Shown: positions 1 through 64,000 of the stretch, piece by piece | Position numbering within the stretch: the first letter of the stretch is position 1 | How the letters are laid out: every line of letters begins with the position of its first letter | NCBI GenBank assembly: GCA_964364175.1 | Contig: CAYILR010000002.1 | Span: 69,357-133,356 of the forward strand | DNA length: 64,000 bases | Direction: 5' to 3' | From: an uncultured Bacteriovoracaceae bacterium | GTDB taxonomy: Bacteria; Bdellovibrionota; UBA1018 | Notes under the pieces: model-generated | Told to the model about the DNA's origin: nothing | The model's database searches: none | What the model saw: only the letters and a program-made list of their open reading frames with translations | Position numbers and translations under genes: made by a program

Positions 1-495
1 GAGCTTGTTGAACTTTGTGGATATAGCGTGGGCGACGTCAATTCATCACTCGCCTATGGGGCATTGCTTATCGAAGAAGGGGCAAAAGAAGACGGCAAAA
101 AAATTATGTTAACTGCTCTTAAAAAAGCACCTCCAGATTACTACACTCTTGCACGGATCGGACGACTGTTACAGGAAGTTGGACTTGATGAATTTGCTGA
201 TGAAGCTCTGAGTAAATCCATTGAATTGAGGCCTAACGCATTTTTACATTACGACTATGTTGGAAGTATTTATCTTAGCGCGAATCGACACAAAAAAGCT
301 CAAACTAATTTTGAAAAAAGTCTGCTTGTAAAACCATATCTTCGACACATTCAAGCGAAATATTTGTATTCTAGATTGCCGACCAAATTTAGGGATAGTG
401 GAATTTTTGGAGTTGCCGAAGATATTCCGCTAGTCTTTCAGAGAAGGCAGGATTTCTATCACGATTTGGGATTGACTAATAAACCGAATTTTTAG
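1..495 (+). CDS. TPR-repeat protein, C-terminal part (reading frame open from base 1, so the 5' end is truncated by the window edge)
   Basis: Frame 1 is open from position 1 with no upstream stop. The translation has TPR-like helical repeats (AYGALLIEEG...ALSKSIELRPNAF...YDYVGSIYL). Confidence 0.55.
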   Translation, partial: ELVELCGYSVGDVNSSLAYGALLIEEGAKEDGKKIMLTALKKAPPDYYTLARIGRLLQEVGLDEFADEALSKSIELRPNAFLHYDYVGSIYLSANRHKKAQTNFEKSLLVKPYLRHIQAKYLYSRLPTKFRDSGIFGVAEDIPLVFQRRQDFYHDLGLTNKPNF

Positions 496-529
496 TCTCA
501 TTCACAAAAAGCAAGTTAAGCAGTAAAAA

Positions 530-558
530 TTGACATTTTTTTTTGACTTCAGTATGGT
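530..558 (+). promoter_or_regulatory. candidate sigma70-type promoter (TTGACA, 17-bp spacer, TATGGT)
   Basis: TTGACA at 530-535, then a 17-bp T-rich spacer and TATGGT at 553-558, directly upstream of ATG 567. The short distance to the ATG and the weak -10 keep confidence low. Confidence 0.25.
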
Positions 559-566
559 CGGTTGAA

Positions 567-1808
567 ATGGTTACCTTGGTTAAAAAAGCTCTAAGACGAG
601 TGCGTTACCGTTATCTACCTCGCGTTGCAGCAGCACTAATGTTTGTTCCCTTTCTTTTTTTGTTAGTCCCCGTGCTCTATGTATTCGAACTATTTAGACC
701 TGTTAGAATTGCAAACCTCGACAGCATGAGGGTGGGTCACTTTACAGGTCCGCTTGATATTTTTTTAAGAAAAATTGAACTAAAAAAAATCCGTAGCGAC
801 TGTTTTTACATTTTTACAAGCCCAAGGCCTGCTGCAAACCAAACAGTAATGAATCTATTCAAGAAAAAGCTGAATATTATTGAGAGTACATTTTTGTCTT
901 GGATTCACCAGACAATGCTTCCCTACTTACGTTACACTCGCTTTCATCATGACCTTTCATATGACTATTCCGCCTACGAAGTCTATGATAAGGGAACTGT
1001 GCCCGTAGCATTCAGTGACGAGGAAGAAAAACTGGGACAGCAAAAACTCAGGGAGATGGGCATTGGCCCCAATGATTGGTTTGTTTGTTTCCATGCTCGT
1101 GATGCTAACTATGTTTATAAATGGTTCAATCAGGCCGCTCATTCAGGGAAATATACGCAAGCTGATTTTGCATTTAGTGACTATAGAAATGAAAATATCC
1201 TCACTTATCTTAAAGCAATGAGGTACATTTCGAAGCAGGGTGGGTACGCTCTGAGAATGGGGGCAATAGTCGAAAAACCGCTTCCTCAGACCGGAGATCC
1301 GAAAATCATTGATTATGCCACACAGTGGCGCAGTGATTTTATGGACACGTACTTGTTGGCAAAATGTAAATTCCTACTCTTTGATTCAGCCGGACTTTAC
1401 ACAATATCTACTCTTTTTAACCGCCCAGTAGTGCTTGCAAATTATCTTTTGTCAAGTGTTCCAGTAGGCCTAAAAATTTTTTTCCAATATAAAAAATTTT
1501 GGGACAAAAAACAAAACGCTTACGTTTCATTTAATGAACTTCAAAGGCAAGGAGTGGCTAGTGGGATGAAGCATGGTGATTTTTTGAGGCACCTGATTAA
1601 AAATCGTGGAAAATTCATTAGTAATACTGATGACGAAATTCTTAATCTGGTCGTTGAATCCAACGAAATCTTAGATGGTGTGCGCACACCCAACGCTCCT
1701 GCACAAAAGGCAATACGTGGTTTTTATAATTCAGGTTACTCAAAATTCGATCAAATGGCGATCTTAAGTGGATTGTATTTTGAAAAAAATCGGGAGCTTT
1801 TCGAATAG
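567..1808 (+). CDS. hypothetical protein, possibly a glycosyltransferase-associated (GT-B-like) protein; the ATG at 567 is the more probable start than the TTG at 543
   Basis: Long ORF with no family I can recognise with certainty. It sits between a TPR protein and a GT-C-like membrane protein, and its moderately hydrophobic N-terminus suggests a membrane anchor. Confidence 0.35.
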   Translation: MVTLVKKALRRVRYRYLPRVAAALMFVPFLFLLVPVLYVFELFRPVRIANLDSMRVGHFTGPLDIFLRKIELKKIRSDCFYIFTSPRPAANQTVMNLFKKKLNIIESTFLSWIHQTMLPYLRYTRFHHDLSYDYSAYEVYDKGTVPVAFSDEEEKLGQQKLREMGIGPNDWFVCFHARDANYVYKWFNQAAHSGKYTQADFAFSDYRNENILTYLKAMRYISKQGGYALRMGAIVEKPLPQTGDPKIIDYATQWRSDFMDTYLLAKCKFLLFDSAGLYTISTLFNRPVVLANYLLSSVPVGLKIFFQYKKFWDKKQNAYVSFNELQRQGVASGMKHGDFLRHLIKNRGKFISNTDDEILNLVVESNEILDGVRTPNAPAQKAIRGFYNSGYSKFDQMAILSGLYFEKNRELFE

Positions 1809-1827
1809 CAGCTCCTTGGGATTTTTC

Positions 1828-3396
1828 ATGCTTATGAAGTCACAAAAATATTTACGCCCATTCTTGCTCTGTCTCTTTCCAATGTGTTTTTTGCTAGCTC
1901 TTCCTTCCATCATCAACTGGCGCGGTCCGTACTACCTGGGAGGAAATTCGGACCCGGATTACGCCTATCTTATGAATTCAATGGCGGTTCGCCATGGATT
2001 TCCACCCGGCCATTGGGATCACCCAGGGACCACAATACAAGGTCTGGGTGGAATCACGCTTCTGCTTGGACATTTGGGGAACTCAGCGGATCAAATTCTC
2101 GCCCAGGTTGTACACAATCCGGAAAAAATCATGCTCGAACTCGTTTGGACCCTTTCGGTCATATGTGCTGCCATCATTTTTGCTTCAGGATGGTTGATGA
2201 CGATCGCAACAGGCAACGTATCATTGGGGATTTTTTTTCAACTGGTCCCATTTTTAGTTCGGTCCACCTGGGTTCAGGTGGGGAGATTGACTCCAGAAAT
2301 TCTAACTCTATCGCTCACGATGCTCCTTGCTTCTCTCACTTTTCACAAGGTCTATAGTCGACGAGGCTGTTGGTACAATAGTCCCTATTTCCTGGGGGTC
2401 ATCACGGGACTCGTCCTAACCACCAAAATTACTGGCCTACCATTGATCATTTTGCCTCTTTATTTCATTCGCAATAATTTACGTGCCTTAATCAAATTCT
2501 CTGTCGGAGCCACACTCTGCGGGCTTTTAGTGATTCTCCCTGTCATCAACACAGCGATCAAAACTTTTGTTTATTATTTTGGGCACTGGATATTCACAAT
2601 TGGTACTCACCAGGGGAGTTATGGCGAGGGTAGCGGGATCAAGGCTTTGTCTCTGGAGACAGTCATTCGATCATTGGAAAGCCTTGCTATTTCTGCGCCC
2701 TTTTTAACCGGGACCCTTCTTTTTGGGATCATTTGGCTGATAGTTTTTCGTTATTCTAGGTCAGTTTTTTTAAAAATTCCTGAGAATAGACAACTGCTCA
2801 TTGCAACTGTTTTGGCTGGCGTTGGCCAGTTTTTGATGGTTTCCAAACAGCCCAACATCCGATACCTCATCCCTGGATTTGTGGCTCAAGGCCTCATCTT
2901 GGTGCTTGCTTTACGAACCTTTAAGAACACCTTTATTAGAGGCGGTTTGACTCTGACAGCATTTTTTCTAGCCATCTGGATACCCTTCGTAAGTCTCGGA
3001 GGAGCGGAAAATGAAAAATTACAACGTGATCAAGACCTGGCACTGATTGACTCCACTCTTAAATTCGCTGGATGTTTTGAAATTCCAACCTACCGCTCGA
3101 CTTCAGTGCCTTTTGCCCTGAGTTTTGGCAATAATTTTACAGGTCTGCGCTTTTCAAAAGCACTTGCAGAAGCCTACCCCGATTACCTCAGCTACAATCC
3201 AAGCGAAGGACTCCTCGATTTTGACAGAAGAGTTCTGAACCCAGAGAAAATAAAATCGTCAGGTCGAAAATTTTGTATACGGGGTTGGAAGTCAACCGTT
3301 CCCCCAAAATCCGTTTCAAATTTTATGACCTACCAAGAGATTCTCACTACTCAATCAGATGACTCTTTGTTTTTGGTTGAATGGAAATCAAACTAG
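1828..3396 (+). CDS. polytopic membrane protein, GT-C (ArnT/PMT, GT39/83)-like glycosyltransferase; start moved to ATG 1828 (the ORF track starts at GTG 1768, overlapping the upstream gene)
   Basis: Many predicted TM helices. Acidic loop 'GGNSDPDYAY' after TM1. Large size. Lies in a locus rich in polyprenyl-P-sugar synthases. Confidence 0.45.
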   Translation: MLMKSQKYLRPFLLCLFPMCFLLALPSIINWRGPYYLGGNSDPDYAYLMNSMAVRHGFPPGHWDHPGTTIQGLGGITLLLGHLGNSADQILAQVVHNPEKIMLELVWTLSVICAAIIFASGWLMTIATGNVSLGIFFQLVPFLVRSTWVQVGRLTPEILTLSLTMLLASLTFHKVYSRRGCWYNSPYFLGVITGLVLTTKITGLPLIILPLYFIRNNLRALIKFSVGATLCGLLVILPVINTAIKTFVYYFGHWIFTIGTHQGSYGEGSGIKALSLETVIRSLESLAISAPFLTGTLLFGIIWLIVFRYSRSVFLKIPENRQLLIATVLAGVGQFLMVSKQPNIRYLIPGFVAQGLILVLALRTFKNTFIRGGLTLTAFFLAIWIPFVSLGGAENEKLQRDQDLALIDSTLKFAGCFEIPTYRSTSVPFALSFGNNFTGLRFSKALAEAYPDYLSYNPSEGLLDFDRRVLNPEKIKSSGRKFCIRGWKSTVPPKSVSNFMTYQEILTTQSDDSLFLVEWKSN

Positions 3397-3408
3397 AGAA
3401 GAGAAGGC

Positions 3409-4794
3409 CTAACCAATCTTCCTCGCCACCTCATACCCCATCTTCATAGCAATATGTGTATTGACATAAGCAAACTGCCCTTGGCGACCAATCGAGTGGA
3501 TGTTTTCATACTGAGATAAACCAGTCAGTACCGTATCCAGATTTTTTTCATAACCAACCGTATAAATGGGATACCCATGCTCAGCATGAAACGTATGCGC
3601 CTCCAAAACATCGGCTGGGGTCAAAAGGTTTTCCTCATACAATTCCTGCAGAACTGTCTTGATCGCCAATTCCTGATTCTTCCAAATCTCATCTGTAGGC
3701 TGACATGTGATTTCAGCAACCAAGAGCGTGGCACCCGGAGGTTTAACTTCAACACTAAATTTTCCCAAATCCGTGATGCGGTTAAAACTCTTGTCTCTGA
3801 AATACATAAATGACGCTGGCAGTACCTCAGCCTTGTTGACAAGTACGCCCACAAAAAGAACACCTCTAAATTTCAGCAGAGCTGCTGCATCCAAAATCTC
3901 TTTTGAGCACGTGGGTTGGATGAGAGCTGGAAACTCGCTAATTGGAATGGTGGATATGAAATGATCACAGGCGAGTGTTTCTACTTCTGTAGCTGATTTG
4001 ACTTCAACACCGACACATCGAGAGTTTTGAACTTTGACCGAACGCAATTCAGTATTGAATTGCAAAACGCCCCCGTTGGCTTTGAATTCGTTAGCAAAAG
4101 ATTCGACAATCAAAGAGAATCCTTTTTTCGTCGTGTAATTCTCTCCCTCGACCTTCTCTACGTAGTCTTTCGTGGAAACTTCTTTTTTCTGATGACCAAA
4201 AATCATGATCTTGATCTTGTTGATCAACTCCAATAAATCGAGTTTAGGAATTCTTTGATTCGCAAACGAAGGAGCCATCGCGACAGGTTCGATTCCCCAA
4301 ACCTTGGCAATATAGTCCTTAAAAAAAATCCGATAAAGCACATCCCCATAGAGACGCTGGAGCACTTTCTCGCTGTTAATTAAAGCTTTTTTGCCTTCAA
4401 TAGCACCGATTAAAAAATACTTACAAAAACTCAATCCAGCTTGAATCACTGTCAACTTGGGAAGTTTGCTCAAGATGTCTTTGAGTGTCAGAGGAAATGC
4501 AAAATAGTTCCCCAGAAATTTAATCTGAATCGTTTTCTCAAAATGGATCAGATGCTTGCCAGCGATTCTTTTGACGTCCTCCATGACTTCTGGATCAGTC
4601 GTATGAAAAATATGAGGGCCATACTCGTAGGTATTGCCAGCGATCTCGATTCCGCCTGCTAGCCCACCCACACGATTGAGTTTTTCAATGATTGTGACTT
4701 TAAATCCTTTTTTTTGAAGAGCAATCCCGGCAGCCAAACCCGCACAACCGGCACCGGCAATCACTACTCGACCGGAATGGGCTTTGTCACTCAA
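3409..4794 (-). CDS. FAD-dependent oxidoreductase of the UDP-galactopyranose mutase / amine-oxidase fold (larger than canonical Glf)
   Basis: N-terminal Rossmann 'VIAGAGCAGLAAG'. 'YGPHIFHT' matches Glf 'YGAHIFHT'. C-terminal 'GRQGQFAYVNTHIAM' resembles Glf 'GRLAEYKYYDMHQVI'. 4-bp overlap with the upstream aminotransferase. Confidence 0.55.
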   Translation of the reverse strand: MSDKAHSGRVVIAGAGCAGLAAGIALQKKGFKVTIIEKLNRVGGLAGGIEIAGNTYEYGPHIFHTTDPEVMEDVKRIAGKHLIHFEKTIQIKFLGNYFAFPLTLKDILSKLPKLTVIQAGLSFCKYFLIGAIEGKKALINSEKVLQRLYGDVLYRIFFKDYIAKVWGIEPVAMAPSFANQRIPKLDLLELINKIKIMIFGHQKKEVSTKDYVEKVEGENYTTKKGFSLIVESFANEFKANGGVLQFNTELRSVKVQNSRCVGVEVKSATEVETLACDHFISTIPISEFPALIQPTCSKEILDAAALLKFRGVLFVGVLVNKAEVLPASFMYFRDKSFNRITDLGKFSVEVKPPGATLLVAEITCQPTDEIWKNQELAIKTVLQELYEENLLTPADVLEAHTFHAEHGYPIYTVGYEKNLDTVLTGLSQYENIHSIGRQGQFAYVNTHIAMKMGYEVARKIG

Positions 4795-5924
4795 ACTTTG
4801 GACTCCCTAAACTCTTTCAATGCGCTCAAAATCCGACTTACATCGTCATTCGTCATTCTTTGGTGCAAAGGAATGTTTAATCCAGTCTCATTCAGCTTTT
4901 CCGAAACAGGAAGACGATCTGAGCTTCCATAAATCGCGTTCAAGTGCAGAGGATGATATCTCAAGCTCGTGTAGATTTTTTTCTCAAAAAGAAAGTGCGC
5001 TAGCTCGTCTCGGTTCCCTTTTTTCAAACGAATCAAATAAGTAAAGTACGAATGTTTTTCGTGAGACTCAGCTTCTGCCGGAATATCCAACCAAGTATTT
5101 GCCCAAGACTCGGTTCGGAAACACTTACTATATTGATTCCAAATTTCTTTACGTCTGGACTGGAACTGATCCAATTTTTTGAGCTGCTCAATTCCCATCG
5201 CAGCAGCCATGTCGGTGTTCAGCATTTTAGGGAAAAAATCGTGAATCTCATACTCCCACCAGCGATTTTTAGTGGTCGTAGACTCAAAACCTGATTTGGC
5301 GATTCCACAATATCTCAGCTTTCTTGCGTAATCGAGTTTGGATGTGTCTTGGGAAAGCAAACCTCCACCTTCACCCGTAGTAATATTTTTGACAGCATCA
5401 AAACTAAAAATCCCTAAACTCCCGATCGCACCACAATGCTTGCCTTTGTAATAAGAATCCACCGCATGTGCCGCGTCTTCGATCACTGGCAAATCCAAAT
5501 CCATAATAGGATCCATATCCACGGGTTTTCCGGCATAGTGGACCACCATAACGGCCTTGGTTTTTTTGGTGATTTTGGCTTCAACGGTCTCTCGAGTCAC
5601 ATTGGCTGTATCCAGATCCACATCGCAAAAAACAGGAACTAATCGATTGAGTTTAATGGCGTTGGCACAAGCGATCCAAGTAAATGAAGGTAGAATGACT
5701 TCGGATCCTTCGGGCAAATTCAAAAGTCGCACGGCAAGCTGCAATGCATTGGAACCGCTGTTTAAAAAAACAAAAGAAGGAATCCCTGTCTTGGAAGCAA
5801 TTTGTTTCTCAAACTCAGTTGTCTCTTTCCCGATTCCGACCCATTGCTTTTCAAAGGTTCGAGCAACCGCACCTACTTCTTCCTTGCCCACGGACGAACC
5901 AAACAAAGTGATCATGTCAGCCAT
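4791..5924 (-). CDS. DegT/DnrJ/EryC1/StrS-family PLP-dependent sugar aminotransferase
   Basis: Family-typical 'PVIEDAAHAVDSYYKGKHCGAIGSLGIFSFDAVKNITTGEGG' block. Resembles WecE/QdtB-type NDP-ketosugar transaminases. Confidence 0.85.
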   Translation of the reverse strand: MADMITLFGSSVGKEEVGAVARTFEKQWVGIGKETTEFEKQIASKTGIPSFVFLNSGSNALQLAVRLLNLPEGSEVILPSFTWIACANAIKLNRLVPVFCDVDLDTANVTRETVEAKITKKTKAVMVVHYAGKPVDMDPIMDLDLPVIEDAAHAVDSYYKGKHCGAIGSLGIFSFDAVKNITTGEGGGLLSQDTSKLDYARKLRYCGIAKSGFESTTTKNRWWEYEIHDFFPKMLNTDMAAAMGIEQLKKLDQFQSRRKEIWNQYSKCFRTESWANTWLDIPAEAESHEKHSYFTYLIRLKKGNRDELAHFLFEKKIYTSLRYHPLHLNAIYGSSDRLPVSEKLNETGLNIPLHQRMTNDDVSRILSALKEFRESKV

Positions 5925-5933
5925 GGAAAACAG

Positions 5934-6431
5934 CTATAGCTTAAGCGTCATTTCAAAAAAAGTTTTTTCTTCTCGAATGGTTATAAACCCCTGTCTGAGA
6001 TACCAGGCCACGCCACGCTGATTCGACTTCAAAACCTCGAGATGAATTTGTGAAATCCCTTTGGACTGAAGTGCCATTCGTGTGGAGTCAAAAAAGGTCT
6101 TCATTAATCCAGAACCTTGGTACTCTGGGGCACCGCAAATCAAATTGAAAAGCTCCACATCTCGCTGAGTCTTTCCATAACGATAGCCCACACACGCTAC
6201 AGGGCGTTCCTGCAAAAATAGGATATATATCTGACTGTTTTTATCTAAGACGAATTTTTCAAACCAAGCCTTCTGCTGTGAGGAAGAAATCACTTCCTGG
6301 TAATGGAATGAAAAGCGATTTTCGTTCTTCCAGTTTCTTAAATATTCCAACTCATTTTCGGTCGCTGGTTGAACACAGAACTCTTTTCCTTGAAATTCAA
6401 ATTCCTGTGTAAAATCTAAGCTCTTTGTCAT
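5934..6431 (-). CDS. GNAT-family N-acetyltransferase, likely amino-sugar N-acetyltransferase (WecD-like role)
   Basis: GNAT core motif 'LFNLICGAPEYQGSGLMKTF'. Lies immediately upstream of, and co-directional with, the DegT aminotransferase. Confidence 0.7.
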   Translation of the reverse strand: MTKSLDFTQEFEFQGKEFCVQPATENELEYLRNWKNENRFSFHYQEVISSSQQKAWFEKFVLDKNSQIYILFLQERPVACVGYRYGKTQRDVELFNLICGAPEYQGSGLMKTFFDSTRMALQSKGISQIHLEVLKSNQRGVAWYLRQGFITIREEKTFFEMTLKL

Positions 6432-6444
6432 ATGACCTCAGCCA

Positions 6445-8058
6445 ATGGCCATCCTGTGGAAGCGGATTCAGTTATTGGATAGGTATAAATTATCTTTATG
6501 GCTTTTACCCTTCCTATTTTCATTTATTTTCATTCGAATTTACAATTCTTGGGATGTTTTCCTTCTCCCGCACGAAGGTGATGATGGAGGCTATTTTGCT
6601 TACAGTACAGCCCTGCTCCAAACTCACCACTTGAATTGGTGCGCGCCCGAATTTGCAGACAATCCTGGCTTTGCTTCCACCTGTCAGCAACAGGGCAAGC
6701 CTTATAATAACTACTCACCAGGTCCTGCCATCACACTTTTGCCGTTTCAGATTTTTGGTGTTTTGTTGTCCAAATTTGGAATTTTTACACCTACTCAAAC
6801 CAGTCCCTTGATGTTCTGGTGGATTATTGGAAGTTTTTTCCTGCTTTTTTTCTCCGTTTTACTTCTTTTTGAAATAGCCAATTTGCTAGTTAAAAATCGT
6901 TCTTATGCGTTTTGGACCACGGTTTTTTTTTCTACCGGTAACATTGTTCTTTATTACGTTTACCGAAGACCACTGATGGCTCATTGCTCTGAGTTTTTTT
7001 TGTTTTTCTTATCCGTTTATCTATTACTCAAAAACAGGATGTTCGTTTTGGGTTTGTCGATCGGTCTTTTGATCATCACTCGATACAACAACGCTTATTT
7101 GGGATTGATGGCAGCAGCGTTGGTTTTTTTCGCTCAAACCTCGCCCCAGAAAAAAATTCAAAATCTTACTTTTCTCGCCCTGGGAGTTTTGCCTGCGATT
7201 TTTGTTTTTTTCCTCAACCAATATCTTCAAACGGGATCCCTGATTTATAAAACTACTCAATACGGACCCGAATTTTCACTATTGGGAATGTTAGCCTTGC
7301 GAGCTTCAAATATTCGAAGAATTTTTGATTTTTTTATGGGACCTCACTGGGGAGTGTTTTGGTTGATGCCATTTTTTTTCATCGAAGTTTGGATACTCGC
7401 TAGAATTGCAAAGAAAAGTTCTTCTCGAATCTGGAAAAACAAAACCACTCTGATTTCTCTGATTTTGATTAATTTTTTTTATTTAAACATGATTGCCAAC
7501 TTGCCTAATCACATGTCTTACGGATTCAGAATTCTCATTCCCACGTATTGTACGCTGCACCTGGCATTTCTTTGGGTGCTCTCGTTTCAATCACCTCAAG
7601 AAGCATTTCCGAAAAAATATATCTTTGCAGGATGTGTGACTGCAGTGCTTGCGATTTTCAATCTCAATAACTTCGAATCCAACTCAGATACATTGACCCT
7701 GACTCCTCACCCATCCATTGAGGCTGGGGTTTACCGACAAGAGTTCAGAGACCGTGTTGTAATCGATGCCCCCAACTATGCATTTCACTCACTCAAGCAT
7801 ACCATCACCGGAAAGGCTTTGACCTCACTCGCAGTCACTCCACTGGCTGCATATCCTCTGATGGCTGTTGCAGAAAACCCAAGGATTCAAGGAAATGCCC
7901 TGGCTTCAAAGACATTGGCTTACTATCAGTCACCCAAAAGAAAAATCGAGGATCTGAAAGATCTGACTCTTTTGTTTCAGTATCAAATTGTTTTTTTAGT
8001 TTTTCTAATTCTGGGTGGACTATTTCTTATTTTGTCCAAAATCATAATCAGAAAATGA
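6445..8058 (+). CDS. polytopic membrane protein, GT-C-like glycosyltransferase candidate
   Basis: More than 10 hydrophobic segments. Acidic loop 'LLPHEGDDGGYFAY' after TM1. 537 aa. Confidence 0.4.
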   Translation: MAILWKRIQLLDRYKLSLWLLPFLFSFIFIRIYNSWDVFLLPHEGDDGGYFAYSTALLQTHHLNWCAPEFADNPGFASTCQQQGKPYNNYSPGPAITLLPFQIFGVLLSKFGIFTPTQTSPLMFWWIIGSFFLLFFSVLLLFEIANLLVKNRSYAFWTTVFFSTGNIVLYYVYRRPLMAHCSEFFLFFLSVYLLLKNRMFVLGLSIGLLIITRYNNAYLGLMAAALVFFAQTSPQKKIQNLTFLALGVLPAIFVFFLNQYLQTGSLIYKTTQYGPEFSLLGMLALRASNIRRIFDFFMGPHWGVFWLMPFFFIEVWILARIAKKSSSRIWKNKTTLISLILINFFYLNMIANLPNHMSYGFRILIPTYCTLHLAFLWVLSFQSPQEAFPKKYIFAGCVTAVLAIFNLNNFESNSDTLTLTPHPSIEAGVYRQEFRDRVVIDAPNYAFHSLKHTITGKALTSLAVTPLAAYPLMAVAENPRIQGNALASKTLAYYQSPKRKIEDLKDLTLLFQYQIVFLVFLILGGLFLILSKIIIRK

Positions 8059-8469
8059 AACGGGCCAATCATCCGGCTCTTCGGGAGTCCATGCGGGTGA
8101 TGGCATGTTGAGAATGTAGGCATCATTGTTTCCAATATTCACTAGTGCCGAGGGAACATCCGCCGGAACTTGAATCGTGGCAAATCCATGGTCCTCACCA
8201 CTGAAATATTCTTGGTACTCATTATTCACGCGGGTAACAATTTTGATATTTCCTTTGATGCAGGTAAAAAGACCCCATCTTTTCTTATGTAAGTGTGGTC
8301 CTTTAATCTCTCCCGGTGTCGCCACTGTGCAATACACCTGCCAAGGCCACTGATCTTTTTCTGTGAAATTTTCATGCCGGTTGAAAACAGGAATCAAAAA
8401 ACCATTTGGCTTACCTTCAATGTTTTTTGTCACGATCTTAGGATTAGTTTTGGTTTTAATTCCAGCCAT
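8020..8469 (-). CDS. WxcM/FdtA-like cupin, putative NDP-4-keto-6-deoxy-sugar 3,4-ketoisomerase
   Basis: Small cupin carrying 'KGPHLHKK', matching the FdtA/WxcM 'RGxHxHK' motif. Last gene of a GT2-aminotransferase-GT2 operon on the minus strand. Confidence 0.55.
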   Translation of the reverse strand: MAGIKTKTNPKIVTKNIEGKPNGFLIPVFNRHENFTEKDQWPWQVYCTVATPGEIKGPHLHKKRWGLFTCIKGNIKIVTRVNNEYQEYFSGEDHGFATIQVPADVPSALVNIGNNDAYILNMPSPAWTPEEPDDWPVSFSDYDFGQNKK

Positions 8470-8476
8470 AAAAAAA

Positions 8477-9280
8477 CTACGTCAACCTTTCTGAAACATG
8501 AGGAGGATGGGCTGAATCATACTTGTCGGGCAGAGCCTTGAGAAATACTTCCGAAGGTGACGTCAATAGATTAAATCTTACCAAATGAAATAGTGCGGCT
8601 ATTCCATCTTTCCAATTAATTTTCTTACCCTGCAGCTTGGTTCGCGGATAGTAGTGAATGGGCAATTCAAAAATACGTGCTTTTGTTTTGGCTACATATG
8701 CTGTGAGTTCAATCTCAATCCCAAATCTTTTGGATCTAAGATTCATGGTCTTGATTAAATCCGATTTAAAAACCTTGTAGCAAGTCTCCATATCAGTCAG
8801 GTAAATCCCGGACAAAAGATTGCTGAGAAAAGTCAAAAATCGATTCACAAAATAATGATAAGTTCGATGCACCTGCATCACATTTTGTTTAAATCGACTT
8901 CCATAAACCACGTCTGCTCGATTGGATAAAATAGGTTCCAGCAATAAAGGAATATCCCTCGGATCATACTCAAAATCTGCGTCCTGGATAATAATGATGC
9001 TTCCCGAAGCTTGACTCACTCCTTTTGCAATTGCACTTCCTTTGCCCTGATTTCTCTCTTGCTCAAGAAGTATGAACCCATACTGCTGCTGCTTCGTTCG
9101 CAAAATTTCTCGCGAATTATCCGTGGAGCAATCATCAATAAAAATCCACTCGCGCTGAATCGGACAGGGCGCTTGCATCAAATAGTCGATAACCTCGGGT
9201 AAAACACTTTCTTCGTTGTACACAGGAACGATCACAGACAGTGTGTGCAAATCACCTGCTGTATTTTTACCAGACTCCAT
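8477..9280 (-). CDS. glycosyltransferase family 2 (DPM1/ArnC-like polyprenyl-phosphate sugar synthase type)
   Basis: 'LSVIVPVYNEE' N-terminal signature. 'DADFEYDP' and 'VVYGSRF' motifs typical of GT2 DPM1-like enzymes. Confidence 0.8.
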   Translation of the reverse strand: MESGKNTAGDLHTLSVIVPVYNEESVLPEVIDYLMQAPCPIQREWIFIDDCSTDNSREILRTKQQQYGFILLEQERNQGKGSAIAKGVSQASGSIIIIQDADFEYDPRDIPLLLEPILSNRADVVYGSRFKQNVMQVHRTYHYFVNRFLTFLSNLLSGIYLTDMETCYKVFKSDLIKTMNLRSKRFGIEIELTAYVAKTKARIFELPIHYYPRTKLQGKKINWKDGIAALFHLVRFNLLTSPSEVFLKALPDKYDSAHPPHVSERLT

Positions 9281-10378
9281 TTAGCTCACCGCTTTTCGAA
9301 CCATTTTTATAACTTGATCTTGATCGGTCTCACCCAAATACGGATGCATCGGCAGACTTAAGACACGCTGAGCCGCTGCCTCGGAGACAGGCAACGACCC
9401 CACTGGAAATCGATCCGAACGGAACGCTGGCTGCATGTGCGCTGCTAGCGGATAGTGAACTGCAGTGGGAACCCCCTGTTCGTTGAGTCTTTTGGAAACC
9501 ACGTCCCTCTCGTCAACCTGAATCGTATACTGAGCGTAAACATGTGTATTGCCGGGTGCAATCGCAGGAACAACAACCCCTTTTATTTTTGCTAGCTCCG
9601 CAGAATACCGCGCTCCAATTTTTCCACGGCTTTCCACTTCGCTCTCCAAAACTTCTAGTTTCGCCAAAAGTATCGCTGCTTGAAGAGTATCAAGACGACT
9701 ATTCATTCCCAATATCCGATGGTAGTAGCGTTTCTCTTGTCCATGTGTACGAATCGACCTCATCCGAGCCGCCAATCCGTCATCATAAGTAAAACACGCT
9801 CCACCATCGCCATAACACCCCAAGGTCTTCGAGGGGAAAAAACTCGCAGTGGAAACCAAAGTCATCGAACAAGAACGTTTCCCCTGATGTTTGGCTCCAA
9901 AGCTCTGAGCCGCATCCTCGATCACAGGTATTCCATGTTTTTTTGCTATCGGCGTGATCGAAGAGAAATCCGCACATTGACCATACAGGCTCACTGGCAT
10001 AATCGCCTTGGTTCGAGGCGTGATGGCCGCTTCGATTTTTCGGGGATCCAAGTTGTAGGTCGCGGGATCAATATCTACAAAAACAGGCGTCGCACCCACC
10101 ATTAAAATCATCTCGGCATTGGCTGCAAACGTGAACGAAGTGGTGATCACCTCATCCCCCGCTCCAATTCCCAATGCCATCAGAGCGATCTGAATCGCAT
10201 CGGTGCCATTTGCAACTCCGACGCAATGTTTGATCCCCACATACTCCGCGAGCTTTTGCTCAAGCTCGGCAACTTCGGGACCCATGATGTACTGCCCATG
10301 ATCCAAAACACGCCGCATTCTCTCGTCCAGACGTGAGCGGATTTTTTTCTGTTGTGTGGCTAGATCGATGAAGTCCAT
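9281..10378 (-). CDS. wbpE: UDP-2-acetamido-2-deoxy-3-oxo-D-glucuronate aminotransferase (WbpE-like DegT-family enzyme); start taken at MDFIDL (10378)
   Basis: Near-colinear match to WbpE from memory: 'FIDL..Q...I', 'DHGQYIMGPEV', 'ITPRTKAIMPVSLYGQCADF', 'IPVIEDAAQSFGA', 'NSRLDTLQAAILL', 'VPTAVHYP', 'SLPMHPYL'. Confidence 0.8.
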   Translation of the reverse strand: MDFIDLATQQKKIRSRLDERMRRVLDHGQYIMGPEVAELEQKLAEYVGIKHCVGVANGTDAIQIALMALGIGAGDEVITTSFTFAANAEMILMVGATPVFVDIDPATYNLDPRKIEAAITPRTKAIMPVSLYGQCADFSSITPIAKKHGIPVIEDAAQSFGAKHQGKRSCSMTLVSTASFFPSKTLGCYGDGGACFTYDDGLAARMRSIRTHGQEKRYYHRILGMNSRLDTLQAAILLAKLEVLESEVESRGKIGARYSAELAKIKGVVVPAIAPGNTHVYAQYTIQVDERDVVSKRLNEQGVPTAVHYPLAAHMQPAFRSDRFPVGSLPVSEAAAQRVLSLPMHPYLGETDQDQVIKMVRKAVS

Positions 10379-10397
10379 TTGCCTGCTTCCTCTCTTG

Positions 10398-11144
10398 CTA
10401 AGAACGAGTGAGAGCACCCCGTAAATCCGGTTTAGCCGGAGAAAAAAATGCTCCCCGGATAATGGCGAGCAAAACAGGGATCATATGATGGGCTCGGATC
10501 TTCTTACCCTCTTCGTAAGATCTCCCATGATAGTTGATCGGAGTTTCATAGAAAGATTTCCCCCTAGAAACAACCAAGGTCAATATTTCAGCATGCTGCT
10601 CCCAACCTCGTGTTCGCAGCTCGGACGGAACAATCAACTCACGCCTGAACAAAGCATAGCAAGAGTAAATATCAGTGAAGGTGGTATTGAATAGAATATT
10701 AAAAACAAAATTTAAAACACGGTTCCCGAATCGGTGCCAATAATAAAAAACTCGAGTATAGGAAGGGGCCAAAAATCGGCTCCCAATCACCAAATCAGCA
10801 TTGAACTCTACTACTGGCTTCAATAATTTATAATACTCGCTGGGGTCATACTCCAAGTCCGCATCTTGGAACAAAACATAGTCCCCGGTTGCTGCCTCTA
10901 GCCCCGCAATAACCGCGGCCCCTTTTCCACCATTTTTTGGAAGTGCGATGAACTGATCGTAAAGCTGCGGGTTGGCTCGAAGCAACTTTGCTGACTGATC
11001 GGTGGAGCCATCGTCGACGGCAATGATTTCGGTATGGAAATCCTCTGACTTCTGCTCACGAACACGGGTCAATATTTCTAAAACTGTCTTTTCTTCGTTG
11101 TACAGGGGTACGATGACCGATACTTTGACAGAGGTGTTTTTCAC
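10398..11144 (-). CDS. glycosyltransferase family 2 (DPM1/ArnC-like)
   Basis: 'VSVIVPLYNEE', 'VDDGSTD', 'QDADLEYDP' and 'VIGSRF' motifs. Confidence 0.8.
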   Translation of the reverse strand: MKNTSVKVSVIVPLYNEEKTVLEILTRVREQKSEDFHTEIIAVDDGSTDQSAKLLRANPQLYDQFIALPKNGGKGAAVIAGLEAATGDYVLFQDADLEYDPSEYYKLLKPVVEFNADLVIGSRFLAPSYTRVFYYWHRFGNRVLNFVFNILFNTTFTDIYSCYALFRRELIVPSELRTRGWEQHAEILTLVVSRGKSFYETPINYHGRSYEEGKKIRAHHMIPVLLAIIRGAFFSPAKPDLRGALTRS

Positions 11145-11202
11145 GGGAAAGGGATAACATTCTGGGCTAGCCTCGTCACTTGAAATGTTGTAGGCATTCA
11201 GA

Positions 11203-11604
11203 ATGAACCATCCTAAAAATCCAATTGTCGTACTTGAAACTCCCTTTGAAGATGCAAGAGGCGGAATTCAGCCGCTAGTGGACGAAGATATGAAGAGCGC
11301 CGTCCTGATCAGCTCAAAAAAAGGCACGATCCGGGCCAATCACTATCACAAAACAGATTGGCATTATTGCTACGTCCTCTCTGGATCCATCGATTATTTT
11401 TATCGCGCTGTAGGAAGCACGGATAAACCTCAGCGAGTTCTGATCCAACCGAAACAGCTTTTTTTCACGCCTCCGATGCTGGAACACGCCATGTGCTTCC
11501 CGGAGGATACTGTTTTCCTTTGCTTGGGAAAGAATTCACGTGAACAAAAATCCTATGAGGCTGATATCGTCCGGGTCCAACTGGTTCCCCAATATCCGCT
11601 GTGA
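11203..11604 (+). CDS. WxcM/FdtA-like cupin (second copy), putative sugar ketoisomerase or epimerase
   Basis: 133-aa cupin with 'RANHYHKT' (the HxHK motif). Translationally coupled by a 4-bp overlap to the C-methyltransferase. Confidence 0.5.
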   Translation: MNHPKNPIVVLETPFEDARGGIQPLVDEDMKSAVLISSKKGTIRANHYHKTDWHYCYVLSGSIDYFYRAVGSTDKPQRVLIQPKQLFFTPPMLEHAMCFPEDTVFLCLGKNSREQKSYEADIVRVQLVPQYPL

Positions 11605-12851
11605 GTAGCCCATTGAGTTTTCAACGAAAAACCTGCAGGCTTTGTGATTCGAAAAAAATCAAGCTTGCGCTTTCGCTAGCCAAGACCCCGCCCGCGAACG
11701 CTTTTGTTCCGGCCAATCAGTTGCAGCACGAGCAAGATCGATATCCGTTGGATATAGGTTTTTGTGAGTCTTGCCAGCACGTTCAGCTACTAGAAGTCGT
11801 CAGCCCCGAGGTGCTTTTTAGAGACTACGTTTATGTCTCAGGAACATCACCTGTGTTCGTTGAACACTTCAAAAAATACGCTGAATACGTTCAATCTGAT
11901 TTCAAACTTTCACCCAGTGCGTTCGTATTTGAAATTGGCAGCAACGATGGCACGTTGCTCAGCTTCTTTAAAAAGTCAGGGTGTTCCGTCTTGGGTGTCG
12001 ATCCTGCATTAAAAATTGCAGAAGACGCCACCGCTCGAGGGATTCCAACTTTGCCTCGCTTTTTCTCGTCCAGCCTCGTCGATGAGGTCCTGACAAACCA
12101 TCCTCAACCGAAAGTCATTATCGCGAACAACGTATTTGCTCACATTGATGATCTCGATGAGGTTGCCAGAGGCGTCTGCAAGCTCTTGGACCCAAACGAG
12201 GGAATTTTCGTCATTGAATTTTCCTATTTGGCGGATGTGATTGAAAAAAATCTTTTCGATACCATTTATCACGAACACCTTTGCTATCACTCGCTCAAAC
12301 CCCTGCGTCAGTTTTTTCAAAAACATGGCATGGAAGTCATCGATACGCTCCGGGTTCCTAGTCATGGAGGTTCGCTTCGCGTAGTTGCACAGGTGAAGGG
12401 AGCCCGACGACCTGTTTCTGACCGAGTAGAAAGCCTAATTGCGTTCGAGAAGACTGCAGGGTTGTATGAATTTTCCACTTTTCAAAATTTCGGAAAATCA
12501 ATCGAGCGAATTGGCATCGAGTTAAAAGGAATACTAACTCAATTAAAATCCCAAGGGAAATCCATTGCGGGATTCGGGGCACCAGCCAAGGCAACCACAC
12601 TCATGTATCAATTTGGCATCGGACCTGAGATCGTGGATTTCATCATCGACGATAGTCCGCTCAAGCAGGGTTTGTTCACTCCGGGATTTCATATTCCCGT
12701 TTTGTCATCGAATGCCATTCGAGAACGAAAGCCTGATTACTTGGTTTTGTTAGCTTGGAATTTTGCTGATTCAATTATTGCAAAAAATTCGGACTATTTG
12801 GCTCAGGGAGGGCATTTTATTGTGCCTCTTCCACGAGTTCAAGTAGTGTGA
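11601..12851 (+). CDS. NDP-hexose C-methyltransferase (TylCIII/EvaC-like): zinc ribbon + class I SAM MTase + C-methyltransferase C-terminal domain
   Basis: N-terminal 'CRLCDSKK...CESCQHV' zinc-binding pair. SAM motif 'VFEIGSNDGTLL'. About 410 aa, typical of sugar 3-C-methyltransferases. Confidence 0.75.
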   Translation: MSSPLSFQRKTCRLCDSKKIKLALSLAKTPPANAFVPANQLQHEQDRYPLDIGFCESCQHVQLLEVVSPEVLFRDYVYVSGTSPVFVEHFKKYAEYVQSDFKLSPSAFVFEIGSNDGTLLSFFKKSGCSVLGVDPALKIAEDATARGIPTLPRFFSSSLVDEVLTNHPQPKVIIANNVFAHIDDLDEVARGVCKLLDPNEGIFVIEFSYLADVIEKNLFDTIYHEHLCYHSLKPLRQFFQKHGMEVIDTLRVPSHGGSLRVVAQVKGARRPVSDRVESLIAFEKTAGLYEFSTFQNFGKSIERIGIELKGILTQLKSQGKSIAGFGAPAKATTLMYQFGIGPEIVDFIIDDSPLKQGLFTPGFHIPVLSSNAIRERKPDYLVLLAWNFADSIIAKNSDYLAQGGHFIVPLPRVQVV

Positions 12852-12867
12852 CAGAAGGGATCATACG

Positions 12868-13929
12868 ATGAATGGTTTTTTTATTCCCAATGACATTCGT
12901 GAAATTACAGACGGTCTGAGTGATTGTGCCTCGCTTTTGGAGGGCAAAACAATCATTCTGACCGGCGGAAGAGGATTTTTGGGGCGCTACTTTGTTGAGG
13001 TTTTTCGCGATCTCAATCAACGCGTCCTGAAGAAGCCCTGCAAAATCATTGTCTTTGACAATCTCATCACCGCTGGAAAAACAGGTGAAGCGATTCAGGA
13101 TCTCGAGGGCGTTCAATTCTTGAAACAGGATGTGATTCAACCATTCACCTATGACGGCCCTGTCGATTACATTTTGCACGCAGCTGGGATCGCCAGCCCT
13201 TATTATTACCGTGCGTATCCTCTTGAAACTCTGGACGTCGCCATCACAGGAACCCGCAATGCGCTGGAACTGGCTCGCAAAAAGCACGCTCGCTTCGTGT
13301 TTTTCAGCAGCAGCGAAATTTATGGCAATCCGGATCCTGCAAATGTTCCAACGACCGAGAGTTACAATGGATACGTCTCCTGCCTGGGAGCTCGGGCCTG
13401 TTATGACGAGAGTAAACGCGTGGGGGAAACACTTTGCACGATTTACCACGGCCAGTTTGGCGTTCACACGAATATGATCCGCCCGTTCAATGTCTTTGGC
13501 CCAGGAATGCAGGAAAGTGACTATCGAGTACTTCCTAATTTTGCGTCCAGAATTGCCGGCAAGAGGCCATTGAAAATTTATGGGGATGGAACTCAGACCC
13601 GAACGTTTTGTTACATCACCGATGCAATCAATGGCTTTATCCGCGTGATGGTGAAGGGTGTAGCTCGAGAGCCCTACAATATCGGGAACCCGACTCCAGA
13701 AATTTCCATGGTAGATCTGGTCAAAGAAATCGAAAAAATCAAAAAAACACCCGTTCAACTCGACTTGATTGCCTATCCGGATTCCTATCCAGCCGATGAG
13801 CCACTGAGACGCTGTCCGGATATCAAAAAAGCAAAGCTGCAATTGAATTATGCTCCCCAGGTTTCGTTGCAGGAAGGGTTGAGCCGGTTTCTTTCTTGGA
13901 CGACCGAAAACTACACGGGACAGCAGTAG
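12868..13929 (+). CDS. UDP-glucuronate decarboxylase (UXS / ArnA-decarboxylase family SDR)
   Basis: 'GGRGFLG' Rossmann. 'SSSEIYG'. 'GARACYDESKRVGETLC' matches UXS 'GPRACYDEGKRVAETMC'. 'RCPDIKKAKLQLNY' matches UXS 'RKPDIKKAKLMLGW'. Confidence 0.85.
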   Translation: MNGFFIPNDIREITDGLSDCASLLEGKTIILTGGRGFLGRYFVEVFRDLNQRVLKKPCKIIVFDNLITAGKTGEAIQDLEGVQFLKQDVIQPFTYDGPVDYILHAAGIASPYYYRAYPLETLDVAITGTRNALELARKKHARFVFFSSSEIYGNPDPANVPTTESYNGYVSCLGARACYDESKRVGETLCTIYHGQFGVHTNMIRPFNVFGPGMQESDYRVLPNFASRIAGKRPLKIYGDGTQTRTFCYITDAINGFIRVMVKGVAREPYNIGNPTPEISMVDLVKEIEKIKKTPVQLDLIAYPDSYPADEPLRRCPDIKKAKLQLNYAPQVSLQEGLSRFLSWTTENYTGQQ

Positions 13930-13937
13930 GCTCTCTG

Positions 13938-14873
13938 GTGCTTCCTCTCGGACTAATCGGCGCAGGGCCTTGGGGTCAAAACTTCATCAAAACCATCGCC
14001 CGTCTCCCTGGTTTTGAGTTGATCACGTTGGCATCTCAAAATGAACATGCTCAGTCTTGGGTCACTCCTTCGTGCACAGTAACCCCGGATTGGCACGAGG
14101 TTCTTGAAAATCGGCGCTTAGCTGGGGTGATTATCGCAACACCTCCCCATTGCCGGGCCGAGATCATGAAAGCCGCAATTGAGAAACGAATCCCGATTCT
14201 GGCCGAAAAACCTGTCACTTTGTCTCTGGCGGAAATCCAGGAGCTTGAAGCGCTCGAAAAGAAGTTTCAGTCAAAAATCCTGGTTGATCATATTCATCTT
14301 TTTCATCCCGCATATAAAAAACTGAAGCAAACACTCTCGGATCGGGGACTCTCTATCCTCAAGGTGGCTTCTGAGGGAGGAAATCACGGTCCCCTTCGCA
14401 ACTATTCCAGCTTATGGGATTGGGGGCCTCACGATCTTGCTTTTGGCTTTGATTTAGCGGGAACAACCTCTCTCGCTCAAAAAAAAGTCTCTTCATACGG
14501 AGAAAATCCCGCCGGAAATGCTTTCGCAGGAAATTTCCTCTTCACACTGGATTTTGAAAATGAAATTCACACCGAACACAAATTTGGCAATTTATTCACG
14601 GAAAAAACCAGGAAGCTTTCCGTCGAAACAGATCGTGGCACGTTCCTATTGAATGATCTATCCATTGACAGGAAACTCACGTTTCAAGGTGAAAAAGGAG
14701 ATTCCACTGTTTTGGATTTTGAAGCCGGATCGGCAATGGAGCATCTTTTGCTCGAGTTCAAAAAAGGCATTCTCGAGAAGCCTTCATCCCGATTTGGACT
14801 ATCCCTGGCAACACAGATCAGCTATCTTTTGTCGTGGGCAGAAAGTAGGTTGAAACGTAATGAGCCGCGATAG
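13938..14873 (+). CDS. Gfo/Idh/MocA-family NAD(P)-dependent oxidoreductase; start taken at GTG 13938 (the ORF track uses an in-frame ATG at 13896 that overlaps the UXS gene)
   Basis: 'LIGAGPWGQNF' dinucleotide-binding N-terminus and an 'AEKP' motif typical of the family. Confidence 0.65.
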   Translation: MLPLGLIGAGPWGQNFIKTIARLPGFELITLASQNEHAQSWVTPSCTVTPDWHEVLENRRLAGVIIATPPHCRAEIMKAAIEKRIPILAEKPVTLSLAEIQELEALEKKFQSKILVDHIHLFHPAYKKLKQTLSDRGLSILKVASEGGNHGPLRNYSSLWDWGPHDLAFGFDLAGTTSLAQKKVSSYGENPAGNAFAGNFLFTLDFENEIHTEHKFGNLFTEKTRKLSVETDRGTFLLNDLSIDRKLTFQGEKGDSTVLDFEAGSAMEHLLLEFKKGILEKPSSRFGLSLATQISYLLSWAESRLKRNEPR

Positions 14874-14912
14874 TGTTTTGCTTAATTTAGCTATTTTGTT
14901 GGGCGGCCTGGG

Positions 14913-16520
14913 TTGGATCCTCTACAGAGCATGGGCTTTTTTCCCAAAACTGAGATAATGCTCACCCTCGCATATTTTCCGACACTTCTTTGGTTTTTAG
15001 GTTTTTTAGAATTTCACATCCAAATTCTTTTTTTTGGCCCCACACAACACGCTACTGGAGTCAGCGTTTATCTTTCACTTCTCTGCGCACTATTTTTCGC
15101 GATTAAAAAATATCCGAACATTCGAGCGGATTTTAATAAAATCCGTTCTGAAGTGATCTCCGCACCGATTTGGTTTTGGCTTTTGTTAGTCATCACCATT
15201 CTCATTGTGCTGATGGGAGGCTTTGAGTCCCGACTGCCGCCGCATCTCATTCAAGAAAGAGATGCAATCAATTACCACATGACTATTCCTTATCAGCACT
15301 TGCTACAGGGCAGTCTTGCTCATCTCAAGTGGTCTGTTGCTGATCTATGGCCCATGTCGATCCAGTTTGGATTAACTCCGGCTTGGACAATGACCCGGCA
15401 TTTTCAAAAATTTCCGCAATATATTTTTTCTGTCTGGTCGCTCTGGCTTGCCATCAGCCTCGGCCGTAGACTGTATCCTCACTCTTATTTGGGTTGGATC
15501 CCGGCACTCGCCGTATTCACGACCCATGGAGTATCCATGTGGTTTGGGAACGCCACATTGGAGCTCGTCAATTTCTATTTTCTATTGGCATTCGTTCATA
15601 GTTTTTTTATCTCACCCTGGATTGCCGCTTTGCACCTCGCTCTGTTTGCAACAGCCAAAGTCATTAATATTTTCTTTGTGGGATTCAGCTGCGTCATGAT
15701 CACCACGTTTTATTTTTTCACTCAAAAAGAATTACTCTATCTATTCATAAAAAAAAATATTCGTATATTTTTGATCGCTTTTGTTTTCGCACTAATTCTA
15801 TTGTCTCGCTCGATGTGGGTCAGCTTGGAGCGTGTGGGAACGCCCGTTTTTCCCTTCGCTCCTTGCTTGTTTTCCTCTTTTCCAGGCTGCCAAGGCCCAT
15901 TGCTGAAAGAGAGCCTCTATGCGGCAGAGCTGATGGTCCGAGCGCGAGATGGTTTTGGAGTGGCAACTGCTGGTAGAAATCTCACTGGTTTTTTAACTCA
16001 TCTCTGGAAGGTCTCTGTGCCCGATTGGGGAAGTACAACCAATGAGTTTGTTCACCCTCTGGGAATGGCTTGGGTGCTTTGGGTCATCTTGGCCTTTGCT
16101 CATTTGTGGGGGTGGATCAAAAAGAAGCAAGCCCTCGGTTTTTATTTTATTTTAGCTATTTCATTTTGGGGGATCTGGTGGCTGGGTAGCCAACAAGCAC
16201 GCTGGCTCATCCCAACGCTTTTCTTGGGTTGGCTGGGCACTAGCCACTTACAAAAAAAAATCCATCCACTTCTCTTGGGAATATTGATCACAGCCTCAGC
16301 AAGCTTCTCCCTGATCTCTTTGGTCCGTGCCTATGGCTGGGCTCAAAACGATCCATCGGTACGTCTATTGGCCACCTCTGAGGAAATTGAGGCTCAGGAA
16401 AAAAGCAAATTGGTTTGGGATCCAAAGACGGGATACATTACTTCAGAAGAAATACTCTACGTTTCAGAGCCTGTGATTCATCATGGCAGCCGTCAAAGAG
16501 TATGGTTCTTCGAAAACTAA
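14913..16520 (+). CDS. polytopic membrane protein, GT-C-like glycosyltransferase candidate
   Basis: 535 aa with more than 10 hydrophobic segments, an acidic loop 'QERDAINYH' early on, and a C-terminal soluble region. Confidence 0.4.
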   Translation: MDPLQSMGFFPKTEIMLTLAYFPTLLWFLGFLEFHIQILFFGPTQHATGVSVYLSLLCALFFAIKKYPNIRADFNKIRSEVISAPIWFWLLLVITILIVLMGGFESRLPPHLIQERDAINYHMTIPYQHLLQGSLAHLKWSVADLWPMSIQFGLTPAWTMTRHFQKFPQYIFSVWSLWLAISLGRRLYPHSYLGWIPALAVFTTHGVSMWFGNATLELVNFYFLLAFVHSFFISPWIAALHLALFATAKVINIFFVGFSCVMITTFYFFTQKELLYLFIKKNIRIFLIAFVFALILLSRSMWVSLERVGTPVFPFAPCLFSSFPGCQGPLLKESLYAAELMVRARDGFGVATAGRNLTGFLTHLWKVSVPDWGSTTNEFVHPLGMAWVLWVILAFAHLWGWIKKKQALGFYFILAISFWGIWWLGSQQARWLIPTLFLGWLGTSHLQKKIHPLLLGILITASASFSLISLVRAYGWAQNDPSVRLLATSEEIEAQEKSKLVWDPKTGYITSEEILYVSEPVIHHGSRQRVWFFEN

Positions 16521-17269
16521 TTCCACTCTGTAACGGCCAACAAAGATTGCCCGATAGGCACCTTGAGTGAACGATGAATCCACTGATCTACGCCCTTGAT
16601 ATAAGGGCACAGCCTATCGAATAGATCAATACTGGTAGGATCAATGATCTGCTTGCTGAGAATTTTTCCGCTCACCAACCAACCGAGCAGCCCCACCAAA
16701 TTGAAATATTGAAAAGTCGTTTTTGCATGCACCGGAACTACTGTTTTCAGCAGGGCATCCAAGCCTTCTGCAGAATAGCGCCTGAAATGTCCATAATTCT
16801 TGTCAAAAGATCCATAGGCCCACTGATGGGCTGGCACGAATGTAATGATTTTTTTTATATTTTTTTGGTTTGGGTTCTCTAGAATACAAACCAGTTTTTG
16901 TAAAACTTCTCGATCATTTTCGATATGCTCCAGAACATTGAAAGAAATAATCGTATCCAGGTTTTCTTTTTTTAAAATATTCAGATCATCTCTGGTTAAA
17001 TCAAATTGGATCACTGATGAGCGTGAATTGCTGAGCAATGCAGAATTTTGCTCAGCATGATTGAATTGCTGGATTAAATTCGGATCACGCTCAGAAACAA
17101 TCAACCGTTCGCGGATGGGCAGCCATTTAGACATATTACCGATGCCAGCCCCGATTTCTAAAATCCTTTCTCCCAAATACGGCTGAATCGTTTCAAAAAT
17201 CCATTTTTGATAATTTTCTGCCCTGGCCAATGAATCCAGTTCGAAAGGTAAATCTGAAGCTGTTTCCAT
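16517..17269 (-). CDS. class I SAM-dependent methyltransferase
   Basis: 'ILEIGAGIGNMS' motif I and 'ISFNVLEHI' motif. Confidence 0.7.
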   Translation of the reverse strand: METASDLPFELDSLARAENYQKWIFETIQPYLGERILEIGAGIGNMSKWLPIRERLIVSERDPNLIQQFNHAEQNSALLSNSRSSVIQFDLTRDDLNILKKENLDTIISFNVLEHIENDREVLQKLVCILENPNQKNIKKIITFVPAHQWAYGSFDKNYGHFRRYSAEGLDALLKTVVPVHAKTTFQYFNLVGLLGWLVSGKILSKQIIDPTSIDLFDRLCPYIKGVDQWIHRSLKVPIGQSLLAVTEWN

Positions 17270-17271
17270 GG

Positions 17272-17886
17272 CTATTGATTTCTCTTCAAAATACTGGGCT
17301 CAACCTCCACATAGCGAGTCTGAGTTTCAGGACACACCCACTCTCCAGATTTTGAACCAGGGACCAACCGCTCACCATATTCGCCCATCCATCCTATCCG
17401 TCGTGCGGGTACGCCCACCATCAATCCGTAAGCTGGAACATCTTGAGTCACCACTGCCCCGGCTCCGACAAACGCATGCTCACCAATAGTCACACTGCAG
17501 ACCACTGTGCAATTTGCTCCGAGTGTGGCTCCCCGACGCACCACTGTATCCAGATACTGATCTTTTCTCGATACCGCTGAACGAGGATTAATCACATTGG
17601 TAAAAACCATGCTAGGTCCGCAAAAAACATCATCTTCAAGTGTCACATTGTCATACACAGAGACGTTGTTTTGAATTTTGACATTGTTTCCAATGACAAC
17701 TTTGTTGCCCACAAAAACGCCTTGTCCCAAAGAACAACGCTCACCAATTCGAGCGCCACCACAGATATGCGCCCAATGCCAAATTCGAGTCCCCGCACCG
17801 ATTTGAGCGCCTGGATCCACAATTGCCGTAGAGTGAACTTGAAAGTCGTCAGCCATGCCACTTTCTAGCCCATTTTGAAAAACCAA
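17272..17886 (-). CDS. wbpD: left-handed beta-helix (hexapeptide) N-acetyltransferase, WbpD/PglD-like (UDP-2-acetamido-3-amino-2,3-dideoxy-glucuronate N-acetyltransferase candidate); true start may be the internal ATG at 17856
   Basis: Tandem hexapeptide repeats ('[49 protein letters not shown]') and a size of about 190-200 aa. Confidence 0.7.
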
Positions 17887-17929
17887 CCAACTGGATAATC
17901 AGTTTACAGGGGGGTTCGATTCACGCTAT

Positions 17930-19306
17930 GTGACAAGGGTGCATACGGAAACTCAGGTCAATGTTGCAGCGGACTACCCTCGTTGGAGACACTATCTCTA
18001 TTCGATCATCGCTGCCGAGATTTCAGGCATCACACGGTATTATGATCAACTCATTCAGTGGAAACCTCGTTCTGATGACCATGGATTGCTGCTCGCATCG
18101 GTGGACTGCCCTAGCAAAAAAATAGCTGATTCCATTTCTTCACTTCCCGAATTGGGAACTGAAAAGGAAAAAAGAACAGCAGTCCTTCTCAATGGTTCCA
18201 TTAATCACAGCCTCGACATTCAAGCTTTACTCGTCGAGTTGAAGACAAGGCTTTCACGAACCTCTCGTGTCTTAGTAGTTGCATATAACCCCTATCTCTC
18301 TTGGTTGTACCGTTTGGCCAATTTTTTGGGATTCAGACGAGGGGAGCTTCCTTCGACCTTCATTACACAAGTCGATATTCAAAATCTGACTCGTTTGGCG
18401 GGATACGACTTCGTTCAAATGCGTGCCATGTGTTTTTTCCCTTGGAGGCTCTTGGGACTTGGAAATTGGATCAATCGAGTGCTTCCGAGCGTACCGCTTC
18501 TGAACTGGATGAGCTTTGCTCAACTCTTTGTTCTCCGACCTGTCATTCCAGAACTCACTTCCCAACGTCCTTCACTCTCGATCGTAATTCCCGCGCGTAA
18601 CGAAAAAGGGAATATTGAAAATGCGCTCAAACGCATGCCTGACTTAGGCACTTCACTGGAAATTATTTTTGTGGAAGGCCATTCATCGGATGGCACTTGG
18701 GAAGAAATTGAACGAGTTCGAGTCGCTTATCAAGACCGTTTTAAAATCAAGACCCTGCAGCAAACTGGAAAGGGCAAAGCAAACGCGGTGCACGTCGGAT
18801 TTGCAGTAGCCACGGGGGATTTGCTCACCATTCTTGACGCCGACCTGACAATGCCCCCAGAACTTCTGGGACGATTTTACACCGCTTATTGCGACGGGTT
18901 GGCTGATTTTATCAATGGAACTCGCTTGGTCTATCCGATGGAAGGCGATGCAATGCGCTTTCTGAACCGACTCGGCAACATCTTTTTTGCAAAAGCATTG
19001 TCGCACGTCTTGGGAACCAAAATCAGCGATTCACTCTGCGGAACCAAGTTGGTATCCCGTCACGATTACGCTCGATTTCAAGCCTGGAAAAAAGACTTTG
19101 GTGACTTCGACCCTTTTGGAGATTTTGAGCTGATTTTTCCTGCTGCGATCCTGGGATTGGGAATTGTGGACATCCCCATTCGGTATCTTGCTCGCACTTA
19201 TGGCAGCACTAACATCAGCCGGTTTCGTCATGGACTGATGCTTCTCCGAATGACCCTAATCGGATTTTTTAGAATCAAAATGGGACGTACATTCAAGTCG
19301 CTATGA
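17930..19306 (+). CDS. glycosyltransferase family 2 with an ~210-aa N-terminal domain of unknown function
   Basis: C-terminal half carries 'LSIVIPARNE', 'LDADLTMPPE' and 'CGTKLV' GT2 motifs. N-terminal half has no recognisable family. Confidence 0.65.
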   Translation: MTRVHTETQVNVAADYPRWRHYLYSIIAAEISGITRYYDQLIQWKPRSDDHGLLLASVDCPSKKIADSISSLPELGTEKEKRTAVLLNGSINHSLDIQALLVELKTRLSRTSRVLVVAYNPYLSWLYRLANFLGFRRGELPSTFITQVDIQNLTRLAGYDFVQMRAMCFFPWRLLGLGNWINRVLPSVPLLNWMSFAQLFVLRPVIPELTSQRPSLSIVIPARNEKGNIENALKRMPDLGTSLEIIFVEGHSSDGTWEEIERVRVAYQDRFKIKTLQQTGKGKANAVHVGFAVATGDLLTILDADLTMPPELLGRFYTAYCDGLADFINGTRLVYPMEGDAMRFLNRLGNIFFAKALSHVLGTKISDSLCGTKLVSRHDYARFQAWKKDFGDFDPFGDFELIFPAAILGLGIVDIPIRYLARTYGSTNISRFRHGLMLLRMTLIGFFRIKMGRTFKSL

Positions 19307-20046
19307 ACAAACAGCATCTGGATGACGTCAGCCGCATTCATGAAATCCAAGATACAATTGCTCGCAAGCCTGCGCTTCGTCAATTTTATGCTGACATGTA
19401 TTCGCGGTATCAGCGATGCCTGGATACCTGCCCCAAGGAAGGCATCGCCCTCGAACTAGGCTCGGGCGGTGGATTTCTCAAGCAAGTGATTCCAGAAATT
19501 GTTACATCCGATGTGCTGGCCTATCCGAATGTGGATCAAGTGGTCAGCGGAACAGCGATGCCTTTTGAAAACGAAAGCCTGCGGGCGATTTTCATGCTCA
19601 ATGTTTTTCATCACATCCCCGATGTCGGGGCTTTTTTGTCGGAGGCCCAACGATGTCTCAAGCCGGGTGGGAAAATACTGATCATCGATCAAAACATGGG
19701 ATGGTTCAGTAAACCTATTTATAAATACCTTCACCACGAGCCGATGGACATTCATGCACAGGATTGGAAGTTTGAGACCACAGGTCCTTTGTCCGGAGCG
19801 AATCAAGCGTTAGCTTGGGTTGTTTTTAGGCGAGATCTCAAAAAATTCGAAACCCTTTTTCCTAAACTACAGCTCTTGAAATATCAGCCGCACACACCTT
19901 TGCGCTACTGGCTCTCTGGAGGGTTGAAAAGCTGGACGCTCATCCCACCCTGGGCAAATTCATGGGTTACGACAACTGACCGTTTGCTGGTCAAACTTGT
20001 CCCGAGCATGGGAAGTTTTGTGGATATCGAAATTAGAAAAATCTGA
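19303..20046 (+). CDS. class I SAM-dependent methyltransferase (Methyltransf_11-like)
   Basis: 'ALELGSGGGFL' motif I and 'LKPGGKILIID'. 4-bp overlap with the upstream GT2. Confidence 0.7.
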   Translation: MNKQHLDDVSRIHEIQDTIARKPALRQFYADMYSRYQRCLDTCPKEGIALELGSGGGFLKQVIPEIVTSDVLAYPNVDQVVSGTAMPFENESLRAIFMLNVFHHIPDVGAFLSEAQRCLKPGGKILIIDQNMGWFSKPIYKYLHHEPMDIHAQDWKFETTGPLSGANQALAWVVFRRDLKKFETLFPKLQLLKYQPHTPLRYWLSGGLKSWTLIPPWANSWVTTTDRLLVKLVPSMGSFVDIEIRKI

Positions 20047-20078
20047 GTGATCTATTGTCCTGTCAGAGCAACAAACCA

Positions 20079-21062
20079 TCAGTAGTCGGCTATGGCCCGG
20101 TATCGATCCTTTACACAGTTCAAGTATTTTTTCTTAAGATCCTCATTTAAATAACTAGTATTAATGAGATCAAACACTTGGTCTTTAAGACTCATGGTTT
20201 TTCCTAAAAACGGCACTATTGCGATACTCGGCACTCCAACACGTCGACCAAGCTCAAAGAAATCATGCTGAGTATAAAAACCAAACTTTTCGTATTGAGG
20301 CGTGTTAGTGCCATCAATAAATAATTCTTGTAGTGCAAATTGCTGCTCTACTGGGTTGTAAATATTGGTGTTAACACTATCGTAGTTGGGTGAAAGATCC
20401 TGATATTTTCCGTCTTCTGTAAGTGCGACTAAACTAATATTTTTTAGATGATAATCACCATTTCCGATGAGGAAGTTGTAAATAAGTCTCTCTAGAAAAC
20501 GCAACAGAACAGCCTTTTTACCACCGCAAGCTTTAAGAATTGTATTCCCGACTTCTTCATAACTACCAGAATACTTGAAATTACCACCATCATCACGCTC
20601 TCTACCTAGTATTTGCGCAAGGTCTTCCTGATCAATCTTTTGTCCTTGAACGCGGTCAAAGCGCTTTACAATATATGCATTTTCCCCATTCTTAAAGGTA
20701 ATAAGACCAGACTCTGCCGTTTGGATTCCGAGAAGTTTTCCTATTTGCATCGAAAGATGTTCATTTTCGCTCAACTCTTCGTATTCCTGTGGGGTTGGTT
20801 TAAGGATGTATGTACCACCCACATCTGTCGGTACAATTTGTGTACCCTCAATCTTCACAGAAAGTTTTTGCTGCATTCCAGAAATCGACATTTTTTGTGT
20901 ATATTTCCGTGCCATTGTTGAACTAAACTCTTTTTTATCGAAAGAAAGAGTTGGGGAAATTTCGGACGATCCAAAAAGCGCAAGAATACATTTGTCGTGA
21001 TATCCTGCAAACTTAGTCTTTTGATTTATGAGCACTTGCCTTAAACAAATTTTGCAGATCAT
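20079..21062 (-). CDS. hipT: HipT-like serine/threonine kinase toxin (HipA C-terminal kinase core only)
   Basis: 'ISGMQQKLSV' matches the HipA 'AGxQxK' loop. 'FLIGNGDYHLKNISL' matches the HipA catalytic motif 'GNxDxHxKN'. Low GC relative to flanks. 4-bp overlap with the upstream small gene. Confidence 0.7.
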   Translation of the reverse strand: MICKICLRQVLINQKTKFAGYHDKCILALFGSSEISPTLSFDKKEFSSTMARKYTQKMSISGMQQKLSVKIEGTQIVPTDVGGTYILKPTPQEYEELSENEHLSMQIGKLLGIQTAESGLITFKNGENAYIVKRFDRVQGQKIDQEDLAQILGRERDDGGNFKYSGSYEEVGNTILKACGGKKAVLLRFLERLIYNFLIGNGDYHLKNISLVALTEDGKYQDLSPNYDSVNTNIYNPVEQQFALQELFIDGTNTPQYEKFGFYTQHDFFELGRRVGVPSIAIVPFLGKTMSLKDQVFDLINTSYLNEDLKKKYLNCVKDRYRAIADY

Positions 21063-21391
21063 ATTTTATTTTCTGGATCAGCCAACACAGAAACCGCTCC
21101 AACCAGATCCTGTCCATTATTTATTAAAAGTGAAAAAAAATCACGCTCATCAATTTTCTGAATTCTCGACTGCTGGTGCTTGAGCCAACCCTCAGCAATT
21201 AATCCATCAAAAAATGGAAAAAGCCGCTCAGAAAAAAATGGTTCGACCTGCAAGGGAAACGAAATGCTGATTGGATGTGCTTCACTAGACGCCAAATAAT
21301 CAGCATTATAGCGAAACTCATAAGACGATTCGCCATGTTTCACCAATTCACCAGCCACCGCATTATTGTGTAAAACTTTTGCTCTCATCAT
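21059..21391 (-). CDS. hipS: HipS-like small protein (homolog of the HipA N-terminal subdomain)
   Basis: 110 aa, 'LHNNAVAGELVKHGESSYEFRYNADY' resembles the HipA N-terminal (couple_hipA) domain. Sandwiched between hipB and hipT with 4-bp overlaps, which is the HipBST order. Confidence 0.6.
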   Translation of the reverse strand: MMRAKVLHNNAVAGELVKHGESSYEFRYNADYLASSEAHPISISFPLQVEPFFSERLFPFFDGLIAEGWLKHQQSRIQKIDERDFFSLLINNGQDLVGAVSVLADPENKI

Positions 21392-21696
21392 TTAATCCAG
21401 AATGATTTTCCTAGTGCGGACAACACCTTCTCAACATTTTCAAAAGACACTCTTCGATTTCCTGCTTCAAGTTTTGCAATCGTCAAAGTACTCAGGCCAG
21501 TTAACGCGGCAAGTTGTTTTTGGCTGAGGCTTTGGTCTGCGCGAGCAATTTTGATGGCTTTTCCTAAGTTACTAGTAGGTTCAAAACTGCTTTTGTTCAC
21601 CATCGATATTTGAGTGTTTTGCTGCTTTATAGCTTGGTCTAGTTGCTTAAGCAGATCATTAAGATTTATCTGTTTATTTTTTTCCATAGTTTCCAT
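21388..21696 (-). CDS. hipB: HipB-like XRE-family HTH protein
   Basis: 'LSQKQLAALTGLSTLTIAKLEAGNRRVSFENVEKVLSALG' is a classic HTH_XRE. First gene of the three-gene module. Confidence 0.7.
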   Translation of the reverse strand: METMEKNKQINLNDLLKQLDQAIKQQNTQISMVNKSSFEPTSNLGKAIKIARADQSLSQKQLAALTGLSTLTIAKLEAGNRRVSFENVEKVLSALGKSFWIK

Positions 21697-21699
21697 CAG

Positions 21700-21840
21700 T
21701 TAAACCTATATGCCTATTTAAAATCAGGCATCACACTAGTCAACTCTAATACAATTAACCATTAGTATACTATGAAATAGATTTAAAATCTTTCCATACT
21801 AAAAGATGGAAAAACAACCTTTTAGTATGTATACTGTTAT
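21700..21840. promoter_or_regulatory. AT-rich promoter/operator region upstream of hipB with several palindromes
   Basis: ATGCCT-N10-AGGCAT at 21709-21730 overlaps a candidate -10 (TAAATA on the minus strand). On the minus strand, TTGACT (21738-21743) lies 17 bp upstream of that -10. TAGTATACTA is a perfect palindrome at 21764-21773. CATACTAAAAG...CTTTTAGTATG (21795-21829) and AGTATGTATACT (21824-21835) share the AGTAT/ATACT half-site. Confidence 0.4.
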
Positions 21841-21906
21841 TAAAGTTAGTATTTTACAAATAAAAATATAGATTCTGTTTCAGGCTTTCTAGGGGACGTA
21901 GGCAGT

Positions 21907-22962
21907 CTATTGATTGAGAAGAATTTCTTCCCCAGTTCGTGCCGACATCTGGATTCCCACCAAAAGCTCCATCGTGCGCAGCCCTTCGCGACCATCGGTT
22001 TCTGGCTCAGCCTCGCCTCTCAATACGCGAATGACATTGTCGTAGTAAAGTGGGTGGCCAAATCCATAGACGGAAGTTGTTTCGTAGCTGGCCTCTTTTA
22101 CACTTGCGTCTTCAGGCCTTCGATCCGCAAAATCCCAGACTTGGATTTCGTTGACGGCGACGCCGCCAATGCGTGCTGTGCCTTTTTCACCTAAAATCGT
22201 AATCGAGCCTTCGAGGTTTTTGGGATAGGTCAACACGGTGGCCATCATCGTTCCCAAGGTTCCGGATTTCCATTTGAGGTTCACTACGCCTGTGTCTTCG
22301 GTCTCGATCTTGCGCTCAAACGTCTGATAGTAAGCATGGATTTTTTCGACCGGGCCGATGAGCCAGTGTAGAAGATCGACGTAATGGCTCGCTTGGTTGA
22401 AAAAAATCCCACCGTCCATTTTCCAGGTCCCACGCCACGGGGCTTGCTCGAAATACGAATCCGGCCGAGACCAGAGAACGTTCACATTGACCAGGTAGAT
22501 TTTTCCGAACCGTCCTTCGTCCACAGCTTTCTTGAGCAATTGCAAAGTGGCATTGCGACGATTTTGCTTCACTACAAAAAGTCGGCGCCCTTCCTGCTCG
22601 CAAACCCGAATCATCTCGCGCGCATCTTCGAGATTCGTCGACATCGGTTTTTCGGAAACCACGTGTCTGCCAGAGCGTGCAATCTGGATCGAATGCTCGG
22701 GATGCAATCCACTCGGCGTACAAACCGAAACCACGTCGAGATCTGCCTCTTTCAACATTACGTCAAGACTCGAAAAACCTCGCGCACCAGTCTGCAAGAC
22801 GGCCGCATCCAAAGCAGCTCGATCAATGTCACAAACGGCGACCAGTTCTGCTCGGTCCGAATGCTTTTTCAATGACGCAAAATGATTCGCGGAAATTCTT
22901 CCGCATCCCACAACACCGAATTTGATTTTGCGACCCTGAATCACAGATGGTGCACGATTCAT
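21907..22962 (-). CDS. wbpB: Gfo/Idh/MocA oxidoreductase, WbpB-like (UDP-N-acetyl-glucosaminuronate 3-oxidase candidate)
   Basis: 'KFGVVGCGRISANH'. 'SVCTPSGLHPEHSIQIARSGRHVVSEKP' parallels WbpB '[28 protein letters not shown]'. 'HYVDLLHWLIG' parallels 'HFYDMLHFIFG'. Adjacent to the wbpA-like gene. Confidence 0.75.
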   Translation of the reverse strand: MNRAPSVIQGRKIKFGVVGCGRISANHFASLKKHSDRAELVAVCDIDRAALDAAVLQTGARGFSSLDVMLKEADLDVVSVCTPSGLHPEHSIQIARSGRHVVSEKPMSTNLEDAREMIRVCEQEGRRLFVVKQNRRNATLQLLKKAVDEGRFGKIYLVNVNVLWSRPDSYFEQAPWRGTWKMDGGIFFNQASHYVDLLHWLIGPVEKIHAYYQTFERKIETEDTGVVNLKWKSGTLGTMMATVLTYPKNLEGSITILGEKGTARIGGVAVNEIQVWDFADRRPEDASVKEASYETTSVYGFGHPLYYDNVIRVLRGEAEPETDGREGLRTMELLVGIQMSARTGEEILLNQ

Positions 22963-22964
22963 GG

Positions 22965-24281
22965 CTACGCTCTCACAATATGCGGAGCGGGTTCACGATA
23001 GCGTCCGCGCGTATCTACGATCAAATCGGCGTTCTCACGAATCAACGCAAAATCAAATTTATCGTGATCGGTTGCCAGAACAACGCAATCCATCGACTTC
23101 AAAAGCTGCGCTGTCACAGCAACGCTTTTCAATTCAAAATGGTGTTTACGCATTCGGGGGAAAACAGGCACATGGGGATCCGAGTACTGAATCACAGCAC
23201 CCTTGTCCGCCAAGAGTTCCATCACTTCGACTGGAGGCGACTCGCGCATATCATCGACGTTCTTCTTGTAGGCAATTCCTAAAATCAGGATTTTTGAATT
23301 CTTGATCGACTTGCCTCGTTCGTTCAAAGCTTCGGCCACTTTGCCAATCACGTAATGCGGCATCGAGCTGTTGATCTCTCCAGCCAGTTCAATAAATTTG
23401 GTATTCACTCCATAAGCTCGCGCTTTCCAAGTCAGATAGAACGGATCAATGGGAATGCAATGCCCGCCCACACCCGGACCTGGATAGTAGGCAGTGAATC
23501 CAAATGGTTTAGTCGCTGCTGCTCGAATGACTTCGAAAATATCGATTCCCATTTTGTCAGCGACAATTTTCATCTCATTCACTAGACCAATATTGACTGA
23601 ACGATGAATGTTTTCCAAAAGCTTGGTCATCTCCGCCGCACGGGTCGAACTCACAGACACCACTCGATCAATCACTTGATCATAGAGAGCAACTCCTGCC
23701 TTCAAGCAGTCGGGAGTCACACCTCCACAAACTTTGGGAATCGTTCGGGTGTTGAAATCTGGATTTCCCGGATCTTCTCTCTCGGGAGAAAACACCAAGA
23801 AAAAATCTCCCCCCACTTTGAACCCAGCCTTTTCGATTCTAGGCTGCAATTCCTCATCCGTTGTTCCTGGATAAGTCGTGCTTTCCAGAGACATGACTTG
23901 GCCTTTGCGCAAGTAGGGAACCAAGGCGTCGACGGTATTTAAAACAAAACTCAAGTCCGGCTCACGATACGGGTTCAGTGGCGTAGGAACACAAATGATC
24001 AGAGCATCTGCATCTTTGGCCTTAGAAAAATCGGTCGTGGCAAGAAATCCTTTTTTCAGAGCAGACTGGATCGAGCCGGAGGAAATATGTTCGATGTAAG
24101 ACCGGCCCTCATTCAGTGCTTTGGTTTTCCCGGGATCGATATCAATCCCCAAGACCTTGTAGCCGACTTCGTTGAAACGAAGCATCAGCGGCAAACCGAC
24201 ATAACCTAAACCCACAATACCGATGGTGGCAGATTTGCCCTTCAGGCGACCCAACAAATTTTCTAAAATGCTAGATGACAT
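22965..24281 (-). CDS. wbpA: UDP-N-acetyl-D-glucosamine 6-dehydrogenase (WbpA/TviB/WecC-family nucleotide-sugar dehydrogenase)
   Basis: '[13 protein letters not shown]', 'VPTP', '[11 protein letters not shown]', '[12 protein letters not shown]' and '[12 protein letters not shown]' all match the WbpA family. Confidence 0.8.
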
Positions 24282-24312
24282 ATGCCCACCTTTACATCAT
24301 TCTAGGGGCAAA

Positions 24313-25509
24313 ATGAAGGTATTGATTGCACATATTCCTTATCTTTCGCGGGGTGGCGAGGATGTTCACGTGGAGATTCTCACCGAGGTCTACCGTTCGA
24401 TTGGGATTCAGCCGATTCTTTATCCCGATACCCGCGCTGCTGAACCTGTGAATCCTCTCCGTGCGTTTCGCTCCATCTTCAGCAACCATCCTCCTGATGA
24501 TTTTTTGAAGCTATGGGAACGAGAGCAGCCTACGCTCATTCACGCGCACAACCTTTTTCCGATCCTTGGCCCCGCTTTTTTGAGCTGGGTGATTCGCGAG
24601 AAAATTCCTCTTTTGATGACGATTCACAATCATCGTTTTTTTTGCACGAATGGACTCGCCCTTCGTGAGGATCGGATTTGCAAAGAATGTTTCCACTCCA
24701 AAGTCTATTGGAAACCCATCGTACATAACTGCAACCGATCCTATGCAAAAACAGCTTACCACTCACTCAGTTTGACCCGTCTGCGTCTTCAAAATCTATA
24801 CAACCGAGCAGTCACACGATTTATTGCACCATCCCCCTACATTCGAAACGAATTGGTTCGTCACGGAGTGGATGAAAAGAAAATCGAAGTCATGATTAAT
24901 CCCATCATTGGGCAGGGCCTAGAAAAAGATGCCGAACTGCCCGAGGCAGAAAACGTCCCGGCTCGAATCGACGTTTTATACTGCGGTCGTCTCTCCATCG
25001 AAAAAGGAATTCGGCAGCTGATTCAAACCGTTGCTTTGCTCCCAGACTTGACCTTTGTCATTGCTGGAGATGGACCAGAAAAACCAGTCGTCACACAAGC
25101 TGCTAAAAATCTAAAAAACCTGGTCTACCTGGGGCAAGTGAACCAAAAAACCGTGCGTGCCCTCATCGATCGTACCAAATGCGGAATCATCCCCTCCATT
25201 TGCAATGAAATCCTTTCCTCTTTCGCCATTGAAAGTTTTTATGCGGGTAAACCCTGCGTAGTCCCTGACATGGAATCCACCAATTGGTTCACGGAAAAAC
25301 CCTTCTTGGGAATCAATGCCAACACGGATCGTCCAGAAACCATGAAGGAAGCCATTCTCAAAGCAGTTTCGACCGTTTTTCCCGATCAAAAACATCTGAC
25401 TGATCTCCGCACTCTGATGGATCCTGGATTTTTCTCTCAGAAACTGAAAACTCTCGTCGAGGAATTGGTTGTGAAACACTCGTCTCAGGAAACTTCCGTC
25501 AATGGCTGA
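24313..25509 (+). CDS. glycosyltransferase family 4 (GT-B); start moved to MKVLIAH (24313), which has an AGGGG Shine-Dalgarno upstream
   Basis: GT4-like N-terminus 'KVLIAHIPYLSRGGEDVHV' and a C-terminal Rossmann half with E-x7-E-like spacing. Confidence 0.75.
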   Translation: MKVLIAHIPYLSRGGEDVHVEILTEVYRSIGIQPILYPDTRAAEPVNPLRAFRSIFSNHPPDDFLKLWEREQPTLIHAHNLFPILGPAFLSWVIREKIPLLMTIHNHRFFCTNGLALREDRICKECFHSKVYWKPIVHNCNRSYAKTAYHSLSLTRLRLQNLYNRAVTRFIAPSPYIRNELVRHGVDEKKIEVMINPIIGQGLEKDAELPEAENVPARIDVLYCGRLSIEKGIRQLIQTVALLPDLTFVIAGDGPEKPVVTQAAKNLKNLVYLGQVNQKTVRALIDRTKCGIIPSICNEILSSFAIESFYAGKPCVVPDMESTNWFTEKPFLGINANTDRPETMKEAILKAVSTVFPDQKHLTDLRTLMDPGFFSQKLKTLVEELVVKHSSQETSVNG

Positions 25510-26821
25510 TTTTTTGATCTGCGCGGCATTCCTTGCCATTGCCGCGAGGGGTAAAGCTCCAGCCGCCTATCACTGGGGGCCCATCTATACTTTGGAATGG
25601 GTTTTCATGATCTGGTTTGCAACCTATTTCTTTTGGCTAAAAAAAAACTGGCTTACCTTGCTCAAGCACCTCAAACCGTGGCTGTTTTTCTTGACCTGGG
25701 GAGTGGCGTTGGCGCTCTTCGATGTGTTCACTCAACCCGACCTATTGCAATTGCAAAATAAGTACTCGTTGCAGCGTTTTATTCAGCATTGTGTTTTGTT
25801 TGTTTACCCGATTCTTTGGACAACCGTGGGTTATACTTTCGGACAAAATCGACGCAATTGGATCTCTGGGCTTTTGTACGGACTTTGCGTCGTTTCCGCA
25901 TATACGCATCTTGCTAACCTCTGGTTCAACAACGATTCCAATATGAGTATCACTTGGACGTCGGACGGTTGGGCAGCCAACACTGCTCTCGGACCCCTCA
26001 GTCTTTTCCCCCTTCTGGCACTCGGCTGGAAAGCCTTCTGGGTTGGAAATATTGCGTTCGTTGCACCTCTTGTCACCCAATGGGAGATTTATGTTTCTCG
26101 CACCTACCTTCTAGCGATTTTGCTGGATTTGGGCATCGCAGTACTTTTCATTCGACAAAAACTCATTCCCAAAGCCGCAGTCATTGGACTCACTTTCGCA
26201 ATCGGTCTGATCTCTTATCTGACGTTGACCCCCGTGCCATCACTGATCAAAACCAAAGCTCAAAAACAAGAATCTGTCTCACTTCAAGATCGAGCGACAT
26301 TCGCTCTCCAACATGCTGACGATGTCAAGCAGCCGGGCAAGGCTGATCAAGCTTCTACAACCCCCTCTTCACGACCCATTATTCAAGCTCGTTTTCGACT
26401 GTTTAATTGGAAAACAGCGATCCAAGACTGGAAAGTCAGTCCCGTATTTGGAAGGCGCTTTATTCCAGAAATTCCTTCATTTGTAATGCCGGAGTGGCCA
26501 AATACTCGTGGCCTCGAGTCTGCAACAGCGCCGCCAGTAGCAGGACCTCACAACTCTTATCTCACTGTCTTGACTCGAATGGGAATCCCAGGCGTAGTGC
26601 TGATGGGGTGGATACTTCTCTCCTGGTTCCAGGCGTGGAGAAAAATTTCTGATTTTTCCGAAACGGTGCGTATGCTGCTTTTTTTTGTTCCTTTCAACGG
26701 ACTGCTCTATGCCGCATTGAACATCGGCCTAGAGAGCCCCCATCAATGCGTCATCCTATGGTTCATGATGGGGCTCGGAGTTTCTCTCGCCAAAGGACCG
26801 CTTGAATTCGAAGCCACGTGA
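25502..26821 (+). CDS. O-antigen ligase / Wzy_C-domain membrane protein (ligase or polymerase)
   Basis: Polytopic. Large periplasmic loop. 'GPHNSYLTVLTRMGIPGVVLMGW' motif shared with two paralogs in the window. Confidence 0.55.
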   Translation: MADFLICAAFLAIAARGKAPAAYHWGPIYTLEWVFMIWFATYFFWLKKNWLTLLKHLKPWLFFLTWGVALALFDVFTQPDLLQLQNKYSLQRFIQHCVLFVYPILWTTVGYTFGQNRRNWISGLLYGLCVVSAYTHLANLWFNNDSNMSITWTSDGWAANTALGPLSLFPLLALGWKAFWVGNIAFVAPLVTQWEIYVSRTYLLAILLDLGIAVLFIRQKLIPKAAVIGLTFAIGLISYLTLTPVPSLIKTKAQKQESVSLQDRATFALQHADDVKQPGKADQASTTPSSRPIIQARFRLFNWKTAIQDWKVSPVFGRRFIPEIPSFVMPEWPNTRGLESATAPPVAGPHNSYLTVLTRMGIPGVVLMGWILLSWFQAWRKISDFSETVRMLLFFVPFNGLLYAALNIGLESPHQCVILWFMMGLGVSLAKGPLEFEAT

Positions 26822-27542
26822 GCGAGTAAAAAATCTGATTTAAACCACTGAGCAGCCTAGGATATCGTGAGCCGAGGTTTTTTTGGACAGCCCTGAATTC
26901 ACTGAGCACGTCTTGGTATCGACTCGACCTTCCGCCTAAATAGAACCCAGCAAACGGTTGACTGATGAAACTGACGCGAATCTTTGGATCTAATTGGCAT
27001 TTCCAAAGAAATTCATAGTCAGACGCAAGTTTGAATCCTTCGTTGTACAAACCTAGTTTTTTGAAAACCTGGGCTTGAAACAAGGTCGCCTGATGACAAA
27101 TTCGATTTTCTCCTAATAGGTTCAAGATCAGTCGGTTGGAAATTTTTTTGACCTTTGCCTCTCGTGCAGAAACCACTTGGACGGGACTGATCAGCACATC
27201 AGCGACTTGCTCTTTCATTTGATCCAGTGCGAGTTTCAAATTCTGCGCATCGACCAGGATATCACCCGAGTTCAAAAACCAGATCACTTCTCCGCAACTT
27301 TGTCCAATCCCCAGATTCATCGCAGGATAAACCCCCTGAGGAGAACAAATGATGTGTTTGAGCGGCCAATTCTCCTGCTGGAGAGTCTGAATTAGCTTTT
27401 CGTTTTCTTGGGGTGATGAATCAACAATCAAATGCTCCCATGAAAACGGAGGGCTGCCTTCTGTCAGCGACTTCAACGATAAACAGGTTTTTTTGAGCCC
27501 CTCAGTGTCATGAAAAACCGTGGTAATAATGGTCAGCTTCAC
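26763..27542 (-). CDS. glycosyltransferase family 2
   Basis: 'KLTIITTVFHDTEGL' N-terminus and 'NSGDIL' (D-x-D-like). Its 3' end overlaps the convergent ligase gene by 59 bp. Confidence 0.65.
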   Translation of the reverse strand: MKLTIITTVFHDTEGLKKTCLSLKSLTEGSPPFSWEHLIVDSSPQENEKLIQTLQQENWPLKHIICSPQGVYPAMNLGIGQSCGEVIWFLNSGDILVDAQNLKLALDQMKEQVADVLISPVQVVSAREAKVKKISNRLILNLLGENRICHQATLFQAQVFKKLGLYNEGFKLASDYEFLWKCQLDPKIRVSFISQPFAGFYLGGRSSRYQDVLSEFRAVQKNLGSRYPRLLSGLNQIFYSLTWLRIQAVLWREKLRAPS

Positions 27543-27596
27543 TTTACTCTTTTAATTGACGACATGCCCTAATTCAAAGTACAAAAAAACATCTTT

Positions 27597-29030
27597 GTGA
27601 CCTCTTTAAAGAATTCCTTCTGGGTAAAAACAGCTTGGTTCACACTACTAGCCTATTTCATAGGTCTTGCGGGAGGTTCTAAGGAATTTTCCTATTTTCA
27701 TTTCAAAATTGGCCCCATTCCTGTTTTTATTGGTGAACTTGCCCTTTTTCTGTCACTGGTTTTGACCTGGGTACATCGCGACACAGTTTTGTCGAAAATC
27801 CCCAAGGCATTTCGATATGCTCTCTTGGTCTATCTTGGCTGGGGAGCGGTCCTACTTCCTATCTCAATTTTAAAGAAAGACGCTGAAATTGAGATGGTTC
27901 AAATTTTAAGAGATTCTGCTCTTTTCTATCAAGCTTTATGGATTTTGTTCGGACTCATGCTCACTCAGACACGATGGAAAACTTGGCTCACTGCCTGCCT
28001 CATCGGTGTTGGAGCTGCTCAATTCATTGGTTGGTCTCACTATGCTTTTTATGGATTAGTCTATCGAATGAGCATGTCTGGCTTTTTTGGATTTATTTAT
28101 GGAAATGAGTCGTTCAGCTACCTTTTTCCTTTCACGATTGTTCTCTGGCCAACGATTTGGGCTCTATTGCTCACCTTTGCTTACGGTGATGCGATTTTGG
28201 GGCTTTTTATTATTTATTTTAAAAAAACCTGGATTTTAAACATTCTGGCGATTGCTGTCCCTGCAACAATCTGGACCACCTACAAAAAATTTGGACTCAA
28301 ACTTGGGGTCAAAAAAATATCTGCTCTGGCTACTTCTCTCACCATTGGACTAGTTTTGGCTGGCTACGTTGCTCAAAACGTTGCGATACTTGACTATCAA
28401 CGCCAGAAGGAAGACGTAGAACAATGGCTTTACGAAAAGGCCCAAAGGCACGGGGCTAAAAGGCCTTATCTGGAAGGAAAAAGCGAATTAACAAAACCCA
28501 TGTCGATCATGGAGCAAATTCGCACCAGAACTAAAGATCCCACCTCATTTTTCTTTCATGGAGAGGTCGACGAAAAAGAAAAAGTACACCCATTTGTGGC
28601 TTATGTGGCTTGGAGAGCCTTTCTGTGGAAACAAGCCTGGCAAGGTTTTTTAGCACACCCTTTTCTGGGAAATGGCTATGGCCCCAGAGTAGTTCACACG
28701 CAACTCAACGGCCTACCGACAGTATGGGAGGGCAAATGGATATCTGGACCTCATAATAGCTTTCTCACCGTTGCATTTCGCGGTGGGATCATCGCGATCA
28801 TCAGCTTGTTTGTGCTTTTGTTCTCAGCCATTTGGGAATGGATCAAAACTCTGAAACTATCTCGCTCTCTTCCATTGGAATCTAACCTGGCATTGGCAGC
28901 CTTACTGATTCAGGTCGTTTCTATTTTATTCAATGTGGTTCTTGAAAATCCACAGAATGGTACTCTCTTCTGGGTATTGTTGGGATCCCTCATTCGACTC
29001 ACACATCCACCCGACCATGAAGTTATCTAG
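27597..29030 (+). CDS. O-antigen ligase / Wzy_C-domain membrane protein (paralog of 62625..63941)
   Basis: 'ISGPHNSFLTVAFRGGIIAI' motif. About 50% positional identity along its length to the ORF at 62625..63941. Confidence 0.6.
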   Translation: MTSLKNSFWVKTAWFTLLAYFIGLAGGSKEFSYFHFKIGPIPVFIGELALFLSLVLTWVHRDTVLSKIPKAFRYALLVYLGWGAVLLPISILKKDAEIEMVQILRDSALFYQALWILFGLMLTQTRWKTWLTACLIGVGAAQFIGWSHYAFYGLVYRMSMSGFFGFIYGNESFSYLFPFTIVLWPTIWALLLTFAYGDAILGLFIIYFKKTWILNILAIAVPATIWTTYKKFGLKLGVKKISALATSLTIGLVLAGYVAQNVAILDYQRQKEDVEQWLYEKAQRHGAKRPYLEGKSELTKPMSIMEQIRTRTKDPTSFFFHGEVDEKEKVHPFVAYVAWRAFLWKQAWQGFLAHPFLGNGYGPRVVHTQLNGLPTVWEGKWISGPHNSFLTVAFRGGIIAIISLFVLLFSAIWEWIKTLKLSRSLPLESNLALAALLIQVVSILFNVVLENPQNGTLFWVLLGSLIRLTHPPDHEVI

Positions 29031-30390
29031 GGCACTTCTCTATTTCTCTCCTCTGTTTGTGGTGCTTTTCATGATTCTGTACAAACAGCCTTATTTTGGA
29101 TTGATGGACGACGCTTCTATGCTCAACGGGTATCTGAATGATCCTGTAAGTCTTGTAGCACTACCGCAGCAAGCATGGTCTCAGGCTGTCATCGATCTCC
29201 ATGGAGGGTTTTTTCGCCTACTCTATCCTTTCATGACCTGGATCCTCTATTCTCATTCGCCTGATCATCCTGGCGTCCTTTTCGCATTGAATTTTTTTTT
29301 GGTTGTGTTCTCCTCCTTACTTTTTTTAGCTTCACTCATCACCGCAACGAGTTCAAAAAACGATCCTCTTTTTTTTGAAAAACTAGGACTTTCGTTGCTC
29401 ATCACCTACTCAATTCCATGGATGTACGATTTGTTCATCCATCCCTCTCTTCAAGAAAAACTGATTCTTTCAACCGCGGCAATTTGTTTTTTTTGGTTTT
29501 CGAGGCGATTGCCTAGAGCTTCGCTAGTTGAAGTATTCCTTGCAATTCCAATATTTTTTGCTCTAGGTGCCTGCTCCAAATCGCAGTTTGTCATTTTTTT
29601 CCCAGCTTTTTTGATTCTAGCTTGGGTTAAAAAAAATGTTTTTTTGAATTCTAAAATAGTTTTGCTCTATTCGCTTTTCTGGGCAGGACTCCTGACTATG
29701 GGACTGGTTTGGATTGGGCAAAAAGGCTCTTATACTGGGGGAATTCGATTTTCTATTTCAGATTTTTTTCACAACAAAACCAAAATTTTGCTCTTAGCAG
29801 TCGCGATTTTTGGATGCATTTTGCTTTATTTAGATTGGATCAAAGCAAAAGATATCTCTAGGATACTACATCGATCCTTACCGGTTGTCCTCATTTTTTC
29901 GTATCTCGCCGTTTTCTTCAGCTGGAATCTTGTTGGCTATTTAATTTCCCTGATTGCACCTGTCGTTGGAGTTTTAGTTGCTCACTGGATTTTTCAGTGG
30001 GCGAAAAAATACAAAACAGTATTTGTTATTCTTTTTTTGATTTCATCTTTCGGCATTTCAACGTGGCGGTCAGATCTCTATTTTCAAAAATTGGCTGATA
30101 TTCGAAATCTGATCCTGGATCCCACTTTTTCAAAAATTCTGAAAGATACCCCCCCCCTGTATATCAATTGTATGGAGGGTGTCTTTTCGTTCAAATTCTT
30201 CACTACTCGACTTTTAGGCCAGACTCTACATATGGAGGAACTCAATACTAGAAAAGAGAAAATGTTTTTCGTCATCCATGAATCAAAGCTGTGTCCAGCT
30301 CCCCAGTATATTGCCCTTGCTCCGAAAAAAATAATCCTATCGCCAAGCGGCAGCAAGAGTTTTGAACTATGGCAAGTCGAATTGCCTTAG
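29017..30390 (+). CDS. polytopic membrane protein, GT-C-like candidate; start moved to MKLSRALL (29017, 14-bp overlap with the upstream gene)
   Basis: Many TM segments. Acidic loop 'GLMDDASMLNGY' after TM1. Confidence 0.4.
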   Translation: MKLSRALLYFSPLFVVLFMILYKQPYFGLMDDASMLNGYLNDPVSLVALPQQAWSQAVIDLHGGFFRLLYPFMTWILYSHSPDHPGVLFALNFFLVVFSSLLFLASLITATSSKNDPLFFEKLGLSLLITYSIPWMYDLFIHPSLQEKLILSTAAICFFWFSRRLPRASLVEVFLAIPIFFALGACSKSQFVIFFPAFLILAWVKKNVFLNSKIVLLYSLFWAGLLTMGLVWIGQKGSYTGGIRFSISDFFHNKTKILLLAVAIFGCILLYLDWIKAKDISRILHRSLPVVLIFSYLAVFFSWNLVGYLISLIAPVVGVLVAHWIFQWAKKYKTVFVILFLISSFGISTWRSDLYFQKLADIRNLILDPTFSKILKDTPPLYINCMEGVFSFKFFTTRLLGQTLHMEELNTRKEKMFFVIHESKLCPAPQYIALAPKKIILSPSGSKSFELWQVELP

Positions 30391-31598
30391 AGCCTGTTTG
30401 GAAAGGGGGGTTCCGTCATGCAGGAAACAAATTTACCCAGATCTTTGACATCCAAATCTTGAAATGCTGTCTTCACTGTAGGTTCTAAATTTTCTTTGAA
30501 ATAACGACCCGCTTCACCCACTGAAGTAATCCATGCACCTTCCTTCTGGGCTAAATCCAAAAGGAACTCATAAGCTTTCAGGTACATTTCAGCATACTCT
30601 GGATCAACAGCTGCAATCGTGTTGGGGTGCCACAACACAGTCATGACTCCTCCGACGTTTGCCACTCGCTGCATGATTTGCCCGATCAATTCTTTTGCGG
30701 CAGTAAGCCCTAATCCCATGGCAGAAAGGTGCCTAAACATCGACACATCCTGAATAATCAGCGGCAATTCTAGAGTAGTTGAATCTTGAAAATAAAATGG
30801 AAAAGATGTCCCCGCCCTAAATCCAACCTGTTTATTAAATCCATACGTGGAATCAAACGAAAACCCTGCTCGACTGTGAATTTGAGGCGTTGTCATGGGG
30901 TCGAACATCAAAAAATGCTGCCTGACGGATTGAATGGGCTGCGGCAGAATCTTGTCGATCATTTTTTTTTGCTGCTCAAGTAGCGCGAGATTTTTATGAG
31001 TTTGTATCGCAGGATGGAGGCCAACCTCCCAGCCTCTCTGATTCAGCTGACGCATCAGGTCTGTCACCTGGATCTTCTCGCCATCAAACTGCAAATAGTC
31101 CTCCAGCAAATACGCACAATCCTCAATCTCTTGAAGTTCGAGCGGCACTGGGGTTGAGAAAAAAAACGTGGATTTAGCTCGATATCGATCCTCAATCTCT
31201 AGCCATTTTTCAAAACAATGGTAGGGATCGGTTCGCGATAGTACCTTGTTTTTCGCTCCTCTCCCCCACTGAAGACAAGAACGGATCAAAGCGACGACTC
31301 CGGCCTTTTTCAAACCTCTGGCCTGACTTAAAGACCTTTTGATCATATTCAATTTTTCGGACAGGCTGTAATAGCCAATGTTGTCTACATCATGGCTGAG
31401 TGCTAGGCAGAATCGCTTGCCTTGTGGCCACTGAACGGATGGGATCAATCCGTTTTTCTTGAGGTATGCATCAAAATAAGGGAAAAGCGTCAGGTGATAC
31501 GCTGAAGCTCTATGGTTATAACAGTCCAGCGTGCCCCACTCTGTTTTGAAAGAATGGTCTTCGAGTGATCGAAAATCAAACATGCCCATTTTAATCAC
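30387..31598 (-). CDS. putative polysaccharide deacetylase-like (CE4-like) protein; low confidence
   Basis: 'LALSHDVDNIGY', later 'GLHPAIQTH', and a soluble ~400-aa size. Family assignment is tentative. Confidence 0.3.
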   Translation of the reverse strand: MIKMGMFDFRSLEDHSFKTEWGTLDCYNHRASAYHLTLFPYFDAYLKKNGLIPSVQWPQGKRFCLALSHDVDNIGYYSLSEKLNMIKRSLSQARGLKKAGVVALIRSCLQWGRGAKNKVLSRTDPYHCFEKWLEIEDRYRAKSTFFFSTPVPLELQEIEDCAYLLEDYLQFDGEKIQVTDLMRQLNQRGWEVGLHPAIQTHKNLALLEQQKKMIDKILPQPIQSVRQHFLMFDPMTTPQIHSRAGFSFDSTYGFNKQVGFRAGTSFPFYFQDSTTLELPLIIQDVSMFRHLSAMGLGLTAAKELIGQIMQRVANVGGVMTVLWHPNTIAAVDPEYAEMYLKAYEFLLDLAQKEGAWITSVGEAGRYFKENLEPTVKTAFQDLDVKDLGKFVSCMTEPPFPNRL

Positions 31599-31662
31599 AT
31601 TTATAGTTGCGATTTACAATAGACTTCCGACCAATAAGGATTTCTATTACCATGAGTAGCGC

Positions 31663-32784
31663 ATGAACTCACTCAAACTAGCTGTTTTTACTCCAGTCTA
31701 TCCTAGCCCTGAACGTCCCAAGGGAAATATTTTTGTTAAAAGTCGTGTCGATGAATATGCCAAAAAAGGGTACCATATTACTGCGTTTGGCTATGGCCCT
31801 CAAAACCGAAGTTTTCAAATGGATGGCATTCAGGTTTACGAGGGCTCATGGGATTATGTTTCCACGCAATTGGATCAATACCCGTTTGATCGTTTTTTAG
31901 TTCATCTGATTGACCGTCGGGTAGCTCTTTATATCTTAAAAAACCGATGTTTCCACAAATGCATCCTTTGGATTCATGGCTTTGAGGCGCTGGGATGGTA
32001 TCGTGATGTCCTTCATTGGAAGTTCAGTTTTTCGTTCTTTAAGCAGCGACTCATTCGTGCATTCAGAAACATGCTCGAACTGGCGACTTTCAGGTACTTG
32101 ATTTTTCGATCACAAGGGCAGATCAAATATATTTTTGTCTCAAAATGGATGAGACAGATGGCTCAAATCGATTTGCTGTATCCGTTTTCTGATTACAAAA
32201 TCATTCCTAATCCTATTGATACACGGTTTTTTGATTATCAAATAAAACCGGCTGAACAAAGACTGAAGATCTTGTTTATCCGTGCTTATAATCATCCTAA
32301 ATATGCTGCTGATCTTGCGCTTCAAAGTATTTTAGAATTCTCTAAGCATCCGTTTTTTTCAAAATTTGAGTTTTTTATTGCGGGCGGAGAATGTCATCAG
32401 CTGGTTTCAAGCTTGGAGTCTTTTCCGAACGTCACTATCCGAAATGGTTTTTTAAACCACGACGAAATGAAAGCACTTTGTCATCAGTATGGGGTTTACC
32501 TTTGCCCCAGTCGGCAGGATGCCCAAGGCGTGTCCATGTGCGAGGCGATGTCCTGCGGTATGTTGGTCATTGGCTCTCAAACAACCGCTATCCCAGAATT
32601 CGTAAAGCACATGGAAACAGGTATATTGACTCGCTCTGTCCAAGATATTGTGCAAGCGTATATTCAACTGTATGAAAAACCAGATCAGTTCCAAAAATTT
32701 TCTGAATCCGCTGCAAAATGGATTCGTGAAAACATCGATATGCCAAAATTAATTCAACAAGAATTGGATGAGATCATAAAATAA
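31663..32784 (+). CDS. glycosyltransferase family 4 (GT-B)
   Basis: C-terminal 'CEAMSCGMLVIGSQTTAIPEFVKHMETGIL' is a GT4 signature. Confidence 0.8.
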   Translation: MNSLKLAVFTPVYPSPERPKGNIFVKSRVDEYAKKGYHITAFGYGPQNRSFQMDGIQVYEGSWDYVSTQLDQYPFDRFLVHLIDRRVALYILKNRCFHKCILWIHGFEALGWYRDVLHWKFSFSFFKQRLIRAFRNMLELATFRYLIFRSQGQIKYIFVSKWMRQMAQIDLLYPFSDYKIIPNPIDTRFFDYQIKPAEQRLKILFIRAYNHPKYAADLALQSILEFSKHPFFSKFEFFIAGGECHQLVSSLESFPNVTIRNGFLNHDEMKALCHQYGVYLCPSRQDAQGVSMCEAMSCGMLVIGSQTTAIPEFVKHMETGILTRSVQDIVQAYIQLYEKPDQFQKFSESAAKWIRENIDMPKLIQQELDEIIK

Positions 32785-32785
32785 A

Positions 32786-33904
32786 ATGAATACTTTCTAC
32801 TCTCGAATCATTGCTACTTGTATTTTAGTCTTTGCAAAATTGGGTTTGAGATCTCGATTTTTGCACGTTCTTTTATATGGCAGCGATGCTCGCAACCTTT
32901 GTCTTGCTAGAGGGGCCTATATTTTATGTGATCAGCTGACAGTTCAAGGCATGGTTCAAGTGGGAGCCCACTCGAAAATCATTGGTCAAACAGTGACTCT
33001 CGGCAAAGCCATCCGGATTGATCAACGAGTCACGATTCGCGCTAAACGAATTGCACTGGGCAATCAAGTCATCATCGAGAGTGACAATCAATTTGAAGGA
33101 ATGCAGCTTCAAACCTCAGCCCTGGAGCTTGGGAATGAAGTCTGGATTTTTCAACAATGTTACCTGAACACATCGGCAGGATTGTATATTGGAGATGGAA
33201 CTGGTGTAGGTGGATTTTCGATGATTTGGACTCACGGATCCTGGCAGTCTTATGTCGAAGGTTATTCGGTTTCTCATGCTCCTACGTACATCGGAAAAAA
33301 TGTTTGGATCCCTTGGCATGTCATCATTCTTCCAGGAGTGAAAATTGGAGACAATGCTACTATATGGGGAGGCTCTGTTATTTCAACTGACATTCCGGAC
33401 AATTCATTGGCAGTTGGAACTCCTGGAGCGCCTCTCAAGGTTTTTAAATCTGGAACAGCTGAGTGGCCAAGAACCTTGGATGCGAACGAATCTCTCAAGC
33501 GCCTGCGAACTATTATGGATGAATTTAGCGCCTGGGTGGGAGGAGAATTTGATTCAAAACGGCTCACGATTTTTGGAAATACAAAAAAATCCATCCGTTT
33601 AATGAGTCAATCACAAGATCAATACTCCTTTGAATCGGGAGCAGGTGAGATTTTTCAAATCTTACTTTCCAGCAAAGCCAGCCCCATGGGAAAAGTAGAT
33701 CTGCATGAAAAAAATTCGATTCGCCTTTGGGTGGCTTTAGACACCGAAATTCCCACTGAGGCAGCAAACTGGATTAACCTCAAAACAAAAACGATATCCA
33801 CTGAACAGTCACACGTATTATTTGACAGGCTTGTTTCGTTTATGACTTTTTATGGTGTTCGATTGCGCGATGCCAAAACAGGATTACTCTGTTTTTTTGG
33901 CTAG
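32786..33904 (+). CDS. hexapeptide-repeat (LbH) acyl/acetyltransferase with an ~150-aa C-terminal extension
   Basis: Repeats 'VWIPWHVIILPGVKIGDNATIWGGSVIS' and 'AVGTPGAPLKV'. The C-terminal 150 aa are unassigned. Confidence 0.6.
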   Translation: MNTFYSRIIATCILVFAKLGLRSRFLHVLLYGSDARNLCLARGAYILCDQLTVQGMVQVGAHSKIIGQTVTLGKAIRIDQRVTIRAKRIALGNQVIIESDNQFEGMQLQTSALELGNEVWIFQQCYLNTSAGLYIGDGTGVGGFSMIWTHGSWQSYVEGYSVSHAPTYIGKNVWIPWHVIILPGVKIGDNATIWGGSVISTDIPDNSLAVGTPGAPLKVFKSGTAEWPRTLDANESLKRLRTIMDEFSAWVGGEFDSKRLTIFGNTKKSIRLMSQSQDQYSFESGAGEIFQILLSSKASPMGKVDLHEKNSIRLWVALDTEIPTEAANWINLKTKTISTEQSHVLFDRLVSFMTFYGVRLRDAKTGLLCFFG

Positions 33905-33914
33905 ACCACCCCAC

Positions 33915-35024
33915 TTATAAACTAGCATCCCCGTCAAAAAGGGTGGGTTCCCAAACGATCGGTTGCGCCAATTCAAGCTCCAGTCCCGCAATCTGTGATC
34001 GATAAAAATAAGGCCAGCTTTCCAGCTGACGTCGATACGGTGCGGTTTTTTCAAGTGTAGTGCGAACCGTTCCATTGAATCCTACTACTTCCAGCATGTG
34101 GAATCGGTGGGTGCGAAACAGCAGAACTGCTCTTTGAATCACTTGATTGAGCACATCTGCAGTCTGCGAATCTGACTCACAGATGCTTTGAAAATCAACG
34201 AGTCGGATACGTTTCAATCCAAAACCCGGGTGATCTTGGCGGAAAAAAACTGCATAAGCAACTAATCGGCCGGCTTGCTCACAGGTAGCGACCCATGCCC
34301 GATTTTGATCAATTGCACGCTGAAAATGCTGAGTGAGAGCCTCGCGATCGCGTGAACCTAAAAGAATTTTTGATTTTTTCTGGAGCAGCTCCTTCCAAAA
34401 AACATCAAATTTTATGTCGAACGATTTGATCCATTGTATGCTCAAACCACCGGCTAGGCGTGCGCGACGTTCGGTTTTGCCCATCAGCTTTTCTGCAACT
34501 GAAATTCCGTGCTCTGCTAGGAAAGAAAAGGAAGAAAGAAATCCCAGATTTTTCTTTTTCAAAAAGCTTTTGAAAAATCCTTGTCGATCGAGAATCCAGA
34601 ATAGAGCTTGCTGGAAATTTTCCACCGGCATTTTTTTGTGCTTGAGCGCGAGATAGACTTGATCGGCCGGAGGACGCGCGGTGGTGTGGATCACCAGATC
34701 AACCCCAGGCTCTGAGAGGAGTTTATGAATCAACATCGTCGAATAGGTGCGATGTTCGGGAGCGACCACCCATGCGGTGGGGCAAGAGACTTTCAACTCG
34801 CGGCCGTTGAGAAAATATTTTGCAAAGTAGGTACCCACAGAGCCGACGATTTCGCCGCTGGGGGTTTCGAGTACATAGTTCACATCTGGCATCCGAGCTT
34901 CGGCGCCGAAGCTGGTCGGGGTTTCGTCGATCGAGGCAGGAGCTAGGCCATTTTCCGCTCCCAGTTTGAGGATTTTGGGGAAATCTGCTGGTGTAGCTTT
35001 TCGGAGTTGAACTTTCGTCTTCAT
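33915..35024 (-). CDS. GNAT/FemAB-like (Acetyltransf_6-type) protein; start moved to MKTKVQL to remove the overlap with the ATPase gene
   Basis: About 370 aa with a two-lobed layout typical of FemAB/CelD-like GNAT proteins found in polysaccharide loci. Family call is tentative. Confidence 0.35.
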   Translation of the reverse strand: MKTKVQLRKATPADFPKILKLGAENGLAPASIDETPTSFGAEARMPDVNYVLETPSGEIVGSVGTYFAKYFLNGRELKVSCPTAWVVAPEHRTYSTMLIHKLLSEPGVDLVIHTTARPPADQVYLALKHKKMPVENFQQALFWILDRQGFFKSFLKKKNLGFLSSFSFLAEHGISVAEKLMGKTERRARLAGGLSIQWIKSFDIKFDVFWKELLQKKSKILLGSRDREALTQHFQRAIDQNRAWVATCEQAGRLVAYAVFFRQDHPGFGLKRIRLVDFQSICESDSQTADVLNQVIQRAVLLFRTHRFHMLEVVGFNGTVRTTLEKTAPYRRQLESWPYFYRSQIAGLELELAQPIVWEPTLFDGDASL

Positions 35025-35031
35025 CGCGTCC

Positions 35032-36507
35032 CTAAAACAAGGCATCCAAAGTCAAATCGGAATGCACAAATTTCCCATAGTACATGTTTTTAGCCACACC
35101 TCGCGTGGTGATCATTGTCAAGAAAACCTGCTTTCGAGTTCTATGTTTCTTCCGAAAAATTTCGATTTTTCTCTCTAATTCCGTGGCATACGCCTTGTCG
35201 ATAACGAATTCACTTTCGCAATGCTTAATCTCACATAACGTAATCACTCCATCACTTCGATCAAAAAGCAAATCAACTTGCGCGCCATGCTCCTTCGCTT
35301 TCTTTGGCGGCATGAATCGCCAAGATCCCGTTTCACAGTCAATTGTCTCGATTCCCAGTGCAGCACGGATACTCTCCGCATGTTTGAGGCAAATTCCCTC
35401 AAAAGAATACCCTGCCCAAGCTCTCCAAGCAGGGCTCCCACGCTTTTGCTCCCAATACCGCGAAGATGATCCGGTAAAAATCCCTTTCGGTGCACCAGCA
35501 ATCCATTTAGAGTGAAAATAACAATATTCATCTATGGCACGATAGAAAACCTCCTTCCGCTTATTACCGTACGGTATGAGAGCTGTGATGAATCCTGCCT
35601 CCTCAAGCTCATGAATGCGCTGGTTGAATCTGCCCCCCGAAGGAAGGTCCAATTTTTCAATGAGTTCCGTCCGGCTCATTCCGCTTCGTTGTCTGGAAAT
35701 TTCCCGAAAGATGCCCAAGTGAACCTCTGAATGCGTGAAAAGCGAAGGGAAAAGACGCTCAAACTCATCACGAAGGGTCCCGTTTTTAGAGAAGCAGGCC
35801 CGGTTGATGATCTGAGCTGCAGACTTGCCCTTTTCAGCTTCTTTGAGATAAAAAGGAACACCCCCAAAAGCCATGTAAAGCTCAACAATCTGGGCGCGTT
35901 CGAGTGAGATTCCTCGGCCCCGGAGAAAAATTTCTGTTTCGAATAAAGTAAAAGGCTGAAGGTGCATCCTTTGCGTAATTCTGTTGTGGAGCCCCCCTTT
36001 TGCATGAATGAGATGCTCCAGCATCCACGAGGCGGCAGACCCGCAAAGAACCACTTTCAGATTAGACAGCTTGCTCCACTCAGTGTTCCAATAATGATCC
36101 AGAGCCTGTAATAACCCGGACTTTGGCGTTGAAAGCCAGGGCAGCTCATCTAAAAACAGCACAAACTTTTGATTTTTTCTGAGCTTTTTCATTTCCGCAG
36201 TGAAAAGCTGAAACGCTGCATTCCAGGTACGCATGGGCTGAATCGGCACGCCCCCAAAAAAGATCTCTTGAAAAGACTGGCTAAAGATCGCTAACTGCTC
36301 CTCCATCGAACCGTCTTTGAGGCCAGTCACTTCCATGTACCCACCCTTCTCTTGAAGGATACTCCTGATCAGGTAAGTTTTTCCTATGCGCCTGCGCCCA
36401 TAAATCGCGATGAGCTCCGCCTCCTCGGATGACCATGCCTTTCGAAGGCGTTCCGATTCGGCTTTTCTCCCTGCCAAGGGCATTTCTTTGCGTGCGGATA
36501 TCAGCAT
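35032..36507 (-). CDS. ATP-binding protein, Arch_ATPase (PF01637)-type P-loop NTPase with a DUF234-like C-terminal domain
   Basis: Walker A 'IYGRRRIGKTYLIRS', 'VLFLDELPWL' Walker B, then a C-terminal alpha/beta region. Confidence 0.7.
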   Translation of the reverse strand: MLISARKEMPLAGRKAESERLRKAWSSEEAELIAIYGRRRIGKTYLIRSILQEKGGYMEVTGLKDGSMEEQLAIFSQSFQEIFFGGVPIQPMRTWNAAFQLFTAEMKKLRKNQKFVLFLDELPWLSTPKSGLLQALDHYWNTEWSKLSNLKVVLCGSAASWMLEHLIHAKGGLHNRITQRMHLQPFTLFETEIFLRGRGISLERAQIVELYMAFGGVPFYLKEAEKGKSAAQIINRACFSKNGTLRDEFERLFPSLFTHSEVHLGIFREISRQRSGMSRTELIEKLDLPSGGRFNQRIHELEEAGFITALIPYGNKRKEVFYRAIDEYCYFHSKWIAGAPKGIFTGSSSRYWEQKRGSPAWRAWAGYSFEGICLKHAESIRAALGIETIDCETGSWRFMPPKKAKEHGAQVDLLFDRSDGVITLCEIKHCESEFVIDKAYATELERKIEIFRKKHRTRKQVFLTMITTRGVAKNMYYGKFVHSDLTLDALF

Positions 36508-36523
36508 TTATTTATGATTACTT

Positions 36524-36617
36524 GATTTGGCCGAAAATAGATACATTAAAAGTGGCCAAATCAGTAATTTAATGTGGTCGATTTGGCCGAAAATAAAAAT
36601 CTATAACCGGCCAAATC
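36524..36617. repeat. array of four GATTTGGCC/GGCCAAATC 9-mers in alternating orientation, including a 16-bp direct repeat GATTTGGCCGAAAATA x2
   Basis: GATTTGGCC at 36524-36532. GGCCAAATC at 36554-36562. GATTTGGCC at 36580-36588. GGCCAAATC at 36609-36617. Lies in the intergenic region upstream of the ATPase gene. Confidence 0.5.
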
Positions 36618-36638
36618 TATCGAAAGACGCCCCAACCC

Positions 36639-37868
36639 TCAACTCAGCGTCGCCCACCGAACCATCCGATCCATGACTTTCATGCTGTCCCAGTAGGCGT
36701 CAAAGTTGTGCATTGAACCGATTTCGCAGAGGCGGGAGACGCCTAAGAGGGCGGCGGATTCGGTGAAGCGGCGTTTTTTCTCAGCGTCGAGAATTGCGAC
36801 TCCGATGGTTTGAATTTTCGGGGTGACCCACGGAAGTGCTTCGTCGAGGGATTTTACGGCTTTCACAAAAACTGATCGGTATTGCAAACCCTCGGGCAGG
36901 TCGGGTTTTTGATCAATCAAGATGGTGTACTGCAGATCAGCTGGGGCTTTGAGGTCTTTGTCCTGGGACAATCCGTAATCTGTGCGTGCGCGAAGAATAG
37001 CTGCTGAGTTGGCTTCTTCGATTTGTGTGAACGGACGAGTGTCTGCCATTCGCTTGAGTTCGACTTGTAGCAGATCGCAGAGGGGTTGCACTTCTTGGAA
37101 TGAACCTTCCACAAAAACTACATGAGGAGACGAGCAGGCTTGTTGATCGAAGGCTGCGAGATCGCGTGCGAGGGCTCGTACCAAAGTCGGGAGTTTGTCC
37201 TGGTTTTTGATTGCGTCGCGGTCCATCACGCAGAAGGAATACTTGGGTCCAAAAACCACATCCGTTGCGTGATCCATTCGAGGCAATGCGGTGACTGCAG
37301 CTACGGCATCTGCGCCCCCCCAAACGACTCGCAAATCCGAGACGGTGGAGAGTTGCTTGTTGAGTTCCAAGCGATCACTCGGGAACGTTACCCATGCGGT
37401 GGATTTCACGATGGGGTGTTGTTCGAAATCTTGGAAGATTTTGAGTAGAACGGAAAAAACTCCCACCGATCCGCTCGAGACTCGAATCAAATTAGCGTTC
37501 TTGCACATGGCCGATAGCGCCCATGAGAAAAATCCTAGGGTCGGAACGTTGCCAGCAATCCAATGCGTGGCAAGACCCGCAGGCGCTGCTCGCACTTGAA
37601 ATCCTGACAAAGGCAGAAACTGATCGAGCGCCAAGGCTTGATTGCCGAGTTGATTTTCCAATAATCGCTGTAGATTTTTTTTCGTCAGCCAGCTGGCCAA
37701 AAATGCGATTCCTGGAACCGTGGCGTAGTCACGCGAGATTAATTTTTTGCCGAGTTGATCCAAAAATTCGATGATCTCGGCTTCCGGCATCGTGCGCAGT
37801 GATTCTTGCGAAACTCGCAGACGTTTAGCGATTTCAGTAATTTCGGAAGGAGATTGAATTTTGATCAT
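36639..37868 (-). CDS. LuxC-like acyl-CoA/acyl-protein reductase (PF05893 family)
   Basis: 'HWIAGNVPTLGFFSWALSAMCKNANLIRVSS' parallels the LuxC 'AGNVP...K.SS' region. 4-bp overlap with the upstream LuxE-like gene. Confidence 0.65.
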   Translation of the reverse strand: MIKIQSPSEITEIAKRLRVSQESLRTMPEAEIIEFLDQLGKKLISRDYATVPGIAFLASWLTKKNLQRLLENQLGNQALALDQFLPLSGFQVRAAPAGLATHWIAGNVPTLGFFSWALSAMCKNANLIRVSSGSVGVFSVLLKIFQDFEQHPIVKSTAWVTFPSDRLELNKQLSTVSDLRVVWGGADAVAAVTALPRMDHATDVVFGPKYSFCVMDRDAIKNQDKLPTLVRALARDLAAFDQQACSSPHVVFVEGSFQEVQPLCDLLQVELKRMADTRPFTQIEEANSAAILRARTDYGLSQDKDLKAPADLQYTILIDQKPDLPEGLQYRSVFVKAVKSLDEALPWVTPKIQTIGVAILDAEKKRRFTESAALLGVSRLCEIGSMHNFDAYWDSMKVMDRMVRWATLS

Positions 37869-39019
37869 CCGATCACCCTCGACGCAGCTTGCACATCACC
37901 ACATCCACGCAACTCAGACGCTTCCACGCGCGAACGAAACTGAAAATACGTGCCCTTCTGCCCGCACTTGCAGTTATCCTCGCCGATCAAAGTTCCCACA
38001 TCATCCGTCAAAATCGCATGCCCCGGATAACTCGTGGGTAGAATACTCACGACCTCGATCAACCCCACCTGCCCGGGCTTCACGGGTTTTAAAGTGGTAA
38101 AATCCCGAATCACAACCTCCGCAAATCCGGGCGCATGCTTGTAACCTTGCGAGCAATCCAGAAAAATCACACCAACTTGTTCGGCCATTCCATAGAAATT
38201 TCGCACTTGAGTTGCAGGCATTCCAAAAACATCCGAGGCAGCTTGGGCAAAAACTGAATTGTTGACACTCATTTCGATGAGTTTTTTCCAACCCCCACCG
38301 TGTAGAAGCAATCCCTGGCGTGATGAAAAGGAAACTCCCAATTTCTTGAGCGGCAGAATCACATCCATCCACGCGCTGAACGTCATGCCCGCGATCAGGT
38401 ACTCCTGATCCCCGACTTCTTTGAAAAAAGCCCGAATCGCTTCGACATCCAACTCAGGCGTCGCAGTAGCAGACGCGGCCTTCATCGCGTAAACCATCTT
38501 GGAAGCAAACGGCGCCAATCCACGAATCACAGCATCACGCGCAGTGATCGAGTCCTGACTCTGCATCCGCGCAGAGGAATCCAAAACCAAAAAAGGGCGA
38601 CGCTTGGAGCCGATCACGGAAATCAAAGAACCCGCCAGAGCTTTGGTCTGACGAAACAAAGTGGGTTTATCTAAAAAGATTTTGCTGGGTTGAGAAGTGG
38701 ACGTCCCACTCGACTGCAGTACACGCGTCACTTGATCTTTGGGTACCAGGCAAAGCTCGTGTCCCTTGAACGCCGATACATGAAAATAAGGAATGTCGGC
38801 ATAATCATGGATGCGAGACGAATCCGTAAACCCGGATTTTTTCAAAAACCCGGCATACGCAGGCAAGACCGCTTGGTTCCTGCGAACGTGCTTTTCAAAA
38901 AGCGGCAGGAGTTTTTCCTTCTTGCCCCCAGACGAAGCCGACACCAACGCCTCCATGCCCGCCAGCACTTGGTCGATCTCAGTCTGGAGTTCTTGTTGAA
39001 GCAAATCCGTTTTCTCCAC
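37865..39019 (-). CDS. LuxE-like acyl-protein synthetase (PF04443 family)
   Basis: 'DIPYFHVSAFK...SSGTSTSQPSKIFLD', 'LLLHGGGWKKL' and 'LTDDVGTL' parallel LuxE 'DIPVFPTSVFK...SSGTNGLKSQVARD', 'IITGGGWKSY' and 'VTDDVGII'. Confidence 0.7.
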   Translation of the reverse strand: MEKTDLLQQELQTEIDQVLAGMEALVSASSGGKKEKLLPLFEKHVRRNQAVLPAYAGFLKKSGFTDSSRIHDYADIPYFHVSAFKGHELCLVPKDQVTRVLQSSGTSTSQPSKIFLDKPTLFRQTKALAGSLISVIGSKRRPFLVLDSSARMQSQDSITARDAVIRGLAPFASKMVYAMKAASATATPELDVEAIRAFFKEVGDQEYLIAGMTFSAWMDVILPLKKLGVSFSSRQGLLLHGGGWKKLIEMSVNNSVFAQAASDVFGMPATQVRNFYGMAEQVGVIFLDCSQGYKHAPGFAEVVIRDFTTLKPVKPGQVGLIEVVSILPTSYPGHAILTDDVGTLIGEDNCKCGQKGTYFQFRSRVEASELRGCGDVQAASRVIG

Positions 39020-39096
39020 AGCAAGCCTGACCGTACAACAGATAAATTCGTCTAATCAAGCGTTACTCCAGCTATTTTTGAATCATCACCAATCTA

Positions 39097-40065
39097 CTAC
39101 TGCATCTGATCCAGCCACAGAAGAGCGCCAGGAGTTTCCTTCCAAGCTCTCAGGGCCTCATCCACGTAAATCACCGCTTCTTCTCTGCTGCCCAGGGAGT
39201 ACGAATCCGGCCTCCACGGAGGAAGCTTGGACTTGCCTAGAAGATATTTTGGGACATGCACATTTCCTTGCACCGCTACTACAATTTGCTTCACTGCTTT
39301 TTTTGATTCCGAGCCCTGTTTTTTAAAAAGAAAAAGCGCCTTGTTAAACGCATGGAACGCACCAAAATCGTTTTTGTAGCGCCTGAGAATTTTCTCGACT
39401 TCATCCAGTTCGTTTTTGATGAGCAAGCAATTCACCAGCACATCTCGAAGTCCCTGATTGTCCTTGGGATTGAGTCGCAGGCAATCCTGATAATGAGTGA
39501 TGGCTTCCTTCTCACGACCCAGCTCCCACAAAAAATCAGCGAGGCTTGCTTTGGCCCTCATGTAGGGGCGGCTTTCGGTCATACCCCAAAAATGTCCCTC
39601 ATTTTCTTTGAAAAATTCCTCGCCCAGGTCTTTCTCTCCCGCCTCGACGGCGCGCTCAAAGCAAGAAAGCGCCTCCTCGGGTGTGCGCGAATCTTCACCG
39701 AGCATGATCCAAGCATCCGGTAGATGCGGATAAAGTTTCAAAGCCTGCTGGATGATTTTACGGCGTTGGCTCGACCGATCTTCCTCAAACGCATCATCCA
39801 TGAGGATCTGAGCTCGATCTCGATCCGACAGATCTTCGCGATCCTGGAACTCGGCGTTGATGTCGTCCATTTTCCGACCCATCAAGCTTTGCAAATACTG
39901 GTTGGCCTCCTCCATCGATAGATTTTTTGATTCAATCACCTTGCCGATATTTCCCAGCATCTGCTCCATTCCCCGACGAATTTTCGCTGGATTTACGGGA
40001 ACAGAGGTTTGAGCCATCAGCTCATTAACGGGGCAGGAATCATTGCGTCCCTGTTTCGTACTCAT
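39097..40065 (-). CDS. TPR-like helical repeat protein
   Basis: Repeated helix pairs ('AITHYQDCLRLNPKDNQGL', 'ALSCFERAVEAGEKDLG') and no catalytic motifs. Confidence 0.4.
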   Translation of the reverse strand: MSTKQGRNDSCPVNELMAQTSVPVNPAKIRRGMEQMLGNIGKVIESKNLSMEEANQYLQSLMGRKMDDINAEFQDREDLSDRDRAQILMDDAFEEDRSSQRRKIIQQALKLYPHLPDAWIMLGEDSRTPEEALSCFERAVEAGEKDLGEEFFKENEGHFWGMTESRPYMRAKASLADFLWELGREKEAITHYQDCLRLNPKDNQGLRDVLVNCLLIKNELDEVEKILRRYKNDFGAFHAFNKALFLFKKQGSESKKAVKQIVVAVQGNVHVPKYLLGKSKLPPWRPDSYSLGSREEAVIYVDEALRAWKETPGALLWLDQMQ

Positions 40066-40451
40066 GCATGAATCTCCTCGGCTTCATTTTCGGTTGGGTC
40101 AACGGTTTTTGTTCTGAGTAAATACTGTGCATGAAGTCGAGCCAGATTCAGGCCACGTGATGCGCATTGCTTCAAACTCAGAGTATTTTTGTAAGAAAGA
40201 TAGGTATCGGTAGTTTTCAATAAAGCTTCGGCCTTTGAAAAGGTAGTCTGAGTATCTTTTTCCATCTCAGCGACGAGGATGCGATTGCAATGCACTTCCT
40301 CTGCGGCTTGAGCTTGATCGAGATTGCTGATGATCGAGGACAAACTTGCCATGAGCTGCATGACGTCCTCATAGGTCAAGGCGGTGAGCCGATTCAAAAT
40401 CAGCTCTTGTTTCTCGATCACAGCGGCTCGGAGTTTCAACGGATCTGCCAT
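40062..40451 (-). CDS. hypothetical small protein (129 aa), translationally coupled to the TPR-like gene
   Basis: 4-bp overlap with the downstream gene on the same strand. Helical, no recognisable family. Confidence 0.35.
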   Translation of the reverse strand: MADPLKLRAAVIEKQELILNRLTALTYEDVMQLMASLSSIISNLDQAQAAEEVHCNRILVAEMEKDTQTTFSKAEALLKTTDTYLSYKNTLSLKQCASRGLNLARLHAQYLLRTKTVDPTENEAEEIHA

Positions 40452-40646
40452 AGTTTATGGGAAATACTGCGTTTCTTTGAAATTGACCAGGGGGTACCCA
40501 GAAAAAATCGGCCGTTCTTTAATCTGTGAGCACGGATTTGGAAGGTTTTCTACCAAATCGAAGGTCACAGACCCTTTGCAACCCCTCAAATGGAAGGATT
40601 CCTTCCAAATCACAGGCCACAGATTTTCTTACCTTCCGAAAATTTA

Positions 40647-42158
40647 TCAAAAATCTGTAACTTGTTTTCTAAGTTCACCCTTGAGTACTTTGCCCGAACC
40701 TGTTTTCGGCAAAGCCTCCAGGATCTGCACCTTTTTGGGCTGCAGATAGGGCGGCAAGGCCTTCTTCAAGTATTCCAAAAACTGCTCCATCACAAATCCT
40801 TCTTGCACACAAACGAACGCGGCCACGGCCTCACCCAAAAGCTCATCCGGCATCGCGACAACGGCACATTCCTTCACAGTCTCGAATTTGCGCATCGCCG
40901 TCTCAACATCCAACGCACTCGCCCGATTGCCTGCGCACTTGAGGATATCGCTTTTTCGGCCCTGAAGGAACAGATACCCATCTTCGTCGAGCCGGCCCAA
41001 ATCACCGGTGTGCAGCCATCCGTCCGAGAAAACCTGCGTGGTTCGGGCTTCGTCTCGGTAATAACCTTGAGAAATATTGGCTCCTTGTGCGGTGACTTCT
41101 CCATAACCGCTTGGAGCGTCATCATCGGGCAAAATGCGAATTTTTACACCCGGAATAGCCTTCCCCGCCGAACCCAGTTTGTTCTTCAATTCCTCGGGAG
41201 GCAAAATCGTCAGCCGAGCCGTCGCCTCCGTTTGGCCATACATCACATAAATCAGCGCTCCCGGAAAAACCGGTTCCAACTCCAGAATATCCGCCTGCGC
41301 GAGTTTCCCACCCGCCTGCAGCAAGTACCGCAAAGGAATCGGAGGTTTCTTCTTTAAACTCGAATTTTTGAGAAGAATCTGAAACGTCGAAGGCACACCC
41401 GCAAAACCCGTGCAAGGCACCTTGACCATTTCCTCGAGAACACGATCGGCGAACATAAATTGATTGTTGATCACGATGCACGCACCTGCTTTGAGGTGTG
41501 TGTGCAAAATCGAAGCACCGAAAGAATAGCAGAACGGCAGCACATTCATCACGACGTCGCTCGGGAGAATCGGCGCCGCCTGCAAAATTGCCTGCGTGTT
41601 GGCCAAGAGGTTTCCGTGACTGATCACCACACCCTTGGGATCGCCGGTCGATCCTGACGTAAACAGAATCAATGCTGGATCAGTGTCCAGTACGTCTGCA
41701 GCAGGCTCCGTTGATGTTTTGGAATTCGACTGAACAAAAAGTGCTTCCAACCTCTGAACCGGAACACCCAACGACTCCAAAGCCTGAGCATTCCGTCCCG
41801 CCACCAAATCCGAAACTAAAAATAGCTTCGGCTCCGCCAGCTTCACCACCGCCCGAATTTTTTCCGCCGAAGAATCCGCCGGCAAAGGCACGCAAACTAA
41901 CCCCGAACGCATGAGCGCCAGGTAGCTCACCACCCAGGCAAACGAATTTTCACCCTGCAGACAAACAAGACTACCCGGCTGAATTCCTTGCTTTTGAAAA
42001 TATGAAGAAAGACTCTCAACCCGCTGAATCAGCTCCGCACGCGAAATCACCTGATCTTTAATTCGAAGCGCGGGAGAGTTCCCCGGAATCGAATCTTCGC
42101 TGAGAATAGTTTCTGCGAAGTTCATTCGCTGAGTCCGTCCATTTTCCTTCCCTCTCAA
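40647..42158 (-). CDS. AMP-dependent synthetase/ligase, DltA-like stand-alone adenylation enzyme (acyl/aminoacyl-carrier-protein ligase)
   Basis: 'LILFTSGSTGDPKGVVISHGNLL' AMP-binding motif I, cf. DltA '[22 protein letters not shown]'. 503 aa with no condensation or thioesterase domains. Confidence 0.8.
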   Translation of the reverse strand: MRGKENGRTQRMNFAETILSEDSIPGNSPALRIKDQVISRAELIQRVESLSSYFQKQGIQPGSLVCLQGENSFAWVVSYLALMRSGLVCVPLPADSSAEKIRAVVKLAEPKLFLVSDLVAGRNAQALESLGVPVQRLEALFVQSNSKTSTEPAADVLDTDPALILFTSGSTGDPKGVVISHGNLLANTQAILQAAPILPSDVVMNVLPFCYSFGASILHTHLKAGACIVINNQFMFADRVLEEMVKVPCTGFAGVPSTFQILLKNSSLKKKPPIPLRYLLQAGGKLAQADILELEPVFPGALIYVMYGQTEATARLTILPPEELKNKLGSAGKAIPGVKIRILPDDDAPSGYGEVTAQGANISQGYYRDEARTTQVFSDGWLHTGDLGRLDEDGYLFLQGRKSDILKCAGNRASALDVETAMRKFETVKECAVVAMPDELLGEAVAAFVCVQEGFVMEQFLEYLKKALPPYLQPKKVQILEALPKTGSGKVLKGELRKQVTDF

Positions 42159-42478
42159 CCCGCAGTTTTTAACTTCAAAACATCTTTTTTCTTGAAGCGA
42201 AAGTCTTTGCCATTGGGTTTGGTGAACTTGATTTTCTTTTCTTTCACTTTTCTGCGCATCGTGGATTCAGAGATCCCCAAAAGCTGACAGGCTTCCGCCA
42301 AGGTAATTGTGTCTCCACTCAAAAACAATTTAGAAGAATCGGTAATATCCAACCCGATGACATTGGATGATTTATCCAGGCGAACAATCATTCCGTCCTT
42401 AAAAAAACTGCGGGCCTCTATTTCATCCTTAAAATCGATCGAAATATAATCGACGTCGGGTCGGTGATAAACTTTCAC
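42155..42478 (-). CDS. DUF2283-like protein with a C-terminal HTH (putative antitoxin)
   Basis: N-terminal 'MKVYHRPDVDYISIDF' is typical of DUF2283. C-terminal 'TLAEACQLLGISESTMRRKVKEKKI' is HTH. 4-bp overlaps on both sides. Confidence 0.5.
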   Translation of the reverse strand: MKVYHRPDVDYISIDFKDEIEARSFFKDGMIVRLDKSSNVIGLDITDSSKLFLSGDTITLAEACQLLGISESTMRRKVKEKKIKFTKPNGKDFRFKKKDVLKLKTAG

Positions 42479-42729
42479 GGGGCACCTCCTTCGTGAGTTG
42501 AGAATCTGTGCATCACAGTCAATATTTCATAAACCTGATCCAATGCTCGGACTGCAACGACAGCGATTTGATTGTCGGTACGACTGGAAATTAACTTATA
42601 ATAAATCACTTTGTCTTGAGACTGCTGGATGGTTCCACCAGGACTATTCATAACTTCCTCGACATCTTGAGTAGATATTTGCCTTGCCTGCATTCGTTCA
42701 ACAGCATGTGAAGAGTAGACGAGACGCAC
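42475..42729 (-). CDS. DUF4258-like small protein (putative toxin partner of DUF2283)
   Basis: 84 aa starting 'MRLVYSSHAVERMQARQIS', typical of DUF4258, immediately upstream of the DUF2283 gene. Confidence 0.5.
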   Translation of the reverse strand: MRLVYSSHAVERMQARQISTQDVEEVMNSPGGTIQQSQDKVIYYKLISSRTDNQIAVVAVRALDQVYEILTVMHRFSTHEGGAP

Positions 42730-42785
42730 TTTGTTAGTGTTCGATTTTTTTCACAACTTGTCAATAACTATTTTTAAATAGTCAT

Positions 42786-43112
42786 TCAATTACCTAGGCG
42801 CTCATCCGACGTCCCCGTCAACGCCTCGGACAGCGAATGTCCAAAGTGATTGCTCAGTTTTTTCAGATGAATCACGGTGTCGGTGGGATATGCCCCGTGC
42901 ATCCATCCATGGAGAACTGAGGGTGAGCAACCAGCGATCTTGCAAGCTTCGCGGATCGTTAGGCTCTTTTCACTCAAAAGCTTCTGGAGAAAAATACTCA
43001 GCGGCGTTCGGAATTCAAAGCGATGCACCCTGGGTTCTGCGACCCTCCAAGGAGTTATAAAACTTAAAAGCATTTCGTCTTTGGTTAGAATCCTGAGTTG
43101 TGGAGTTTTCAT
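42786..43112 (-). CDS. small HTH DNA-binding protein
   Basis: 'LTIREACKIAGCSPSVLHGWMHG' is HTH-like. Lies in the low-GC segment. Confidence 0.4.
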   Translation of the reverse strand: MKTPQLRILTKDEMLLSFITPWRVAEPRVHRFEFRTPLSIFLQKLLSEKSLTIREACKIAGCSPSVLHGWMHGAYPTDTVIHLKKLSNHFGHSLSEALTGTSDERLGN

Positions 43113-43154
43113 TTACGTTACCGAACTTGCTTCTCTCCCAAAATCTCCGCTAAC

Positions 43155-43805
43155 TCAACTGATGTTCACATTTCCGAACAACTCATGGGAAATAATGATC
43201 GGAGAATTTGTGGGTCGATATTCCTCCGTACAACTTGACGCATTCACATATTGAGTTTTGCCCAAGGTCACCTGACCATATCCATGATGGAGATGCCCGA
43301 AAACATGGATGTGAGGTTGAATTTTTTGAACTACTTTAAGCAATTCCTCGCACCCACAATGTTCACTAGTAATGACAAAATCTAAAATTCCATGCGGCGG
43401 ACCATGAGTCACGAGAATATCTACCTGTTCGGGAATTTGCCCCCATTTTTTTGCGATCGCCTTGCCTCGATCGACATTAAAAGCCCAATTACAAAATGTG
43501 GGCTGCCAAGGTGAGCCAAAGATCCGAGTAGATTGAATCGTGATTTCCTGATCGATCAAAACTGTCACATCAAGTCCCATGATTTCGCGTGCAAGCGTTT
43601 CCTGCTCCTCAAAAAGCCAGTCGTGGTTACCGGGAACAAAAACCTTGTGTGGATGTGGCAAGGCGCGAAACTCTTTAGAAAATGTAATGACTTCCTGGAG
43701 AGTACCCATACTTGTTGCATCACCAGCATGAATCAAGAGATCCCCCTCTGGGATTTTCATTTTGGAGAGCTGGTTGTGAGTATCTGAAATACAAATGATT
43801 TTCAT
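43155..43805 (-). CDS. calcineurin-like metallophosphoesterase
   Basis: 'ISDTHN', 'GDLLIHAGD', 'VPGNHD' and 'THGPPHG' motifs. Coding sequence is AT-rich relative to the locus. Confidence 0.8.
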   Translation of the reverse strand: MKIICISDTHNQLSKMKIPEGDLLIHAGDATSMGTLQEVITFSKEFRALPHPHKVFVPGNHDWLFEEQETLAREIMGLDVTVLIDQEITIQSTRIFGSPWQPTFCNWAFNVDRGKAIAKKWGQIPEQVDILVTHGPPHGILDFVITSEHCGCEELLKVVQKIQPHIHVFGHLHHGYGQVTLGKTQYVNASSCTEEYRPTNSPIIISHELFGNVNIS

Positions 43806-44779
43806 AAAATCCTTCCGGATGATTTTCTGAACAAAATTTTCTTGGAATCAAAATCATAGTCAACCAGCTTCCCCTGAAATAAATATTTCGTTTTTTGTAA
43901 ATCCTCACGATAATTTCCAGTCAGCTCCCAACTAATCAGTCGAAGGCATTTGCTTTCATCCACGAATTTAAACTCATTCATCGAACTATGCTCAAAATAA
44001 TAGGTGGGAATTTCAAAATCATAATCATGCTCAAGCATTGCGAAAGTATGTGAGAGCAACCCATTTTCATAACGTTGATGAGAGCCTCCGCTTCCTCCTT
44101 TGGTCCATGCGATGTGATCTCCTTGATCAATAAAGAAATACTGCTGCCAGGGGTTTCGATGATCCCAATAGTTAAAGGGTTTAGGTGTATTGGGATAAAC
44201 CCTCTCGTAGGTTGCACTCACTCTCGGAAGATGGATTTCTTTGAGCCGTTTTTCCCAACGTTTTTTTGCTGCGCTCTTTGTGAGTCGAATCTCGTCTCCA
44301 GTCTCTTCATCGTAGTCGTACTTACACATTTCTTTAAATAGAGCCACCACATCCGGGTAATATTCGAATGCTTGAGATTGAAAAATAGCATCCGTGATTT
44401 GATGCTCAATTTCTCTCTTAGGATCAGTTTTCCAATTATACGTTTTTCTGGGATATTCACGCTCTTTGAATATTTTCTCTAATTCATCTGAACTATAATA
44501 ACTGCGCTCTACCCGGTCCCGGGCTTCTTCTTCAACTTCGCTGACCAGTAAATGATTTGTGATTTGCAAGTGAGAGGGGTCTTCGTATAATTTTTCATCC
44601 AGATGCTCCTCGGTCATCATCACAAGACAACATTTGTATTGATGCTCGGAGAAAATTTTAGCTAGAGCAGAGTGAGTATCGTCCTTAACCCCTTTTGAAT
44701 ATTTGGAGAAGTAGTCGAGTGATTTATTGAATACTAGGTTTTTTATGATGCTAGTCTTGGTTTTTTCAAAAGTGAACAT
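43802..44779 (-). CDS. hypothetical protein (325 aa), translationally coupled to the metallophosphoesterase
   Basis: 4-bp overlap with the downstream metallophosphoesterase gene. AT-rich. Contains 'TKGGSGGSHQ' glycine-rich loop. No family recognised. Confidence 0.4.
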   Translation of the reverse strand: MFTFEKTKTSIIKNLVFNKSLDYFSKYSKGVKDDTHSALAKIFSEHQYKCCLVMMTEEHLDEKLYEDPSHLQITNHLLVSEVEEEARDRVERSYYSSDELEKIFKEREYPRKTYNWKTDPKREIEHQITDAIFQSQAFEYYPDVVALFKEMCKYDYDEETGDEIRLTKSAAKKRWEKRLKEIHLPRVSATYERVYPNTPKPFNYWDHRNPWQQYFFIDQGDHIAWTKGGSGGSHQRYENGLLSHTFAMLEHDYDFEIPTYYFEHSSMNEFKFVDESKCLRLISWELTGNYREDLQKTKYLFQGKLVDYDFDSKKILFRKSSGRIL

Positions 44780-44971
44780 TTGAGCAGTATAGAGGGTTTT
44801 TTCTGTGTTGGAATGGATTTTCAGAAGTCTGAACAGACAGCAAAACTGGCCGCAGAAATCAAAATCAAAGAAATTCTCTTTTTGGATTATTTACGTGAGA
44901 TTGATCGACGCGAGTTGTACAAAATTCGCACTTCAGGACGTAGCTATATTCTCAATCGGTCCAGAAGCAAC

Positions 44972-45208
44972 TCAGCTCAACCCACGCTCCGACAAAACAC
45001 CGTAGATGGCTTTAACGCTGTCCATTTTCATGATCTCTTCGACTTGAAACTCGACGGTGAACTCGGTCTGAAGAGCGTTCACCAAATTCAGATGCCCGAG
45101 TGAATCCCAGCCCGCGACATGTTCGGGCAAAACGTCATCGTTGTACTCAAACTTGGCTTCGGGGAACGCGGTCTCGAATGCTTTTTTTACTTTCTCGTTC
45201 ATTGCCAT
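44972..45208 (-). CDS. acyl carrier protein (phosphopantetheine-binding, DltC-like)
   Basis: 78 aa with 'AGWDSLGHLNLVNALQTEF', an ACP serine attachment motif. Confidence 0.75.
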   Translation of the reverse strand: MAMNEKVKKAFETAFPEAKFEYNDDVLPEHVAGWDSLGHLNLVNALQTEFTVEFQVEEIMKMDSVKAIYGVLSERGLS

Positions 45209-45229
45209 AAATCTTCCTTTTAAGTCAGC

Positions 45230-45952
45230 TTAGGTCAGCGCTAGTCCGCCATCCAAAACCCAGTTGCTGCCGGTCGCGTACGATCCGGTCTCGCCCAGCA
45301 AGGTCACGACTACTTTCGCGATTTCTTCCGGCTTGCTCAATCGTTTCAACGGAATTTTGCGCGCAATCATCGCCATCAGAACCTTGTTCATCAGATCGGT
45401 CTCCACAATCCCGGGGCTGATCGACACGGCGCGAATCCCGCGATCGGCGTACTCTGCCGCAATCGATTGGGTGAAATGCATAAGCGCCGCTTTCATCGCT
45501 GCGTAGGCCGTCATTTTTGCCGACGGACGCATGCCTGCGACTGACGTCATATTGATGATGATGCCACTTTTTTGGGTGATCATTTTGGGGAGCAATTCGC
45601 GGGTCAAAAAGTACGGTGCGCGGAACAAAACTTCGATTTCTTGGTCCACATCGGCCATCGGCATCGTGTGGGTATCTGCGATCTTCATGAGGCCTGCATT
45701 GTTCACTAACGCGACCAGCTCGTCGGGTTGATTGCGAATCATTTCAACGGCTTCCTGGAGTTGTCCACGATTTGCCAAATCACATGTGAATGGTGTGAAT
45801 TGCTGTGGATAAGTCTCGGCGAGCTTTTGGAGCAGGTCGTGCCGTCGCGCCAGTCCGTACACATGAAATCCAGCCGCCACAACTTGGTGAACACAGGCCA
45901 AACCAATGCCGCTTGTCACCCCGGTAATCACCACACTTTTTCGTGCATTCAT
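45230..45952 (-). CDS. SDR-family oxidoreductase (FabG-like 3-oxoacyl-ACP reductase type); start taken at MNARKS
   Basis: 'VVITGVTSGIGLA' with 'NNAG' and 'YAAMKAAL' (the Y-x3-K catalytic motif). Confidence 0.8.
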   Translation of the reverse strand: MNARKSVVITGVTSGIGLACVHQVVAAGFHVYGLARRHDLLQKLAETYPQQFTPFTCDLANRGQLQEAVEMIRNQPDELVALVNNAGLMKIADTHTMPMADVDQEIEVLFRAPYFLTRELLPKMITQKSGIIINMTSVAGMRPSAKMTAYAAMKAALMHFTQSIAAEYADRGIRAVSISPGIVETDLMNKVLMAMIARKIPLKRLSKPEEIAKVVVTLLGETGSYATGSNWVLDGGLALT

Positions 45953-45978
45953 GGCCCCAGCATTATACGGTTTCGGGC

Positions 45979-46743
45979 ATGTCCGCAACCCGCTATCTCA
46001 CTCTCAGCATCGATGATGGCTACCCGGGTGACCTGAGAACCATCGAGATGCTCAAGAAGTATGGCTTGAAGGCGACTTTCTATGTTCCGGGGCTGAATCC
46101 CGAGCGGCCGAAACTGCCCGATGCACAGGTTCGTGAGATTGCGCAGGATCCTGATTTTGAAGTGGGTGGCCATACCTACAGCCATACTTCGCTGCATGTG
46201 AAGAGCGATGCTGTTGCGTACGAAGACATCGTCAGAGGCAAAGATTGGCTCGAGAACGTGATTGGGAAGAAAACCGTTTCGTTCTGCTATCCCCAGGGCA
46301 AATTCAACTCCCGGACTCCGGGGCTTGTAGAAAAAGCCGGATATCTGGGTGCGCGGACTTGCATGCTCAACTTGAATAGCTATCCAAAAACTCCATTTCT
46401 CTGGGGTGCGAGTACTTTGGGGTATTCGTTGCCACCGCTGATCCAAATTAGACACGCACTGATTGAGGGAAATTTTGAGGGAACTTGGAATTACTTCAAA
46501 AAATTTCGCCTCACTCAGGATTGGGCCCAGCACTTTCGGATCGCTCTGGACGATGTAGAACAAGACGGCGGGATCGCTCATCTGTTTTTTCACACCTGGG
46601 AAATCGAGGCTCTGGATCAGTGGAATTTGCTGGATGGGATTTTGAAAGAAATTTCGACCCGTAAGTCGCTTAAACGGGTGACAAACGGAGAGCTTTTTGC
46701 CAAATTTCATTCGGAATATGCAAAAGGCAGTCTCTCGACTTGA
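45979..46743 (+). CDS. polysaccharide deacetylase (NodB-homology, CE4)
   Basis: 'LTLSIDDGYP' is motif 1 (D-D). 'GGHTYSHTSL' is motif 2 (H-x4-H). 'CYPQG' follows. Confidence 0.8.
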   Translation: MSATRYLTLSIDDGYPGDLRTIEMLKKYGLKATFYVPGLNPERPKLPDAQVREIAQDPDFEVGGHTYSHTSLHVKSDAVAYEDIVRGKDWLENVIGKKTVSFCYPQGKFNSRTPGLVEKAGYLGARTCMLNLNSYPKTPFLWGASTLGYSLPPLIQIRHALIEGNFEGTWNYFKKFRLTQDWAQHFRIALDDVEQDGGIAHLFFHTWEIEALDQWNLLDGILKEISTRKSLKRVTNGELFAKFHSEYAKGSLST

Positions 46744-48007
46744 GAAATTATTTCAAATCCTGATTTCGATTGGACTCGCTGCCGGTTTTTACTATGTTGC
46801 GCGCTACCAGAGCCCGCCTGGAAAAGTTTTTCTCCTTGGAAAAAACGTCCTTTCGCTAGCCGCATTGGGAATTTGGGTGGGGCTACTGCTCCTTTGGATT
46901 CTTTTTCTCACCCGAAGTCACAAGAAAATCAGTATCCGCTGGCGTGCTGCGATCTACGCTCTGTTACTCGTCGAGTGCACACCCTACCTTTTTAGTTTTG
47001 GAATCATCTGGCCTCATCACTGGCCCCGAAGTTCACCCAACGACATGCCCGGGCACGAGTGGTGCTATCCCGGATATATTTTCCTGAGACAAGAGTACAA
47101 CGTTTGCGGAAAGCAAAATGCTGAGGGTCGGTACGATCAGGAATTTTCGCTAACACCTGCGCCCGGAGTATACCGCGCCGCTTATCTGGGCAACTCGCAC
47201 GTCGAGGGACGATCGATTCCACTGGAGAAAAAAGCGTCCAAGCTGGCGCAAGCCTCGCTCAATCAGCAATTGACGAGCCATCGATTTGAAATCATGGATT
47301 TCTACATTCCGGCGATGCGTGCGTTGGAAATTCTCACTACCACTCGGGGCGATTTGCAAAAGCACGGCGTTCAACATGTCATTTTAAAATCGATGGGCGT
47401 CGAGGACGAATTACTGAAACCTGTCTCTGCTGAAGACGCGCCTCCGACCGGACTTTATCAAAACGCTTTTCTTCAACGCCTGATTCACGTTCCGTTTTCG
47501 AATCTGCTCTCCCTTCTCGCTTGGAACGGATTACGAATGTACATCGAACTCTACAATCCTGGAGTCGCAACGATTTCGTCCGAACCCGCTCCAACACCAC
47601 AGCTCAAGGAGTGGGTGCAATCCCAGTGCGGAATTGAAAATCCCAGAATGATTCATAAACTCGCCGTTTATCTTCAGGGAATTCAACGATCCTATCAAAG
47701 TTTCAAGTCTGTTGATCTAGGTTCACAAAAGATGACGATCGTTCAAATTCCTCAACTCGAACCCTTGATTCTCTCGAATGCAGTTCTCAATAAATACGAA
47801 ACCTGCCAAACGGAAATTCATCAGCGAGCATTTGAGGAGGCCTTCGCTGGATCCAAAACTGTTAATTTTGTCGATGTCACTCCGATGTTGGCTCAATATC
47901 ACACTCATGTTTCAGAAATTTATTTTCCAGCAGACAGACATCTGAATCAGTTGGGCAATCAGATTGTTGGTGAGGCTATCGCTCAGGGGACAAAATGGTA
48001 TTTCTAA
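46697..48007 (+). CDS. DltD/AlgJ-like putative SGNH-fold acyl-transfer accessory protein with an N-terminal TM anchor (tentative)
   Basis: Single N-terminal TM region and then a soluble domain. Overlaps the MBOAT gene start. Family call is by context. Confidence 0.35.
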   Translation: MPNFIRNMQKAVSRLEKLFQILISIGLAAGFYYVARYQSPPGKVFLLGKNVLSLAALGIWVGLLLLWILFLTRSHKKISIRWRAAIYALLLVECTPYLFSFGIIWPHHWPRSSPNDMPGHEWCYPGYIFLRQEYNVCGKQNAEGRYDQEFSLTPAPGVYRAAYLGNSHVEGRSIPLEKKASKLAQASLNQQLTSHRFEIMDFYIPAMRALEILTTTRGDLQKHGVQHVILKSMGVEDELLKPVSAEDAPPTGLYQNAFLQRLIHVPFSNLLSLLAWNGLRMYIELYNPGVATISSEPAPTPQLKEWVQSQCGIENPRMIHKLAVYLQGIQRSYQSFKSVDLGSQKMTIVQIPQLEPLILSNAVLNKYETCQTEIHQRAFEEAFAGSKTVNFVDVTPMLAQYHTHVSEIYFPADRHLNQLGNQIVGEAIAQGTKWYF

Positions 48008-49158
48008 CCTCCTGGTTCTTTGCATTTCTGCTGGTTGCAGTTTTGACGTACATTTTTCTCCCGCGTGCTTGGAGAAAATACTGGCTCCTCGCTATCAGCA
48101 TGGTTTTCCACGGACACTTCGCAGGGCCGGCTGGAGTTTTGCCCATTGTGATTTTGGGTGTGACTGTCTATCTCGCTGCGCTCGCCATTGAAAAATGGAA
48201 AATTGCCACGCCGATGTGGACTGTAGGCGCTGTCTGTATATTAGCGTTGATTTACTATAAATACACGGGGTTCTTGTTAGAACTCGTAGGAATCTCCCCA
48301 GAAAAAACTCCCGTCGCACCGCTTGCGATTTCATTTTTTACTTTTGAATTCGTCCACTACCTGATCGAAGTCAAAAAAGGCGGTCCTGCTCTCAAGAACC
48401 CGATCGATTTTTGGTTATTCGCCGTATTTTTCCCCACCATTGCCAGCGGACCGATCAAACGCTATCGAGATTTTCAAGCGCAGCTCGATGCGCTCCCTAA
48501 AAAGAAAATCACAGCGCCTGAGATTCACGAAGGACTTTATCGAATTACCTCGGGGCTTTTCAAAAAACTCATCATTGCCGAGTGGGCCGTCGATCACATC
48601 CATCGTATCGAGCCCTGGTTGCACGATTCGTCCCTTTCTTCCGGATATCTTTGGGCCTTGGTCGGCTTGCAAACCACTCGCATCTATATGGATTTTGCTG
48701 GTTACAGTGACGTGGCAATTGGAATTGCGCTGCTATTGGGAATTCGCGTGCCCGAAAACTTTAATTGGCCGTACATAGCACACAACCTGAGTGACTTCTG
48801 GACACGTTGGCATATCTCACTCAGCTCGTGGATTCGAGACTATATCTATATTCCACTGGGTGGCGGCCGTGTCTCGGCCCCACGCAAGGTTTTCAATGGC
48901 TTCAGCGCCATGGTTCTTTGTGGAATTTGGCATGGACCGGCTTTGCATTTTGCTGCATGGGGAATTTATCATGGTTTGGGATTGGCGCTGCAAGAACCCA
49001 TTTCTAAGATAGTGCGTCCTCTTTTCCCCTCCGAAAAAATCTACCGGAGTTGGACGCGCGCATGGACTTTTCTCTTTGTGGCACTCGGTTGGTTAATCTT
49101 CTTTTATGAATGGAGCGATTTGAAATGGATTTTGGCAAGAATGATCGGTCTGAGCTAA
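47995..49158 (+). CDS. MBOAT-family membrane-bound O-acyltransferase (DltB/AlgI-like)
   Basis: 'FTFEFVHY', 'IASGPI' and 'WHISLSSWIRDYIYIPLGG' with the conserved His are MBOAT hallmarks. Confidence 0.85.
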   Translation: MVFLTSWFFAFLLVAVLTYIFLPRAWRKYWLLAISMVFHGHFAGPAGVLPIVILGVTVYLAALAIEKWKIATPMWTVGAVCILALIYYKYTGFLLELVGISPEKTPVAPLAISFFTFEFVHYLIEVKKGGPALKNPIDFWLFAVFFPTIASGPIKRYRDFQAQLDALPKKKITAPEIHEGLYRITSGLFKKLIIAEWAVDHIHRIEPWLHDSSLSSGYLWALVGLQTTRIYMDFAGYSDVAIGIALLLGIRVPENFNWPYIAHNLSDFWTRWHISLSSWIRDYIYIPLGGGRVSAPRKVFNGFSAMVLCGIWHGPALHFAAWGIYHGLGLALQEPISKIVRPLFPSEKIYRSWTRAWTFLFVALGWLIFFYEWSDLKWILARMIGLS

Positions 49159-49193
49159 TTCAGGCAGCCCAGACGTGAATTTTTAATAACCAC

Positions 49194-50657
49194 ATGTTGA
49201 AAAAATACCAATCAAAACTTTGGGTTTTCCTTGGACTAGGTATTTGCACGATCCTTCTCGCGAGCTGGATCCAACTCGCTCTGCATAAACGACTCTGGAC
49301 TGATGAGGGAAATGAAATTTTGTCGAATTGCCCTCAGGGATGGCTATCGTTAGCGCAAGGCGCGGACACACAATGCAGTCCCTCTCCGCTCTATTATTTC
49401 TTTCTTAAGTTAACCGTTTTACCGATCCATGTTTTTGATCAAACTATTTTGCTGAGTTATCGGAGTGTTTCTCTGGGGGCAGCTTTTGCTTTAGGAGTGG
49501 TATTTTTTTTATATCTAGGCTTTCGCTGGGGTTGGGCAAGCGGGTTGATTGGTCTTTTGGCCTTGGCTCAACAGGGGTTGTTTCACCAATACGCGGCTGA
49601 AAATCGACCTTATATGCTTTGGCTTTTGGTGTTTTTTGTTCATCTTTGTTGTTTTTCAGATCTTTGGACAACGGCCCAGGACAGGACTCGGACATTAAAA
49701 TCCGCAGGGTTTGTTGCTCTATCCTCATTGGCGCTGACTGCTATTGCGGGACCAGGGATGCTCCAGGTTTTTTGTAGCGCGGCTAGCGTGCTGCTATTCG
49801 CACTTGTTTTTCGCCAAACTCACCGATTTCGCTCATGGTGGCGCTTTTTGGCCATTGTAACTCTGGCTTGTTTAGGAATAGGAGTCTTCTATTCTCTAAA
49901 AAGCTGCAAATATGAAAACGCAGGTGATTTCGATTTACTCTATACTCGCGATATCAATCTGGTTCTGGGTGTAATTCGCCTATTTTTGCCTAAAAGCGTT
50001 TTTCGCTTCCCTGATACTGCTTTGGTCTTCAATGGATTCTTTTTATTTGGCGTCTGGACGGCTTTGCGCCGCCTACTCAAACGACAAGAAAAGCTGGAGG
50101 CAGGTGGTATTCTGGCTTACCTCTCACTGTTTCAACTCGGATTGGCATTTCCAATAGCGATACTTATAGCTGTGAAACACTACTATTTTCTGCAGAGAGT
50201 TTTTATTTTTATTTTGATCCCATGGGCGATTTTGGCGTCCTATGGCGCCCGTGAATTACTTCACTTAGGTTGGGTTCAAAAATTCAAGGTTCTTCCCCTG
50301 CTTCTCCTGATTCTTTCGATCCCTCGCGTGGTGACATTGGAAGCAAATGCCAGGACTCCTTTTTATGACATCGAATGCGATATGATTCAGGACGTCCAGT
50401 TTACTTCGATTTATCTAGATCGGTTGCCATATCCAGATGTTCAAGCCAACGTTTTAGTGGATTTAGATCGCGCCTACCGAAAATGCGGATATGATCCAGC
50501 AAAGGCCACAAAAGCTTCTCTTTTGATCCATTTTGAGCCTACCTTGCCACAGCTTTATCGTTTAGAAAAACTAAGCGCATCCTCACAGCCATTGCCCAAG
50601 TGGATTTCTCTAGAGCAGTGCGGAAAACAGATTCGCGATATACCTCAGAGGTACTGA
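49194..50657 (+). CDS. GT-C (ArnT/PMT-like) polytopic membrane glycosyltransferase candidate
   Basis: TM1 then 'RLWTDEGNE' (DE motif). More than 10 TM. First of three tandem paralogous genes. Confidence 0.5.
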   Translation: MLKKYQSKLWVFLGLGICTILLASWIQLALHKRLWTDEGNEILSNCPQGWLSLAQGADTQCSPSPLYYFFLKLTVLPIHVFDQTILLSYRSVSLGAAFALGVVFFLYLGFRWGWASGLIGLLALAQQGLFHQYAAENRPYMLWLLVFFVHLCCFSDLWTTAQDRTRTLKSAGFVALSSLALTAIAGPGMLQVFCSAASVLLFALVFRQTHRFRSWWRFLAIVTLACLGIGVFYSLKSCKYENAGDFDLLYTRDINLVLGVIRLFLPKSVFRFPDTALVFNGFFLFGVWTALRRLLKRQEKLEAGGILAYLSLFQLGLAFPIAILIAVKHYYFLQRVFIFILIPWAILASYGARELLHLGWVQKFKVLPLLLLILSIPRVVTLEANARTPFYDIECDMIQDVQFTSIYLDRLPYPDVQANVLVDLDRAYRKCGYDPAKATKASLLIHFEPTLPQLYRLEKLSASSQPLPKWISLEQCGKQIRDIPQRY

Positions 50658-52069
50658 TGAACATTTTTGAAAAATATATTGAGTCTGATGCAGATAGAAT
50701 TCACCGTTGGGTTCTATTATTCGTTGCAATTACTTTATTTGCCACGCTCAACGATGCGTCGCTCTGGCTGGATGAAGTGGCAACCGTGAGCGCCTCTGGG
50801 CTGGTTGATTTCAAATCGGGTTTCATCGAAGCATTCCACGATGGTCAGATGCCTTTTGTTTATTTTTCGATTTTTGTTTCTCGCCTGCTTTTTGGTAGCA
50901 ATGAGTTTGCCTCAAGATTGCCTATTGTTCTTTTTGCTCTAGGGTTTTTATGGGTCTTGCCGCGGCTTTACAGGCAAGCGGGCTATAAGCCAATTCTAGC
51001 AACCGTTGCAGCGGTCCTTTTGGCGTTTCATGGGAAATTTATTTTTTATGCACAAGATGCACGCTTTCACATGCCAGGGGTCTGCGCCTTGTTTATCTGG
51101 GCAGCCTATCGCAAATCAGGATCCTGGAAATCTTTTAGCGCCTGCTTGATAGCTCTTTTTACACATACTTTTTCTGTGATCACGGTGGGCGCCACTCTGG
51201 GTATCGATATTTTCTCTGAATGGTATTTCGAAAAAAAATCATTTAAAGAGCTGTTTTTAAAATATGCCCCGAACTTCACTGCTTTGCTCCTGTTTTCTCC
51301 CGCCTACTTATTTCTCATCACTTTGATGCGGAAATCCCGCCTCCAAGGAGTCGGAATTACTGACTTTACTCAGCAGGTTTTTTCCAGCCTTGAAATCATT
51401 AAAAACGCATGGCTTTTCTTTTTTGATTCTCGAAGTACTATTTGGATTGTTTTGAGCCTGATTTCAATCTTTGCAATTATTTTTCGCCGCAATTCACTCA
51501 CCAATTTTCTGCTTGCTGCTGTCTGCGCAGTGCTGTTTCAAGCGCTGATTTTTGGCTTCACTCAACAATGCTTTTTTCCAAGGTATCTATTGCTGCTATT
51601 GCCGCTTGTGATTGTGGGTTCGGTGACTTTGCTACAATTGACTGCTCTATGGGGAAAGCTGTTAGTACCTGTGATCTTTTTGTCTCTTTATTTTCTACCC
51701 CACCTTTCCTTTCAAATCCGACCATGGCCAGGGGTTTTGGCTCAGCTTTTTCCAATGACGGCTCAAGAACTCAGTACGACACACAAAGAAAACTGGCGTG
51801 ATATGACTAAAACCCTCGCTTGGCTAGCTAAGCCAGGGGAGAGCATCGGCCCATCATCCGATTGCGGTGGAGACTGCTCCAAATATCCCATTCTATTTTA
51901 CGGAGGCAATGAACCGGTGATTCAATCCCTGACTTGGATTGATCGTATAGAAACTTGTGCCAGCTGGATCGTTTCCACCCATTCCAATCTCTCTGAAGTC
52001 CGTGGCTGCAAGGAGATTAAACCCGTTGGGAATTTCTCGACTCTTTTTCTTTACCAAGGAAAGCCATGA
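50657..52069 (+). CDS. GT-C (ArnT/PMT-like) polytopic membrane glycosyltransferase candidate; start at the ATG overlapping the upstream stop (TGATG)
   Basis: 'ASLWLDEVATV' DE motif after TM1 and more than 10 TM. Confidence 0.5.
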   Translation: MNIFEKYIESDADRIHRWVLLFVAITLFATLNDASLWLDEVATVSASGLVDFKSGFIEAFHDGQMPFVYFSIFVSRLLFGSNEFASRLPIVLFALGFLWVLPRLYRQAGYKPILATVAAVLLAFHGKFIFYAQDARFHMPGVCALFIWAAYRKSGSWKSFSACLIALFTHTFSVITVGATLGIDIFSEWYFEKKSFKELFLKYAPNFTALLLFSPAYLFLITLMRKSRLQGVGITDFTQQVFSSLEIIKNAWLFFFDSRSTIWIVLSLISIFAIIFRRNSLTNFLLAAVCAVLFQALIFGFTQQCFFPRYLLLLLPLVIVGSVTLLQLTALWGKLLVPVIFLSLYFLPHLSFQIRPWPGVLAQLFPMTAQELSTTHKENWRDMTKTLAWLAKPGESIGPSSDCGGDCSKYPILFYGGNEPVIQSLTWIDRIETCASWIVSTHSNLSEVRGCKEIKPVGNFSTLFLYQGKP

Positions 52070-53880
52070 TTTTTTATCTCATTCTCATTTGTTTTTTAGT
52101 GGTCTACGGCTTTTCAACCACTCTTTTTTCAGCATTCACAATGGGCATCACTCGCGATGAACCCTTCTACAAAGAAATGGGCACTCTGTATCTCAAACTT
52201 TTTGACTTCGGAATCAGCATGGATCACCCGCCCTTTGCAACCTGGTTCGGGGCGCTGATTCCCCATTTTCTCAATTTGCAGCAGATGTTTTTTTTCCGGA
52301 TTGCTCATGTAGCTCTCTATACGCTCGCCGGTATTTTTTTTATTTATTACTTTTATAAAAATAAGAAAACATTCGCTGCCCTGATTTTTTCCATGCTTTT
52401 TTTCCTGGATCCAAACATGAAGGCAACAGCTTCCCTCAATGTCATTGATGCGGATTTGGCGATATGGATGGCCTTGGCTTTTTTTTATATTTGGCGGTTC
52501 TTGCGGGAGAAGCCTTCGAATGAAAAACCTGCCCTCCCTTTTTTAATCGGCCTTTTGTCTGGGCTGGCAGCCAATTCAAAAATAACAGGACTGCTGGTCA
52601 TGTTCTGCGGGGCAATCGTAGTAGGGTTGAAAATTTCAAATCCTGCATTGAAGGGGCGCAAACTTGTCGCTCGAGTTTCACCCGGACTATTTTTTGCTGG
52701 AGGAGTCATACTCTCTTTTTTGATAGCCTATCTATTCCATCCTTCTCAGATTCTTCTGTACAAAAAGAACATTGGATTCCAGCTAGTTCACAATTCATTT
52801 GGCCAGCCAGGATACATGCTGGGAAAACATTCTGAAATGGGGTTTTGGTACTTTTACCTAGTCTCTTTTTTTCTGAAAGAGCCCCTTGCGTGGTTGATAC
52901 TTCTTTTCATTCCCATTTTATTCAGCAGAAAGCATCTCGACCGAGCTACAGCACTTGTTTTTTTCGCCCCTGCCGCCATCATGCTTCTGGTTTTTTCGCT
53001 AGGCCACGTACAAATTGGAATCCGATATTTTTTGCCAGGCATGCTGCTCTTAGAATTGGGAGCAGCCATCGTTTTTGATCAATTCGTTCAGAATCTGAAT
53101 CAACGGTACAGACAAATGACACTTGCTGTGTCACTCGCGTTGGGGATCATTCTTTTGGGAGTTGATTTTTCCACAGTTGCATATGGATCGTATCTATCTT
53201 TTTTTAATACCCTAGCTCCAACTCCATCGAGAAATTTTACAGAATCCAATATTGATTGGGGGCAAGGCATTCCAAAACACCTCACGCATAGATGCCAACC
53301 CACCCAGCTCGCTTTGGATGGCCCATTTTCAAACATTTTCGAATCTCAAAAATCAATCCGTTTCATTGCCCCTCCGCTGCTGATGAATTCGAATCCATTG
53401 ACAAAAAATCACTACGTTCCTCTCAAAGAGTTTCAATCTCAGAACGTGATCGCGGGCTATGAATGCTTTGAATTCAATAATAACCAATTATTTGAGTATC
53501 TCTGGGTATTAGATCACTGGAAGCTTCATGACAGTGCCCCCAAAAGCCCGGAATCCTTGCTTCATGCCATCCAACAATCGACTCAGCACTTTTGTGAGCA
53601 ACCTTCGTCGATTAAAATATCGATGCAAACCGTTCAGGTTGGACAAAAGATCACTGTCGTTCCCGGACAGCCTCAACTCCTTTTGCTCAAACGCGGACAA
53701 AAAGCTTTCGTGGTTGATTCGAATGGAACTCGAAAACCGATGATCGCGTTTGATGAAAATCGCTCGCCACTCAACGAGGTCAGAGTGTGGATTTCCGCAG
53801 TGGACCATCCCCAATCCTTCCTCTTTTCGTCGACAAAATTAGATTCGACCGGCTATTTAGTCACCCGATCTTGTCTCTAA
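52066..53880 (+). CDS. GT-C (ArnT/PMT-like) polytopic membrane glycosyltransferase candidate with a C-terminal soluble domain
   Basis: 'MGITRDEPFY' DE motif. 'ANSKITGLL' loop. About 190-aa C-terminal periplasmic-type domain. Confidence 0.55.
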   Translation: MIFYLILICFLVVYGFSTTLFSAFTMGITRDEPFYKEMGTLYLKLFDFGISMDHPPFATWFGALIPHFLNLQQMFFFRIAHVALYTLAGIFFIYYFYKNKKTFAALIFSMLFFLDPNMKATASLNVIDADLAIWMALAFFYIWRFLREKPSNEKPALPFLIGLLSGLAANSKITGLLVMFCGAIVVGLKISNPALKGRKLVARVSPGLFFAGGVILSFLIAYLFHPSQILLYKKNIGFQLVHNSFGQPGYMLGKHSEMGFWYFYLVSFFLKEPLAWLILLFIPILFSRKHLDRATALVFFAPAAIMLLVFSLGHVQIGIRYFLPGMLLLELGAAIVFDQFVQNLNQRYRQMTLAVSLALGIILLGVDFSTVAYGSYLSFFNTLAPTPSRNFTESNIDWGQGIPKHLTHRCQPTQLALDGPFSNIFESQKSIRFIAPPLLMNSNPLTKNHYVPLKEFQSQNVIAGYECFEFNNNQLFEYLWVLDHWKLHDSAPKSPESLLHAIQQSTQHFCEQPSSIKISMQTVQVGQKITVVPGQPQLLLLKRGQKAFVVDSNGTRKPMIAFDENRSPLNEVRVWISAVDHPQSFLFSSTKLDSTGYLVTRSCL

Positions 53881-55062
53881 TCGAGACTTTCTGATCAGAA
53901 GCAGAAGAAAAGCCCAAACTCCGATCAAGGTGAAAAGAGGAATGTATTTTGTAGCTACCTGAAGAGTCAACTGAATCGGTTTTGGAAACGGATTCTCACC
54001 ATAGGGAAAGCAAACCAACAGCAAAATCAAGACGAACCAGGAGCTGAATTTTGAAAAACTCTTCGAATTTTTCACCGCACCCAGTACGAAAATGGTGGGT
54101 ACCAAAACTTGGATGAACTGGTAAGATTTGATCCGAGGAAGCAAAAGTGAGTATGAAGTCAGCACCAAATAGACCGTTTCAAGCAGACTAGGTTTAAAAC
54201 GAATGATCCAAAAAAAGCTCACTCCAAAAATTGATACTGAGCTCAAAGCATATATTGTGAAAGACAAAGACGAAGGCAAGACTTTGTACCCGCTTTCCGA
54301 AAGCGTGCGGCTCAGGTCACCCATCAATGCATAAATCGACGGACTCAATGTTCCAAACTCGGTCACTCGTTGAGAGGCCTGATTCACAAATTCCGCCCAA
54401 GGCTGTGAATAAAAAATCATTTGATAGGCGATCAATCCAAGAAACACGAGGCTAGAGGCAATCAGGCAGCTGATCTTCTGGCGATTCGGCCGATACAAAA
54501 GCAGGATGAGCAAAACAATAGGCGTCAGCTTGAACAGCGAAACCAAAACTACGCACGCACCAAACAAAAAATTTCGATTCGAAATATAGCCGTAAAATCC
54601 AATCCAAAGAACTGCTTGTTCAAATAAAGTCACATTTCCGCTGGCGACATCCCAAAATAACGCGCCATTGTAACCTAGCAATAATACACACCCTGCCCAA
54701 ATTTTTTTTAAATCAGGGATGAATTTTTTCTCCCAAAAATAGAACAATCCAATCATCACAAAAAGCTGAGAGATCAGCCATAATACAGAAGCCTGTGAGT
54801 ATTTGATCAGCGACAGTGGCTTCACCAGCGCAAAGGTAATCGGCGGATAAACGTAGCTCCCCGTGACAACCGTCGCCTCTGGAGGAAGTATTTGCCGAGG
54901 ATCAAACTGATAGGGAACGAGCCCCTTGAGTAGAAGCATCGATGCGCTGTAATAAGCATTGAAATCCCAGTGGTAGGCATGGATTCGTGTACCAACAACA
55001 GAGAAAAACAGAAGAGCTAAGCCCATGTATACAATCGATGATAAATATTTCGAGCTTTGCAA
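53857..55062 (-). CDS. polytopic membrane protein, GT-C-like (DUF2029/GT87-like) candidate
   Basis: About 400 aa with about 10 TM and an architecture like polyprenyl-P-mannose-dependent mannosyltransferases. Confidence 0.4.
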   Translation of the reverse strand: MQSSKYLSSIVYMGLALLFFSVVGTRIHAYHWDFNAYYSASMLLLKGLVPYQFDPRQILPPEATVVTGSYVYPPITFALVKPLSLIKYSQASVLWLISQLFVMIGLFYFWEKKFIPDLKKIWAGCVLLLGYNGALFWDVASGNVTLFEQAVLWIGFYGYISNRNFLFGACVVLVSLFKLTPIVLLILLLYRPNRQKISCLIASSLVFLGLIAYQMIFYSQPWAEFVNQASQRVTEFGTLSPSIYALMGDLSRTLSESGYKVLPSSLSFTIYALSSVSIFGVSFFWIIRFKPSLLETVYLVLTSYSLLLPRIKSYQFIQVLVPTIFVLGAVKNSKSFSKFSSWFVLILLLVCFPYGENPFPKPIQLTLQVATKYIPLFTLIGVWAFLLLLIRKSRLETRSGD

Positions 55063-55078
55063 ACGACCTCCGGGATTA

Positions 55079-56716
55079 TTAACTAGACGAACTGCGCTTT
55101 CCGTTCAGGTAGTCATTCGGCAAATACACTTGGCAACTCTTGGGATCCCCATACTGACGTTGAGTAGAAAATCCGAGCCGCTTCAAAATACCATCCATTC
55201 TCTCACTCGCTAGCCGACAACTCACCACCGCGCCCAAACGTCGGCCTTCTAAATTCAACAACCTCAATGACTCCACCATAGTGGTACTGCCAACATCACG
55301 ATCAAAATTATCCATGATCGCTCTGCGTCCCATGTAATAGGGCAGCTCGGACGACCAATCACACCCATACATCAACAGAACTTCATCCGGATGGGTATGC
55401 TCCCGGACAAACTGAATCATCTGGTAATCCAAACCTACCCAATTGGACTCTTCCATCTGCATAGGCAAATAGGTTTTTTGAAACGACGCGTGACCACTCC
55501 AGACCACCAAAAAGCTGGTCAAAACCACAACCGAAGTCCGAAGCCATATTCTGCCGTCCTTCAATGCAGCGTTAATACAAAACACAAAAGCGGCGATAAA
55601 AAAGACGACATTTGCATACTGATAATAGTTGTGAACGATGTGAAGATTCGTAAAAATCAAATAAACACCGAAGAAACAAATCAAAGAACCTGCCGCTAAA
55701 ACTCGATCTTTCCGATCTCGGATCAAAAAAAGTGAAGTGCATCCCAAAGCGACGAAAACATACCAGTAAGTACCCATCGCCTCCCAAAACATACTGGGAA
55801 CACGATGAATCCAAATATCCAGCGATCTCCTCTGAGCAGACGTTCCAAAATTCCACAATCGCAATGCACGCGAATTGATGAATCCGTTGGCCAACGGATT
55901 TTTGATTTTCACCTGATCAGCAAAACTGGTCCACTGAACAGTCGCGAGCAGTGGTATAAAAGCCAAAATCATTCCTGCAGGAACCCACTCTCTCAACCAA
56001 GTCCCAATATTTTTAAGCCTATCCCTCTTCTGCCAAATCTGCACCAGGGTTGCCAAAAAAACTGCCAATAAAAAACCGATCCATGTCGTTGCTTTGATTG
56101 CACCGGCAAGGGCTCCAAAAACAGCCGTGAGCCCAGCGTTCGCCCAACCTCTCTTGCGCAAATATCTGAGCGCAAACGCCAGATAAGCTGCCGAGAAAAA
56201 AAGTGCAGTCGATTCGATCATCACCGTTCGGGACCAGAACAGATAACTGGGTGAAGACAATAGGAGAGACAGAAAAATCCAACGTGCCAGAATCGAAAGC
56301 CCAAGCTCAGAAACACAAACCCAAAAAAAAGGTAGACTGGCGTAGAAGAAAGCCTGCGAAACGATCCGACCCACAGGAGCGATATCCCAACCCGAAATCC
56401 ACGACGTAAATGCCACCACCCATTGGTAAAATGGAAATTCAAACGGAATCGACCAGGGAGGACCTAAAACCGGCGTTTCGTATCTGAGTAGAGGCCCGCC
56501 TTTCAAAATATATTCTGCAGAAATCAAAGTCTGGGCCTGACGAAAACCGTGAGCATCCCCAATGTAGGTCTTCCAGAGCGCAATCGGAAACTGTGTCAAA
56601 CTGAAATAAAGCGTGTAGAGAAAAAGAGAAATCCCCAGGATCAGCGGTAATTCACTGAGGACAACCGAAACCCATGTGGGAACTGATCTTTGACGAGATT
56701 GCGTCAAAGACGTCAT
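55079..56716 (-). CDS. GT-C (GT39/ArnT-like) polytopic membrane glycosyltransferase candidate
   Basis: 545 aa, multi-TM, periplasmic loops and a C-terminal soluble region. Confidence 0.45.
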   Translation of the reverse strand: MTSLTQSRQRSVPTWVSVVLSELPLILGISLFLYTLYFSLTQFPIALWKTYIGDAHGFRQAQTLISAEYILKGGPLLRYETPVLGPPWSIPFEFPFYQWVVAFTSWISGWDIAPVGRIVSQAFFYASLPFFWVCVSELGLSILARWIFLSLLLSSPSYLFWSRTVMIESTALFFSAAYLAFALRYLRKRGWANAGLTAVFGALAGAIKATTWIGFLLAVFLATLVQIWQKRDRLKNIGTWLREWVPAGMILAFIPLLATVQWTSFADQVKIKNPLANGFINSRALRLWNFGTSAQRRSLDIWIHRVPSMFWEAMGTYWYVFVALGCTSLFLIRDRKDRVLAAGSLICFFGVYLIFTNLHIVHNYYQYANVVFFIAAFVFCINAALKDGRIWLRTSVVVLTSFLVVWSGHASFQKTYLPMQMEESNWVGLDYQMIQFVREHTHPDEVLLMYGCDWSSELPYYMGRRAIMDNFDRDVGSTTMVESLRLLNLEGRRLGAVVSCRLASERMDGILKRLGFSTQRQYGDPKSCQVYLPNDYLNGKRSSSS

Positions 56717-57789
56717 GATTCACCACCAAAAATAGGTCTCAAATCCACCTCGTTTTGACGAATCCACTGGTGAATGTTTTCGACGATGTCTTTGATACTC
56801 TTTTTGGGCTTCCAACCCAAAGCCTGTGACACCTTGGTGTTGTCAGAAATATACAACGGGATATCCACTGATGTCGTTTGTGTATCCGAAGCGATCTCGA
56901 TCTTGCGCCCGGTGACCTGCTGACAAATCGCCGTCAACTCACACAACGAAGTGGACACTTCTGTTCCTCCACCCACATTGTAAACCTCTGCTGCCCCGAG
57001 CGACTGAATCTGCCGAATCTGCGTCTGAATCAAGTCAAACAAATCCAGCGGGTGCAACAAATCGCGTACTTGCTTTCCTTGTCCACCGAAACCCGTGTAC
57101 TTCAATGGTTTACCGAAATAATGATTCGCGACCCAAAGGGTAAAAACTCCTTGATCGACTTTGCCAAACTGCCCAGGGCCCGCGATGACTCCGCAGCGAT
57201 TGATTACTGCTTTCATCCCATAAGTGTCGGCATATTCTTGAATCACGAGCTCGGATGCTAATTTGGTGGCTCCATAAATCGATCGGGGTAAATGCGTGGG
57301 GAAATTTTCAGCCACGCCCTTTTCGGAGGCACCTGAGAATTTTTGATCTGCTTTCAATTCCAAGCGTGTACTTCCCTCACGCAATGCCAATTCCCTCAGA
57401 GGCTGAATGGAATACACACGAGAAGTTGAAAGAAAAACCATCATGCCTGCTCTTTTACGGGCCAACTCCAAGCAATTGAGCGTACCCGTGAGATTCGTCT
57501 GCAAAACATATGCAGGAGATCCGCTCAAACCCGCCAAAACACTGGGTTCAGCAGAAGCCTCGACAAAAACATCGAAGTTCCCCTTCAAATCGTTCAAATC
57601 ATCGGCACTGCGAATATCTCCATGAACAAATTCAATCTGATTTTTTTTAAACAAAGGGATGTTGAGTTCAGAACCCCGACGGCGCAAATTATCCAAAGCA
57701 ACTATTTCGTCCTGAGGACCGGCTTCTCGAAAAGCCAACGCAAGCCGCGATCCGACAAAACCAGCTCCACCTGTGATGAGAATCCTCAT
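56713..57789 (-). CDS. NAD-dependent epimerase/dehydratase (SDR), CDP-paratose-2-epimerase-like; start at MRILITGG (4-bp overlap with the upstream GT2)
   Basis: 'ILITGGAGFVGS', 'LSTSRVYS' and 'GKQVRDLLHPLD'. Confidence 0.75.
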   Translation of the reverse strand: MRILITGGAGFVGSRLALAFREAGPQDEIVALDNLRRRGSELNIPLFKKNQIEFVHGDIRSADDLNDLKGNFDVFVEASAEPSVLAGLSGSPAYVLQTNLTGTLNCLELARKRAGMMVFLSTSRVYSIQPLRELALREGSTRLELKADQKFSGASEKGVAENFPTHLPRSIYGATKLASELVIQEYADTYGMKAVINRCGVIAGPGQFGKVDQGVFTLWVANHYFGKPLKYTGFGGQGKQVRDLLHPLDLFDLIQTQIRQIQSLGAAEVYNVGGGTEVSTSLCELTAICQQVTGRKIEIASDTQTTSVDIPLYISDNTKVSQALGWKPKKSIKDIVENIHQWIRQNEVDLRPIFGGES

Positions 57790-58538
57790 AGAGGCGCCTC
57801 TCGCTTGCTGCGATGATAATCTCCCCGCGAAAGCCATTTCTCAATCCAACAATACAAAATAATAAATAGGTAACGAGAACCCATTTCTTTGATTTTTAGC
57901 TTCGAAATCCCAGTTTTTCGGTTGATCCAATCGTTGGGAATCACCGTATAGCTGTATCCACGCACGATGGATTTCAACGGCAACTCGACCGTGAGATTGA
58001 AATGATGGCTTAAAAAAGGCTGAATCCCTTGGATCACTTCTTTGCGATAGAGCTTAAAGGCATTGGTCACGTCGTTGTAACGAAGCCCAAAAAGAATCTG
58101 GATAATCTTGTTGGCGATCCGATTGAGAAAAAGTTTGAATCCAGGATAATCGATAATTTTTGACTCACGCATAAAACGTGATCCAAAAACACAATCTACT
58201 CCTTTTTCATTCATTGCTCGAAAAAATCGCACCAGATCTTCCGGCCGATCCGAGGCATCTGCCATAAAAACAGCAACCGCGTCCCCTTGAAAATTTTCTA
58301 GCCCCTTGCGAACCGCAAAACCAAAACCGTGAGGCGGAACATTATTGATGTAGCGAACTCCAGCTAACTCCGCTTGCAGCCTCTTTAAAATCGTTTCTGT
58401 CTGATCAGAAGAATTGTCATTGATCACCAGAATTTCGTGATCGATTTTTTCTGCCTGAAGAGTACGCGACAATGCACCTACAGTCCCCTCAATGCACCCT
58501 TCTTCATTATGTGCAGGAATCACGACCGAAAGCTTCAA
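57786..58538 (-). CDS. glycosyltransferase family 2, polyprenyl-phosphate sugar synthase type (DPM1/ArnC/GtrB-like)
   Basis: '[11 protein letters not shown]', 'INDNSSDQT', '[10 protein letters not shown]' and 'VFGSRF' with a hydrophobic C-terminus. Confidence 0.8.
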
Positions 58539-59599
58539 TTCGGCCTCTCGCGTGCAGCCTCAACCATTTCTTTCAAAATTCGCTTGAGGTCGTACTGATA
58601 TTTCCACTCCGGATAATCGGATTGGAATTTGCGAACGTCGCTCACCCACCAGATGTGATCGCCTGAGCGCGCTTGATCCGAGAGGCTGTACTGTAACTTG
58701 CGCCCGCTGATTTCTTCGGTGATTTGAATCGCTTCTAGCATCGAGCAATTGCTGTGCCGTGAACCGCCCATATTATACACCGCACCGGCGCGAGGATTTT
58801 TGTAAAAGCTCCAAAATGCACTCACAAGATCGTGTGAGTGAATGTTGTCGCGAACTTGCTTACCCTTATATCCAAAAATCGTATACGGTTTCCCATGCAC
58901 CGTGCACTTCACCAAATAAGCAAGAAATCCGTGCAATTCTGCACCAGAATGCGAAGGACCCGTGAGACAGCCGCCTCGAAACGTGCCTGTTTTCATCCCA
59001 AAGTAACGACCGTATTCTTGAGCAAGAACGTCTGCGGCCACCTTGCTCGCTCCAAAAAGACTGTGCTTGGATTGATCGATGGTCAAAGTCTCGTCGATTC
59101 CGTGCTTGGCATATGTATGCGACGGATCTAGTTCCCAACGCATTTCTTTTTCTACGAGTGGGAGAAAATTTGGAGCATCCCCATAGACTTTATTCGTGGA
59201 AGTAAAAATAAACACAGCATCAGGACAATACTTCCGGGTGTTCTCCAAAAGCACCAGCGTGCCATTCGCATTGACTGTGAAATCCGTGTACGGCTCGCGT
59301 GCGGCCCAATCATGGCTGGGTTGTGCTGCCGTGTGAACCACCAGGGAAATCTTCTTGCCCATTTCCGAAAAAACCTTCGCGATGGCCTGATCGTCTCGAA
59401 TATCAATTGAAAGGTGGGTGAAATTTTTGAAGCTCTTTTTGAGGCGCTCGGTATTCCACTCAGTCGATCCATCCTGACCGAAAAAATACTTTCGCATGTT
59501 GTTGTCGATCCCGACTACCTCGAGCCCTTGAGCGTGCAGGAATTTTACAGTTTCACTTCCGATGAGTCCTGATGAACCCGTGACTATGGCGACAGACAT
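58535..59599 (-). CDS. NAD-dependent epimerase/dehydratase (SDR), CDP-paratose/tyvelose-2-epimerase-like
   Basis: '[10 protein letters not shown]'. '[12 protein letters not shown]' matches RfbE '[12 protein letters not shown]'. '[13 protein letters not shown]' matches 'GKQVRDVLHAEDM'. Confidence 0.8.
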
Positions 59600-59701
59600 C
59601 CTAGACTCCTCTTGCAGTATAAAATGACAATCATTTGCATATGTGTTTGATATTCACTAATACGGTATTGTTCAACCCTTTTCTATGGATATGAAACGGA
59701 T

Positions 59702-61240
59702 ATGAAACTCAGCTCTCCAGCTCCTGTCAGTTTTTCCAGCTTGCGATTCTGGATGCTGATTTTGGGCGGAATTTGTCTCATTTTCCAGGTCATCAAAGCA
59801 GCCACTACAGGCCTCTGGTGGGACGAAGCTCTCATTCTCAAACCCATCTCTTCGATGCTTGCGGGCGAAGGCTGGAAAGCAATGGGCGTATTGTTTCACG
59901 AGGGCATCAGCACTGGACCGGCACTGCTCATTCCCGGACTGCTGCTCAGTTGGCTGACTCACGGGCCTGTTCCGCCTCTGCTCCACCTTCTTGCTCTTTC
60001 CCATCTTTTACTGCTTTTTTTTGGCTGGAAAAGATGGGGGGTTACCTATTTCGAAGCTGCAGTCATTCTCGGAATTTACCTCATCATTGTGACCCTTTCG
60101 CCCAAACTTTATATCACTCATTTTTTGGGAGAGTTCCCGGGTAGTGTTTGGTTTCTTTTGGGGGCTTGGCTTGCCTTCAGCCCGATCAAAAATCGCTTAC
60201 AGTTGCAATGGGCAGGCATATTTTTCATGCTCTCCATCTTGTCCAAATTCATTTTCATCATGCCGATTGCCACGTCGCTTTTTGCGTGGCTGCTGTTCCA
60301 GCGAATTCATCCTTTCACCCGGAAATTTTGGACTTTTTTCTTTAAACTTGCGTTAGGCGCTCTAGTACCCTGTAGCTTTTGGGTTTTATTTCAGTGGCAA
60401 CAGTATGGAAATCTTGTCGGCATGCAGGAGGGGTACCTGCGGTGGTTGAATCTGATTCTTCATGGAGACAATGGCGCAGGCCTACAACAATCCAGCCAAG
60501 CGGGGGGTTTGATCAAACCCATGAGAATGATTTTTCAGGATGTGCAGGGCCTGATGATTTCTGGCACTGCTCCTATACTGGTTTTAGGCTGGTTAGCTTT
60601 TCAAGTTTTCTCCATTCGTCAAGCCTGGAAAGATAGGAAGCCATCTGCTTCTTTGTGTATAGCCGTTGGCAGCACCTCTGTTTTGGCTTGGTGGGTCTTC
60701 CTTTCTCGGTTTGGTGGCGGTGGTGCGCTTTTTCGGCATGTGAGTCCAGTCATCTGGATTGGTTTGGGTGCAATGTGCAGGGACTGGTTTTTTTTCCGTG
60801 GCATGAGTCGACTGAACCAAAATCATGGGTACCCCGTTCTAGGCGCGTTACTCAGCCTCGGCCTCACAGGAGTTTTGGGCTTTCGATCCTATCAGTATGT
60901 TTTTGAACACAAGGGGCTCGGGCTTTATTCTTCGTGGTATCACCAAAACCAAATCCAAAAATGGATTATTACAAACTCAACCACTGAAAATCCCGTTCCC
61001 GTTTTAAACTGCACGGCAGATGGCCATGTTTGGTATAGCAATGTTTATCTTCCACTTGCGTCACTCACCCCTCCCGATCGCTACTTTGTCTTAGAGCCTT
61101 GTCGGCTTCCCTCAGGCTCGCTCCAGAGCAGCCGGTTCTTAGTCGGAATCGAGGCTCATCACCTGAATGATTTTGATCGAGGACTGCTGACCTTGGTCGA
61201 CGGTTCCTGGGATGGGCAAGGCCTCTATCAAATCAAATAA
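59702..61240 (+). CDS. GT-C (ArnT/PMT-like) polytopic membrane glycosyltransferase candidate
   Basis: 'TGLWWDEALILKP' DE motif after TM1, more than 10 TM and a C-terminal soluble domain. Confidence 0.5.
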   Translation: MKLSSPAPVSFSSLRFWMLILGGICLIFQVIKAATTGLWWDEALILKPISSMLAGEGWKAMGVLFHEGISTGPALLIPGLLLSWLTHGPVPPLLHLLALSHLLLLFFGWKRWGVTYFEAAVILGIYLIIVTLSPKLYITHFLGEFPGSVWFLLGAWLAFSPIKNRLQLQWAGIFFMLSILSKFIFIMPIATSLFAWLLFQRIHPFTRKFWTFFFKLALGALVPCSFWVLFQWQQYGNLVGMQEGYLRWLNLILHGDNGAGLQQSSQAGGLIKPMRMIFQDVQGLMISGTAPILVLGWLAFQVFSIRQAWKDRKPSASLCIAVGSTSVLAWWVFLSRFGGGGALFRHVSPVIWIGLGAMCRDWFFFRGMSRLNQNHGYPVLGALLSLGLTGVLGFRSYQYVFEHKGLGLYSSWYHQNQIQKWIITNSTTENPVPVLNCTADGHVWYSNVYLPLASLTPPDRYFVLEPCRLPSGSLQSSRFLVGIEAHHLNDFDRGLLTLVDGSWDGQGLYQIK

Positions 61241-62548
61241 TCATTGATGCGGCGGCTGGCATCGGTACATCAATCCATAATCTGCCTTGGGTGCTCCGCA
61301 ATTTTCGTGCAGATAAGAAAGAAACTGCCAACTCAGAAAAATTTGAGAACACAAGAAAAGCGCGAACCAAACTCGCTGCTTTTTGAAAGAAGTAAAAATC
61401 AGATAAACTAACCATAGATAAGTGAGAGGGAAAAACGTAATTAAATAGTGCCGATGCACCATCAATCTTTTCAAAGTAATGAGTAACCCAGCTCCAAATA
61501 ATGCAGCATTCAGTATAAATCGAGTTTCTGAACCAGAACCGCTCAAAAACTGCTTCAAATTTCTATATTGATGCTCCTTGAAAAAAAGTACCACCTTCTT
61601 CAAAACCAAAACCACTACGCCCAGATGCAACAGAATTGAAACTGCTTTCACGCCATATGTGAAATGCCCAAAAAACATCGGTAGTTTCTCAAATTCGGTG
61701 TAATAATCGCCAATGGCATACATCAAGCGGGTTCCCAAAGGATCCGTTGCCCACGTCCTATAAAATGGAAAAGACAAAATCTGTTTTAAATTGATTTGAT
61801 AGGAATCCAACCCACGTATTCCACCGTCAAGAAGGAGGTATTTCAGCCAGGGCAGGGCAGGCAAAACACCGATTCCCACTCCGAGGAAATAAAATTTCCA
61901 CCGGGTAGAATTCCGATCAAACAAAACTATCCACAGAAAAAAACCCGCTGCCAAAAAAAGCGGGCTCATCTGAAGCTGGAACATCAGCACGCCGATTAGG
62001 CCCCACAGCAAAGCTCCTGTTCTCTTTCCCCTCTGAAGAAAGAACAATAAGAATAAAACTGAAAAAAGTGGGAAAAGGCACTGAGGCCAGATTTTTCGTT
62101 GGAACAAAACTGCGAATGGATTGACCCACGCGACCAGCATTGCGGCCCACCAAAATTTGGCCTCCTTTTTTTCTCGAAGATAAAAGGGAATCAGCAACAC
62201 TAAGGAAGTACCGACGATATTCCAATACTGAACAGCACGAGCCAATTCCTCTGGGCGAGTGGCACCATACACCTTCCCCAAAAGGATAAACATCCAAGCA
62301 CTCAAGCCGCTGACCTTGATCCCCACACTGGAAGCCATCCCAATGAGGGGAATATCCGCCCAAGAATGAGTTCTCATCATCGCATTAAAAGACCAGATTT
62401 CATCATTCTTAAATTCGATATCGAGTGGCCAAATCAACCTAAAAATAATGCCCACCGCAATAATCACGGATGCCAGGGCGAGATCTATCCATTTCAAATC
62501 ATAGGTTTTTAAAAAACCCAGCCAGCGCTCTCTCATCTCATTTCTCAA
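61241..62548 (-). CDS. polytopic membrane protein, GT-C-like candidate
   Basis: 'WPLDIEFKNDEIWSF' acidic loop after TM1 and about 11 TM. Confidence 0.4.
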   Translation of the reverse strand: MRNEMRERWLGFLKTYDLKWIDLALASVIIAVGIIFRLIWPLDIEFKNDEIWSFNAMMRTHSWADIPLIGMASSVGIKVSGLSAWMFILLGKVYGATRPEELARAVQYWNIVGTSLVLLIPFYLREKKEAKFWWAAMLVAWVNPFAVLFQRKIWPQCLFPLFSVLFLLFFLQRGKRTGALLWGLIGVLMFQLQMSPLFLAAGFFLWIVLFDRNSTRWKFYFLGVGIGVLPALPWLKYLLLDGGIRGLDSYQINLKQILSFPFYRTWATDPLGTRLMYAIGDYYTEFEKLPMFFGHFTYGVKAVSILLHLGVVVLVLKKVVLFFKEHQYRNLKQFLSGSGSETRFILNAALFGAGLLITLKRLMVHRHYLITFFPLTYLWLVYLIFTSFKKQRVWFALFLCSQIFLSWQFLSYLHENCGAPKADYGLMYRCQPPHQ

Positions 62549-62624
62549 ACATGACTACTCCTGATTGGCAAGTGATTAGGCTTTCCTCTGTTCAAATGGG
62601 CAGGACCGGATTAGAAAAAGCTAA

Positions 62625-63941
62625 GTGGACACTTTGGATTCGCCCTATAAAAAATTCGGTTGGTATGTTCTGCTGATCTACTTTGCGTGCCTTGCTTTTG
62701 GCTCCAAGAACTTTTCTTATCTTTCTTTCTCTTTGGGTCCCATCCCGGTTTATGTCGGCGAAGTCGCGCTTTTGCTTTCTGCAATTCTCTGCTGGATCAA
62801 TAAGAAACATTTGTTTCAAGAAGTCCCAAATTGGATCAAACACTTGCTAACCCTTTATTTGGTCTGGGGCGTTTTTTTGGTCGGATACTCTTTTTGGAAA
62901 AAAACCGCGGATACCTCAGTAGTTCAAATTTTGAGGGATAGTGCACTTTTCTATCAATCGCTGTGGCTTTTGTTTGGATTGCTTCTGGCGCCCAAAAAAT
63001 GGGTTCAGTGGTTAACAATATCCTTGGTCGGAATCGGTCTTGCTCAATATTTTTGGTGGTTACGCTACATTTATTACGGCTTGGTTTATGGAATCAGCAC
63101 CTCTGGTTTTTTTGGATTTATCCACGGCAATGATTCTTTCAGTACTTTTTTCCCTCTCACTCTTGCAATTTGGCCAATTCAGTGGTCAACAGCGCTGGCA
63201 TTTGCGTATGGACATGCTGTTTTGGGACTTTTTCTCATTTATTTCAAAAAATCATGGTTCCTATGCGTTTTTGCTGTCGTCATGCCTATGGCAATCTGGA
63301 TGACTCGAAAAATCTATCCGCGGATAGTTCTCAAGAAGACCCTGTTTTTTTTCGGCGCACTTTTGATGGGATTAACGATTGCTAGCATTGGGGCAAATCG
63401 AGTTTCACAACACAAATCCATTTTTCAAGACATCAGCAAAAACGCACAAAATACAAACGCCTGGTTCTTTCACGGAGAACTCGACAGAGAGGAATCGGAC
63501 AATTCCACTGGATCCTCTTATATGGCCTGGCGATTTTTTCTATGGCGAAATGCGATCCATGGCTTTTTAGAGCATCCTTTTTTAGGAAATGGTTTCGGCC
63601 CCAAGGTTGTCACAGCACAGCAAGATGGTATGTTACCGATCACCGACGGCAAGTGGATCTCCGGCCCACACAATAGTTTTTTGACTGTTGCTTTTCGTGG
63701 TGGAGTCATCGGCATTGCCAGCCTGCTTCTACTGACTTTTATTCCAATCCTAGTTTTTTTTAAAAAGATGGTCCTTCGGTCCTACTTGCACCCGCAATCC
63801 TATTTGGCACTTGCTGCTTTGTTCACTCAGATTTTCGCGGCTTTTTTCAATGTGACCTTAGAAAATCCCCAGCATGGCACGGTCTTCTGGGTACTGCTGG
63901 GGGCATTCATTCGGCTGACTTACACCAAAGCTCCATCCTAA
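62625..63941 (+). CDS. O-antigen ligase / Wzy_C-domain membrane protein (paralog of 27597..29030); GTG start
   Basis: Colinear with the 27597 ORF: 'GSKNFSYLSFSLGPIPVYVGE' vs 'GSKEFSYFHFKIGPIPVFIGE'; 'QILRDSALFYQSLWLLFGL' vs 'QILRDSALFYQALWILFGL'; 'ISGPHNSFLTVAFRGGVIGI' vs 'ISGPHNSFLTVAFRGGIIAI'. Confidence 0.6.
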   Translation: MDTLDSPYKKFGWYVLLIYFACLAFGSKNFSYLSFSLGPIPVYVGEVALLLSAILCWINKKHLFQEVPNWIKHLLTLYLVWGVFLVGYSFWKKTADTSVVQILRDSALFYQSLWLLFGLLLAPKKWVQWLTISLVGIGLAQYFWWLRYIYYGLVYGISTSGFFGFIHGNDSFSTFFPLTLAIWPIQWSTALAFAYGHAVLGLFLIYFKKSWFLCVFAVVMPMAIWMTRKIYPRIVLKKTLFFFGALLMGLTIASIGANRVSQHKSIFQDISKNAQNTNAWFFHGELDREESDNSTGSSYMAWRFFLWRNAIHGFLEHPFLGNGFGPKVVTAQQDGMLPITDGKWISGPHNSFLTVAFRGGVIGIASLLLLTFIPILVFFKKMVLRSYLHPQSYLALAALFTQIFAAFFNVTLENPQHGTVFWVLLGAFIRLTYTKAPS

Positions 63942-64000
63942 ATTATAAATAAAACAAAGTGACATCGCCCATATCTTTGTGAGCGTGCTCGGAATAGAGC

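Follow-up and report, generated by a model that had tools for sequence, protein, structure and literature searches.

Which sugar is made by a gene set that places a TylC3-type C-methyltransferase beside a UDP-glucuronate decarboxylase? To our knowledge, the TylC3-family enzymes so far characterised act on 4-keto-6-deoxyhexoses. In the locus examined here, which lies in a 64,000-nucleotide stretch from an uncultured Bacteriovoracaceae bacterium (hereafter, the window), such an enzyme is encoded next to a decarboxylase of the UXS type. The locus probably represents a conserved cassette, spread by horizontal transfer, whose product is a C-methylated pentose that is then passed to a lipid carrier.

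The four cassette genes are tightly packed on the plus strand (Table 1), and the GTG start of the C-methyltransferase gene overlaps the cupin stop by 4 nt. The public gene calls differ from the open reading frames in three places. The call for the C-methyltransferase is shortened to 332 aa (ORF 416 aa), the Gfo/Idh/MocA frame spans 13896-14873, extending to a TTG at 13896, while its call begins at 13938, and the membrane glycosyltransferase frame begins at 14913 and its call at 14958. A first-pass annotation had described a plus-strand operon with genes for a WxcM/FdtA-like cupin, a TylCIII-type C-methyltransferase, a UXS-family decarboxylase and a Gfo/Idh/MocA oxidoreductase. The frames, together with their Pfam and PDB matches, bear out the operon and the last three identities; the cupin requires a more qualified statement.

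Table 1. Genes of the cassette and its surroundings, with the basis of each assignment
Feature	Position	Strand	Basis and predicted role
Small cupin, 133 aa	11203-11604	+	Sub-threshold Cupin_2 match; predicted to isomerise or epimerise an NDP-4-keto sugar
TylC3/MtmC/TcaB9-type NDP-sugar C-methyltransferase, 416 aa	11601-12851	+	Pfam and MtmC/TcaB9 matches
UXS-type extended SDR, 353 aa	12868-13929	+	Human UXS1 match; predicted UDP-GlcA or UDP-GlcNAcA 4-oxidase/decarboxylase
Gfo/Idh/MocA oxidoreductase, 311-325 aa	13938-14873	+	GFO_IDH_MocA N-domain; predicted ketoreductase for the methylated keto-sugar
Polytopic membrane glycosyltransferase, GT-C fold, 535 aa ORF	14913-16520	+	AF2 fold
Dol-P-Man synthase/ArnC-like GT2, 248 aa	10398-11144	-	Glycos_transf_2; predicted to load the cassette product onto polyprenyl phosphate
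DegT-type aminotransferase	9281-10417	-	Pfam/NCBIfam matches
Second Dol-P-Man synthase/ArnC-like GT2	8477-9280	-	Pfam/NCBIfam matches
Second cupin, FdtA-positive	8020-8469	-	Pfam/NCBIfam matches

The C-methyltransferase belongs to the TylC3/TcaB9/MtmC family (PF08421 and PF08484). It is full-length, with a zinc ribbon, a class I SAM domain and a C-terminal domain, matched by Methyltransf_13 (E 1e-20), Methyltransf_23 (E 3e-14) and Methyltransf_14 (E 1e-54), respectively. Its closest solved relative is the D-mycarose 3-C-methyltransferase MtmC (4rv9, E 1e-99), which aligns end to end, and TcaB9 (3ndi) matches at E 1e-75. Across 20 orthologues, the zinc-ribbon cysteines C12, C15, C55 and C58, the EIGSNDG motif, and N177, H181, H224, E225 and H226 do not vary, and Y223 hardly does. 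The catalytic block Y223-H224-E225-H226 lies within the string FDTIYHEHL, which is identical in MtmC; we take this block and the equivalents of His181 and Asn177 to have the catalytic roles given in the TcaB9 literature. SAM-dependent C-methylation of an NDP-4-keto sugar is predicted.

The solved enzyme nearest to the SDR is human UDP-glucuronate decarboxylase UXS1 (hUXS1; 2b69, E 7e-59), and the SDR carries the string GARACYDESKRVGETLC quoted in the first-pass annotation. The GxxGxxG NAD site is present as GGRGFLG. S149, Y179 and K183 align with T118, Y147 and K151 of hUXS1, while E150, N208 and R245 match Glu120, Asn176 and Arg277, which are presumably the residues specific to decarboxylation. 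All six catalytic residues are kept in the SDR of the window and in 20 orthologues from cassettes, and the latter three are invariant. The SDR falls below the cut-off of every NCBIfam model; on the PRK11908 keto-pentose/xylose synthase model it scores 84 bits, where 294 would be needed. It is UXS-type by homology, for which the pairwise match to hUXS1 is the strongest support, and the supply of UDP-4-keto-pentose is predicted. A UXS-family enzyme that can release the 4-keto-pentose first is known in EvdS6 (PMC10338323), whose authors state that the structures do not explain whether the keto intermediate or UDP-xylose is released. Neither sequence nor structure gives the ratio of the two products.

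The N-terminal Rossmann domain of the Gfo/Idh/MocA oxidoreductase (PF01408, E 6e-16) has invariant G22, G24, G27, E104 and P106, and a nearly invariant K105, forming the GxGxxG and EKP motifs. A profile of 33 orthologues matches 3c1a at E 9e-114; this entry, deposited as a putative oxidoreductase, is an orthologue. The next matches are 7bvj (E 3e-33), presumably the UDP-GlcNAc 3-dehydrogenase GnnA although the PDB entry name says 'oxidoreductase', and the sugar 3-ketoreductase 3rbv (E 3e-18). All nucleotide-sugar enzymes of the Gfo/Idh/MocA family that we know of act at C-3.

The cupin is the weakest-identified member of the four. By sequence, the proposed WxcM/FdtA likeness did not hold: Pfam gives Cupin_2 alone at 20 bits, below the cut-off, the FdtA model (PF05523) finds no match in the protein, the cupin profile reaches WxcM-like proteins in the PDB only at E 0.05-0.2, and hhalign gives a probability of 8% for a match to the FdtA-positive paralogue that the window encodes. 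By fold, the likeness stands. The AF2 model (pLDDT 95) is a small single-domain fold of about 135 aa that is superposable on FdtA, and the folds nearest to it are those of enzymes acting on NDP-4-keto sugars. Residues R19, G20, R44, N46, H47, H49, D52, H54, Y65, H95, R113 and Y118 are invariant in 33 orthologues, giving an HxH..D.H...H motif. The invariant H47-Y-H49-K, a candidate for the catalytic His-x-His pair of the FdtA type, aligns locally with HLHK of the FdtA-positive paralogue; H47/H49 with D52/H54 and H95 fit a classical metal-binding cupin motif as well. C-3 methylation of a pentose leaves an epimerase without a task, so the cassette must depart from the mycarose paradigm either in what the cupin does or in which carbon is methylated.

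A conventional 4-keto-6-deoxyhexose would need a source. As the first-pass annotation had claimed, no 4,6-dehydratase is present in the 64-kb window, where the other extended SDRs lack the dehydratase signature. The SDRs at 56713-57837 and 58535-59599 were considered as 4,6-dehydratases and rejected; they are closest to CDP-tyvelose 2-epimerase and are without the Asp-Glu signature. No member of the RmlA-like nucleotidyltransferase family occurs among the scanned window ORFs, which take in all those of at least 150 aa but for six that overlap annotated genes. The same annotation had named an rmlAB set just outside the window as a finding that would count against it, and none lies in the 5-7 kb beyond each end.

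Comparison with 80 related genome loci from many phyla, for which the assessable denominators vary (74, 57, 54 and 43), places the four genes in a wider context. The cupin gene is directly upstream of the C-methyltransferase gene in 63 of 74 loci, and a UXS-like SDR is directly downstream of it in 51 of 57, an adjacency kept at 55-72% identity across distant phyla. The Gfo gene follows the SDR in 35 of 54 loci, the full quartet is found in 33 of 54, and some cassettes lack Gfo (L042, L051, L069 and L075). The cassette is widespread and not peculiar to this genome, occurring in Alphaproteobacteria, Verrucomicrobia, Elusimicrobia, Omnitrophota, Chloroflexota, Prochlorococcus, Desulfovibrio and one Nitrosopelagicus archaeon. 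We found no published description of it. The recurrence of the same gene order across phyla indicates that the association is more than chance.

Three variants bear on the chemistry. The cupin and C-methyltransferase are naturally fused in one protein (P0256). In a betaproteobacterial locus (L062), the place of the SDR is taken by a PRK11908-type enzyme that scores 649 bits on the NCBIfam UDP-4-keto-pentose/UDP-xylose synthase model (cut-off 294), and in an acidobacterial locus (L085) it is taken by an RmlB-like 4,6-dehydratase. Cupin, C-methyltransferase and Gfo are all retained in both. These swaps of supplier suggest that the substrate of the remaining trio is an NDP-4-keto sugar, in the present locus a 4-keto-pentose. 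Synteny, fusion and swaps thus support the earlier idea that a TylC3-type enzyme acts on a UXS-derived 4-keto-pentose, with a predicted product.

The adjoining genes suggest where this product might go. The GT2 gene next to the cassette is transcribed divergently from it. The protein has a Pfam Glycos_transf_2 domain with a DxD-type DAD motif within QDADLE; of the NCBIfam models it scores highest on AglJ, ArnC and PpgS, in each case below the cut-off, and its best PDB matches are Dol-P-Man synthase (5mlz, 9e-17) and ArnC (9bhc/8vxh, 2e-15). Orthologues 50-65% identical to it are found within about 7 kb of the C-methyltransferase in 30 of the 80 loci, mostly directly beside the cassette; among the 43 loci whose flanks are long enough for a full assessment, only 18 (about 40%) have one. 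The membrane protein downstream of Gfo has no Pfam match, at least eight hydrophobic segments and an AF2 model with a GT-C fold (pTM 0.81), and an acidic motif in its first extracytoplasmic loop, E115-x-D117, is invariant. Most cassettes are accompanied by large polytopic membrane proteins; homologues of the GT-C protein of the window adjoin other sugar genes elsewhere, not the cassette. The position of the GT2 beside the cassette and of the GT-C protein downstream in the operon indicates Arn-like delivery via polyprenyl phosphate, in which the cassette is here embedded; this setting, like the wide spread of the cassette, had escaped the first-pass annotation. GT2a-like genes (35-50% identity) occur in many cassette loci, and a DegT-type aminotransferase in only 5 of 80. 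The minus-strand genes at 8020-10417, possibly associated with the cassette, may draw off its keto-pentose to make a lipid-linked amino sugar.

In the proposed pathway, the SDR would oxidise UDP-glucuronic acid at C-4 and decarboxylate it, releasing UDP-4-keto-pentose. The cupin, with its FdtA/epimerase-type fold, may then move the carbonyl from C-4 to C-3 or epimerise C-3, and the TylC3/MtmC-type enzyme would place a methyl group from SAM on a carbon adjacent to the carbonyl. The remaining ketone would be reduced by the Gfo/Idh/MocA enzyme or, in cassettes lacking it, perhaps by the SDR's own NADH. The divergent Dol-P-Man synthase/ArnC-like GT2 would load the UDP-C-methyl-pentose onto polyprenyl phosphate, and after flipping the GT-C enzyme could pass the sugar to an acceptor at the cell surface, for instance lipid A/core, O-antigen or a protein. 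The C-methyl-pentose is thus a prediction from enzyme identities and gene linkage. A broader proposal is more tentative, and we put it forward with some doubt: that this SAM-derived C-methyl-branched pentose is a monosaccharide unrecorded in any glycan, that polyprenyl phosphate carries it and environmental species in their hundreds bear it on their surfaces, among them Prochlorococcus, magnetotactic spirilla, Omnitrophota and a marine archaeon that oxidises ammonia, and that the cassette is a module for surface variation that moves horizontally.

Other readings of the same genes have to be weighed, and one of them concerns the methylated carbon. In noviose biosynthesis, NovT is the 4-keto supplier, NovW a cupin epimerase, NovU a TylC3-family C-methyltransferase and NovS a ketoreductase, and the cassette has an equal gene set. 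If the cupin were likewise a 3-epimerase and the methyl group were added at C-5 of the 4-keto-pentose, with Gfo reducing C-4, an unbranched UDP-6-deoxyhexose would result with no 4,6-dehydratase involved, and the variant with an RmlB-type supplier would give a 5,5-dimethyl sugar. The cupin would thereby gain meaningful chemistry on a pentose, unlike under C-3 methylation. This is nevertheless unlikely, as MtmC and TcaB9, the closest characterised relatives of the methyltransferase, are C-3 methyltransferases, and a strongly conserved SAM-consuming route to 6-deoxyhexoses would be odd when 4,6-dehydratases provide them cheaply. The SDR might instead be an ordinary UDP-xylose synthase, nearer as it is to true UXS than to ArnA-type enzymes. 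Gfo would then oxidise C-3, as its relative 7bvj and the action at C-3 of the nucleotide-sugar enzymes known to us in its family would allow, and methylation would follow at C-4 or C-2, as in garosamine; here, the DegT enzyme would aminate the 3-ketone to a 3-amino-C-methyl-pentose, with an aminotransferase and a second FdtA-like cupin at hand in the divergent operon. We consider this quite unlikely, because aminotransferases accompany so few cassettes, Gfo-less cassettes exist, and the exchange of the SDR for an RmlB-like or ArnA-type enzyme fits entry of a 4-keto sugar better than that of a fully reduced one.

The starting sugar might also be different. The window encodes a single nucleotide-sugar dehydrogenase (22965-24281), whose top-scoring models are those for UDP-ManNAc and UDP-GlcNAc dehydrogenases rather than UDP-glucose dehydrogenase. 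For the dehydrogenases near the cassette in three other loci (L005, L009 and L028), the TviB model ranks first (385-405 bits). All of these scores are below the curated cut-offs. From this resemblance, the SDR substrate might be UDP-GlcNAcA, as for the Bacillus cereus UDP-GlcNAcA decarboxylase, giving a C-methylated 2-acetamido-2-deoxy-pentose. However, the dehydrogenases lie several genes away and within 10 kb in only 5 of 80 loci, that of the window is paired with a WbpB-like Gfo (21907-22962), suggesting a separate diacetamido-uronic acid pathway, and among solved structures the SDR is nearest to a UDP-GlcA decarboxylase; such a start is quite improbable. Finally, the genes could be coincidental neighbours, the SDR making UDP-xylose for a nearby glycan cluster while the methyltransferase and cupin use a 4-keto-6-deoxyhexose from rmlAB or gmd elsewhere in the genome. 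The known substrates of characterised TylC3-family enzymes and the RmlB-like gene in L085 agree with this. It is very improbable given the conserved adjacency across distant phyla, the independent keto-pentose synthase in the SDR position of L062, and the lack of rmlA and rmlB in the 64 kb and its flanks.

The preferred reading, a C-methyl-pentose cassette, can be set against known systems. With the 3-C-methyl deoxysugar pathways (TylC3/EryBIII/MtmC/TcaB9; mycarose, tetronitrose and the proposed Coxiella virenose pathway) it shares the methyltransferase family, its architecture, zinc site and catalytic block, and a four-part logic of 4-keto supplier, C-methyltransferase, cupin and ketoreductase. 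The supplier there is a 4,6-dehydratase yielding a dTDP- or GDP-linked 6-deoxyhexose, whereas here it is UXS-type and yields a pentose, presumably UDP-linked; the reductase is an SDR there and a Gfo/Idh/MocA enzyme here; and the sugar goes to an antibiotic aglycone or directly to an O-unit there, while a polyprenyl-phosphate carrier is proposed here. The noviose pathway shares the gene complement and differs in its 4,6-dehydratase-derived hexose substrate, C-5 methylation, SDR reductase and aminocoumarin attachment. Were the cassette enzyme to methylate C-5 as NovU does, the product would be a 6-deoxyhexose and not a branched sugar.

The Arn system (ArnA, ArnB, ArnC and ArnT), which places 4-amino-4-deoxy-L-arabinose on lipid A, shares the proposed logic of UDP-GlcA conversion to a UDP-4-keto-pentose that is then modified. 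There, an ArnC-like GT2 loads undecaprenyl phosphate and a GT-C enzyme transfers the sugar outside the cytoplasm, and the GT2 and GT-C proteins here structurally resemble ArnC and ArnT. The modification is transamination and formylation in Arn, and would be C-methylation and reduction in the cassette, where the decarboxylase is UXS-type, except in L062, rather than ArnA-type. No ArnA formyltransferase domain occurs in the scanned window ORFs and no ArnD-type deformylase beside the cassette, the sole polysaccharide deacetylase being 30 kb away. The locus is Arn-like in its working and not a member of Arn.

Branched sugars from UDP-GlcA have precedents. Bacterial UDP-apiose/UDP-xylose synthase (PMC5607165) makes a branched pentose within the active site of an SDR, passing through a 4-keto intermediate; the branch arises by ring contraction in one enzyme, without SAM, cupin or Gfo. 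In the proposed eurekanate pathway of everninomicin D, EvdS6 releases UDP-4-keto-xylose as the proposed precursor of a C-branched sugar derived from a pentose (PMC10338323). The branch there is a two-carbon unit added at C-4 by a thiamine-diphosphate enzyme encoded in an actinomycete antibiotic cluster, whereas in the cassette it would be a SAM-derived methyl group, added by a surface-glycan gene set that is found in many phyla.

Five genes lie tightly packed on the plus strand between 11203 and 16520, next to a divergent glycosyltransferase gene of the GT2 type (see the table). The first four, encoding a cupin, a C-methyltransferase, a UXS-type SDR and a Gfo/Idh/MocA oxidoreductase, are referred to here as the cassette; the fifth encodes a membrane glycosyltransferase (GT-C). 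Co-transcription of the five genes is inferred from their spacing, because a scan for promoter and terminator consensus sequences between 10800 and 17400 was uninformative, returning fewer sites than shuffled sequence did. For the C-methyltransferase, the public gene call starts at an internal ATG (11853) and gives a 332-aa product that has lost the zinc-ribbon domain.

Positions of the cassette genes, the two glycosyltransferase genes and the polytopic membrane proteins
Feature	Position	Strand	Length	Remarks
GT2 glycosyltransferase	10398-11144	- (divergent)	248 aa	58 nt upstream of cupin gene
Cupin	11203-11604	+	133 aa	
C-methyltransferase	11601-12851	+	416 aa	GTG start at 11601; 4-base overlap with cupin stop
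UXS-type SDR	12868-13929	+	353 aa	16-nt gap after methyltransferase
Gfo/Idh/MocA oxidoreductase	13938 or 13896 to 14873	+	311-325 aa	
GT-C membrane protein	14958 or 14913 to 16520	+	520-535 aa	
Polytopic membrane proteins	543-3396, 6445-8058, 25502-30390, 49194-56716, 59702-63941			

In the best-supported scheme, in which the enzyme families are established while we infer substrates and step order, the SDR would convert UDP-GlcA into a UDP-4-keto-pentose, which the cupin would rearrange. The methyltransferase would then carry out SAM-dependent C-methylation at a carbon beside the carbonyl, and the Gfo enzyme would reduce the ketone. Finally, the GT2 would move the sugar to polyprenyl phosphate, and the GT-C would pass it to a surface acceptor.

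Relatives of the methyltransferase number in the thousands, and identities of 57-65% occur even in very distant lineages; at least 596 cassette methyltransferase loci were confirmed by two subfamily-specific peptide patterns, counting one genome per species. The best 80 of these at least 596 loci include, among the Alphaproteobacteria, Magnetospirillum, Paramagnetospirillum and many Rhodospirillales. The same 80 also include Verrucomicrobia, Elusimicrobia, Omnitrophota, Tectomicrobia, Chloroflexota, Acidobacteriota, Desulfovibrio and Marinamargulisbacteria, as well as two Prochlorococcus single-cell genomes and one Nitrosopelagicus archaeon. Gene order was counted in loci with sufficient flanking sequence: the cupin gene lies immediately upstream of the methyltransferase gene in 63 of 74, a UXS-like SDR gene (53-72% identical) lies immediately downstream in 51 of 57, and a Gfo gene follows the SDR in 35 of 54, the full quartet being present in 33 of 54. 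Of the 43 loci whose flanks are ample, 18 contain a close orthologue of the GT2 (50-65%); counting all 80, such an orthologue lies no more than about 7 kb from the methyltransferase in 30, mostly directly beside the cassette. Both cassette and GT2 are present in single-cell genomes of the marine picocyanobacterium Prochlorococcus (L044, L078) and in the ammonia oxidiser Candidatus Nitrosopelagicus (L051), an archaeon, with methyltransferase identities of 51-52%, which points to a surface-sugar module that has moved horizontally between domains.

The methyltransferase, described in the first-pass annotation as TylCIII-type, indeed carries a zinc ribbon (Methyltransf_13), a class I SAM domain and a C-terminal Methyltransf_14 domain (E 1e-54) in Pfam. 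It aligns end to end with the D-mycarose 3-C-methyltransferase MtmC (4rv9; E 1e-99), and likewise with TcaB9 (3ndi; E 1e-75). Among 20 orthologues the zinc site keeps its four cysteines without exception, and the SAM motif EIGSNDG and the YHEH block are invariant too (the Tyr nearly so). The assignment of the third gene to the UXS family is likewise borne out, and the string quoted for it is present. No curated NCBIfam model reached its cut-off for this SDR; its nearest relative is the human UDP-glucuronate decarboxylase UXS1 (E 7e-59), and the equivalents of hUXS1 Thr118, Glu120, Tyr147, Lys151, Asn176 and Arg277 are conserved when it is aligned with hUXS1 and 20 cassette orthologues. In EvdS6, a member of the UXS family, UDP-4-keto-xylose was shown experimentally to be released before UDP-xylose, and its authors state that the product ratio is not readable from structure (PMC10338323).

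Other enzymes can take the place of the SDR. In a betaproteobacterial locus (L062) the UXS-like gene is absent, and cupin, methyltransferase and Gfo genes stand beside a gene (L062:8361-9404) that scores 649 bits (cut-off 294) on NCBIfam PRK11908, the model for a 'bifunctional UDP-4-keto-pentose/UDP-xylose synthase' of the ArnA-decarboxylase type. In an acidobacteriotal locus (L085) the UXS-like gene is replaced by one for an RmlB-like dTDP-glucose 4,6-dehydratase (L085:3681-4619; 325 bits, TDE signature present), located between cupin and methyltransferase. Three unrelated generators of 4-keto sugars, UXS-like, ArnA-type and RmlB-like, thus share one functional slot, as would be expected if the trio of cupin, methyltransferase and Gfo enzyme processes an NDP-4-keto sugar. 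This also argues for a keto-pentose-supplying role of the UXS-like SDR here. As natural experiments, the L062 and L085 variants define which class of substrate the trio handles. The first-pass observation that the window holds no 4,6-dehydratase stands, since neither this enzyme nor RmlA was found among the scanned ORFs of at least 150 aa (six ORFs overlapping annotated genes left out), and the rmlAB set that it had considered as an outside supply was absent from about 5 kb past the left end and about 7 kb past the right. Two other extended SDRs (56713-57837 and 58535-59599) are closest to CDP-tyvelose 2-epimerase, and have STSRVY and TSTNKVYG where the TDE signature would be.

The cupin matches Pfam Cupin_2 below threshold, and searches of solved structures, by single sequence as well as by profile, gave weak generic cupin matches only. 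Informative was only the predicted structure, a confident AlphaFold model from 43 homologues (pLDDT 95). The invariant residues, HxH..D.H...H, are compatible with the His pair of FdtA or with a metal site. The earlier label of a WxcM/FdtA-like cupin therefore holds for the predicted fold but not for the sequence: hhalign against an FdtA-positive paralogue in the window gave a probability of 8%, membership of the FdtA family was rejected, and the protein is probably FdtA-like in fold while lying outside that family. Its own family is specific to the cassette context, with 613 matches (E 1e-10 or better) in a set of 1.84 billion representative proteins. In one of these matches, a natural fusion protein (P0256, 561 aa), the cupin (54% identical) is joined to the methyltransferase (50% identical); the long N-terminal extensions of other cupin proteins showed no similarity to window proteins.

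The fourth gene encodes, as first annotated, a Gfo/Idh/MocA enzyme: the EKP motif and the Rossmann domain are both present. In the PDB, a profile built from 33 orthologues matches 3c1a at E 9e-114; 7bvj comes next (E 3e-33), and then 3rbv, a sugar 3-ketoreductase (E 3e-18). Judged by the profile match, 3c1a, whose deposit carries no more than the name 'putative oxidoreductase' and no assigned function, is an orthologue of the cassette enzyme, so that one structure is already available for this pathway of unassigned function. The Gfo gene is missing from some cassettes (L042, L051, L069, L075), which suggests that final reduction by the SDR's own NADH is sometimes possible.

Which carbon is methylated bears on what the cupin does. 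If C-3 of a pentose 4-ketone were methylated, as in the MtmC/TcaB9 paradigm, no centre would be left to epimerise, and the cupin would be without a role. An alternative that gives this conserved protein one is that it acts as a 3,4-ketoisomerase, with methylation at C-4 or C-2 beside a 3-ketone and the Gfo enzyme as 3-ketoreductase. This would fit the best cupin fold match as predicted, and it agrees with the action at C-3 that, to our knowledge, is common to all characterised nucleotide-sugar Gfo enzymes. The cupin would also have a role as a 3-epimerase followed by methylation at C-5, on the model of noviose biosynthesis; the product would then be an unbranched 6-deoxyhexose. As for the starting uronic acid, it could be UDP-GlcNAcA, because the nucleotide-sugar dehydrogenases near cassettes look more like UDP-GlcNAc/ManNAc dehydrogenases, although their identity is ambiguous and linkage to the cassette is rare (5 of the 80 loci).

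In the scheme that starts from UDP-GlcA, the sugar would be delivered in two Arn-like steps, with acceptor-specific GT-C proteins that may be interchangeable. A DAD motif is present in the GT2, which scores best, among curated models, on AglJ, ArnC and PpgS; its best solved relatives are the Pyrococcus dolichyl-phosphate mannose synthase and ArnC. All of these enzymes make polyprenyl-phosphate sugars. The GT-C has seven detectable homologues, in which the E-x-D of the first loop is invariant; three of the seven adjoin other small GT2 and sugar-modifying genes, and one is from Candidatus Omnitrophica. Across the 80 loci, 87 large polytopic proteins of several unrelated families were found within 9 kb. 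This GT-C was rejected as a part of the conserved cassette, its few homologues having other contexts and other cassettes carrying unrelated polytopic proteins.

Past the divergent GT2, the minus strand (8020-10417) encodes a DegT aminotransferase, another Dol-P-Man synthase/ArnC-like GT2 and a further small cupin, which is above the Pfam FdtA threshold and has an HLHK motif. These genes look like a separate lipid-linked 3- or 4-amino-sugar branch, particular to this window and perhaps drawing on the same keto-pentose. The window also encodes about 12 large polytopic membrane proteins (6-9 hydrophobic segments), mostly without a Pfam match, together with PMT-like and GT87 proteins. Several of them occur in repeated modules of SDR, small GT2 and membrane protein (e.g., 55079-59599), and this organism appears to have many parallel lipid-carrier glycosylation systems. 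Two Wzy/O-antigen-ligase-like paralogues (27597-29030 and 62625-63941), 35 kb apart, are 46% identical.

Within the glycan cluster, genes for a LuxC-type acyl-CoA reductase, a LuxE-type acyl-protein synthetase and an AMP-binding ligase (36639-42158, minus strand), with an MBOAT protein (47995-49158) and a polysaccharide deacetylase (45943-46743) nearby, suggest acyl or fatty-aldehyde chemistry on a glycan. The sugar genes are interrupted at 20079-21696 (minus strand) by a gene for a HipA-like kinase, preceded by two small ORFs; local GC falls there to 0.38 from about 0.45-0.47 in the surrounding sequence, so that the segment may be a toxin-antitoxin module that was inserted. A full-length Gfo/Idh/MocA enzyme beside a WecC/TviB-like nucleotide-sugar dehydrogenase (21907-24281, minus strand) is reminiscent of WbpA/WbpB, the pair known from diacetamido-uronic acid pathways, and a hexapeptide acyltransferase (17272-17886) could be associated. 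Beyond the left end of the window, at a distance of about 1.3-4.5 kb (L091:17922-21134), there are genes for a B12-binding radical SAM protein of 698 aa and for a bifunctional kinase/adenylyltransferase that is HldE-like. C-methylated sugars are known to arise by one other route, through radical SAM cobalamin enzymes.

Surface glycans rarely contain C-branched sugars, and all SAM-methylated ones known to us derive from 6-deoxyhexoses. If the UDP-GlcA scheme is true, the cassette would make a new class of sugar, a methyl-branched pentose, and one that is widespread rather than exotic, as the at least 596 matches (one genome per species) include ecologically dominant marine microbes. The cassette is strongly conserved and lends itself to direct testing: its four enzymes are small and soluble, UDP-GlcA, NAD+ and SAM can be bought, and Paramagnetospirillum magneticum is a carrier that can be cultivated. 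Such a pathway would be relevant to Arn-like envelope remodelling, to phage and grazer recognition in picocyanobacteria, and to annotation, where the current labels are just 'SAM-dependent methyltransferase', 'cupin' and 'NAD-dependent epimerase'.

A full-text literature search, covering subscription journals in part, found no published description of the cassette or pathway. The C4-branched sugar of the Rhodopseudomonas palustris O-antigen was rejected as a relative, being an unrelated higher-carbon sugar of the caryophyllose type. A decarboxylase-started, pentose-derived branched sugar was described as unique to everninomicin D in the 2023 EvdS6 paper (PMC10338323). The parts are of known kinds, from TylC3-type C-methyltransferase pathways, UXS/ArnA decarboxylases and ArnC/ArnT-type delivery, and it is their combination that is new to the literature searched.

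Follow-up and report, generated by a model that had tools for sequence, protein, structure and literature searches.

Three consecutive minus-strand genes in the 64,000-nt stretch of DNA analysed here (the window) very probably make up a working HipBST operon, a tripartite toxin-antitoxin system of type II, judging by homology to the characterised systems of Escherichia coli O127:H6 (PDB 7AB3/7AB4/7AB5; PMC6581861, PMC10627512) and Legionella pneumophila (Lpg2368-2370; PDB 7VKB, 7WCF, 8EZR; PMC9325769). HipBST is an already described type of growth-arrest module, and the cassette in the window is intact and constitutes one further member. Its genes are hipB (21388..21696, 102 aa), hipS (21059..21391, 110 aa) and hipT (20079..21062, 327 aa), and the hipB/hipS and hipS/hipT junctions are each a 4-bp ATGA overlap. 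The three genes are predicted to be translationally coupled. For hipS, an alternative start one codon downstream, which is the one chosen by gene callers, is equally possible and gives a protein of 109 aa and a 1-nt overlap. The E. coli O127 operon has the same hipB-hipS-hipT order with overlapping genes, and the Legionella operon has 4-bp overlaps at both junctions.

A sequence-only reading of the same DNA had described these three genes, with their overlaps and lengths, and had typed them as HipBST, distinct from two-gene hipBA. The ORF positions proved to be exactly as given there, and the typing is upheld by a kinase that is HipT-like in sequence and predicted fold, and by related loci, 60 of 81 of which have overlapping genes in the order HTH-HipS-HipT. 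The Pfam and TIGRFAM searches that it had proposed returned HipA_C (143.5 bits; cut-off 30.5), Couple_hipA (80.4; 22.5), HTH_3 (45.3; 23) and TIGR03071 couple_hipA (86; 27.8), all well above their cut-offs.

The module lies within a surface-sugar (glycan) gene cluster and is co-oriented with the wbpA/wbpB-like genes upstream of it. On one flank is a class I SAM methyltransferase gene (Pfam), as had been claimed, and on the other are an oxidoreductase gene of the GFO/IDH/MocA family and a gene for a nucleotide-sugar dehydrogenase (TIGR03026, 429 bits). The latter pair had been named wbpB and wbpA, which is plausible at the family level, but no equivalog model scored above its cut-off for either gene.

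Kinase and antitoxin subunits

The product of hipT is a predicted HipA_C Ser/Thr kinase toxin (HipA_C E 9e-42, residues 58-262 of 327), in line with the earlier assignment of this ORF to the HipA family, and profile searches found no Couple_hipA domain in it. On the basis of sequence and model, HipT has the full Ser/Thr kinase core of the HipA family without N-subdomain 1, and HipS corresponds to the missing N-subdomain 1, encoded as a separate protein. The best PDB relatives of the kinase are HipT(Lp) (8ezr, E 1e-31, 28-32% identity) and HipT O127 (7ab3, E 3e-28, only ~25% identity), with residues 3-320 aligned, whereas the matches to HipA are far weaker (E 3e-9 and 2e-3). Like the O127 protein, window HipT consists of a kinase core and an N-terminal minidomain. 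The AF2 model (pLDDT 92.7) gives Foldseek TM values of 0.83-0.87 to HipT structures (0.87 for O127), versus 0.60-0.68 to HipA. By sequence and predicted fold, the kinase resembles HipT much more than HipA.

The residues implicated in the mechanism are all identifiable, and consist of the Gly-rich loop S59-I60-S61-G62, the R134-x-D136-R137 motif, the catalytic D203/H205/K207/N208 and the Mg-binding D228. The motifs S59-I-S-G-M-Q-Q-K66, G200-N-G-D203-Y-H205-L-K-N208 and Y227-D228 align with those of O127 HipT, which shares the SIS loop, the RxDR motif, the catalytic Asp and His and the Mg-binding Asp (S59/I60/S61 = S57/I58/S59; R134/R137 = R137/R140; D203/H205 = D210/H212; D228 = D233). The two motifs originally singled out in the kinase, ISGMQQKLSV and GNGDYHLKN, are located at residues 60-69 and 200-208. 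Across 79 relatives, G62, Q64, K66, R134, D136, D203, H205, K207 and N208 are invariant, D228 is kept in 78, and the S59-I60-S61 loop places the window protein in the S-psi-S group together with 72 of the 79. The activation-loop region is colinear with the HipT structures in the alignment.

The surface that would contact HipS is conserved as well. Mutation of Legionella HipT residues D133, R134, E144, R154, K157 or K201 abolishes or weakens HipS binding (PMC9325769), and all six positions are retained in the alignment with window HipT, as D136, R137, E146, R156, K163 and K207. Two regulatory positions, which contact the second loop residue, are Legionella-like (D147/K207) and not E. coli-like (Q151/R214); O127 HipT alone among the sequences of the tree replaces D/K by Q/R at the equivalent positions. 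The Gly-rich loop itself differs from that of Legionella HipT, which is S-V-Q with one phosphosite, versus S-I-S in the window.

The deposited MAG annotation (P0001) begins hipT at Met50 and yields a protein of 278 aa, 49 residues shorter. This start is probably too short, because the N-terminus is conserved in homologues and is modelled confidently by AF2, both of which favour the 327-aa form.

HipS is a homologue of HipA N-subdomain 1 and the predicted direct antitoxin (Couple_hipA E 1.4e-22; TIGR03071 E 1.5e-24). Its best match among solved structures is Haemophilus influenzae HipS HI_0666 (PDB 7CZO, E 3e-22), including the PEGWLKH segment, with the comparison to the H. influenzae hipBST system confined to HipS. 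Weaker matches are to HipS O127 (7ab3_B, E 1e-17), HipS(Lp) (E 5e-12) and residues 8-108 of canonical HipA (E 6e-12); the last of these, together with the Couple_hipA match, bears out the likeness to the HipA N-terminal subdomain that had been noticed from the sequence. The alignment to HipS O127 covers residues 4-100 of 103, and the two C-termini coincide. Residues E67 and W69 align with the inhibitory pair E63/W65 of O127 HipS, which inserts into the HipT active site (PMC10627512), and the EGW triplet is present in 58 of 72 HipS family members.

Canonical HipBA (E. coli K-12; PDB 3DNT, 3TPD, 2WIU) has in common with the window operon the kinase superfamily, the catalytic chemistry and an HTH partner that is encoded first. 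It differs in that the kinase and N-subdomain 1 form one polypeptide, the antitoxin is HipB, the target is GltX and the N-terminal minidomain is absent.

HipB and the upstream spacer

HipB is an XRE-type helix-turn-helix protein (HTH_3 E 9e-12), again matching what had been read from the sequence, and a predicted autorepressor. The HTH occupies approximately residues 43-98, following an N-terminal extension of ~40 aa, and the C-terminal residues are ...LGKSFWIK. Both the extension and a C-terminal LG..LWI[KG] motif are common to the HipBs of related loci. O127 HipB likewise has an N-terminal extension ahead of the HTH, while the short Legionella HipB (72-76 aa) has none. Solved HipBs are no more than marginally similar (E 0.013-0.064, with HipB(Lp) 8ezt at 0.064), phmmer at E <= 0.1 detected no similarity to HipB O127, and the match to TIGR03070 couple_hipB (E 1.6e-13, 50.4 bits) falls below the cut-off of 71.65.

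Between the stop codon of the wbpB-like gene and hipB is an AT-rich spacer of 210 nt (21697..21906, minus strand; GC 0.35-0.36), a candidate promoter/operator region that contains four of the window's eight TACTAA/TTAGTA hexamers. Within it is a perfect 11-nt inverted repeat, CATACTAAAAG-N13-CTTTTAGTATG (21795..21829, minus strand; arms 21819-21829 and 21795-21805), for which the probability of an arm of at least 11 nt was 0.008 in 1000 dinucleotide-preserving shuffles. A perfect 10-bp palindrome, TAGTATACTA (21763..21772), shares a TAGTAT/ATACTA half-site with the larger repeat and lies 20 nt upstream of a putative -35 element; TAGTATAC is found once in 64 kb, at this palindrome (0.15 expected). 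The repeat and the palindrome are likely HipB operators. By inspection, a tentative sigma-70-like promoter, TTGACT-N17-TAAATA (21715..21743, minus strand), ends 19 nt before the hipB ATG; its -10 is weak, and a consensus promoter scan did not report it. When the relatives were scanned for perfect inverted repeats, 8 of 58 loci reached p <= 0.05, which is only weakly above expectation and says nothing firm about conservation of the operators.

Distribution and origin of the cassette

Relatives of HipT come from at least 8 phyla and 41 plasmid records, and include members from Bdellovibrionota, Lentisphaerota, Verrucomicrobiota, Desulfobacterota, Spirochaetota and Bacteroidota. Gammaproteobacteria supply most of the 40-48 sequences in published HipT sets (PMC6581861). 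A separate HipS is present in 71 of the 81 related loci. An in-frame HipS-HipT "fusion" in a related MAG locus (L007) was rejected as the artefact of a frameshift at ~2.6x coverage; a second fusion (L075) may be real. The nearest named relatives of both HipT and the adjacent methyltransferase are from Bacteriovoracaceae or Bacteriovoracia, which, given horizontal transfer, is an unreliable guide to the host.

Horizontal transfer is the most likely origin of the cassette, as suggested by its composition and by the patchy taxonomy and plasmid carriage of its relatives. Its coding GC is 0.385, compared with 0.4525 for the window, which puts it within the lowest 0.8% of windows of the same size and agrees with the AT-richness originally noted; the window-wide GC minimum (0.369) is located inside the module, and GC3 is 0.33-0.35 in the hipBST genes versus 0.42-0.54 in their neighbours. 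The sequence-only reading had proposed a horizontal insertion, and these three lines of evidence fit that proposal, but the physical traces of an insertion were not found. Homologues of the adjacent methyltransferase led to no empty site (the best non-self match is 66% identical), and two relatives on long contigs (P0113 and P0184) have no synteny with the window locus. There are no meaningful direct repeats flanking the module and no integrase or transposase gene adjacent to it, and no tRNA or Rfam RNA was found anywhere in the window.

Within this variable locus of glycan biosynthesis, the cassette probably behaves as a selfish element or a stabilising one. The Legionella HipBST study places such modules in accessory gene clusters (PMC9325769; bioRxiv 10.1101/2022.11.26.518041), and a hipBST operon in a glycan locus is in keeping with a suggestion made for Legionella, namely that such modules stabilise plastic accessory regions. 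The glycan setting also invites a different reading, in which hipBST acts mainly in abortive infection, with phage infection releasing HipT to shut down translation, and its placement in a surface-glycan locus, commonly a determinant of phage receptors, would be no accident. For some families of Hip kinases, a role in phage defence has been proposed (Gerdes et al. 2021, PMC8262856), and the nearest HipT homologue (P0002) is likewise located among sugar-modifying genes. We consider an anti-phage role unlikely. The glycan association was rejected as a trait of the family, since any probe hit occurs in only 5 of the 81 related loci and two or more in only 1. HipT and HipS do show partial matches to the PADLOC models PDC-M03A and PDC-M03B, a candidate defence pair (E 5e-8 and 5e-4), but the scores are low (30.7 and 17.6 bits) and reflect shared superfamily domains, not membership. 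No further defence genes were identified beside the module, and relatives of HipT are absent from a collection of 50,697 phage records, which is neutral at best for this role.

Proposed function and the N-terminal minidomain

A functional toxin-antitoxin operon is also to be weighed against a domesticated or attenuated remnant, in which an intact kinase is no longer toxic, for example through constitutive restraint or a switch to some non-essential substrate, and serves as a regulator or neutral cargo. Chromosomal toxin-antitoxin modules are often without phenotype, and the HipB of this one is divergent from those characterised. Such a remnant is nevertheless very improbable, given that the catalytic, regulatory and antitoxin-interface residues are all kept, none of the three coupled ORFs is truncated, and the composition suggests a fairly recent acquisition. 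A canonical hipBA with hipA split by a frameshift, as a pseudogene or an assembly error, is effectively refuted: HipS and HipT do jointly resemble full-length HipA, and the L007 locus shows that such assembly indels occur, but in place of a single HipA polypeptide the parts are in separate, frame-shifted, overlapping ORFs, with the same split and 4-bp overlap in several independent contigs from several samples, the split recurs throughout most of the relatives, HipS ends where HipS O127 ends, HipT has a conserved minidomain of its own that HipA is missing, and HipA is a far more distant relative of the kinase than HipT is.

For a functional HipBST operon, the solved systems suggest the following mechanism. 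HipS would bind the N-lobe of HipT and wedge Trp69, together with Glu67, beside the Gly-rich loop; held in an ejected position by the wedged HipS, the loop would leave the kinase inactive. Ser59 and Ser61 of HipT would be autophosphorylation sites that tune both activity and HipS binding. Dimers of HipB would each join a pair of HipS-HipT units and act as repressors of the operon through the upstream TAGTAT-type inverted repeats. Upon loss of HipS or HipB, free HipT would phosphorylate an essential translation factor, and growth would stop. The target is most plausibly an aminoacyl-tRNA synthetase, for which TrpS is the leading, if unproven, candidate. The toxicity of H. influenzae HipT is rescued by overproduction of TrpS (PMC6581861), while the target of Legionella HipT is neither TrpS nor GltX (bioRxiv 10.1101/2022.11.26.518041). 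Because Legionella HipT does not use TrpS, and window HipT is about equally distant from the Legionella and E. coli proteins, the TrpS target of the E. coli system is not transferable to the window kinase.

The minidomain comprises approximately residues 1-50 of HipT, is modelled at pLDDT 85-97, and carries C3, C6, H22 and C25. The E. coli structure paper describes this region as "of unknown significance". Most HipT relatives, including that of the window, have a C-x2-C...H/C-x2-C quartet at the N-terminus, and the quartet is missing from both structurally studied HipTs. O127 HipT lacks three of the four positions (CLSG, versus CCHC in the window), and the Legionella-type N-terminus, taken from a L. 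adelaidensis homologue, is without the quartet.

The quartet is likely a zinc site. The C-x2-C would form a knuckle, and the H/C-x2-C would lie at the start of a helix, in a treble-clef-like arrangement. A broader proposal, that the minidomain is ancestrally a small zinc-binding module, that window HipT has the majority form, and that both structurally studied HipTs independently lost the ligands, is possible, although we lean against it. The putative metal-binding quartet offers a concrete hypothesis, cheap to test, for the only HipT domain without an assigned role.

For the organism, an uncultured groundwater bacterium, the immediate outcome is a HipBST module that is now correctly typed, which is a routine gain in annotation. 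For the family, the wider value lies in a HipT that exemplifies the majority form. If the zinc site is real, release of the kinase or recognition of its target could be coupled to metal or redox state. If the broader zinc reading is true, the model HipBST systems would be atypical for the family and, with a host outside the proteobacteria, regulation of this module could differ from that of the textbook HipBST.

Operon layout and relatives of the three proteins

The module consists of three minus-strand genes, hipB (21388..21696, 102 aa), hipS (21059..21391, 110 aa) and hipT (20079..21062, 327 aa), and the hipB/hipS and hipS/hipT junctions are each an ATGA in which the stop and the next start share 4 bp. 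A sequence-only reading had placed three genes of exactly these lengths at 20079-21696 and interpreted them as a split HipA, HipBST-type module inserted in a glycan locus; both its observation and its interpretation are supported. The domains are those it named: the 327-aa protein contains HipA_C (143.5 bits over residues 58-262), the 110-aa protein Couple_hipA (80.4 bits) and the 102-aa protein HTH_3 (45.3 bits), all far past the curated Pfam cut-offs. In NCBIfam, the 110-aa protein matches TIGR03071 (couple_hipA, 86 bits), and the 102-aa protein scores 50.4 bits against TIGR03070 (couple_hipB), under the 71.65-bit cut-off. An alternative hipS start one codon downstream, picked by two gene callers, gives 109 aa.

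The deposited ENA/NCBI call of the toxin (P0001; also L003 and L004) begins at Met50, an internal ATG at 20913-20915, and yields 278 aa; this start would delete a conserved N-terminal minidomain and open a 143-nt gap behind hipS. We favour the 327-aa form, based on the conserved N-terminus, the family-typical 4-bp overlap, the confident structural model, and the Logan call and homologues.

HipT structures are the toxin's best PDB relatives by both sequence and fold, which bears out the choice of HipBST over hipBA. Among all PDB sequences, Legionella pneumophila HipT (8EZR/7VKB/7WCF) is the best match (E about 1e-31), followed by E. coli O127 HipT (7AB3-5; E about 3e-28, aligned along residues 3-320), while Shewanella and E. 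coli HipA reach merely 3e-9 and 2e-3. The AlphaFold2 model, made from 37 homologues, has a pLDDT of 92.7 and a pTM of 0.92, with values <50 solely at residues 57-61, the mobile Gly-rich loop. A Foldseek search of the PDB with this model places HipT structures on top (TM 0.83-0.87, full length), with HipA (0.60-0.68) and CtkA behind. The 110-aa protein is closest to H. influenzae HI_0666 (3e-22), then to HipS of O127 (1e-17) and of L. pneumophila (5e-12), and also aligns with residues 8-108 of full-length HipA (6e-12). The 102-aa protein has a generic XRE fold and resembles solved HipBs only marginally; its N-terminal extension of ~40 residues and C-terminal LG..LWI[KG] are common to first-gene products of related loci.

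Key residues were mapped by pairwise alignment, using the roles reported in PMC10627512 and PMC9325769. Relative to E. coli O127, the Gly-rich loop is S59-I60-S61 (S57-I58-S59), which assigns the toxin to the "S-psi-S" group; the RxDR motif is R134-x-D136-R137 (R137/R140), the catalytic pair D203/H205 (D210/H212), and the Mg-binding residue D228 (D233). Mutating any of six contact residues of Legionella HipT (D133, R134, E144, R154, K157 and K201) abolishes or weakens HipS binding (PMC9325769), and all six are kept here, as D136, R137, E146, R156, K163 and K207. The inhibitory pair of HipS is E67/W69, equivalent to E63/W65 of O127 HipS, whose Trp wedges next to the ejected Gly-rich loop (PMC10627512). 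The catalytic set is invariant in 79 relatives save for D228 (78/79); the SIS loop occurs in 72 of the 79, and EGW of HipS in 58/72. These alignments give no sign of decay in the mechanistic residues of HipS and HipT, and the module is an intact and probably functional member of the known HipBST family.

Upstream spacer and genomic setting

Several non-random elements mark the 210-nt spacer ahead of hipB. Among them are a perfect 11-nt inverted repeat, CATACTAAAAG-N13-CTTTTAGTATG (21829-21795), and a perfect palindrome, TAGTATACTA (21772-21763); dinucleotide shuffling produces repeat arms of at least 11 nt in 0.8% of cases. The spacer also accounts for four of the eight TACTAA sites in the window. 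A tentative promoter, TTGACT-N17-TAAATA, follows closely downstream of the repeats and is absent from the consensus scan output. By analogy with the E. coli hipBST promoter, which is repressed via HipB, the repeats are likely candidate HipB operators. The module runs in the same direction as the wbpA/wbpB-like genes upstream of it, with no terminator predicted in between, so read-through into the module is possible.

The module is AT-rich, as had been claimed: its coding GC is 0.385 versus 0.4525 for the window, which ranks it in the bottom 0.8% of segments of its size, and the lowest point of the whole window (0.369) falls within it. GC3 is 0.33-0.35 for its genes and 0.42-0.54 for their neighbours. 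The low-GC block (~20047 to ~21880-21906) covers the module and its spacer, and no more. Composition, patchy taxonomy and plasmid carriage together indicate that the module was probably acquired horizontally. As for the insertion itself, also proposed in the sequence-only reading, no empty site was found among homologues of the flanking methyltransferase (best <=66% identical), none of the relatives examined is syntenic with the locus, and no flanking repeats, integrase or tRNA were found beside the module.

The 64-kb window as a whole has no tRNA, tmRNA or Rfam family matches. Further low-GC patches (GC <= 0.41) at ~1-2100, 5600-9000, 28650-31000, 31200-33200 and 43150-45200 make it a compositionally mosaic region. 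The stretch is rich in glycan genes, and seven of its large ORFs (325-545 aa) lack a Pfam match at E <= 1e-5 (543-3396, 6445-8058, 43802-44779, 49194-50657, 55079-56716, 59702-61240). An AMP-binding enzyme (40647-42158), a PMT-like glycosyltransferase (52066-53880) and another Wzy_C O-antigen ligase/polymerase gene, the second one (62625-63941), are also present, so that there seems to be more than one surface-polysaccharide cluster.

Family distribution, target and role

The exact HipT protein is confined to assemblies from Hainich groundwater (Hain_H52; ERZ1292616/18, ERR3858110/1), always with identical neighbours, and its nearest homologues are just ~50% identical (49% for P0002, the nearest). 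At E <= 1e-30, 1.84 billion representatives yield a family of 161 clusters (50% identity), and relatives are encoded at 303 loci in one-genome-per-species data. The best 80 of these loci include Bdellovibrionota, Lentisphaerota, Verrucomicrobiota, Desulfobacterota, Gammaproteobacteria, Spirochaetota, Bacteroidota and others. Published HipT sets are chiefly gammaproteobacterial (PMC6581861), so the present clade widens the known range and leaves the concept unchanged. The order HTH-HipS-HipT, with overlapping genes or tiny gaps, is found at 60 of the 81 loci analysed, and HipS at least lies upstream of HipT at 71. Full-length relatives (31-38% identity) occur in 41 plasmid records, and none was found in the phage records searched; the plasmid copies examined, in Arcobacter and Legionella adelaidensis, have the identical three-gene layout. 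HipS and HipT form a single ORF of ~431 aa at two loci, L007 (3427-4722) and L075 (1610-2908). The former results from a frameshift close to the C-terminus of HipS, in a MAG of ~2.6x coverage, and has a split sister (L006); the latter could be a true re-fusion into a HipA-like form.

TrpS is the route of action for the E. coli, H. influenzae and T. auensis HipTs (PMC6581861), whereas Legionella HipT acts through neither TrpS nor GltX (bioRxiv 10.1101/2022.11.26.518041). The present HipT is roughly equidistant from the E. coli and Legionella systems: it shares the SIS loop with the former and, as D147/K207, the D/K contacting the second loop residue with the latter, and its HipS is closest to that of H. 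influenzae. Its target is likely an aminoacyl-tRNA synthetase; TrpS, with about an even chance, is the single best guess.

Residence in glycan loci was rejected as a family habit, any probe match being seen at just 5 of 81 loci. The P0002 gene (JGI 3300050046) does lie between sugar-modifying genes (GT2, epimerases, TPP enzymes), and on the L. adelaidensis plasmid (L090) a class I SAM methyltransferase gene comes after hipBST. In Legionella, HipBST occurs in accessory clusters and a stabilising role has been suggested (bioRxiv 10.1101/2022.11.26.518041). A phage-defence role is possible, the one indication being that PADLOC weakly matches the proteins to PDC-M03, a candidate defence pair that is HipA-like.

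The Cys/His quartet of the HipT minidomain

The HipT N-terminus carries the pattern C3-x2-C6 ... H22-x2-C25 (20988-21056, minus strand; residues 3-25). Its state is CCHC in 42 of 79 relatives and CCCC in 10; the remainder lack at least two ligands together, and none retains exactly three. Structural zinc sites typically show both of these traits, interchange of His and Cys and loss of all ligands or none, and the quartet is probably a zinc knuckle. In the AlphaFold2 model, a short beta element lies between C3 and C6, and helix 23-30 opens with H22 and C25 at its start, a predicted layout that is treble-clef-like.

On a neighbour-joining tree of the kinase core only, quartet states follow clades. 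CCHC is found in the clade of the present HipT and in a Marinobacter/Kangiella clade, and CCCC in Bacteroidota and Arcobacter. A Desulfobacterota/Oceanospirillales clade has lost the ligands, as have, separately, the Legionella type (MKHCPITY...YSQRG, read from the L. adelaidensis homologue) and E. coli O127 (CRILL...YSTQG). Both structurally characterised HipT types are without the quartet. The three HipBST structure papers (bioRxiv 10.1101/2022.11.26.518041 and PMC9325769 among them) are silent on zinc and on cysteines in the minidomain, one terming it "of unknown significance", and a literature text search for HipT and zinc returned nothing relevant. In addition, HipT of E. coli O127 stands alone in the tree in having Q/R at the D147/K207 equivalents, positions proposed to hold the second phosphoserine; every other sequence, Legionella type included, has D/K. 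With its quartet lost as well, this best-studied model looks atypical for the family.

Only the putative metal site of the HipT minidomain goes beyond annotation, and it characterises the family, not this locus in particular.

Follow-up and report, generated by a model that had tools for sequence, protein, structure and literature searches.

The question raised by this locus is whether its adenylating ligase, acyl carrier protein (ACP), MBOAT and SGNH-fold protein form a single machine built like the D-alanylation (Dlt) system and merged with LuxE and LuxC, as a first-pass annotation had proposed, or belong to separate systems. Open reading frames were found for all eight genes that it named, at the coordinates given. 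The window that we analysed, a 64 kb stretch of DNA, encodes GT2 and GT4 glycosyltransferases, three Wzy_C proteins, a UDP-sugar dehydrogenase, GFO/IDH/MocA oxidoreductases, two DegT aminotransferases, epimerases, GT87 and a C-methyltransferase, and because of these sugar genes we read it as a polysaccharide island. We think it fairly likely that this mosaic island holds two independent glycan-decoration modules placed back to back, and not one Dlt-like machine. Module A, on the minus strand (36639-45952), is most likely a 'tetronate-type' acyl-building cassette, SDR-ACP-ligase-LuxE-LuxC, and module B, on the plus strand (45979-49158 and downstream), is most likely an MBOAT-SGNH pair of the PatA/PatB and AlgI/AlgJ/AlgX kind. 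Each module by itself most likely represents an already recognised type of sugar decoration, with the rarity confined to their juxtaposition.

All five module A proteins are intact members of their families. The stand-alone ANL adenylating ligase (40647..42158, minus strand; AMP-binding 224.4 and 62.6 bits in Pfam) would, we propose, charge the cassette ACP with a carboxylic acid. It had been called DltA-like, a description that we rejected: its DltA score of 184 bits compares with model cut-offs of 476-560 bits and is outranked in NCBIfam by long-chain-fatty-acid CoA ligase (302 bits) and exosortase-associated ligase (270 bits), all below cut-off. In the PDB it scores 196 bits with the adenylation domain of the NRPS LgrA, 188 with oxalyl-CoA synthetase and 167 with malonyl-CoA synthetase, against 112-125 with DltA. 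The 78-aa ACP (44972..45208, minus strand) falls just short of the PP-binding cut-off (20.1 against 20.8 bits), but it carries the DSL serine motif, its phosphopantetheine site reads WDSLGH, and it aligns with about 30 ACPs of LuxE cassettes that have the signature WDSxGH in common, so the original call stands. Its cargo is almost certainly a modified acyl group rather than D-alanine, as the annotation had argued. Next to it lies a FabG-like short-chain dehydrogenase/reductase (SDR; 45230..45952, minus strand; adh_short 166.7 bits), which is proposed to act as a ketone or aldehyde reductase on the ACP-bound acyl group. In the closest cassettes, L166 and L168, an SDR gene immediately precedes that of the ACP, and the GC content of the gene here (0.534) is in line with the remaining cassette genes.

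The other two enzymes are a LuxC-type, aldehyde-forming acyl-thioester reductase (36639..37868, minus strand) and a LuxE-type acyl-protein synthetase (37865..39019, minus strand), whose genes overlap by 4 bp. Both pass their Pfam thresholds comfortably (PF05893, 231.2 bits against 21; PF04443, 187.8 bits against 24.9), and judged by sequence both calls hold as genuine family members. The QQAC catalytic-cysteine motif is kept in LuxC when aligned to the solved LuxC 7xc6_A, and LuxE matches 7xc6_E in the PDB at 69 bits. LuxE enzymes convert a carboxylate to an acyl-AMP and then to a thioester on a cysteine near the C-terminus; here C373, in an RGCGD motif near the C-terminus, is invariant in 29 homologues.

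The SDR-ACP-ligase-LuxE-LuxC genes form a conserved unit at other loci too. Scanning 80 LuxE-anchored metagenome loci (886 kb) by tblastn, we found the ligase immediately upstream of LuxE in 72 and LuxC immediately downstream in 71, with an ACP detected in 39 and an SDR in 35, and the order (SDR)-ACP-ligase-LuxE-LuxC was constant across loci. The closest LuxE relatives, at about 49% identity, come from Myxococcales and have a compact GFO/IDH/MocA-SDR-ACP-ligase-LuxE-LuxC arrangement adjoined by DegT and hexapeptide transferases. Recurring neighbours across the sample are DegT (16-20 loci), PglD/NeuD-type or LbH N-acyltransferases (15 loci) and dTDP-glucose dehydratase. One locus, L091, is laid out Hexapep-ACP-ligase-Fe-ADH-LuxE-LuxC, matching, as we understand it, the order of rfbK-L-M-N in V. 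cholerae.

The literature contains the same combination, and the claim that it was novel does not survive for this half of the locus. A cassette of ACP, reductase, ligase, LuxE and LuxC is known from flagellin glycosylation islands of Aeromonas (PMC7874193) and of Enterobacteriaceae (PMC4875605), and the authors of both papers raised the idea of a 'liposugar'. In V. cholerae O1 the tetronate genes are VC0248-0252, and the O1 antigen is lost when the homologous ligase is knocked out (PMC3441752); within this set wbeN is a LuxC/LuxE fusion and wbeM an Fe-alcohol dehydrogenase (PMC9915646), and the RfbL ligase works with the RfbK carrier (PMC12208996). The cassette recorded for V. cholerae O1 tetronate synthesis (rfbK-N) consists of a ligase, a carrier, an Fe-alcohol dehydrogenase and a LuxC/LuxE fusion. 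That pathway has itself been proposed from sequence, supported by genetics.

By analogy with the proposed RfbK-N pathway of V. cholerae O1, we infer a five-step mechanism for module A. The ligase would adenylate a small carboxylic acid (a dicarboxylic or hydroxy acid would be plausible) and then join it to the dedicated ACP as a thioester; the remaining free carboxylate would be activated by LuxE and handed to LuxC, which with NAD(P)H would give the aldehyde; the SDR, replacing the Fe-alcohol dehydrogenase of the closest cassettes, would turn the aldehyde or a keto group into an alcohol; and the hydroxyacyl group, once complete, would be passed from the ACP to an amino sugar by a cytoplasmic transferase. 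Directly beside the cassette we found no transferase for the acyl group that the ACP carries. The nearest candidate for this step may be a hexapeptide-repeat (LbH) acyltransferase (32786..33904, plus strand; Hexapep 37.2 bits), 2.7 kb from the cassette and on the other strand. It resembles LacA, WbbJ, WcaF and NeuD-family transferases in NCBIfam, all below cut-off, and is weakly similar (26-30% identity) to the cassette-adjacent LbH transferases in L164, L104 and L091. An acyltransferase role is possible but unsupported for the 376-aa product of 33915..35045 (minus strand), whose GNAT signal is weak (Acetyltransf_9 20.6 bits, cut-off 25); this protein has no NCBIfam or PADLOC match and no relatives in the cassette loci. 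The DegT genes of the window lie 27-32 kb from the cassette.

The free amine might come from a cytoplasmic de-N-acetylase of the NodB family (45979..46743, plus strand; Polysacc_deac_1 79.8 bits), in which the DD and HxxxH motifs are intact and no signal peptide was found. Its gene is tied to neither module, being present in 1 of the 80 cassette loci and absent from the MBOAT-SGNH pair of L172, and its GC content (0.498) is cassette-like. The modules are directly adjacent: the divergent start codons of the SDR and NodB genes are 26 bp apart, a spacing that would allow shared regulation.

Module B centres on a short MBOAT of 387 aa (47995..49158, plus strand; PF03062 93.5 bits) and a membrane-anchored SGNH-fold protein of 436 aa (46697..48007, plus strand), in which three helices are predicted at the N-terminus and the catalytic domain lies outside the cytoplasm. 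The NCBIfam DltB model aligns with the MBOAT end to end at 198 bits, below its cut-off of 375, and a PDB match to DltB (116 bits) has aligned ranges that put His313 opposite DltB His336, presumably the catalytic histidine. Long MBOATs of the AlgI/PatA type score 186-243 bits, and there are more than 7000 homologues. The protein has the length of DltB and is without the additional pair of C-terminal helices seen in acetyl-CoA-type MBOATs; because of this short type and the end-to-end DltB alignment, use of a carrier protein would be compatible with its sequence.

The SGNH protein had been described as DltD/AlgJ-like, and it is the AlgJ side that stands. Its profile matches AlgJ (4o8v) at 7e-12 and AlgX at 2e-8, and no DltD match was detected for it. 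Taken alone the protein gives a sub-threshold Pfam match to ALGX; among its 51 aligned relatives Lipase_GDSL_2 was matched in 44 and ALGX in 31, and G165/S167 and D413/H415 are invariant, with Ser167, Asp413 and His415 as the catalytic residues. We propose that it is the acyl-acceptor transferase partner of the MBOAT. The NodB and SGNH genes overlap by 47 bp and the SGNH and MBOAT genes by 13 bp, and the SGNH-MBOAT order and overlap recur in the relatives L082 and L172. Since this overlap is kept and no ACP or ligase was found within 6-10 kb of short-MBOAT-family relatives (0 of 7 loci), module B can be regarded as a separate unit. MBOAT-SGNH pairs are a characterised class, with acyl groups passing from acyl-CoA through the MBOAT, a tyrosine shuttle and the SGNH protein to the polymer (PMC12148441), so here, too, novelty fails. 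Module B most likely moves acetyl or another short acyl group from acyl-CoA across the membrane and esterifies a glycan; acylation of an extracytoplasmic glycan is its probable function.

The shuttle element of such pairs is where module B departs from its relatives. Each of the 84 relative loci that are complete has the FxYxxF motif, in 78 of them fused and in the other 6 on a microprotein. [quoted passage not shown] In L082 (57% identity), the closest of the relatives whose 3' end is complete, the MBOAT gene runs at its end into an overlapping microprotein gene, whereas here there are 35 bp between the MBOAT stop and the start of the next gene. Both observations would fit a decaying or incomplete remnant that has lost its shuttle microprotein, with the pair inactive or reliant on a gene elsewhere and only module A functional. 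We regard this as unlikely, as both reading frames are full length, the family-invariant residues are kept (H273 and H313 of the MBOAT; S167, D413 and H415 of the SGNH protein), the overlapping gene arrangement is retained, and the shuttle search covers a 64 kb window of a contig that runs on (186 kb in NCBI). The missing motif also speaks against a Dlt relay, which requires the DltX shuttle microprotein or FxYxxF.

In such a relay the ligase would load the ACP, LuxE, LuxC and the SDR would tailor the acyl group, the MBOAT would take it from the ACP through the membrane, and the SGNH protein would esterify the glycan of the downstream membrane glycosyltransferases. We consider this quite unlikely. 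All four Dlt-type roles do lie inside 9 kb, the divergent start codons are close, the MBOAT resembles DltB in length and in its end-to-end model alignment, and Dlt itself shows that an MBOAT can be fed by a carrier protein (PMC12148441). Against this, only 1 of the 80 LuxE-anchored loci contains an MBOAT (L105, a long acetyl-CoA-type protein ending FIYFQF) and none an SGNH partner, the short-MBOAT relatives lack a neighbouring ACP or ligase, the ligase has no specific likeness to DltA, the ACP is a member of the cassette family and no relationship to DltD could be detected for the SGNH protein. The ACP-ligase-LuxE-LuxC and MBOAT genes are moreover on opposite strands, and foreign insertions separate the ligase from the ACP. 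The annotation was nevertheless right that this is no ordinary Dlt operon. Very improbable is a glycan-unrelated module A, in which a LuxCDE-like route from fatty acid to aldehyde or alcohol, for wax, lipid or signalling, merely happens to lie inside the island. LuxC and LuxE are fatty-acid reductase components of lux operons, the top NCBIfam match of the ligase is fatty-acyl, and a 'liposugar' has been suggested (PMC7874193, PMC4875605); however, NCBIfam equivalog scores for true LuxC and LuxE are far under cut-off (107 against 750 and 67 against 550 bits), no LuxD thioesterase or luciferase was found with module A, the cassette adjoins DegT, N-acyltransferase, glycosyltransferase and sugar-dehydratase genes in dozens of loci, and there is the O1 antigen phenotype of the ligase knockout (PMC3441752).

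Returning to the reading of two separate modules, module B probably shares a transcript with the genes of three polytopic membrane proteins of 8-9 predicted helices. The first (49194..50657, plus strand, about 8 helices) contains an assembly join at about 50325, where the sister contig L001 has an N-gap; the second (50600..52069, plus strand, about 9 helices) probably starts at about 50657, as in the ENA gene call on L001. Neither has a Pfam match at E<=10 or a meaningful PDB match. The third (52066..53880, plus strand; PF02366 PMT 31.8 bits, cut-off 22.7) is a PMT/ArnT-type GT-C glycosyltransferase, and of the earlier 'three GT-C paralogs' it is the only one whose GT-C assignment could be verified. 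Pairwise BLASTP found no similarity among the three. The overlapping stops and starts reported for this run were confirmed for NodB/SGNH, SGNH/MBOAT and the last two membrane-protein genes, but not after the MBOAT, where there is the 35-bp gap. From NodB to the third membrane protein, six genes run in the same direction and are tightly packed, making a single operon plausible from gene layout; promoter and terminator scans gave chance-level results. A GT87 GT-C gene follows on the opposite strand (53857-55062).

Seven unrelated genes interrupt the ACP-ligase-LuxE-LuxC set of module A. Five lie between ACP and ligase, all on the minus strand, and are compositionally foreign, as four have a GC content of 0.39-0.44 against 0.49-0.53 for the cassette. 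They comprise a 325-aa hypothetical protein (43802..44779; GC 0.390; no match in Pfam, NCBIfam, PADLOC or PDB), its gene sharing 4 bp with the next one; a metallophosphoesterase (43155..43805; Metallophos 47.3 bits; GC 0.435) that matches the phage-defence candidate PDC-S10 in PADLOC over its full length (289.9 bits); and three small genes (42155..43112) encoding HTH (42786-43112; GC 0.489), DUF4258 (42475-42729) and DUF2283+HTH_17 (42155-42478) proteins in Pfam, the latter two genes at GC 0.443 and 0.404. This trio, with a weak PADLOC match to mad1, is likely a toxin-antitoxin or regulator set. Between ligase and LuxE (39097..40451, minus strand) are a 129-aa protein (40062-40451) with no Pfam match and a 322-aa TPR protein (39097-40065; TPR_14 48.7 bits), in the slot held by the Fe-alcohol dehydrogenase in the nearest cassette relatives L091 and L097. 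Neither this pair, nor the 325-aa protein, nor the metallophosphoesterase occurs in any of the 80 cassette loci. Later insertion of low-GC toxin-antitoxin and defence-candidate genes has most likely split the cassette. Just beyond LuxC, outside the cassette, an ATPase with an HTH domain (35032..36507, minus strand; ATPase_2 51.8 bits, HTH_20) matches a further phage-defence candidate, PDC-S27, over its full length (571 bits in PADLOC).

The window comes from a contig of a Hainich groundwater metagenome, and a polysaccharide island extends across its whole 64 kb, with GT2, GT4, three Wzy_C proteins, a UDP-sugar dehydrogenase, GFO/IDH/MocA oxidoreductases, two DegT aminotransferases, a sugar C-methyltransferase, epimerases, GT87 and a PMT-type GT-C. 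From its Wzy, GT-C and GT87 genes it looks like an exopolysaccharide or O-antigen-type island. Every gene named in the first-pass annotation proved to have an open reading frame at its position, and the genes form two divergent blocks whose innermost ATG starts are separated by 26 bp. On the minus strand lie an SDR (45230-45952; Pfam 167 bits), a 78-aa ACP (20.1 bits against a Pfam cut-off of 20.8, with a WDSLGH phosphopantetheine site), an ANL ligase (40647-42158; AMP-binding 224 bits, C-terminal domain 63 bits), LuxE (37865-39019) and LuxC (36639-37868). The LuxE and LuxC calls clear their HMM thresholds (Pfam 187.8 bits against a cut-off of 24.9, and 231.2 bits against 21). The plus strand carries a NodB deacetylase (45979-46743; Pfam 79.8 bits), an SGNH protein (46697-48007), an MBOAT (47995-49158; Pfam PF03062, 93.5 bits) and three further membrane proteins. 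The first-pass annotation had joined both blocks into one Dlt-like machine; its observation was largely right, but the unified machine is unsupported by the conservation of gene neighbourhoods. It is probable that two known types of module, a tetronate-type ACP cassette and an MBOAT-SGNH O-acylation pair, lie side by side.

The decisive test of which genes belong together was a tblastn comparison of every protein of the region with 80 LuxE-anchored metagenome loci (886 kb); LuxE homologues numbered 1197 and ranged from Myxococcota to Asgard archaea. The ligase was present directly upstream of LuxE in 72 of the 80 loci and LuxC directly downstream of it in 71, with the ACP in 39 and the SDR in 35. 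The MBOAT was found in a single locus and its SGNH partner in none, and the same zero count was obtained for each of four genes within the window cassette (hyp325, 43802-44779; a metallophosphoesterase, 43155-43805; a TPR protein, 39097-40065; and hyp129, 40062-40451). The sole cassette-locus MBOAT (in L105), about 4 kb upstream of the cassette ACP and 7 kb from LuxE, is a long protein of the acetyl-CoA type with a C-terminal FIYFQF.

LuxE and LuxC of the window are adjacent, with a 4-bp overlap. LuxC retains the QQAC motif when aligned to solved LuxC, and LuxE retains the invariant cysteine C373, 11 residues from its C-terminus. The ACP aligns with about 30 LuxE-cassette ACPs that have the signature WDSxGH in common; it and the ligase keep the strand and order of other cassettes, but with insertions between them, and the SDR stands directly upstream of the ACP, as in loci L166 and L168. 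The closest LuxE relatives, from Myxococcales, are compact (GFO/IDH/MocA-SDR-ACP-ligase-LuxE-LuxC), with DegT and hexapeptide transferases alongside. The hexapeptide transferase of the window (32786-33904) is 2.7 kb from the cassette and its DegT and GFO/IDH/MocA genes are 13-32 kb away, none of them directly adjacent. ORF clustering, confirmed with Pfam, gave as recurrent cassette neighbours DegT aminotransferases, PglD/NeuD-type or LbH N-acyltransferases, dTDP-glucose dehydratase, GT2, GT4 and PglC-like initiating transferases, and distinguished sub-types with a split transketolase plus an MBL hydrolase or with a methyltransferase. In the transketolase sub-type (L103-L113, L122-L125, L147, L152, L162 and L164) the split N and C subunits lie between SDR and ligase in about 16 loci, with an MBL-fold hydrolase also between them in about 9, which suggests that this sub-type may serve a different acyl chemistry.

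In V. cholerae O1 the tetronate genes rfbK-L-M-N-O (wbeK-O, VC0248-VC0252; PMC3441752) are assigned to the N-acylation of perosamine with 2,4-dihydroxybutanoate (PMC3441752, PMC12208996, PMC9915646), and a passage of PMC12208996 citing Morona et al. 1995 describes RfbL as the ligase by which 2,4-dihydroxybutanoate is joined either to CoA or to RfbK, the carrier. Our comparison with Vibrio and Aeromonas was made by gene families and published description. By this comparison, the V. cholerae set and the window cassette both have a dedicated carrier, an ANL ligase, LuxE/LuxC-type proteins and an alcohol-forming reductase within a polysaccharide locus. They differ in that LuxE and LuxC are separate in the window, whereas Vibrio has one 825-aa fusion, and in that an SDR replaces the Fe-alcohol dehydrogenase (Fe-ADH), of which the window has none; the window cassette also has no adjacent transferase and is split by unrelated genes, seven in total. 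An Fe-ADH between ligase and LuxE is present in L091, L095, L097 and L098, which are among the loci nearest to the window by LuxC (L091:8871-9959; L097:6192-7274). These nearest environmental relatives share that feature with Vibrio, and L091 also has the hexapeptide transferase before the ACP. The L091 order, Hexapep-ACP-ligase-Fe-ADH-LuxE-LuxC, is what we take to be the V. cholerae rfbK-L-M-N(-O) gene order, here in uncultured environmental bacteria.

The cassette families also recur in flagellin glycosylation islands. Aeromonas group II islands (98 strains) have a conserved ACP, 3-oxoacyl-ACP reductase, AMP-dependent synthetase, luxE and luxC (PMC7874193), and the same families occur in enterobacterial flagellin islands of about 71-80 strains (PMC4875605). 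The window cassette shares all five, the FabG-like SDR included, and the block likewise stands beside sugar-biosynthesis genes. These islands decorate flagellin with nonulosonic-acid glycans, whereas no pse/leg or flagellar genes were found in the window. The novelty that had been claimed for the system fails for each half, since the cassette is already in the literature and MBOAT-SGNH pairs are a known type.

To our knowledge, the ACP-ligase-LuxE-LuxC cassette has never been characterised biochemically, and the V. cholerae, Aeromonas and enterobacterial sets have not been reconstituted. For this reason we infer the mechanism from the V. cholerae proposal: the cassette would feed a cytoplasmic, probably N-, acylation. 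The intact catalytic residues of LuxC and LuxE support this mechanism, as does the likeness of the ligase to oxalyl- and malonyl-CoA synthetases (188 and 167 bits in PDB searches), to which it is closer than to DltA (112-125 bits); oxalyl-CoA synthetase and the LgrA adenylation domain together span 188-196 bits. These scores are weakly suggestive of a short dicarboxylic acid as the substrate. As the cassette is very widespread as well as biochemically uncharacterised, a clean environmental SDR variant gives further reason to work out its chemistry.

Five genes stand between the ACP and the ligase: hyp325, the metallophosphoesterase, an HTH protein and a DUF4258 / DUF2283-HTH pair. Their GC content is 0.39-0.44 in four cases and 0.489 for the HTH gene, against 0.49-0.53 for the cassette genes. 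The metallophosphoesterase, which overlaps hyp325, matches the PADLOC defence candidate PDC-S10 over its full length (290 bits); hyp325 had no meaningful match in a PDB sequence search. The TPR protein and hyp129 occupy the Fe-ADH slot of the relatives and have no homology to the genes in the same slot of other loci. Taken together, the low-GC, defence-matching inserts and the occupied Fe-ADH slot indicate that the cassette has become a mosaic by taking up mobile or defence genes, and these insertions account for the earlier view of the ligase as a stand-alone enzyme.

Defence-candidate or toxin-antitoxin-like genes, most of low GC, were seen at two places inside the sugar cluster. One is 42155-44779, where the HTH protein is Xre-like; the other is an ATPase-HTH gene just past LuxC (35032-36507), which matches PDC-S27 with 571 bits. 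A HipA-like kinase toxin gene (20079-21062; HipA_C 143.5 bits) inside the polysaccharide island is a further sign of mobile or selfish insertions. The 131-bp gap from the LuxC stop to the start of the PDC-S27 ATPase-HTH gene holds a perfect 16-nt direct repeat, GATTTGGCCGAAAATA, at 36524-36539 and 36580-36595, 56 nt apart, which may represent paired operators or the scar of an insertion. The 195 bp that separate the ligase from hyp129 contain an imperfect inverted repeat (40521-40625; 35-nt arms, 74% complementary, 35-nt spacer). An Rfam scan of the window gave no match.

The MBOAT, of 387 aa, belongs to a family of thousands, with more than 7000 homologues that are mostly about 398 aa long and 45-48% identical. 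H273 and H313 are invariant among 28 homologues, and by aligned ranges H313 falls opposite DltB His336, presumably the catalytic histidine. The NCBIfam DltB model aligns 5-369 to 5-376 of 380 at 198 bits, against an equivalog cut-off of 375; in phmmer, long AlgI/PatA-type MBOATs gave 186-243 bits and solved DltB 116 bits. We rejected the DltB match as a sign of Dlt function: AlgI/PatA models gave no match at all, so DltB was the only MBOAT model that matched and does not discriminate. The matches listed in a profile search with the MBOAT alignment were generic long MBOATs, 33-41% identical, with the close family unsampled, and generic long-MBOAT loci were used to count motifs and, for the neighbours, as a negative control. 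Neither an ACP nor an ANL ligase was found near seven MBOAT relatives (P0001, the P0003 loci, P0084, P0101, P0005 and P0045), the L172 fragment being too short to count among these neighbourhoods. The carrier-less relatives and a 2025 PatA/PatB study (PMC12148441) suggest that an acyl-CoA, such as acetyl-CoA, would be the donor.

The SGNH protein is the adjacent, membrane-anchored partner of the MBOAT, with a Ser-His-Asp triad present. It has only three close homologues (P0242 is 61% identical), and 84 remote ones were retrieved when 1.8 billion representative proteins were searched in full with phmmer. G165, S167 and H415 are invariant in the alignment, and D413 nearly so; among 51 relatives, 44 matched Lipase_GDSL_2 and 31 matched ALGX. 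Its profile matched AlgJ (7e-12), AlgX (2e-8) and PatB1 (1e-3), and gave no DltD match. The protein alone had no meaningful match in a PDB sequence search. An AlphaFold2 model built from three sequences (pLDDT 42) was set aside; when redone with 51 remote homologues, the model (pLDDT 77.8, pTM 0.77) resembled GDSL/SGNH esterases, with Foldseek TM-scores of 0.6-0.7 to the target.

Adjacent or overlapping genes for an MBOAT and a membrane-anchored SGNH protein are common to this pair and to PatA/PatB, AlgI/AlgJ/AlgX and WssH/WssI. As in PatA/PatB-type pairs, conservation extends to the MBOAT histidine and to the Ser-Asp-His triad of the SGNH protein, the relatives have no dedicated carrier, and the profile likeness is to AlgJ/AlgX. 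The window MBOAT differs from the PatA/PatB type in being about 100 residues shorter and in lacking both the pair of extra helices and the acyl-shuttle motif FxYxxF at the C-terminus. According to PMC12148441, acetyl-CoA-type MBOATs have two extra C-terminal helices ending in the FxYxxF shuttle tyrosine, whereas DltB is short and takes the motif from the microprotein DltX; a carrier protein is used by Dlt only, and non-Dlt MBOAT/SGNH pathways have no such microprotein.

A census of this motif covered 85 relative loci. Long MBOATs of 441-553 aa carry the canonical fused FxYxxF in 76 loci and a fused variant (PIYLQF, FIYLQY) in 2; in 6 more, a short MBOAT is accompanied by a separate microprotein of 36-57 aa that ends in FIYVSF, FIYVAF, FIYVNF or FVYVMF, and 1 locus is cut by a contig end. 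The motif is thus present in 84 of 84 complete relative loci. The window MBOAT is of the short type, a family that normally supplies FxYxxF on the separate microprotein, and its pair was the only complete locus of the 85 examined with neither form. In six-frame scans of the full 64 kb, no ORF ended in FxYxxF or a looser form of it, and the 44-55 kb stretch contained no small ORF with both a helix and a tyrosine near its end. L082 is the nearest of the relatives whose 3' end is complete (57% identity); there the stop codon of the MBOAT is overlapped by the microprotein gene, whereas in the window the following gene starts 35 bp past the MBOAT stop. Possible explanations are a shuttle gene at another place in the genome, decay of the module, or a different relay.

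The short-MBOAT relatives are three-gene sets of short MBOAT, SGNH protein and a 36-57-aa single-helix microprotein (L082:2451-2597, L083:12411-12575, L170:8411-8575, L171:8408-8581, L173:9188-9298 and L029:10865-10978), with no DltA or DltC. Because the microproteins end exactly in FIYVSF, FIYVAF, FIYVNF or FVYVMF, we regard them as DltX-like acyl shuttles. The window MBOAT is a member of a large family that has a separate DltX-like shuttle and no Dlt ligase or carrier, a combination of which no description was found in the searched literature. Its own pair has no tyrosine shuttle, whereas the 2025 mechanistic model treats the shuttle as universal (PMC12148441). The SGNH N-terminus (46697-47010, residues 1-105) has three predicted helices, where the 403-406-aa partners of other short MBOATs have one. 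The outer end of helix 1 reads GFYYVARYQS, and its Tyr37 is retained by the five homologues spanning the region. We rejected GFYYVARY as a fused DltX-like shuttle, as it does not fit FxYxxF and the L082 homologue has both the helix and a separate microprotein; any link of helix 1 or Tyr37 to the missing shuttle is pure speculation.

A single Dlt-like machine has some features in its favour, since in the window, as in a Dlt system (DltX-A-B-C-D), a short MBOAT lacking a fused shuttle occurs with an SGNH partner and, nearby, a stand-alone ligase and a small carrier. The window ligase and carrier, however, are members of another conserved cassette, the genes do not follow the dlt order and are divided between the two strands, DltX is lacking and the SGNH protein is not detectably DltD. 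All Dlt models scored below their cut-offs against the window proteins. The ligase had been called DltA-like, but TIGR01734 and NF003417 gave it 184 bits against cut-offs of 560 and 476, ranking 20th-21st behind acyl-CoA ligases. A DltC-type reading of the ACP was also rejected: it is of the WDSxGH LuxE-cassette family and on the opposite strand to the MBOAT, whose short relatives have no nearby carrier. The absence of FxYxxF from the window argues against a canonical Dlt-like relay, as that relay needs DltX, and also means that the standard acetyl-CoA model is not simply to be assumed.

The short, shuttle-less MBOAT might have been recruited to the cassette, so that a hydroxyacyl group tailored by LuxE/LuxC would pass directly from the dedicated ACP to the MBOAT and the three-helix SGNH protein, with its conserved Tyr37 at the outer end of the first helix, and end as a periplasmic glycan ester. 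We consider such a Dlt-like coupling quite unlikely. If true, an MBOAT relay fed by a carrier protein would exist outside teichoic-acid D-alanylation and work without a DltX-type microprotein. If two separate modules are the right reading, the locus adds one more case of two recognised decoration modules, and the new system that was claimed falls away.

Of the 'three GT-C paralogs' proposed downstream of the MBOAT, one stands, as 52066-53880 matches PMT (31.8 against 22.7 bits). The other two, 49194-50657 and 50600-52069, are polytopic membrane proteins without a family match, having no Pfam match at E<=10 and no meaningful PDB match. The three proteins have no similarity to each other, and none had a meaningful match in PDB sequence searches. 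Tight spacing supports a putative common operon with the MBOAT; a promoter/terminator scan gave counts at chance level and so offers no operon evidence. In the sister assembly a 10-N scaffold gap (L001:12331) corresponds to window position ~50325, inside ORF 49194-50657, and the reading frame across this point therefore rests on a single assembly.

About ten polytopic membrane proteins in the window have no family assignment. At least nine, of 435-545 aa, have no Pfam match at E<=10 (1768-3396, 6445-8058, 14913-16520, 28933-30390, 49194-52069, 55079-56716 and 59702-62548), an unusual concentration for one sugar island. Two of the Wzy_C proteins (27597-29030 and 62625-63941; O-antigen polymerase/ligase-like) are 46% identical and 34 kb apart, and a third, at 25502-26821, is more distant; with multiple Wzy_C genes, the island may encode more than one polymer.
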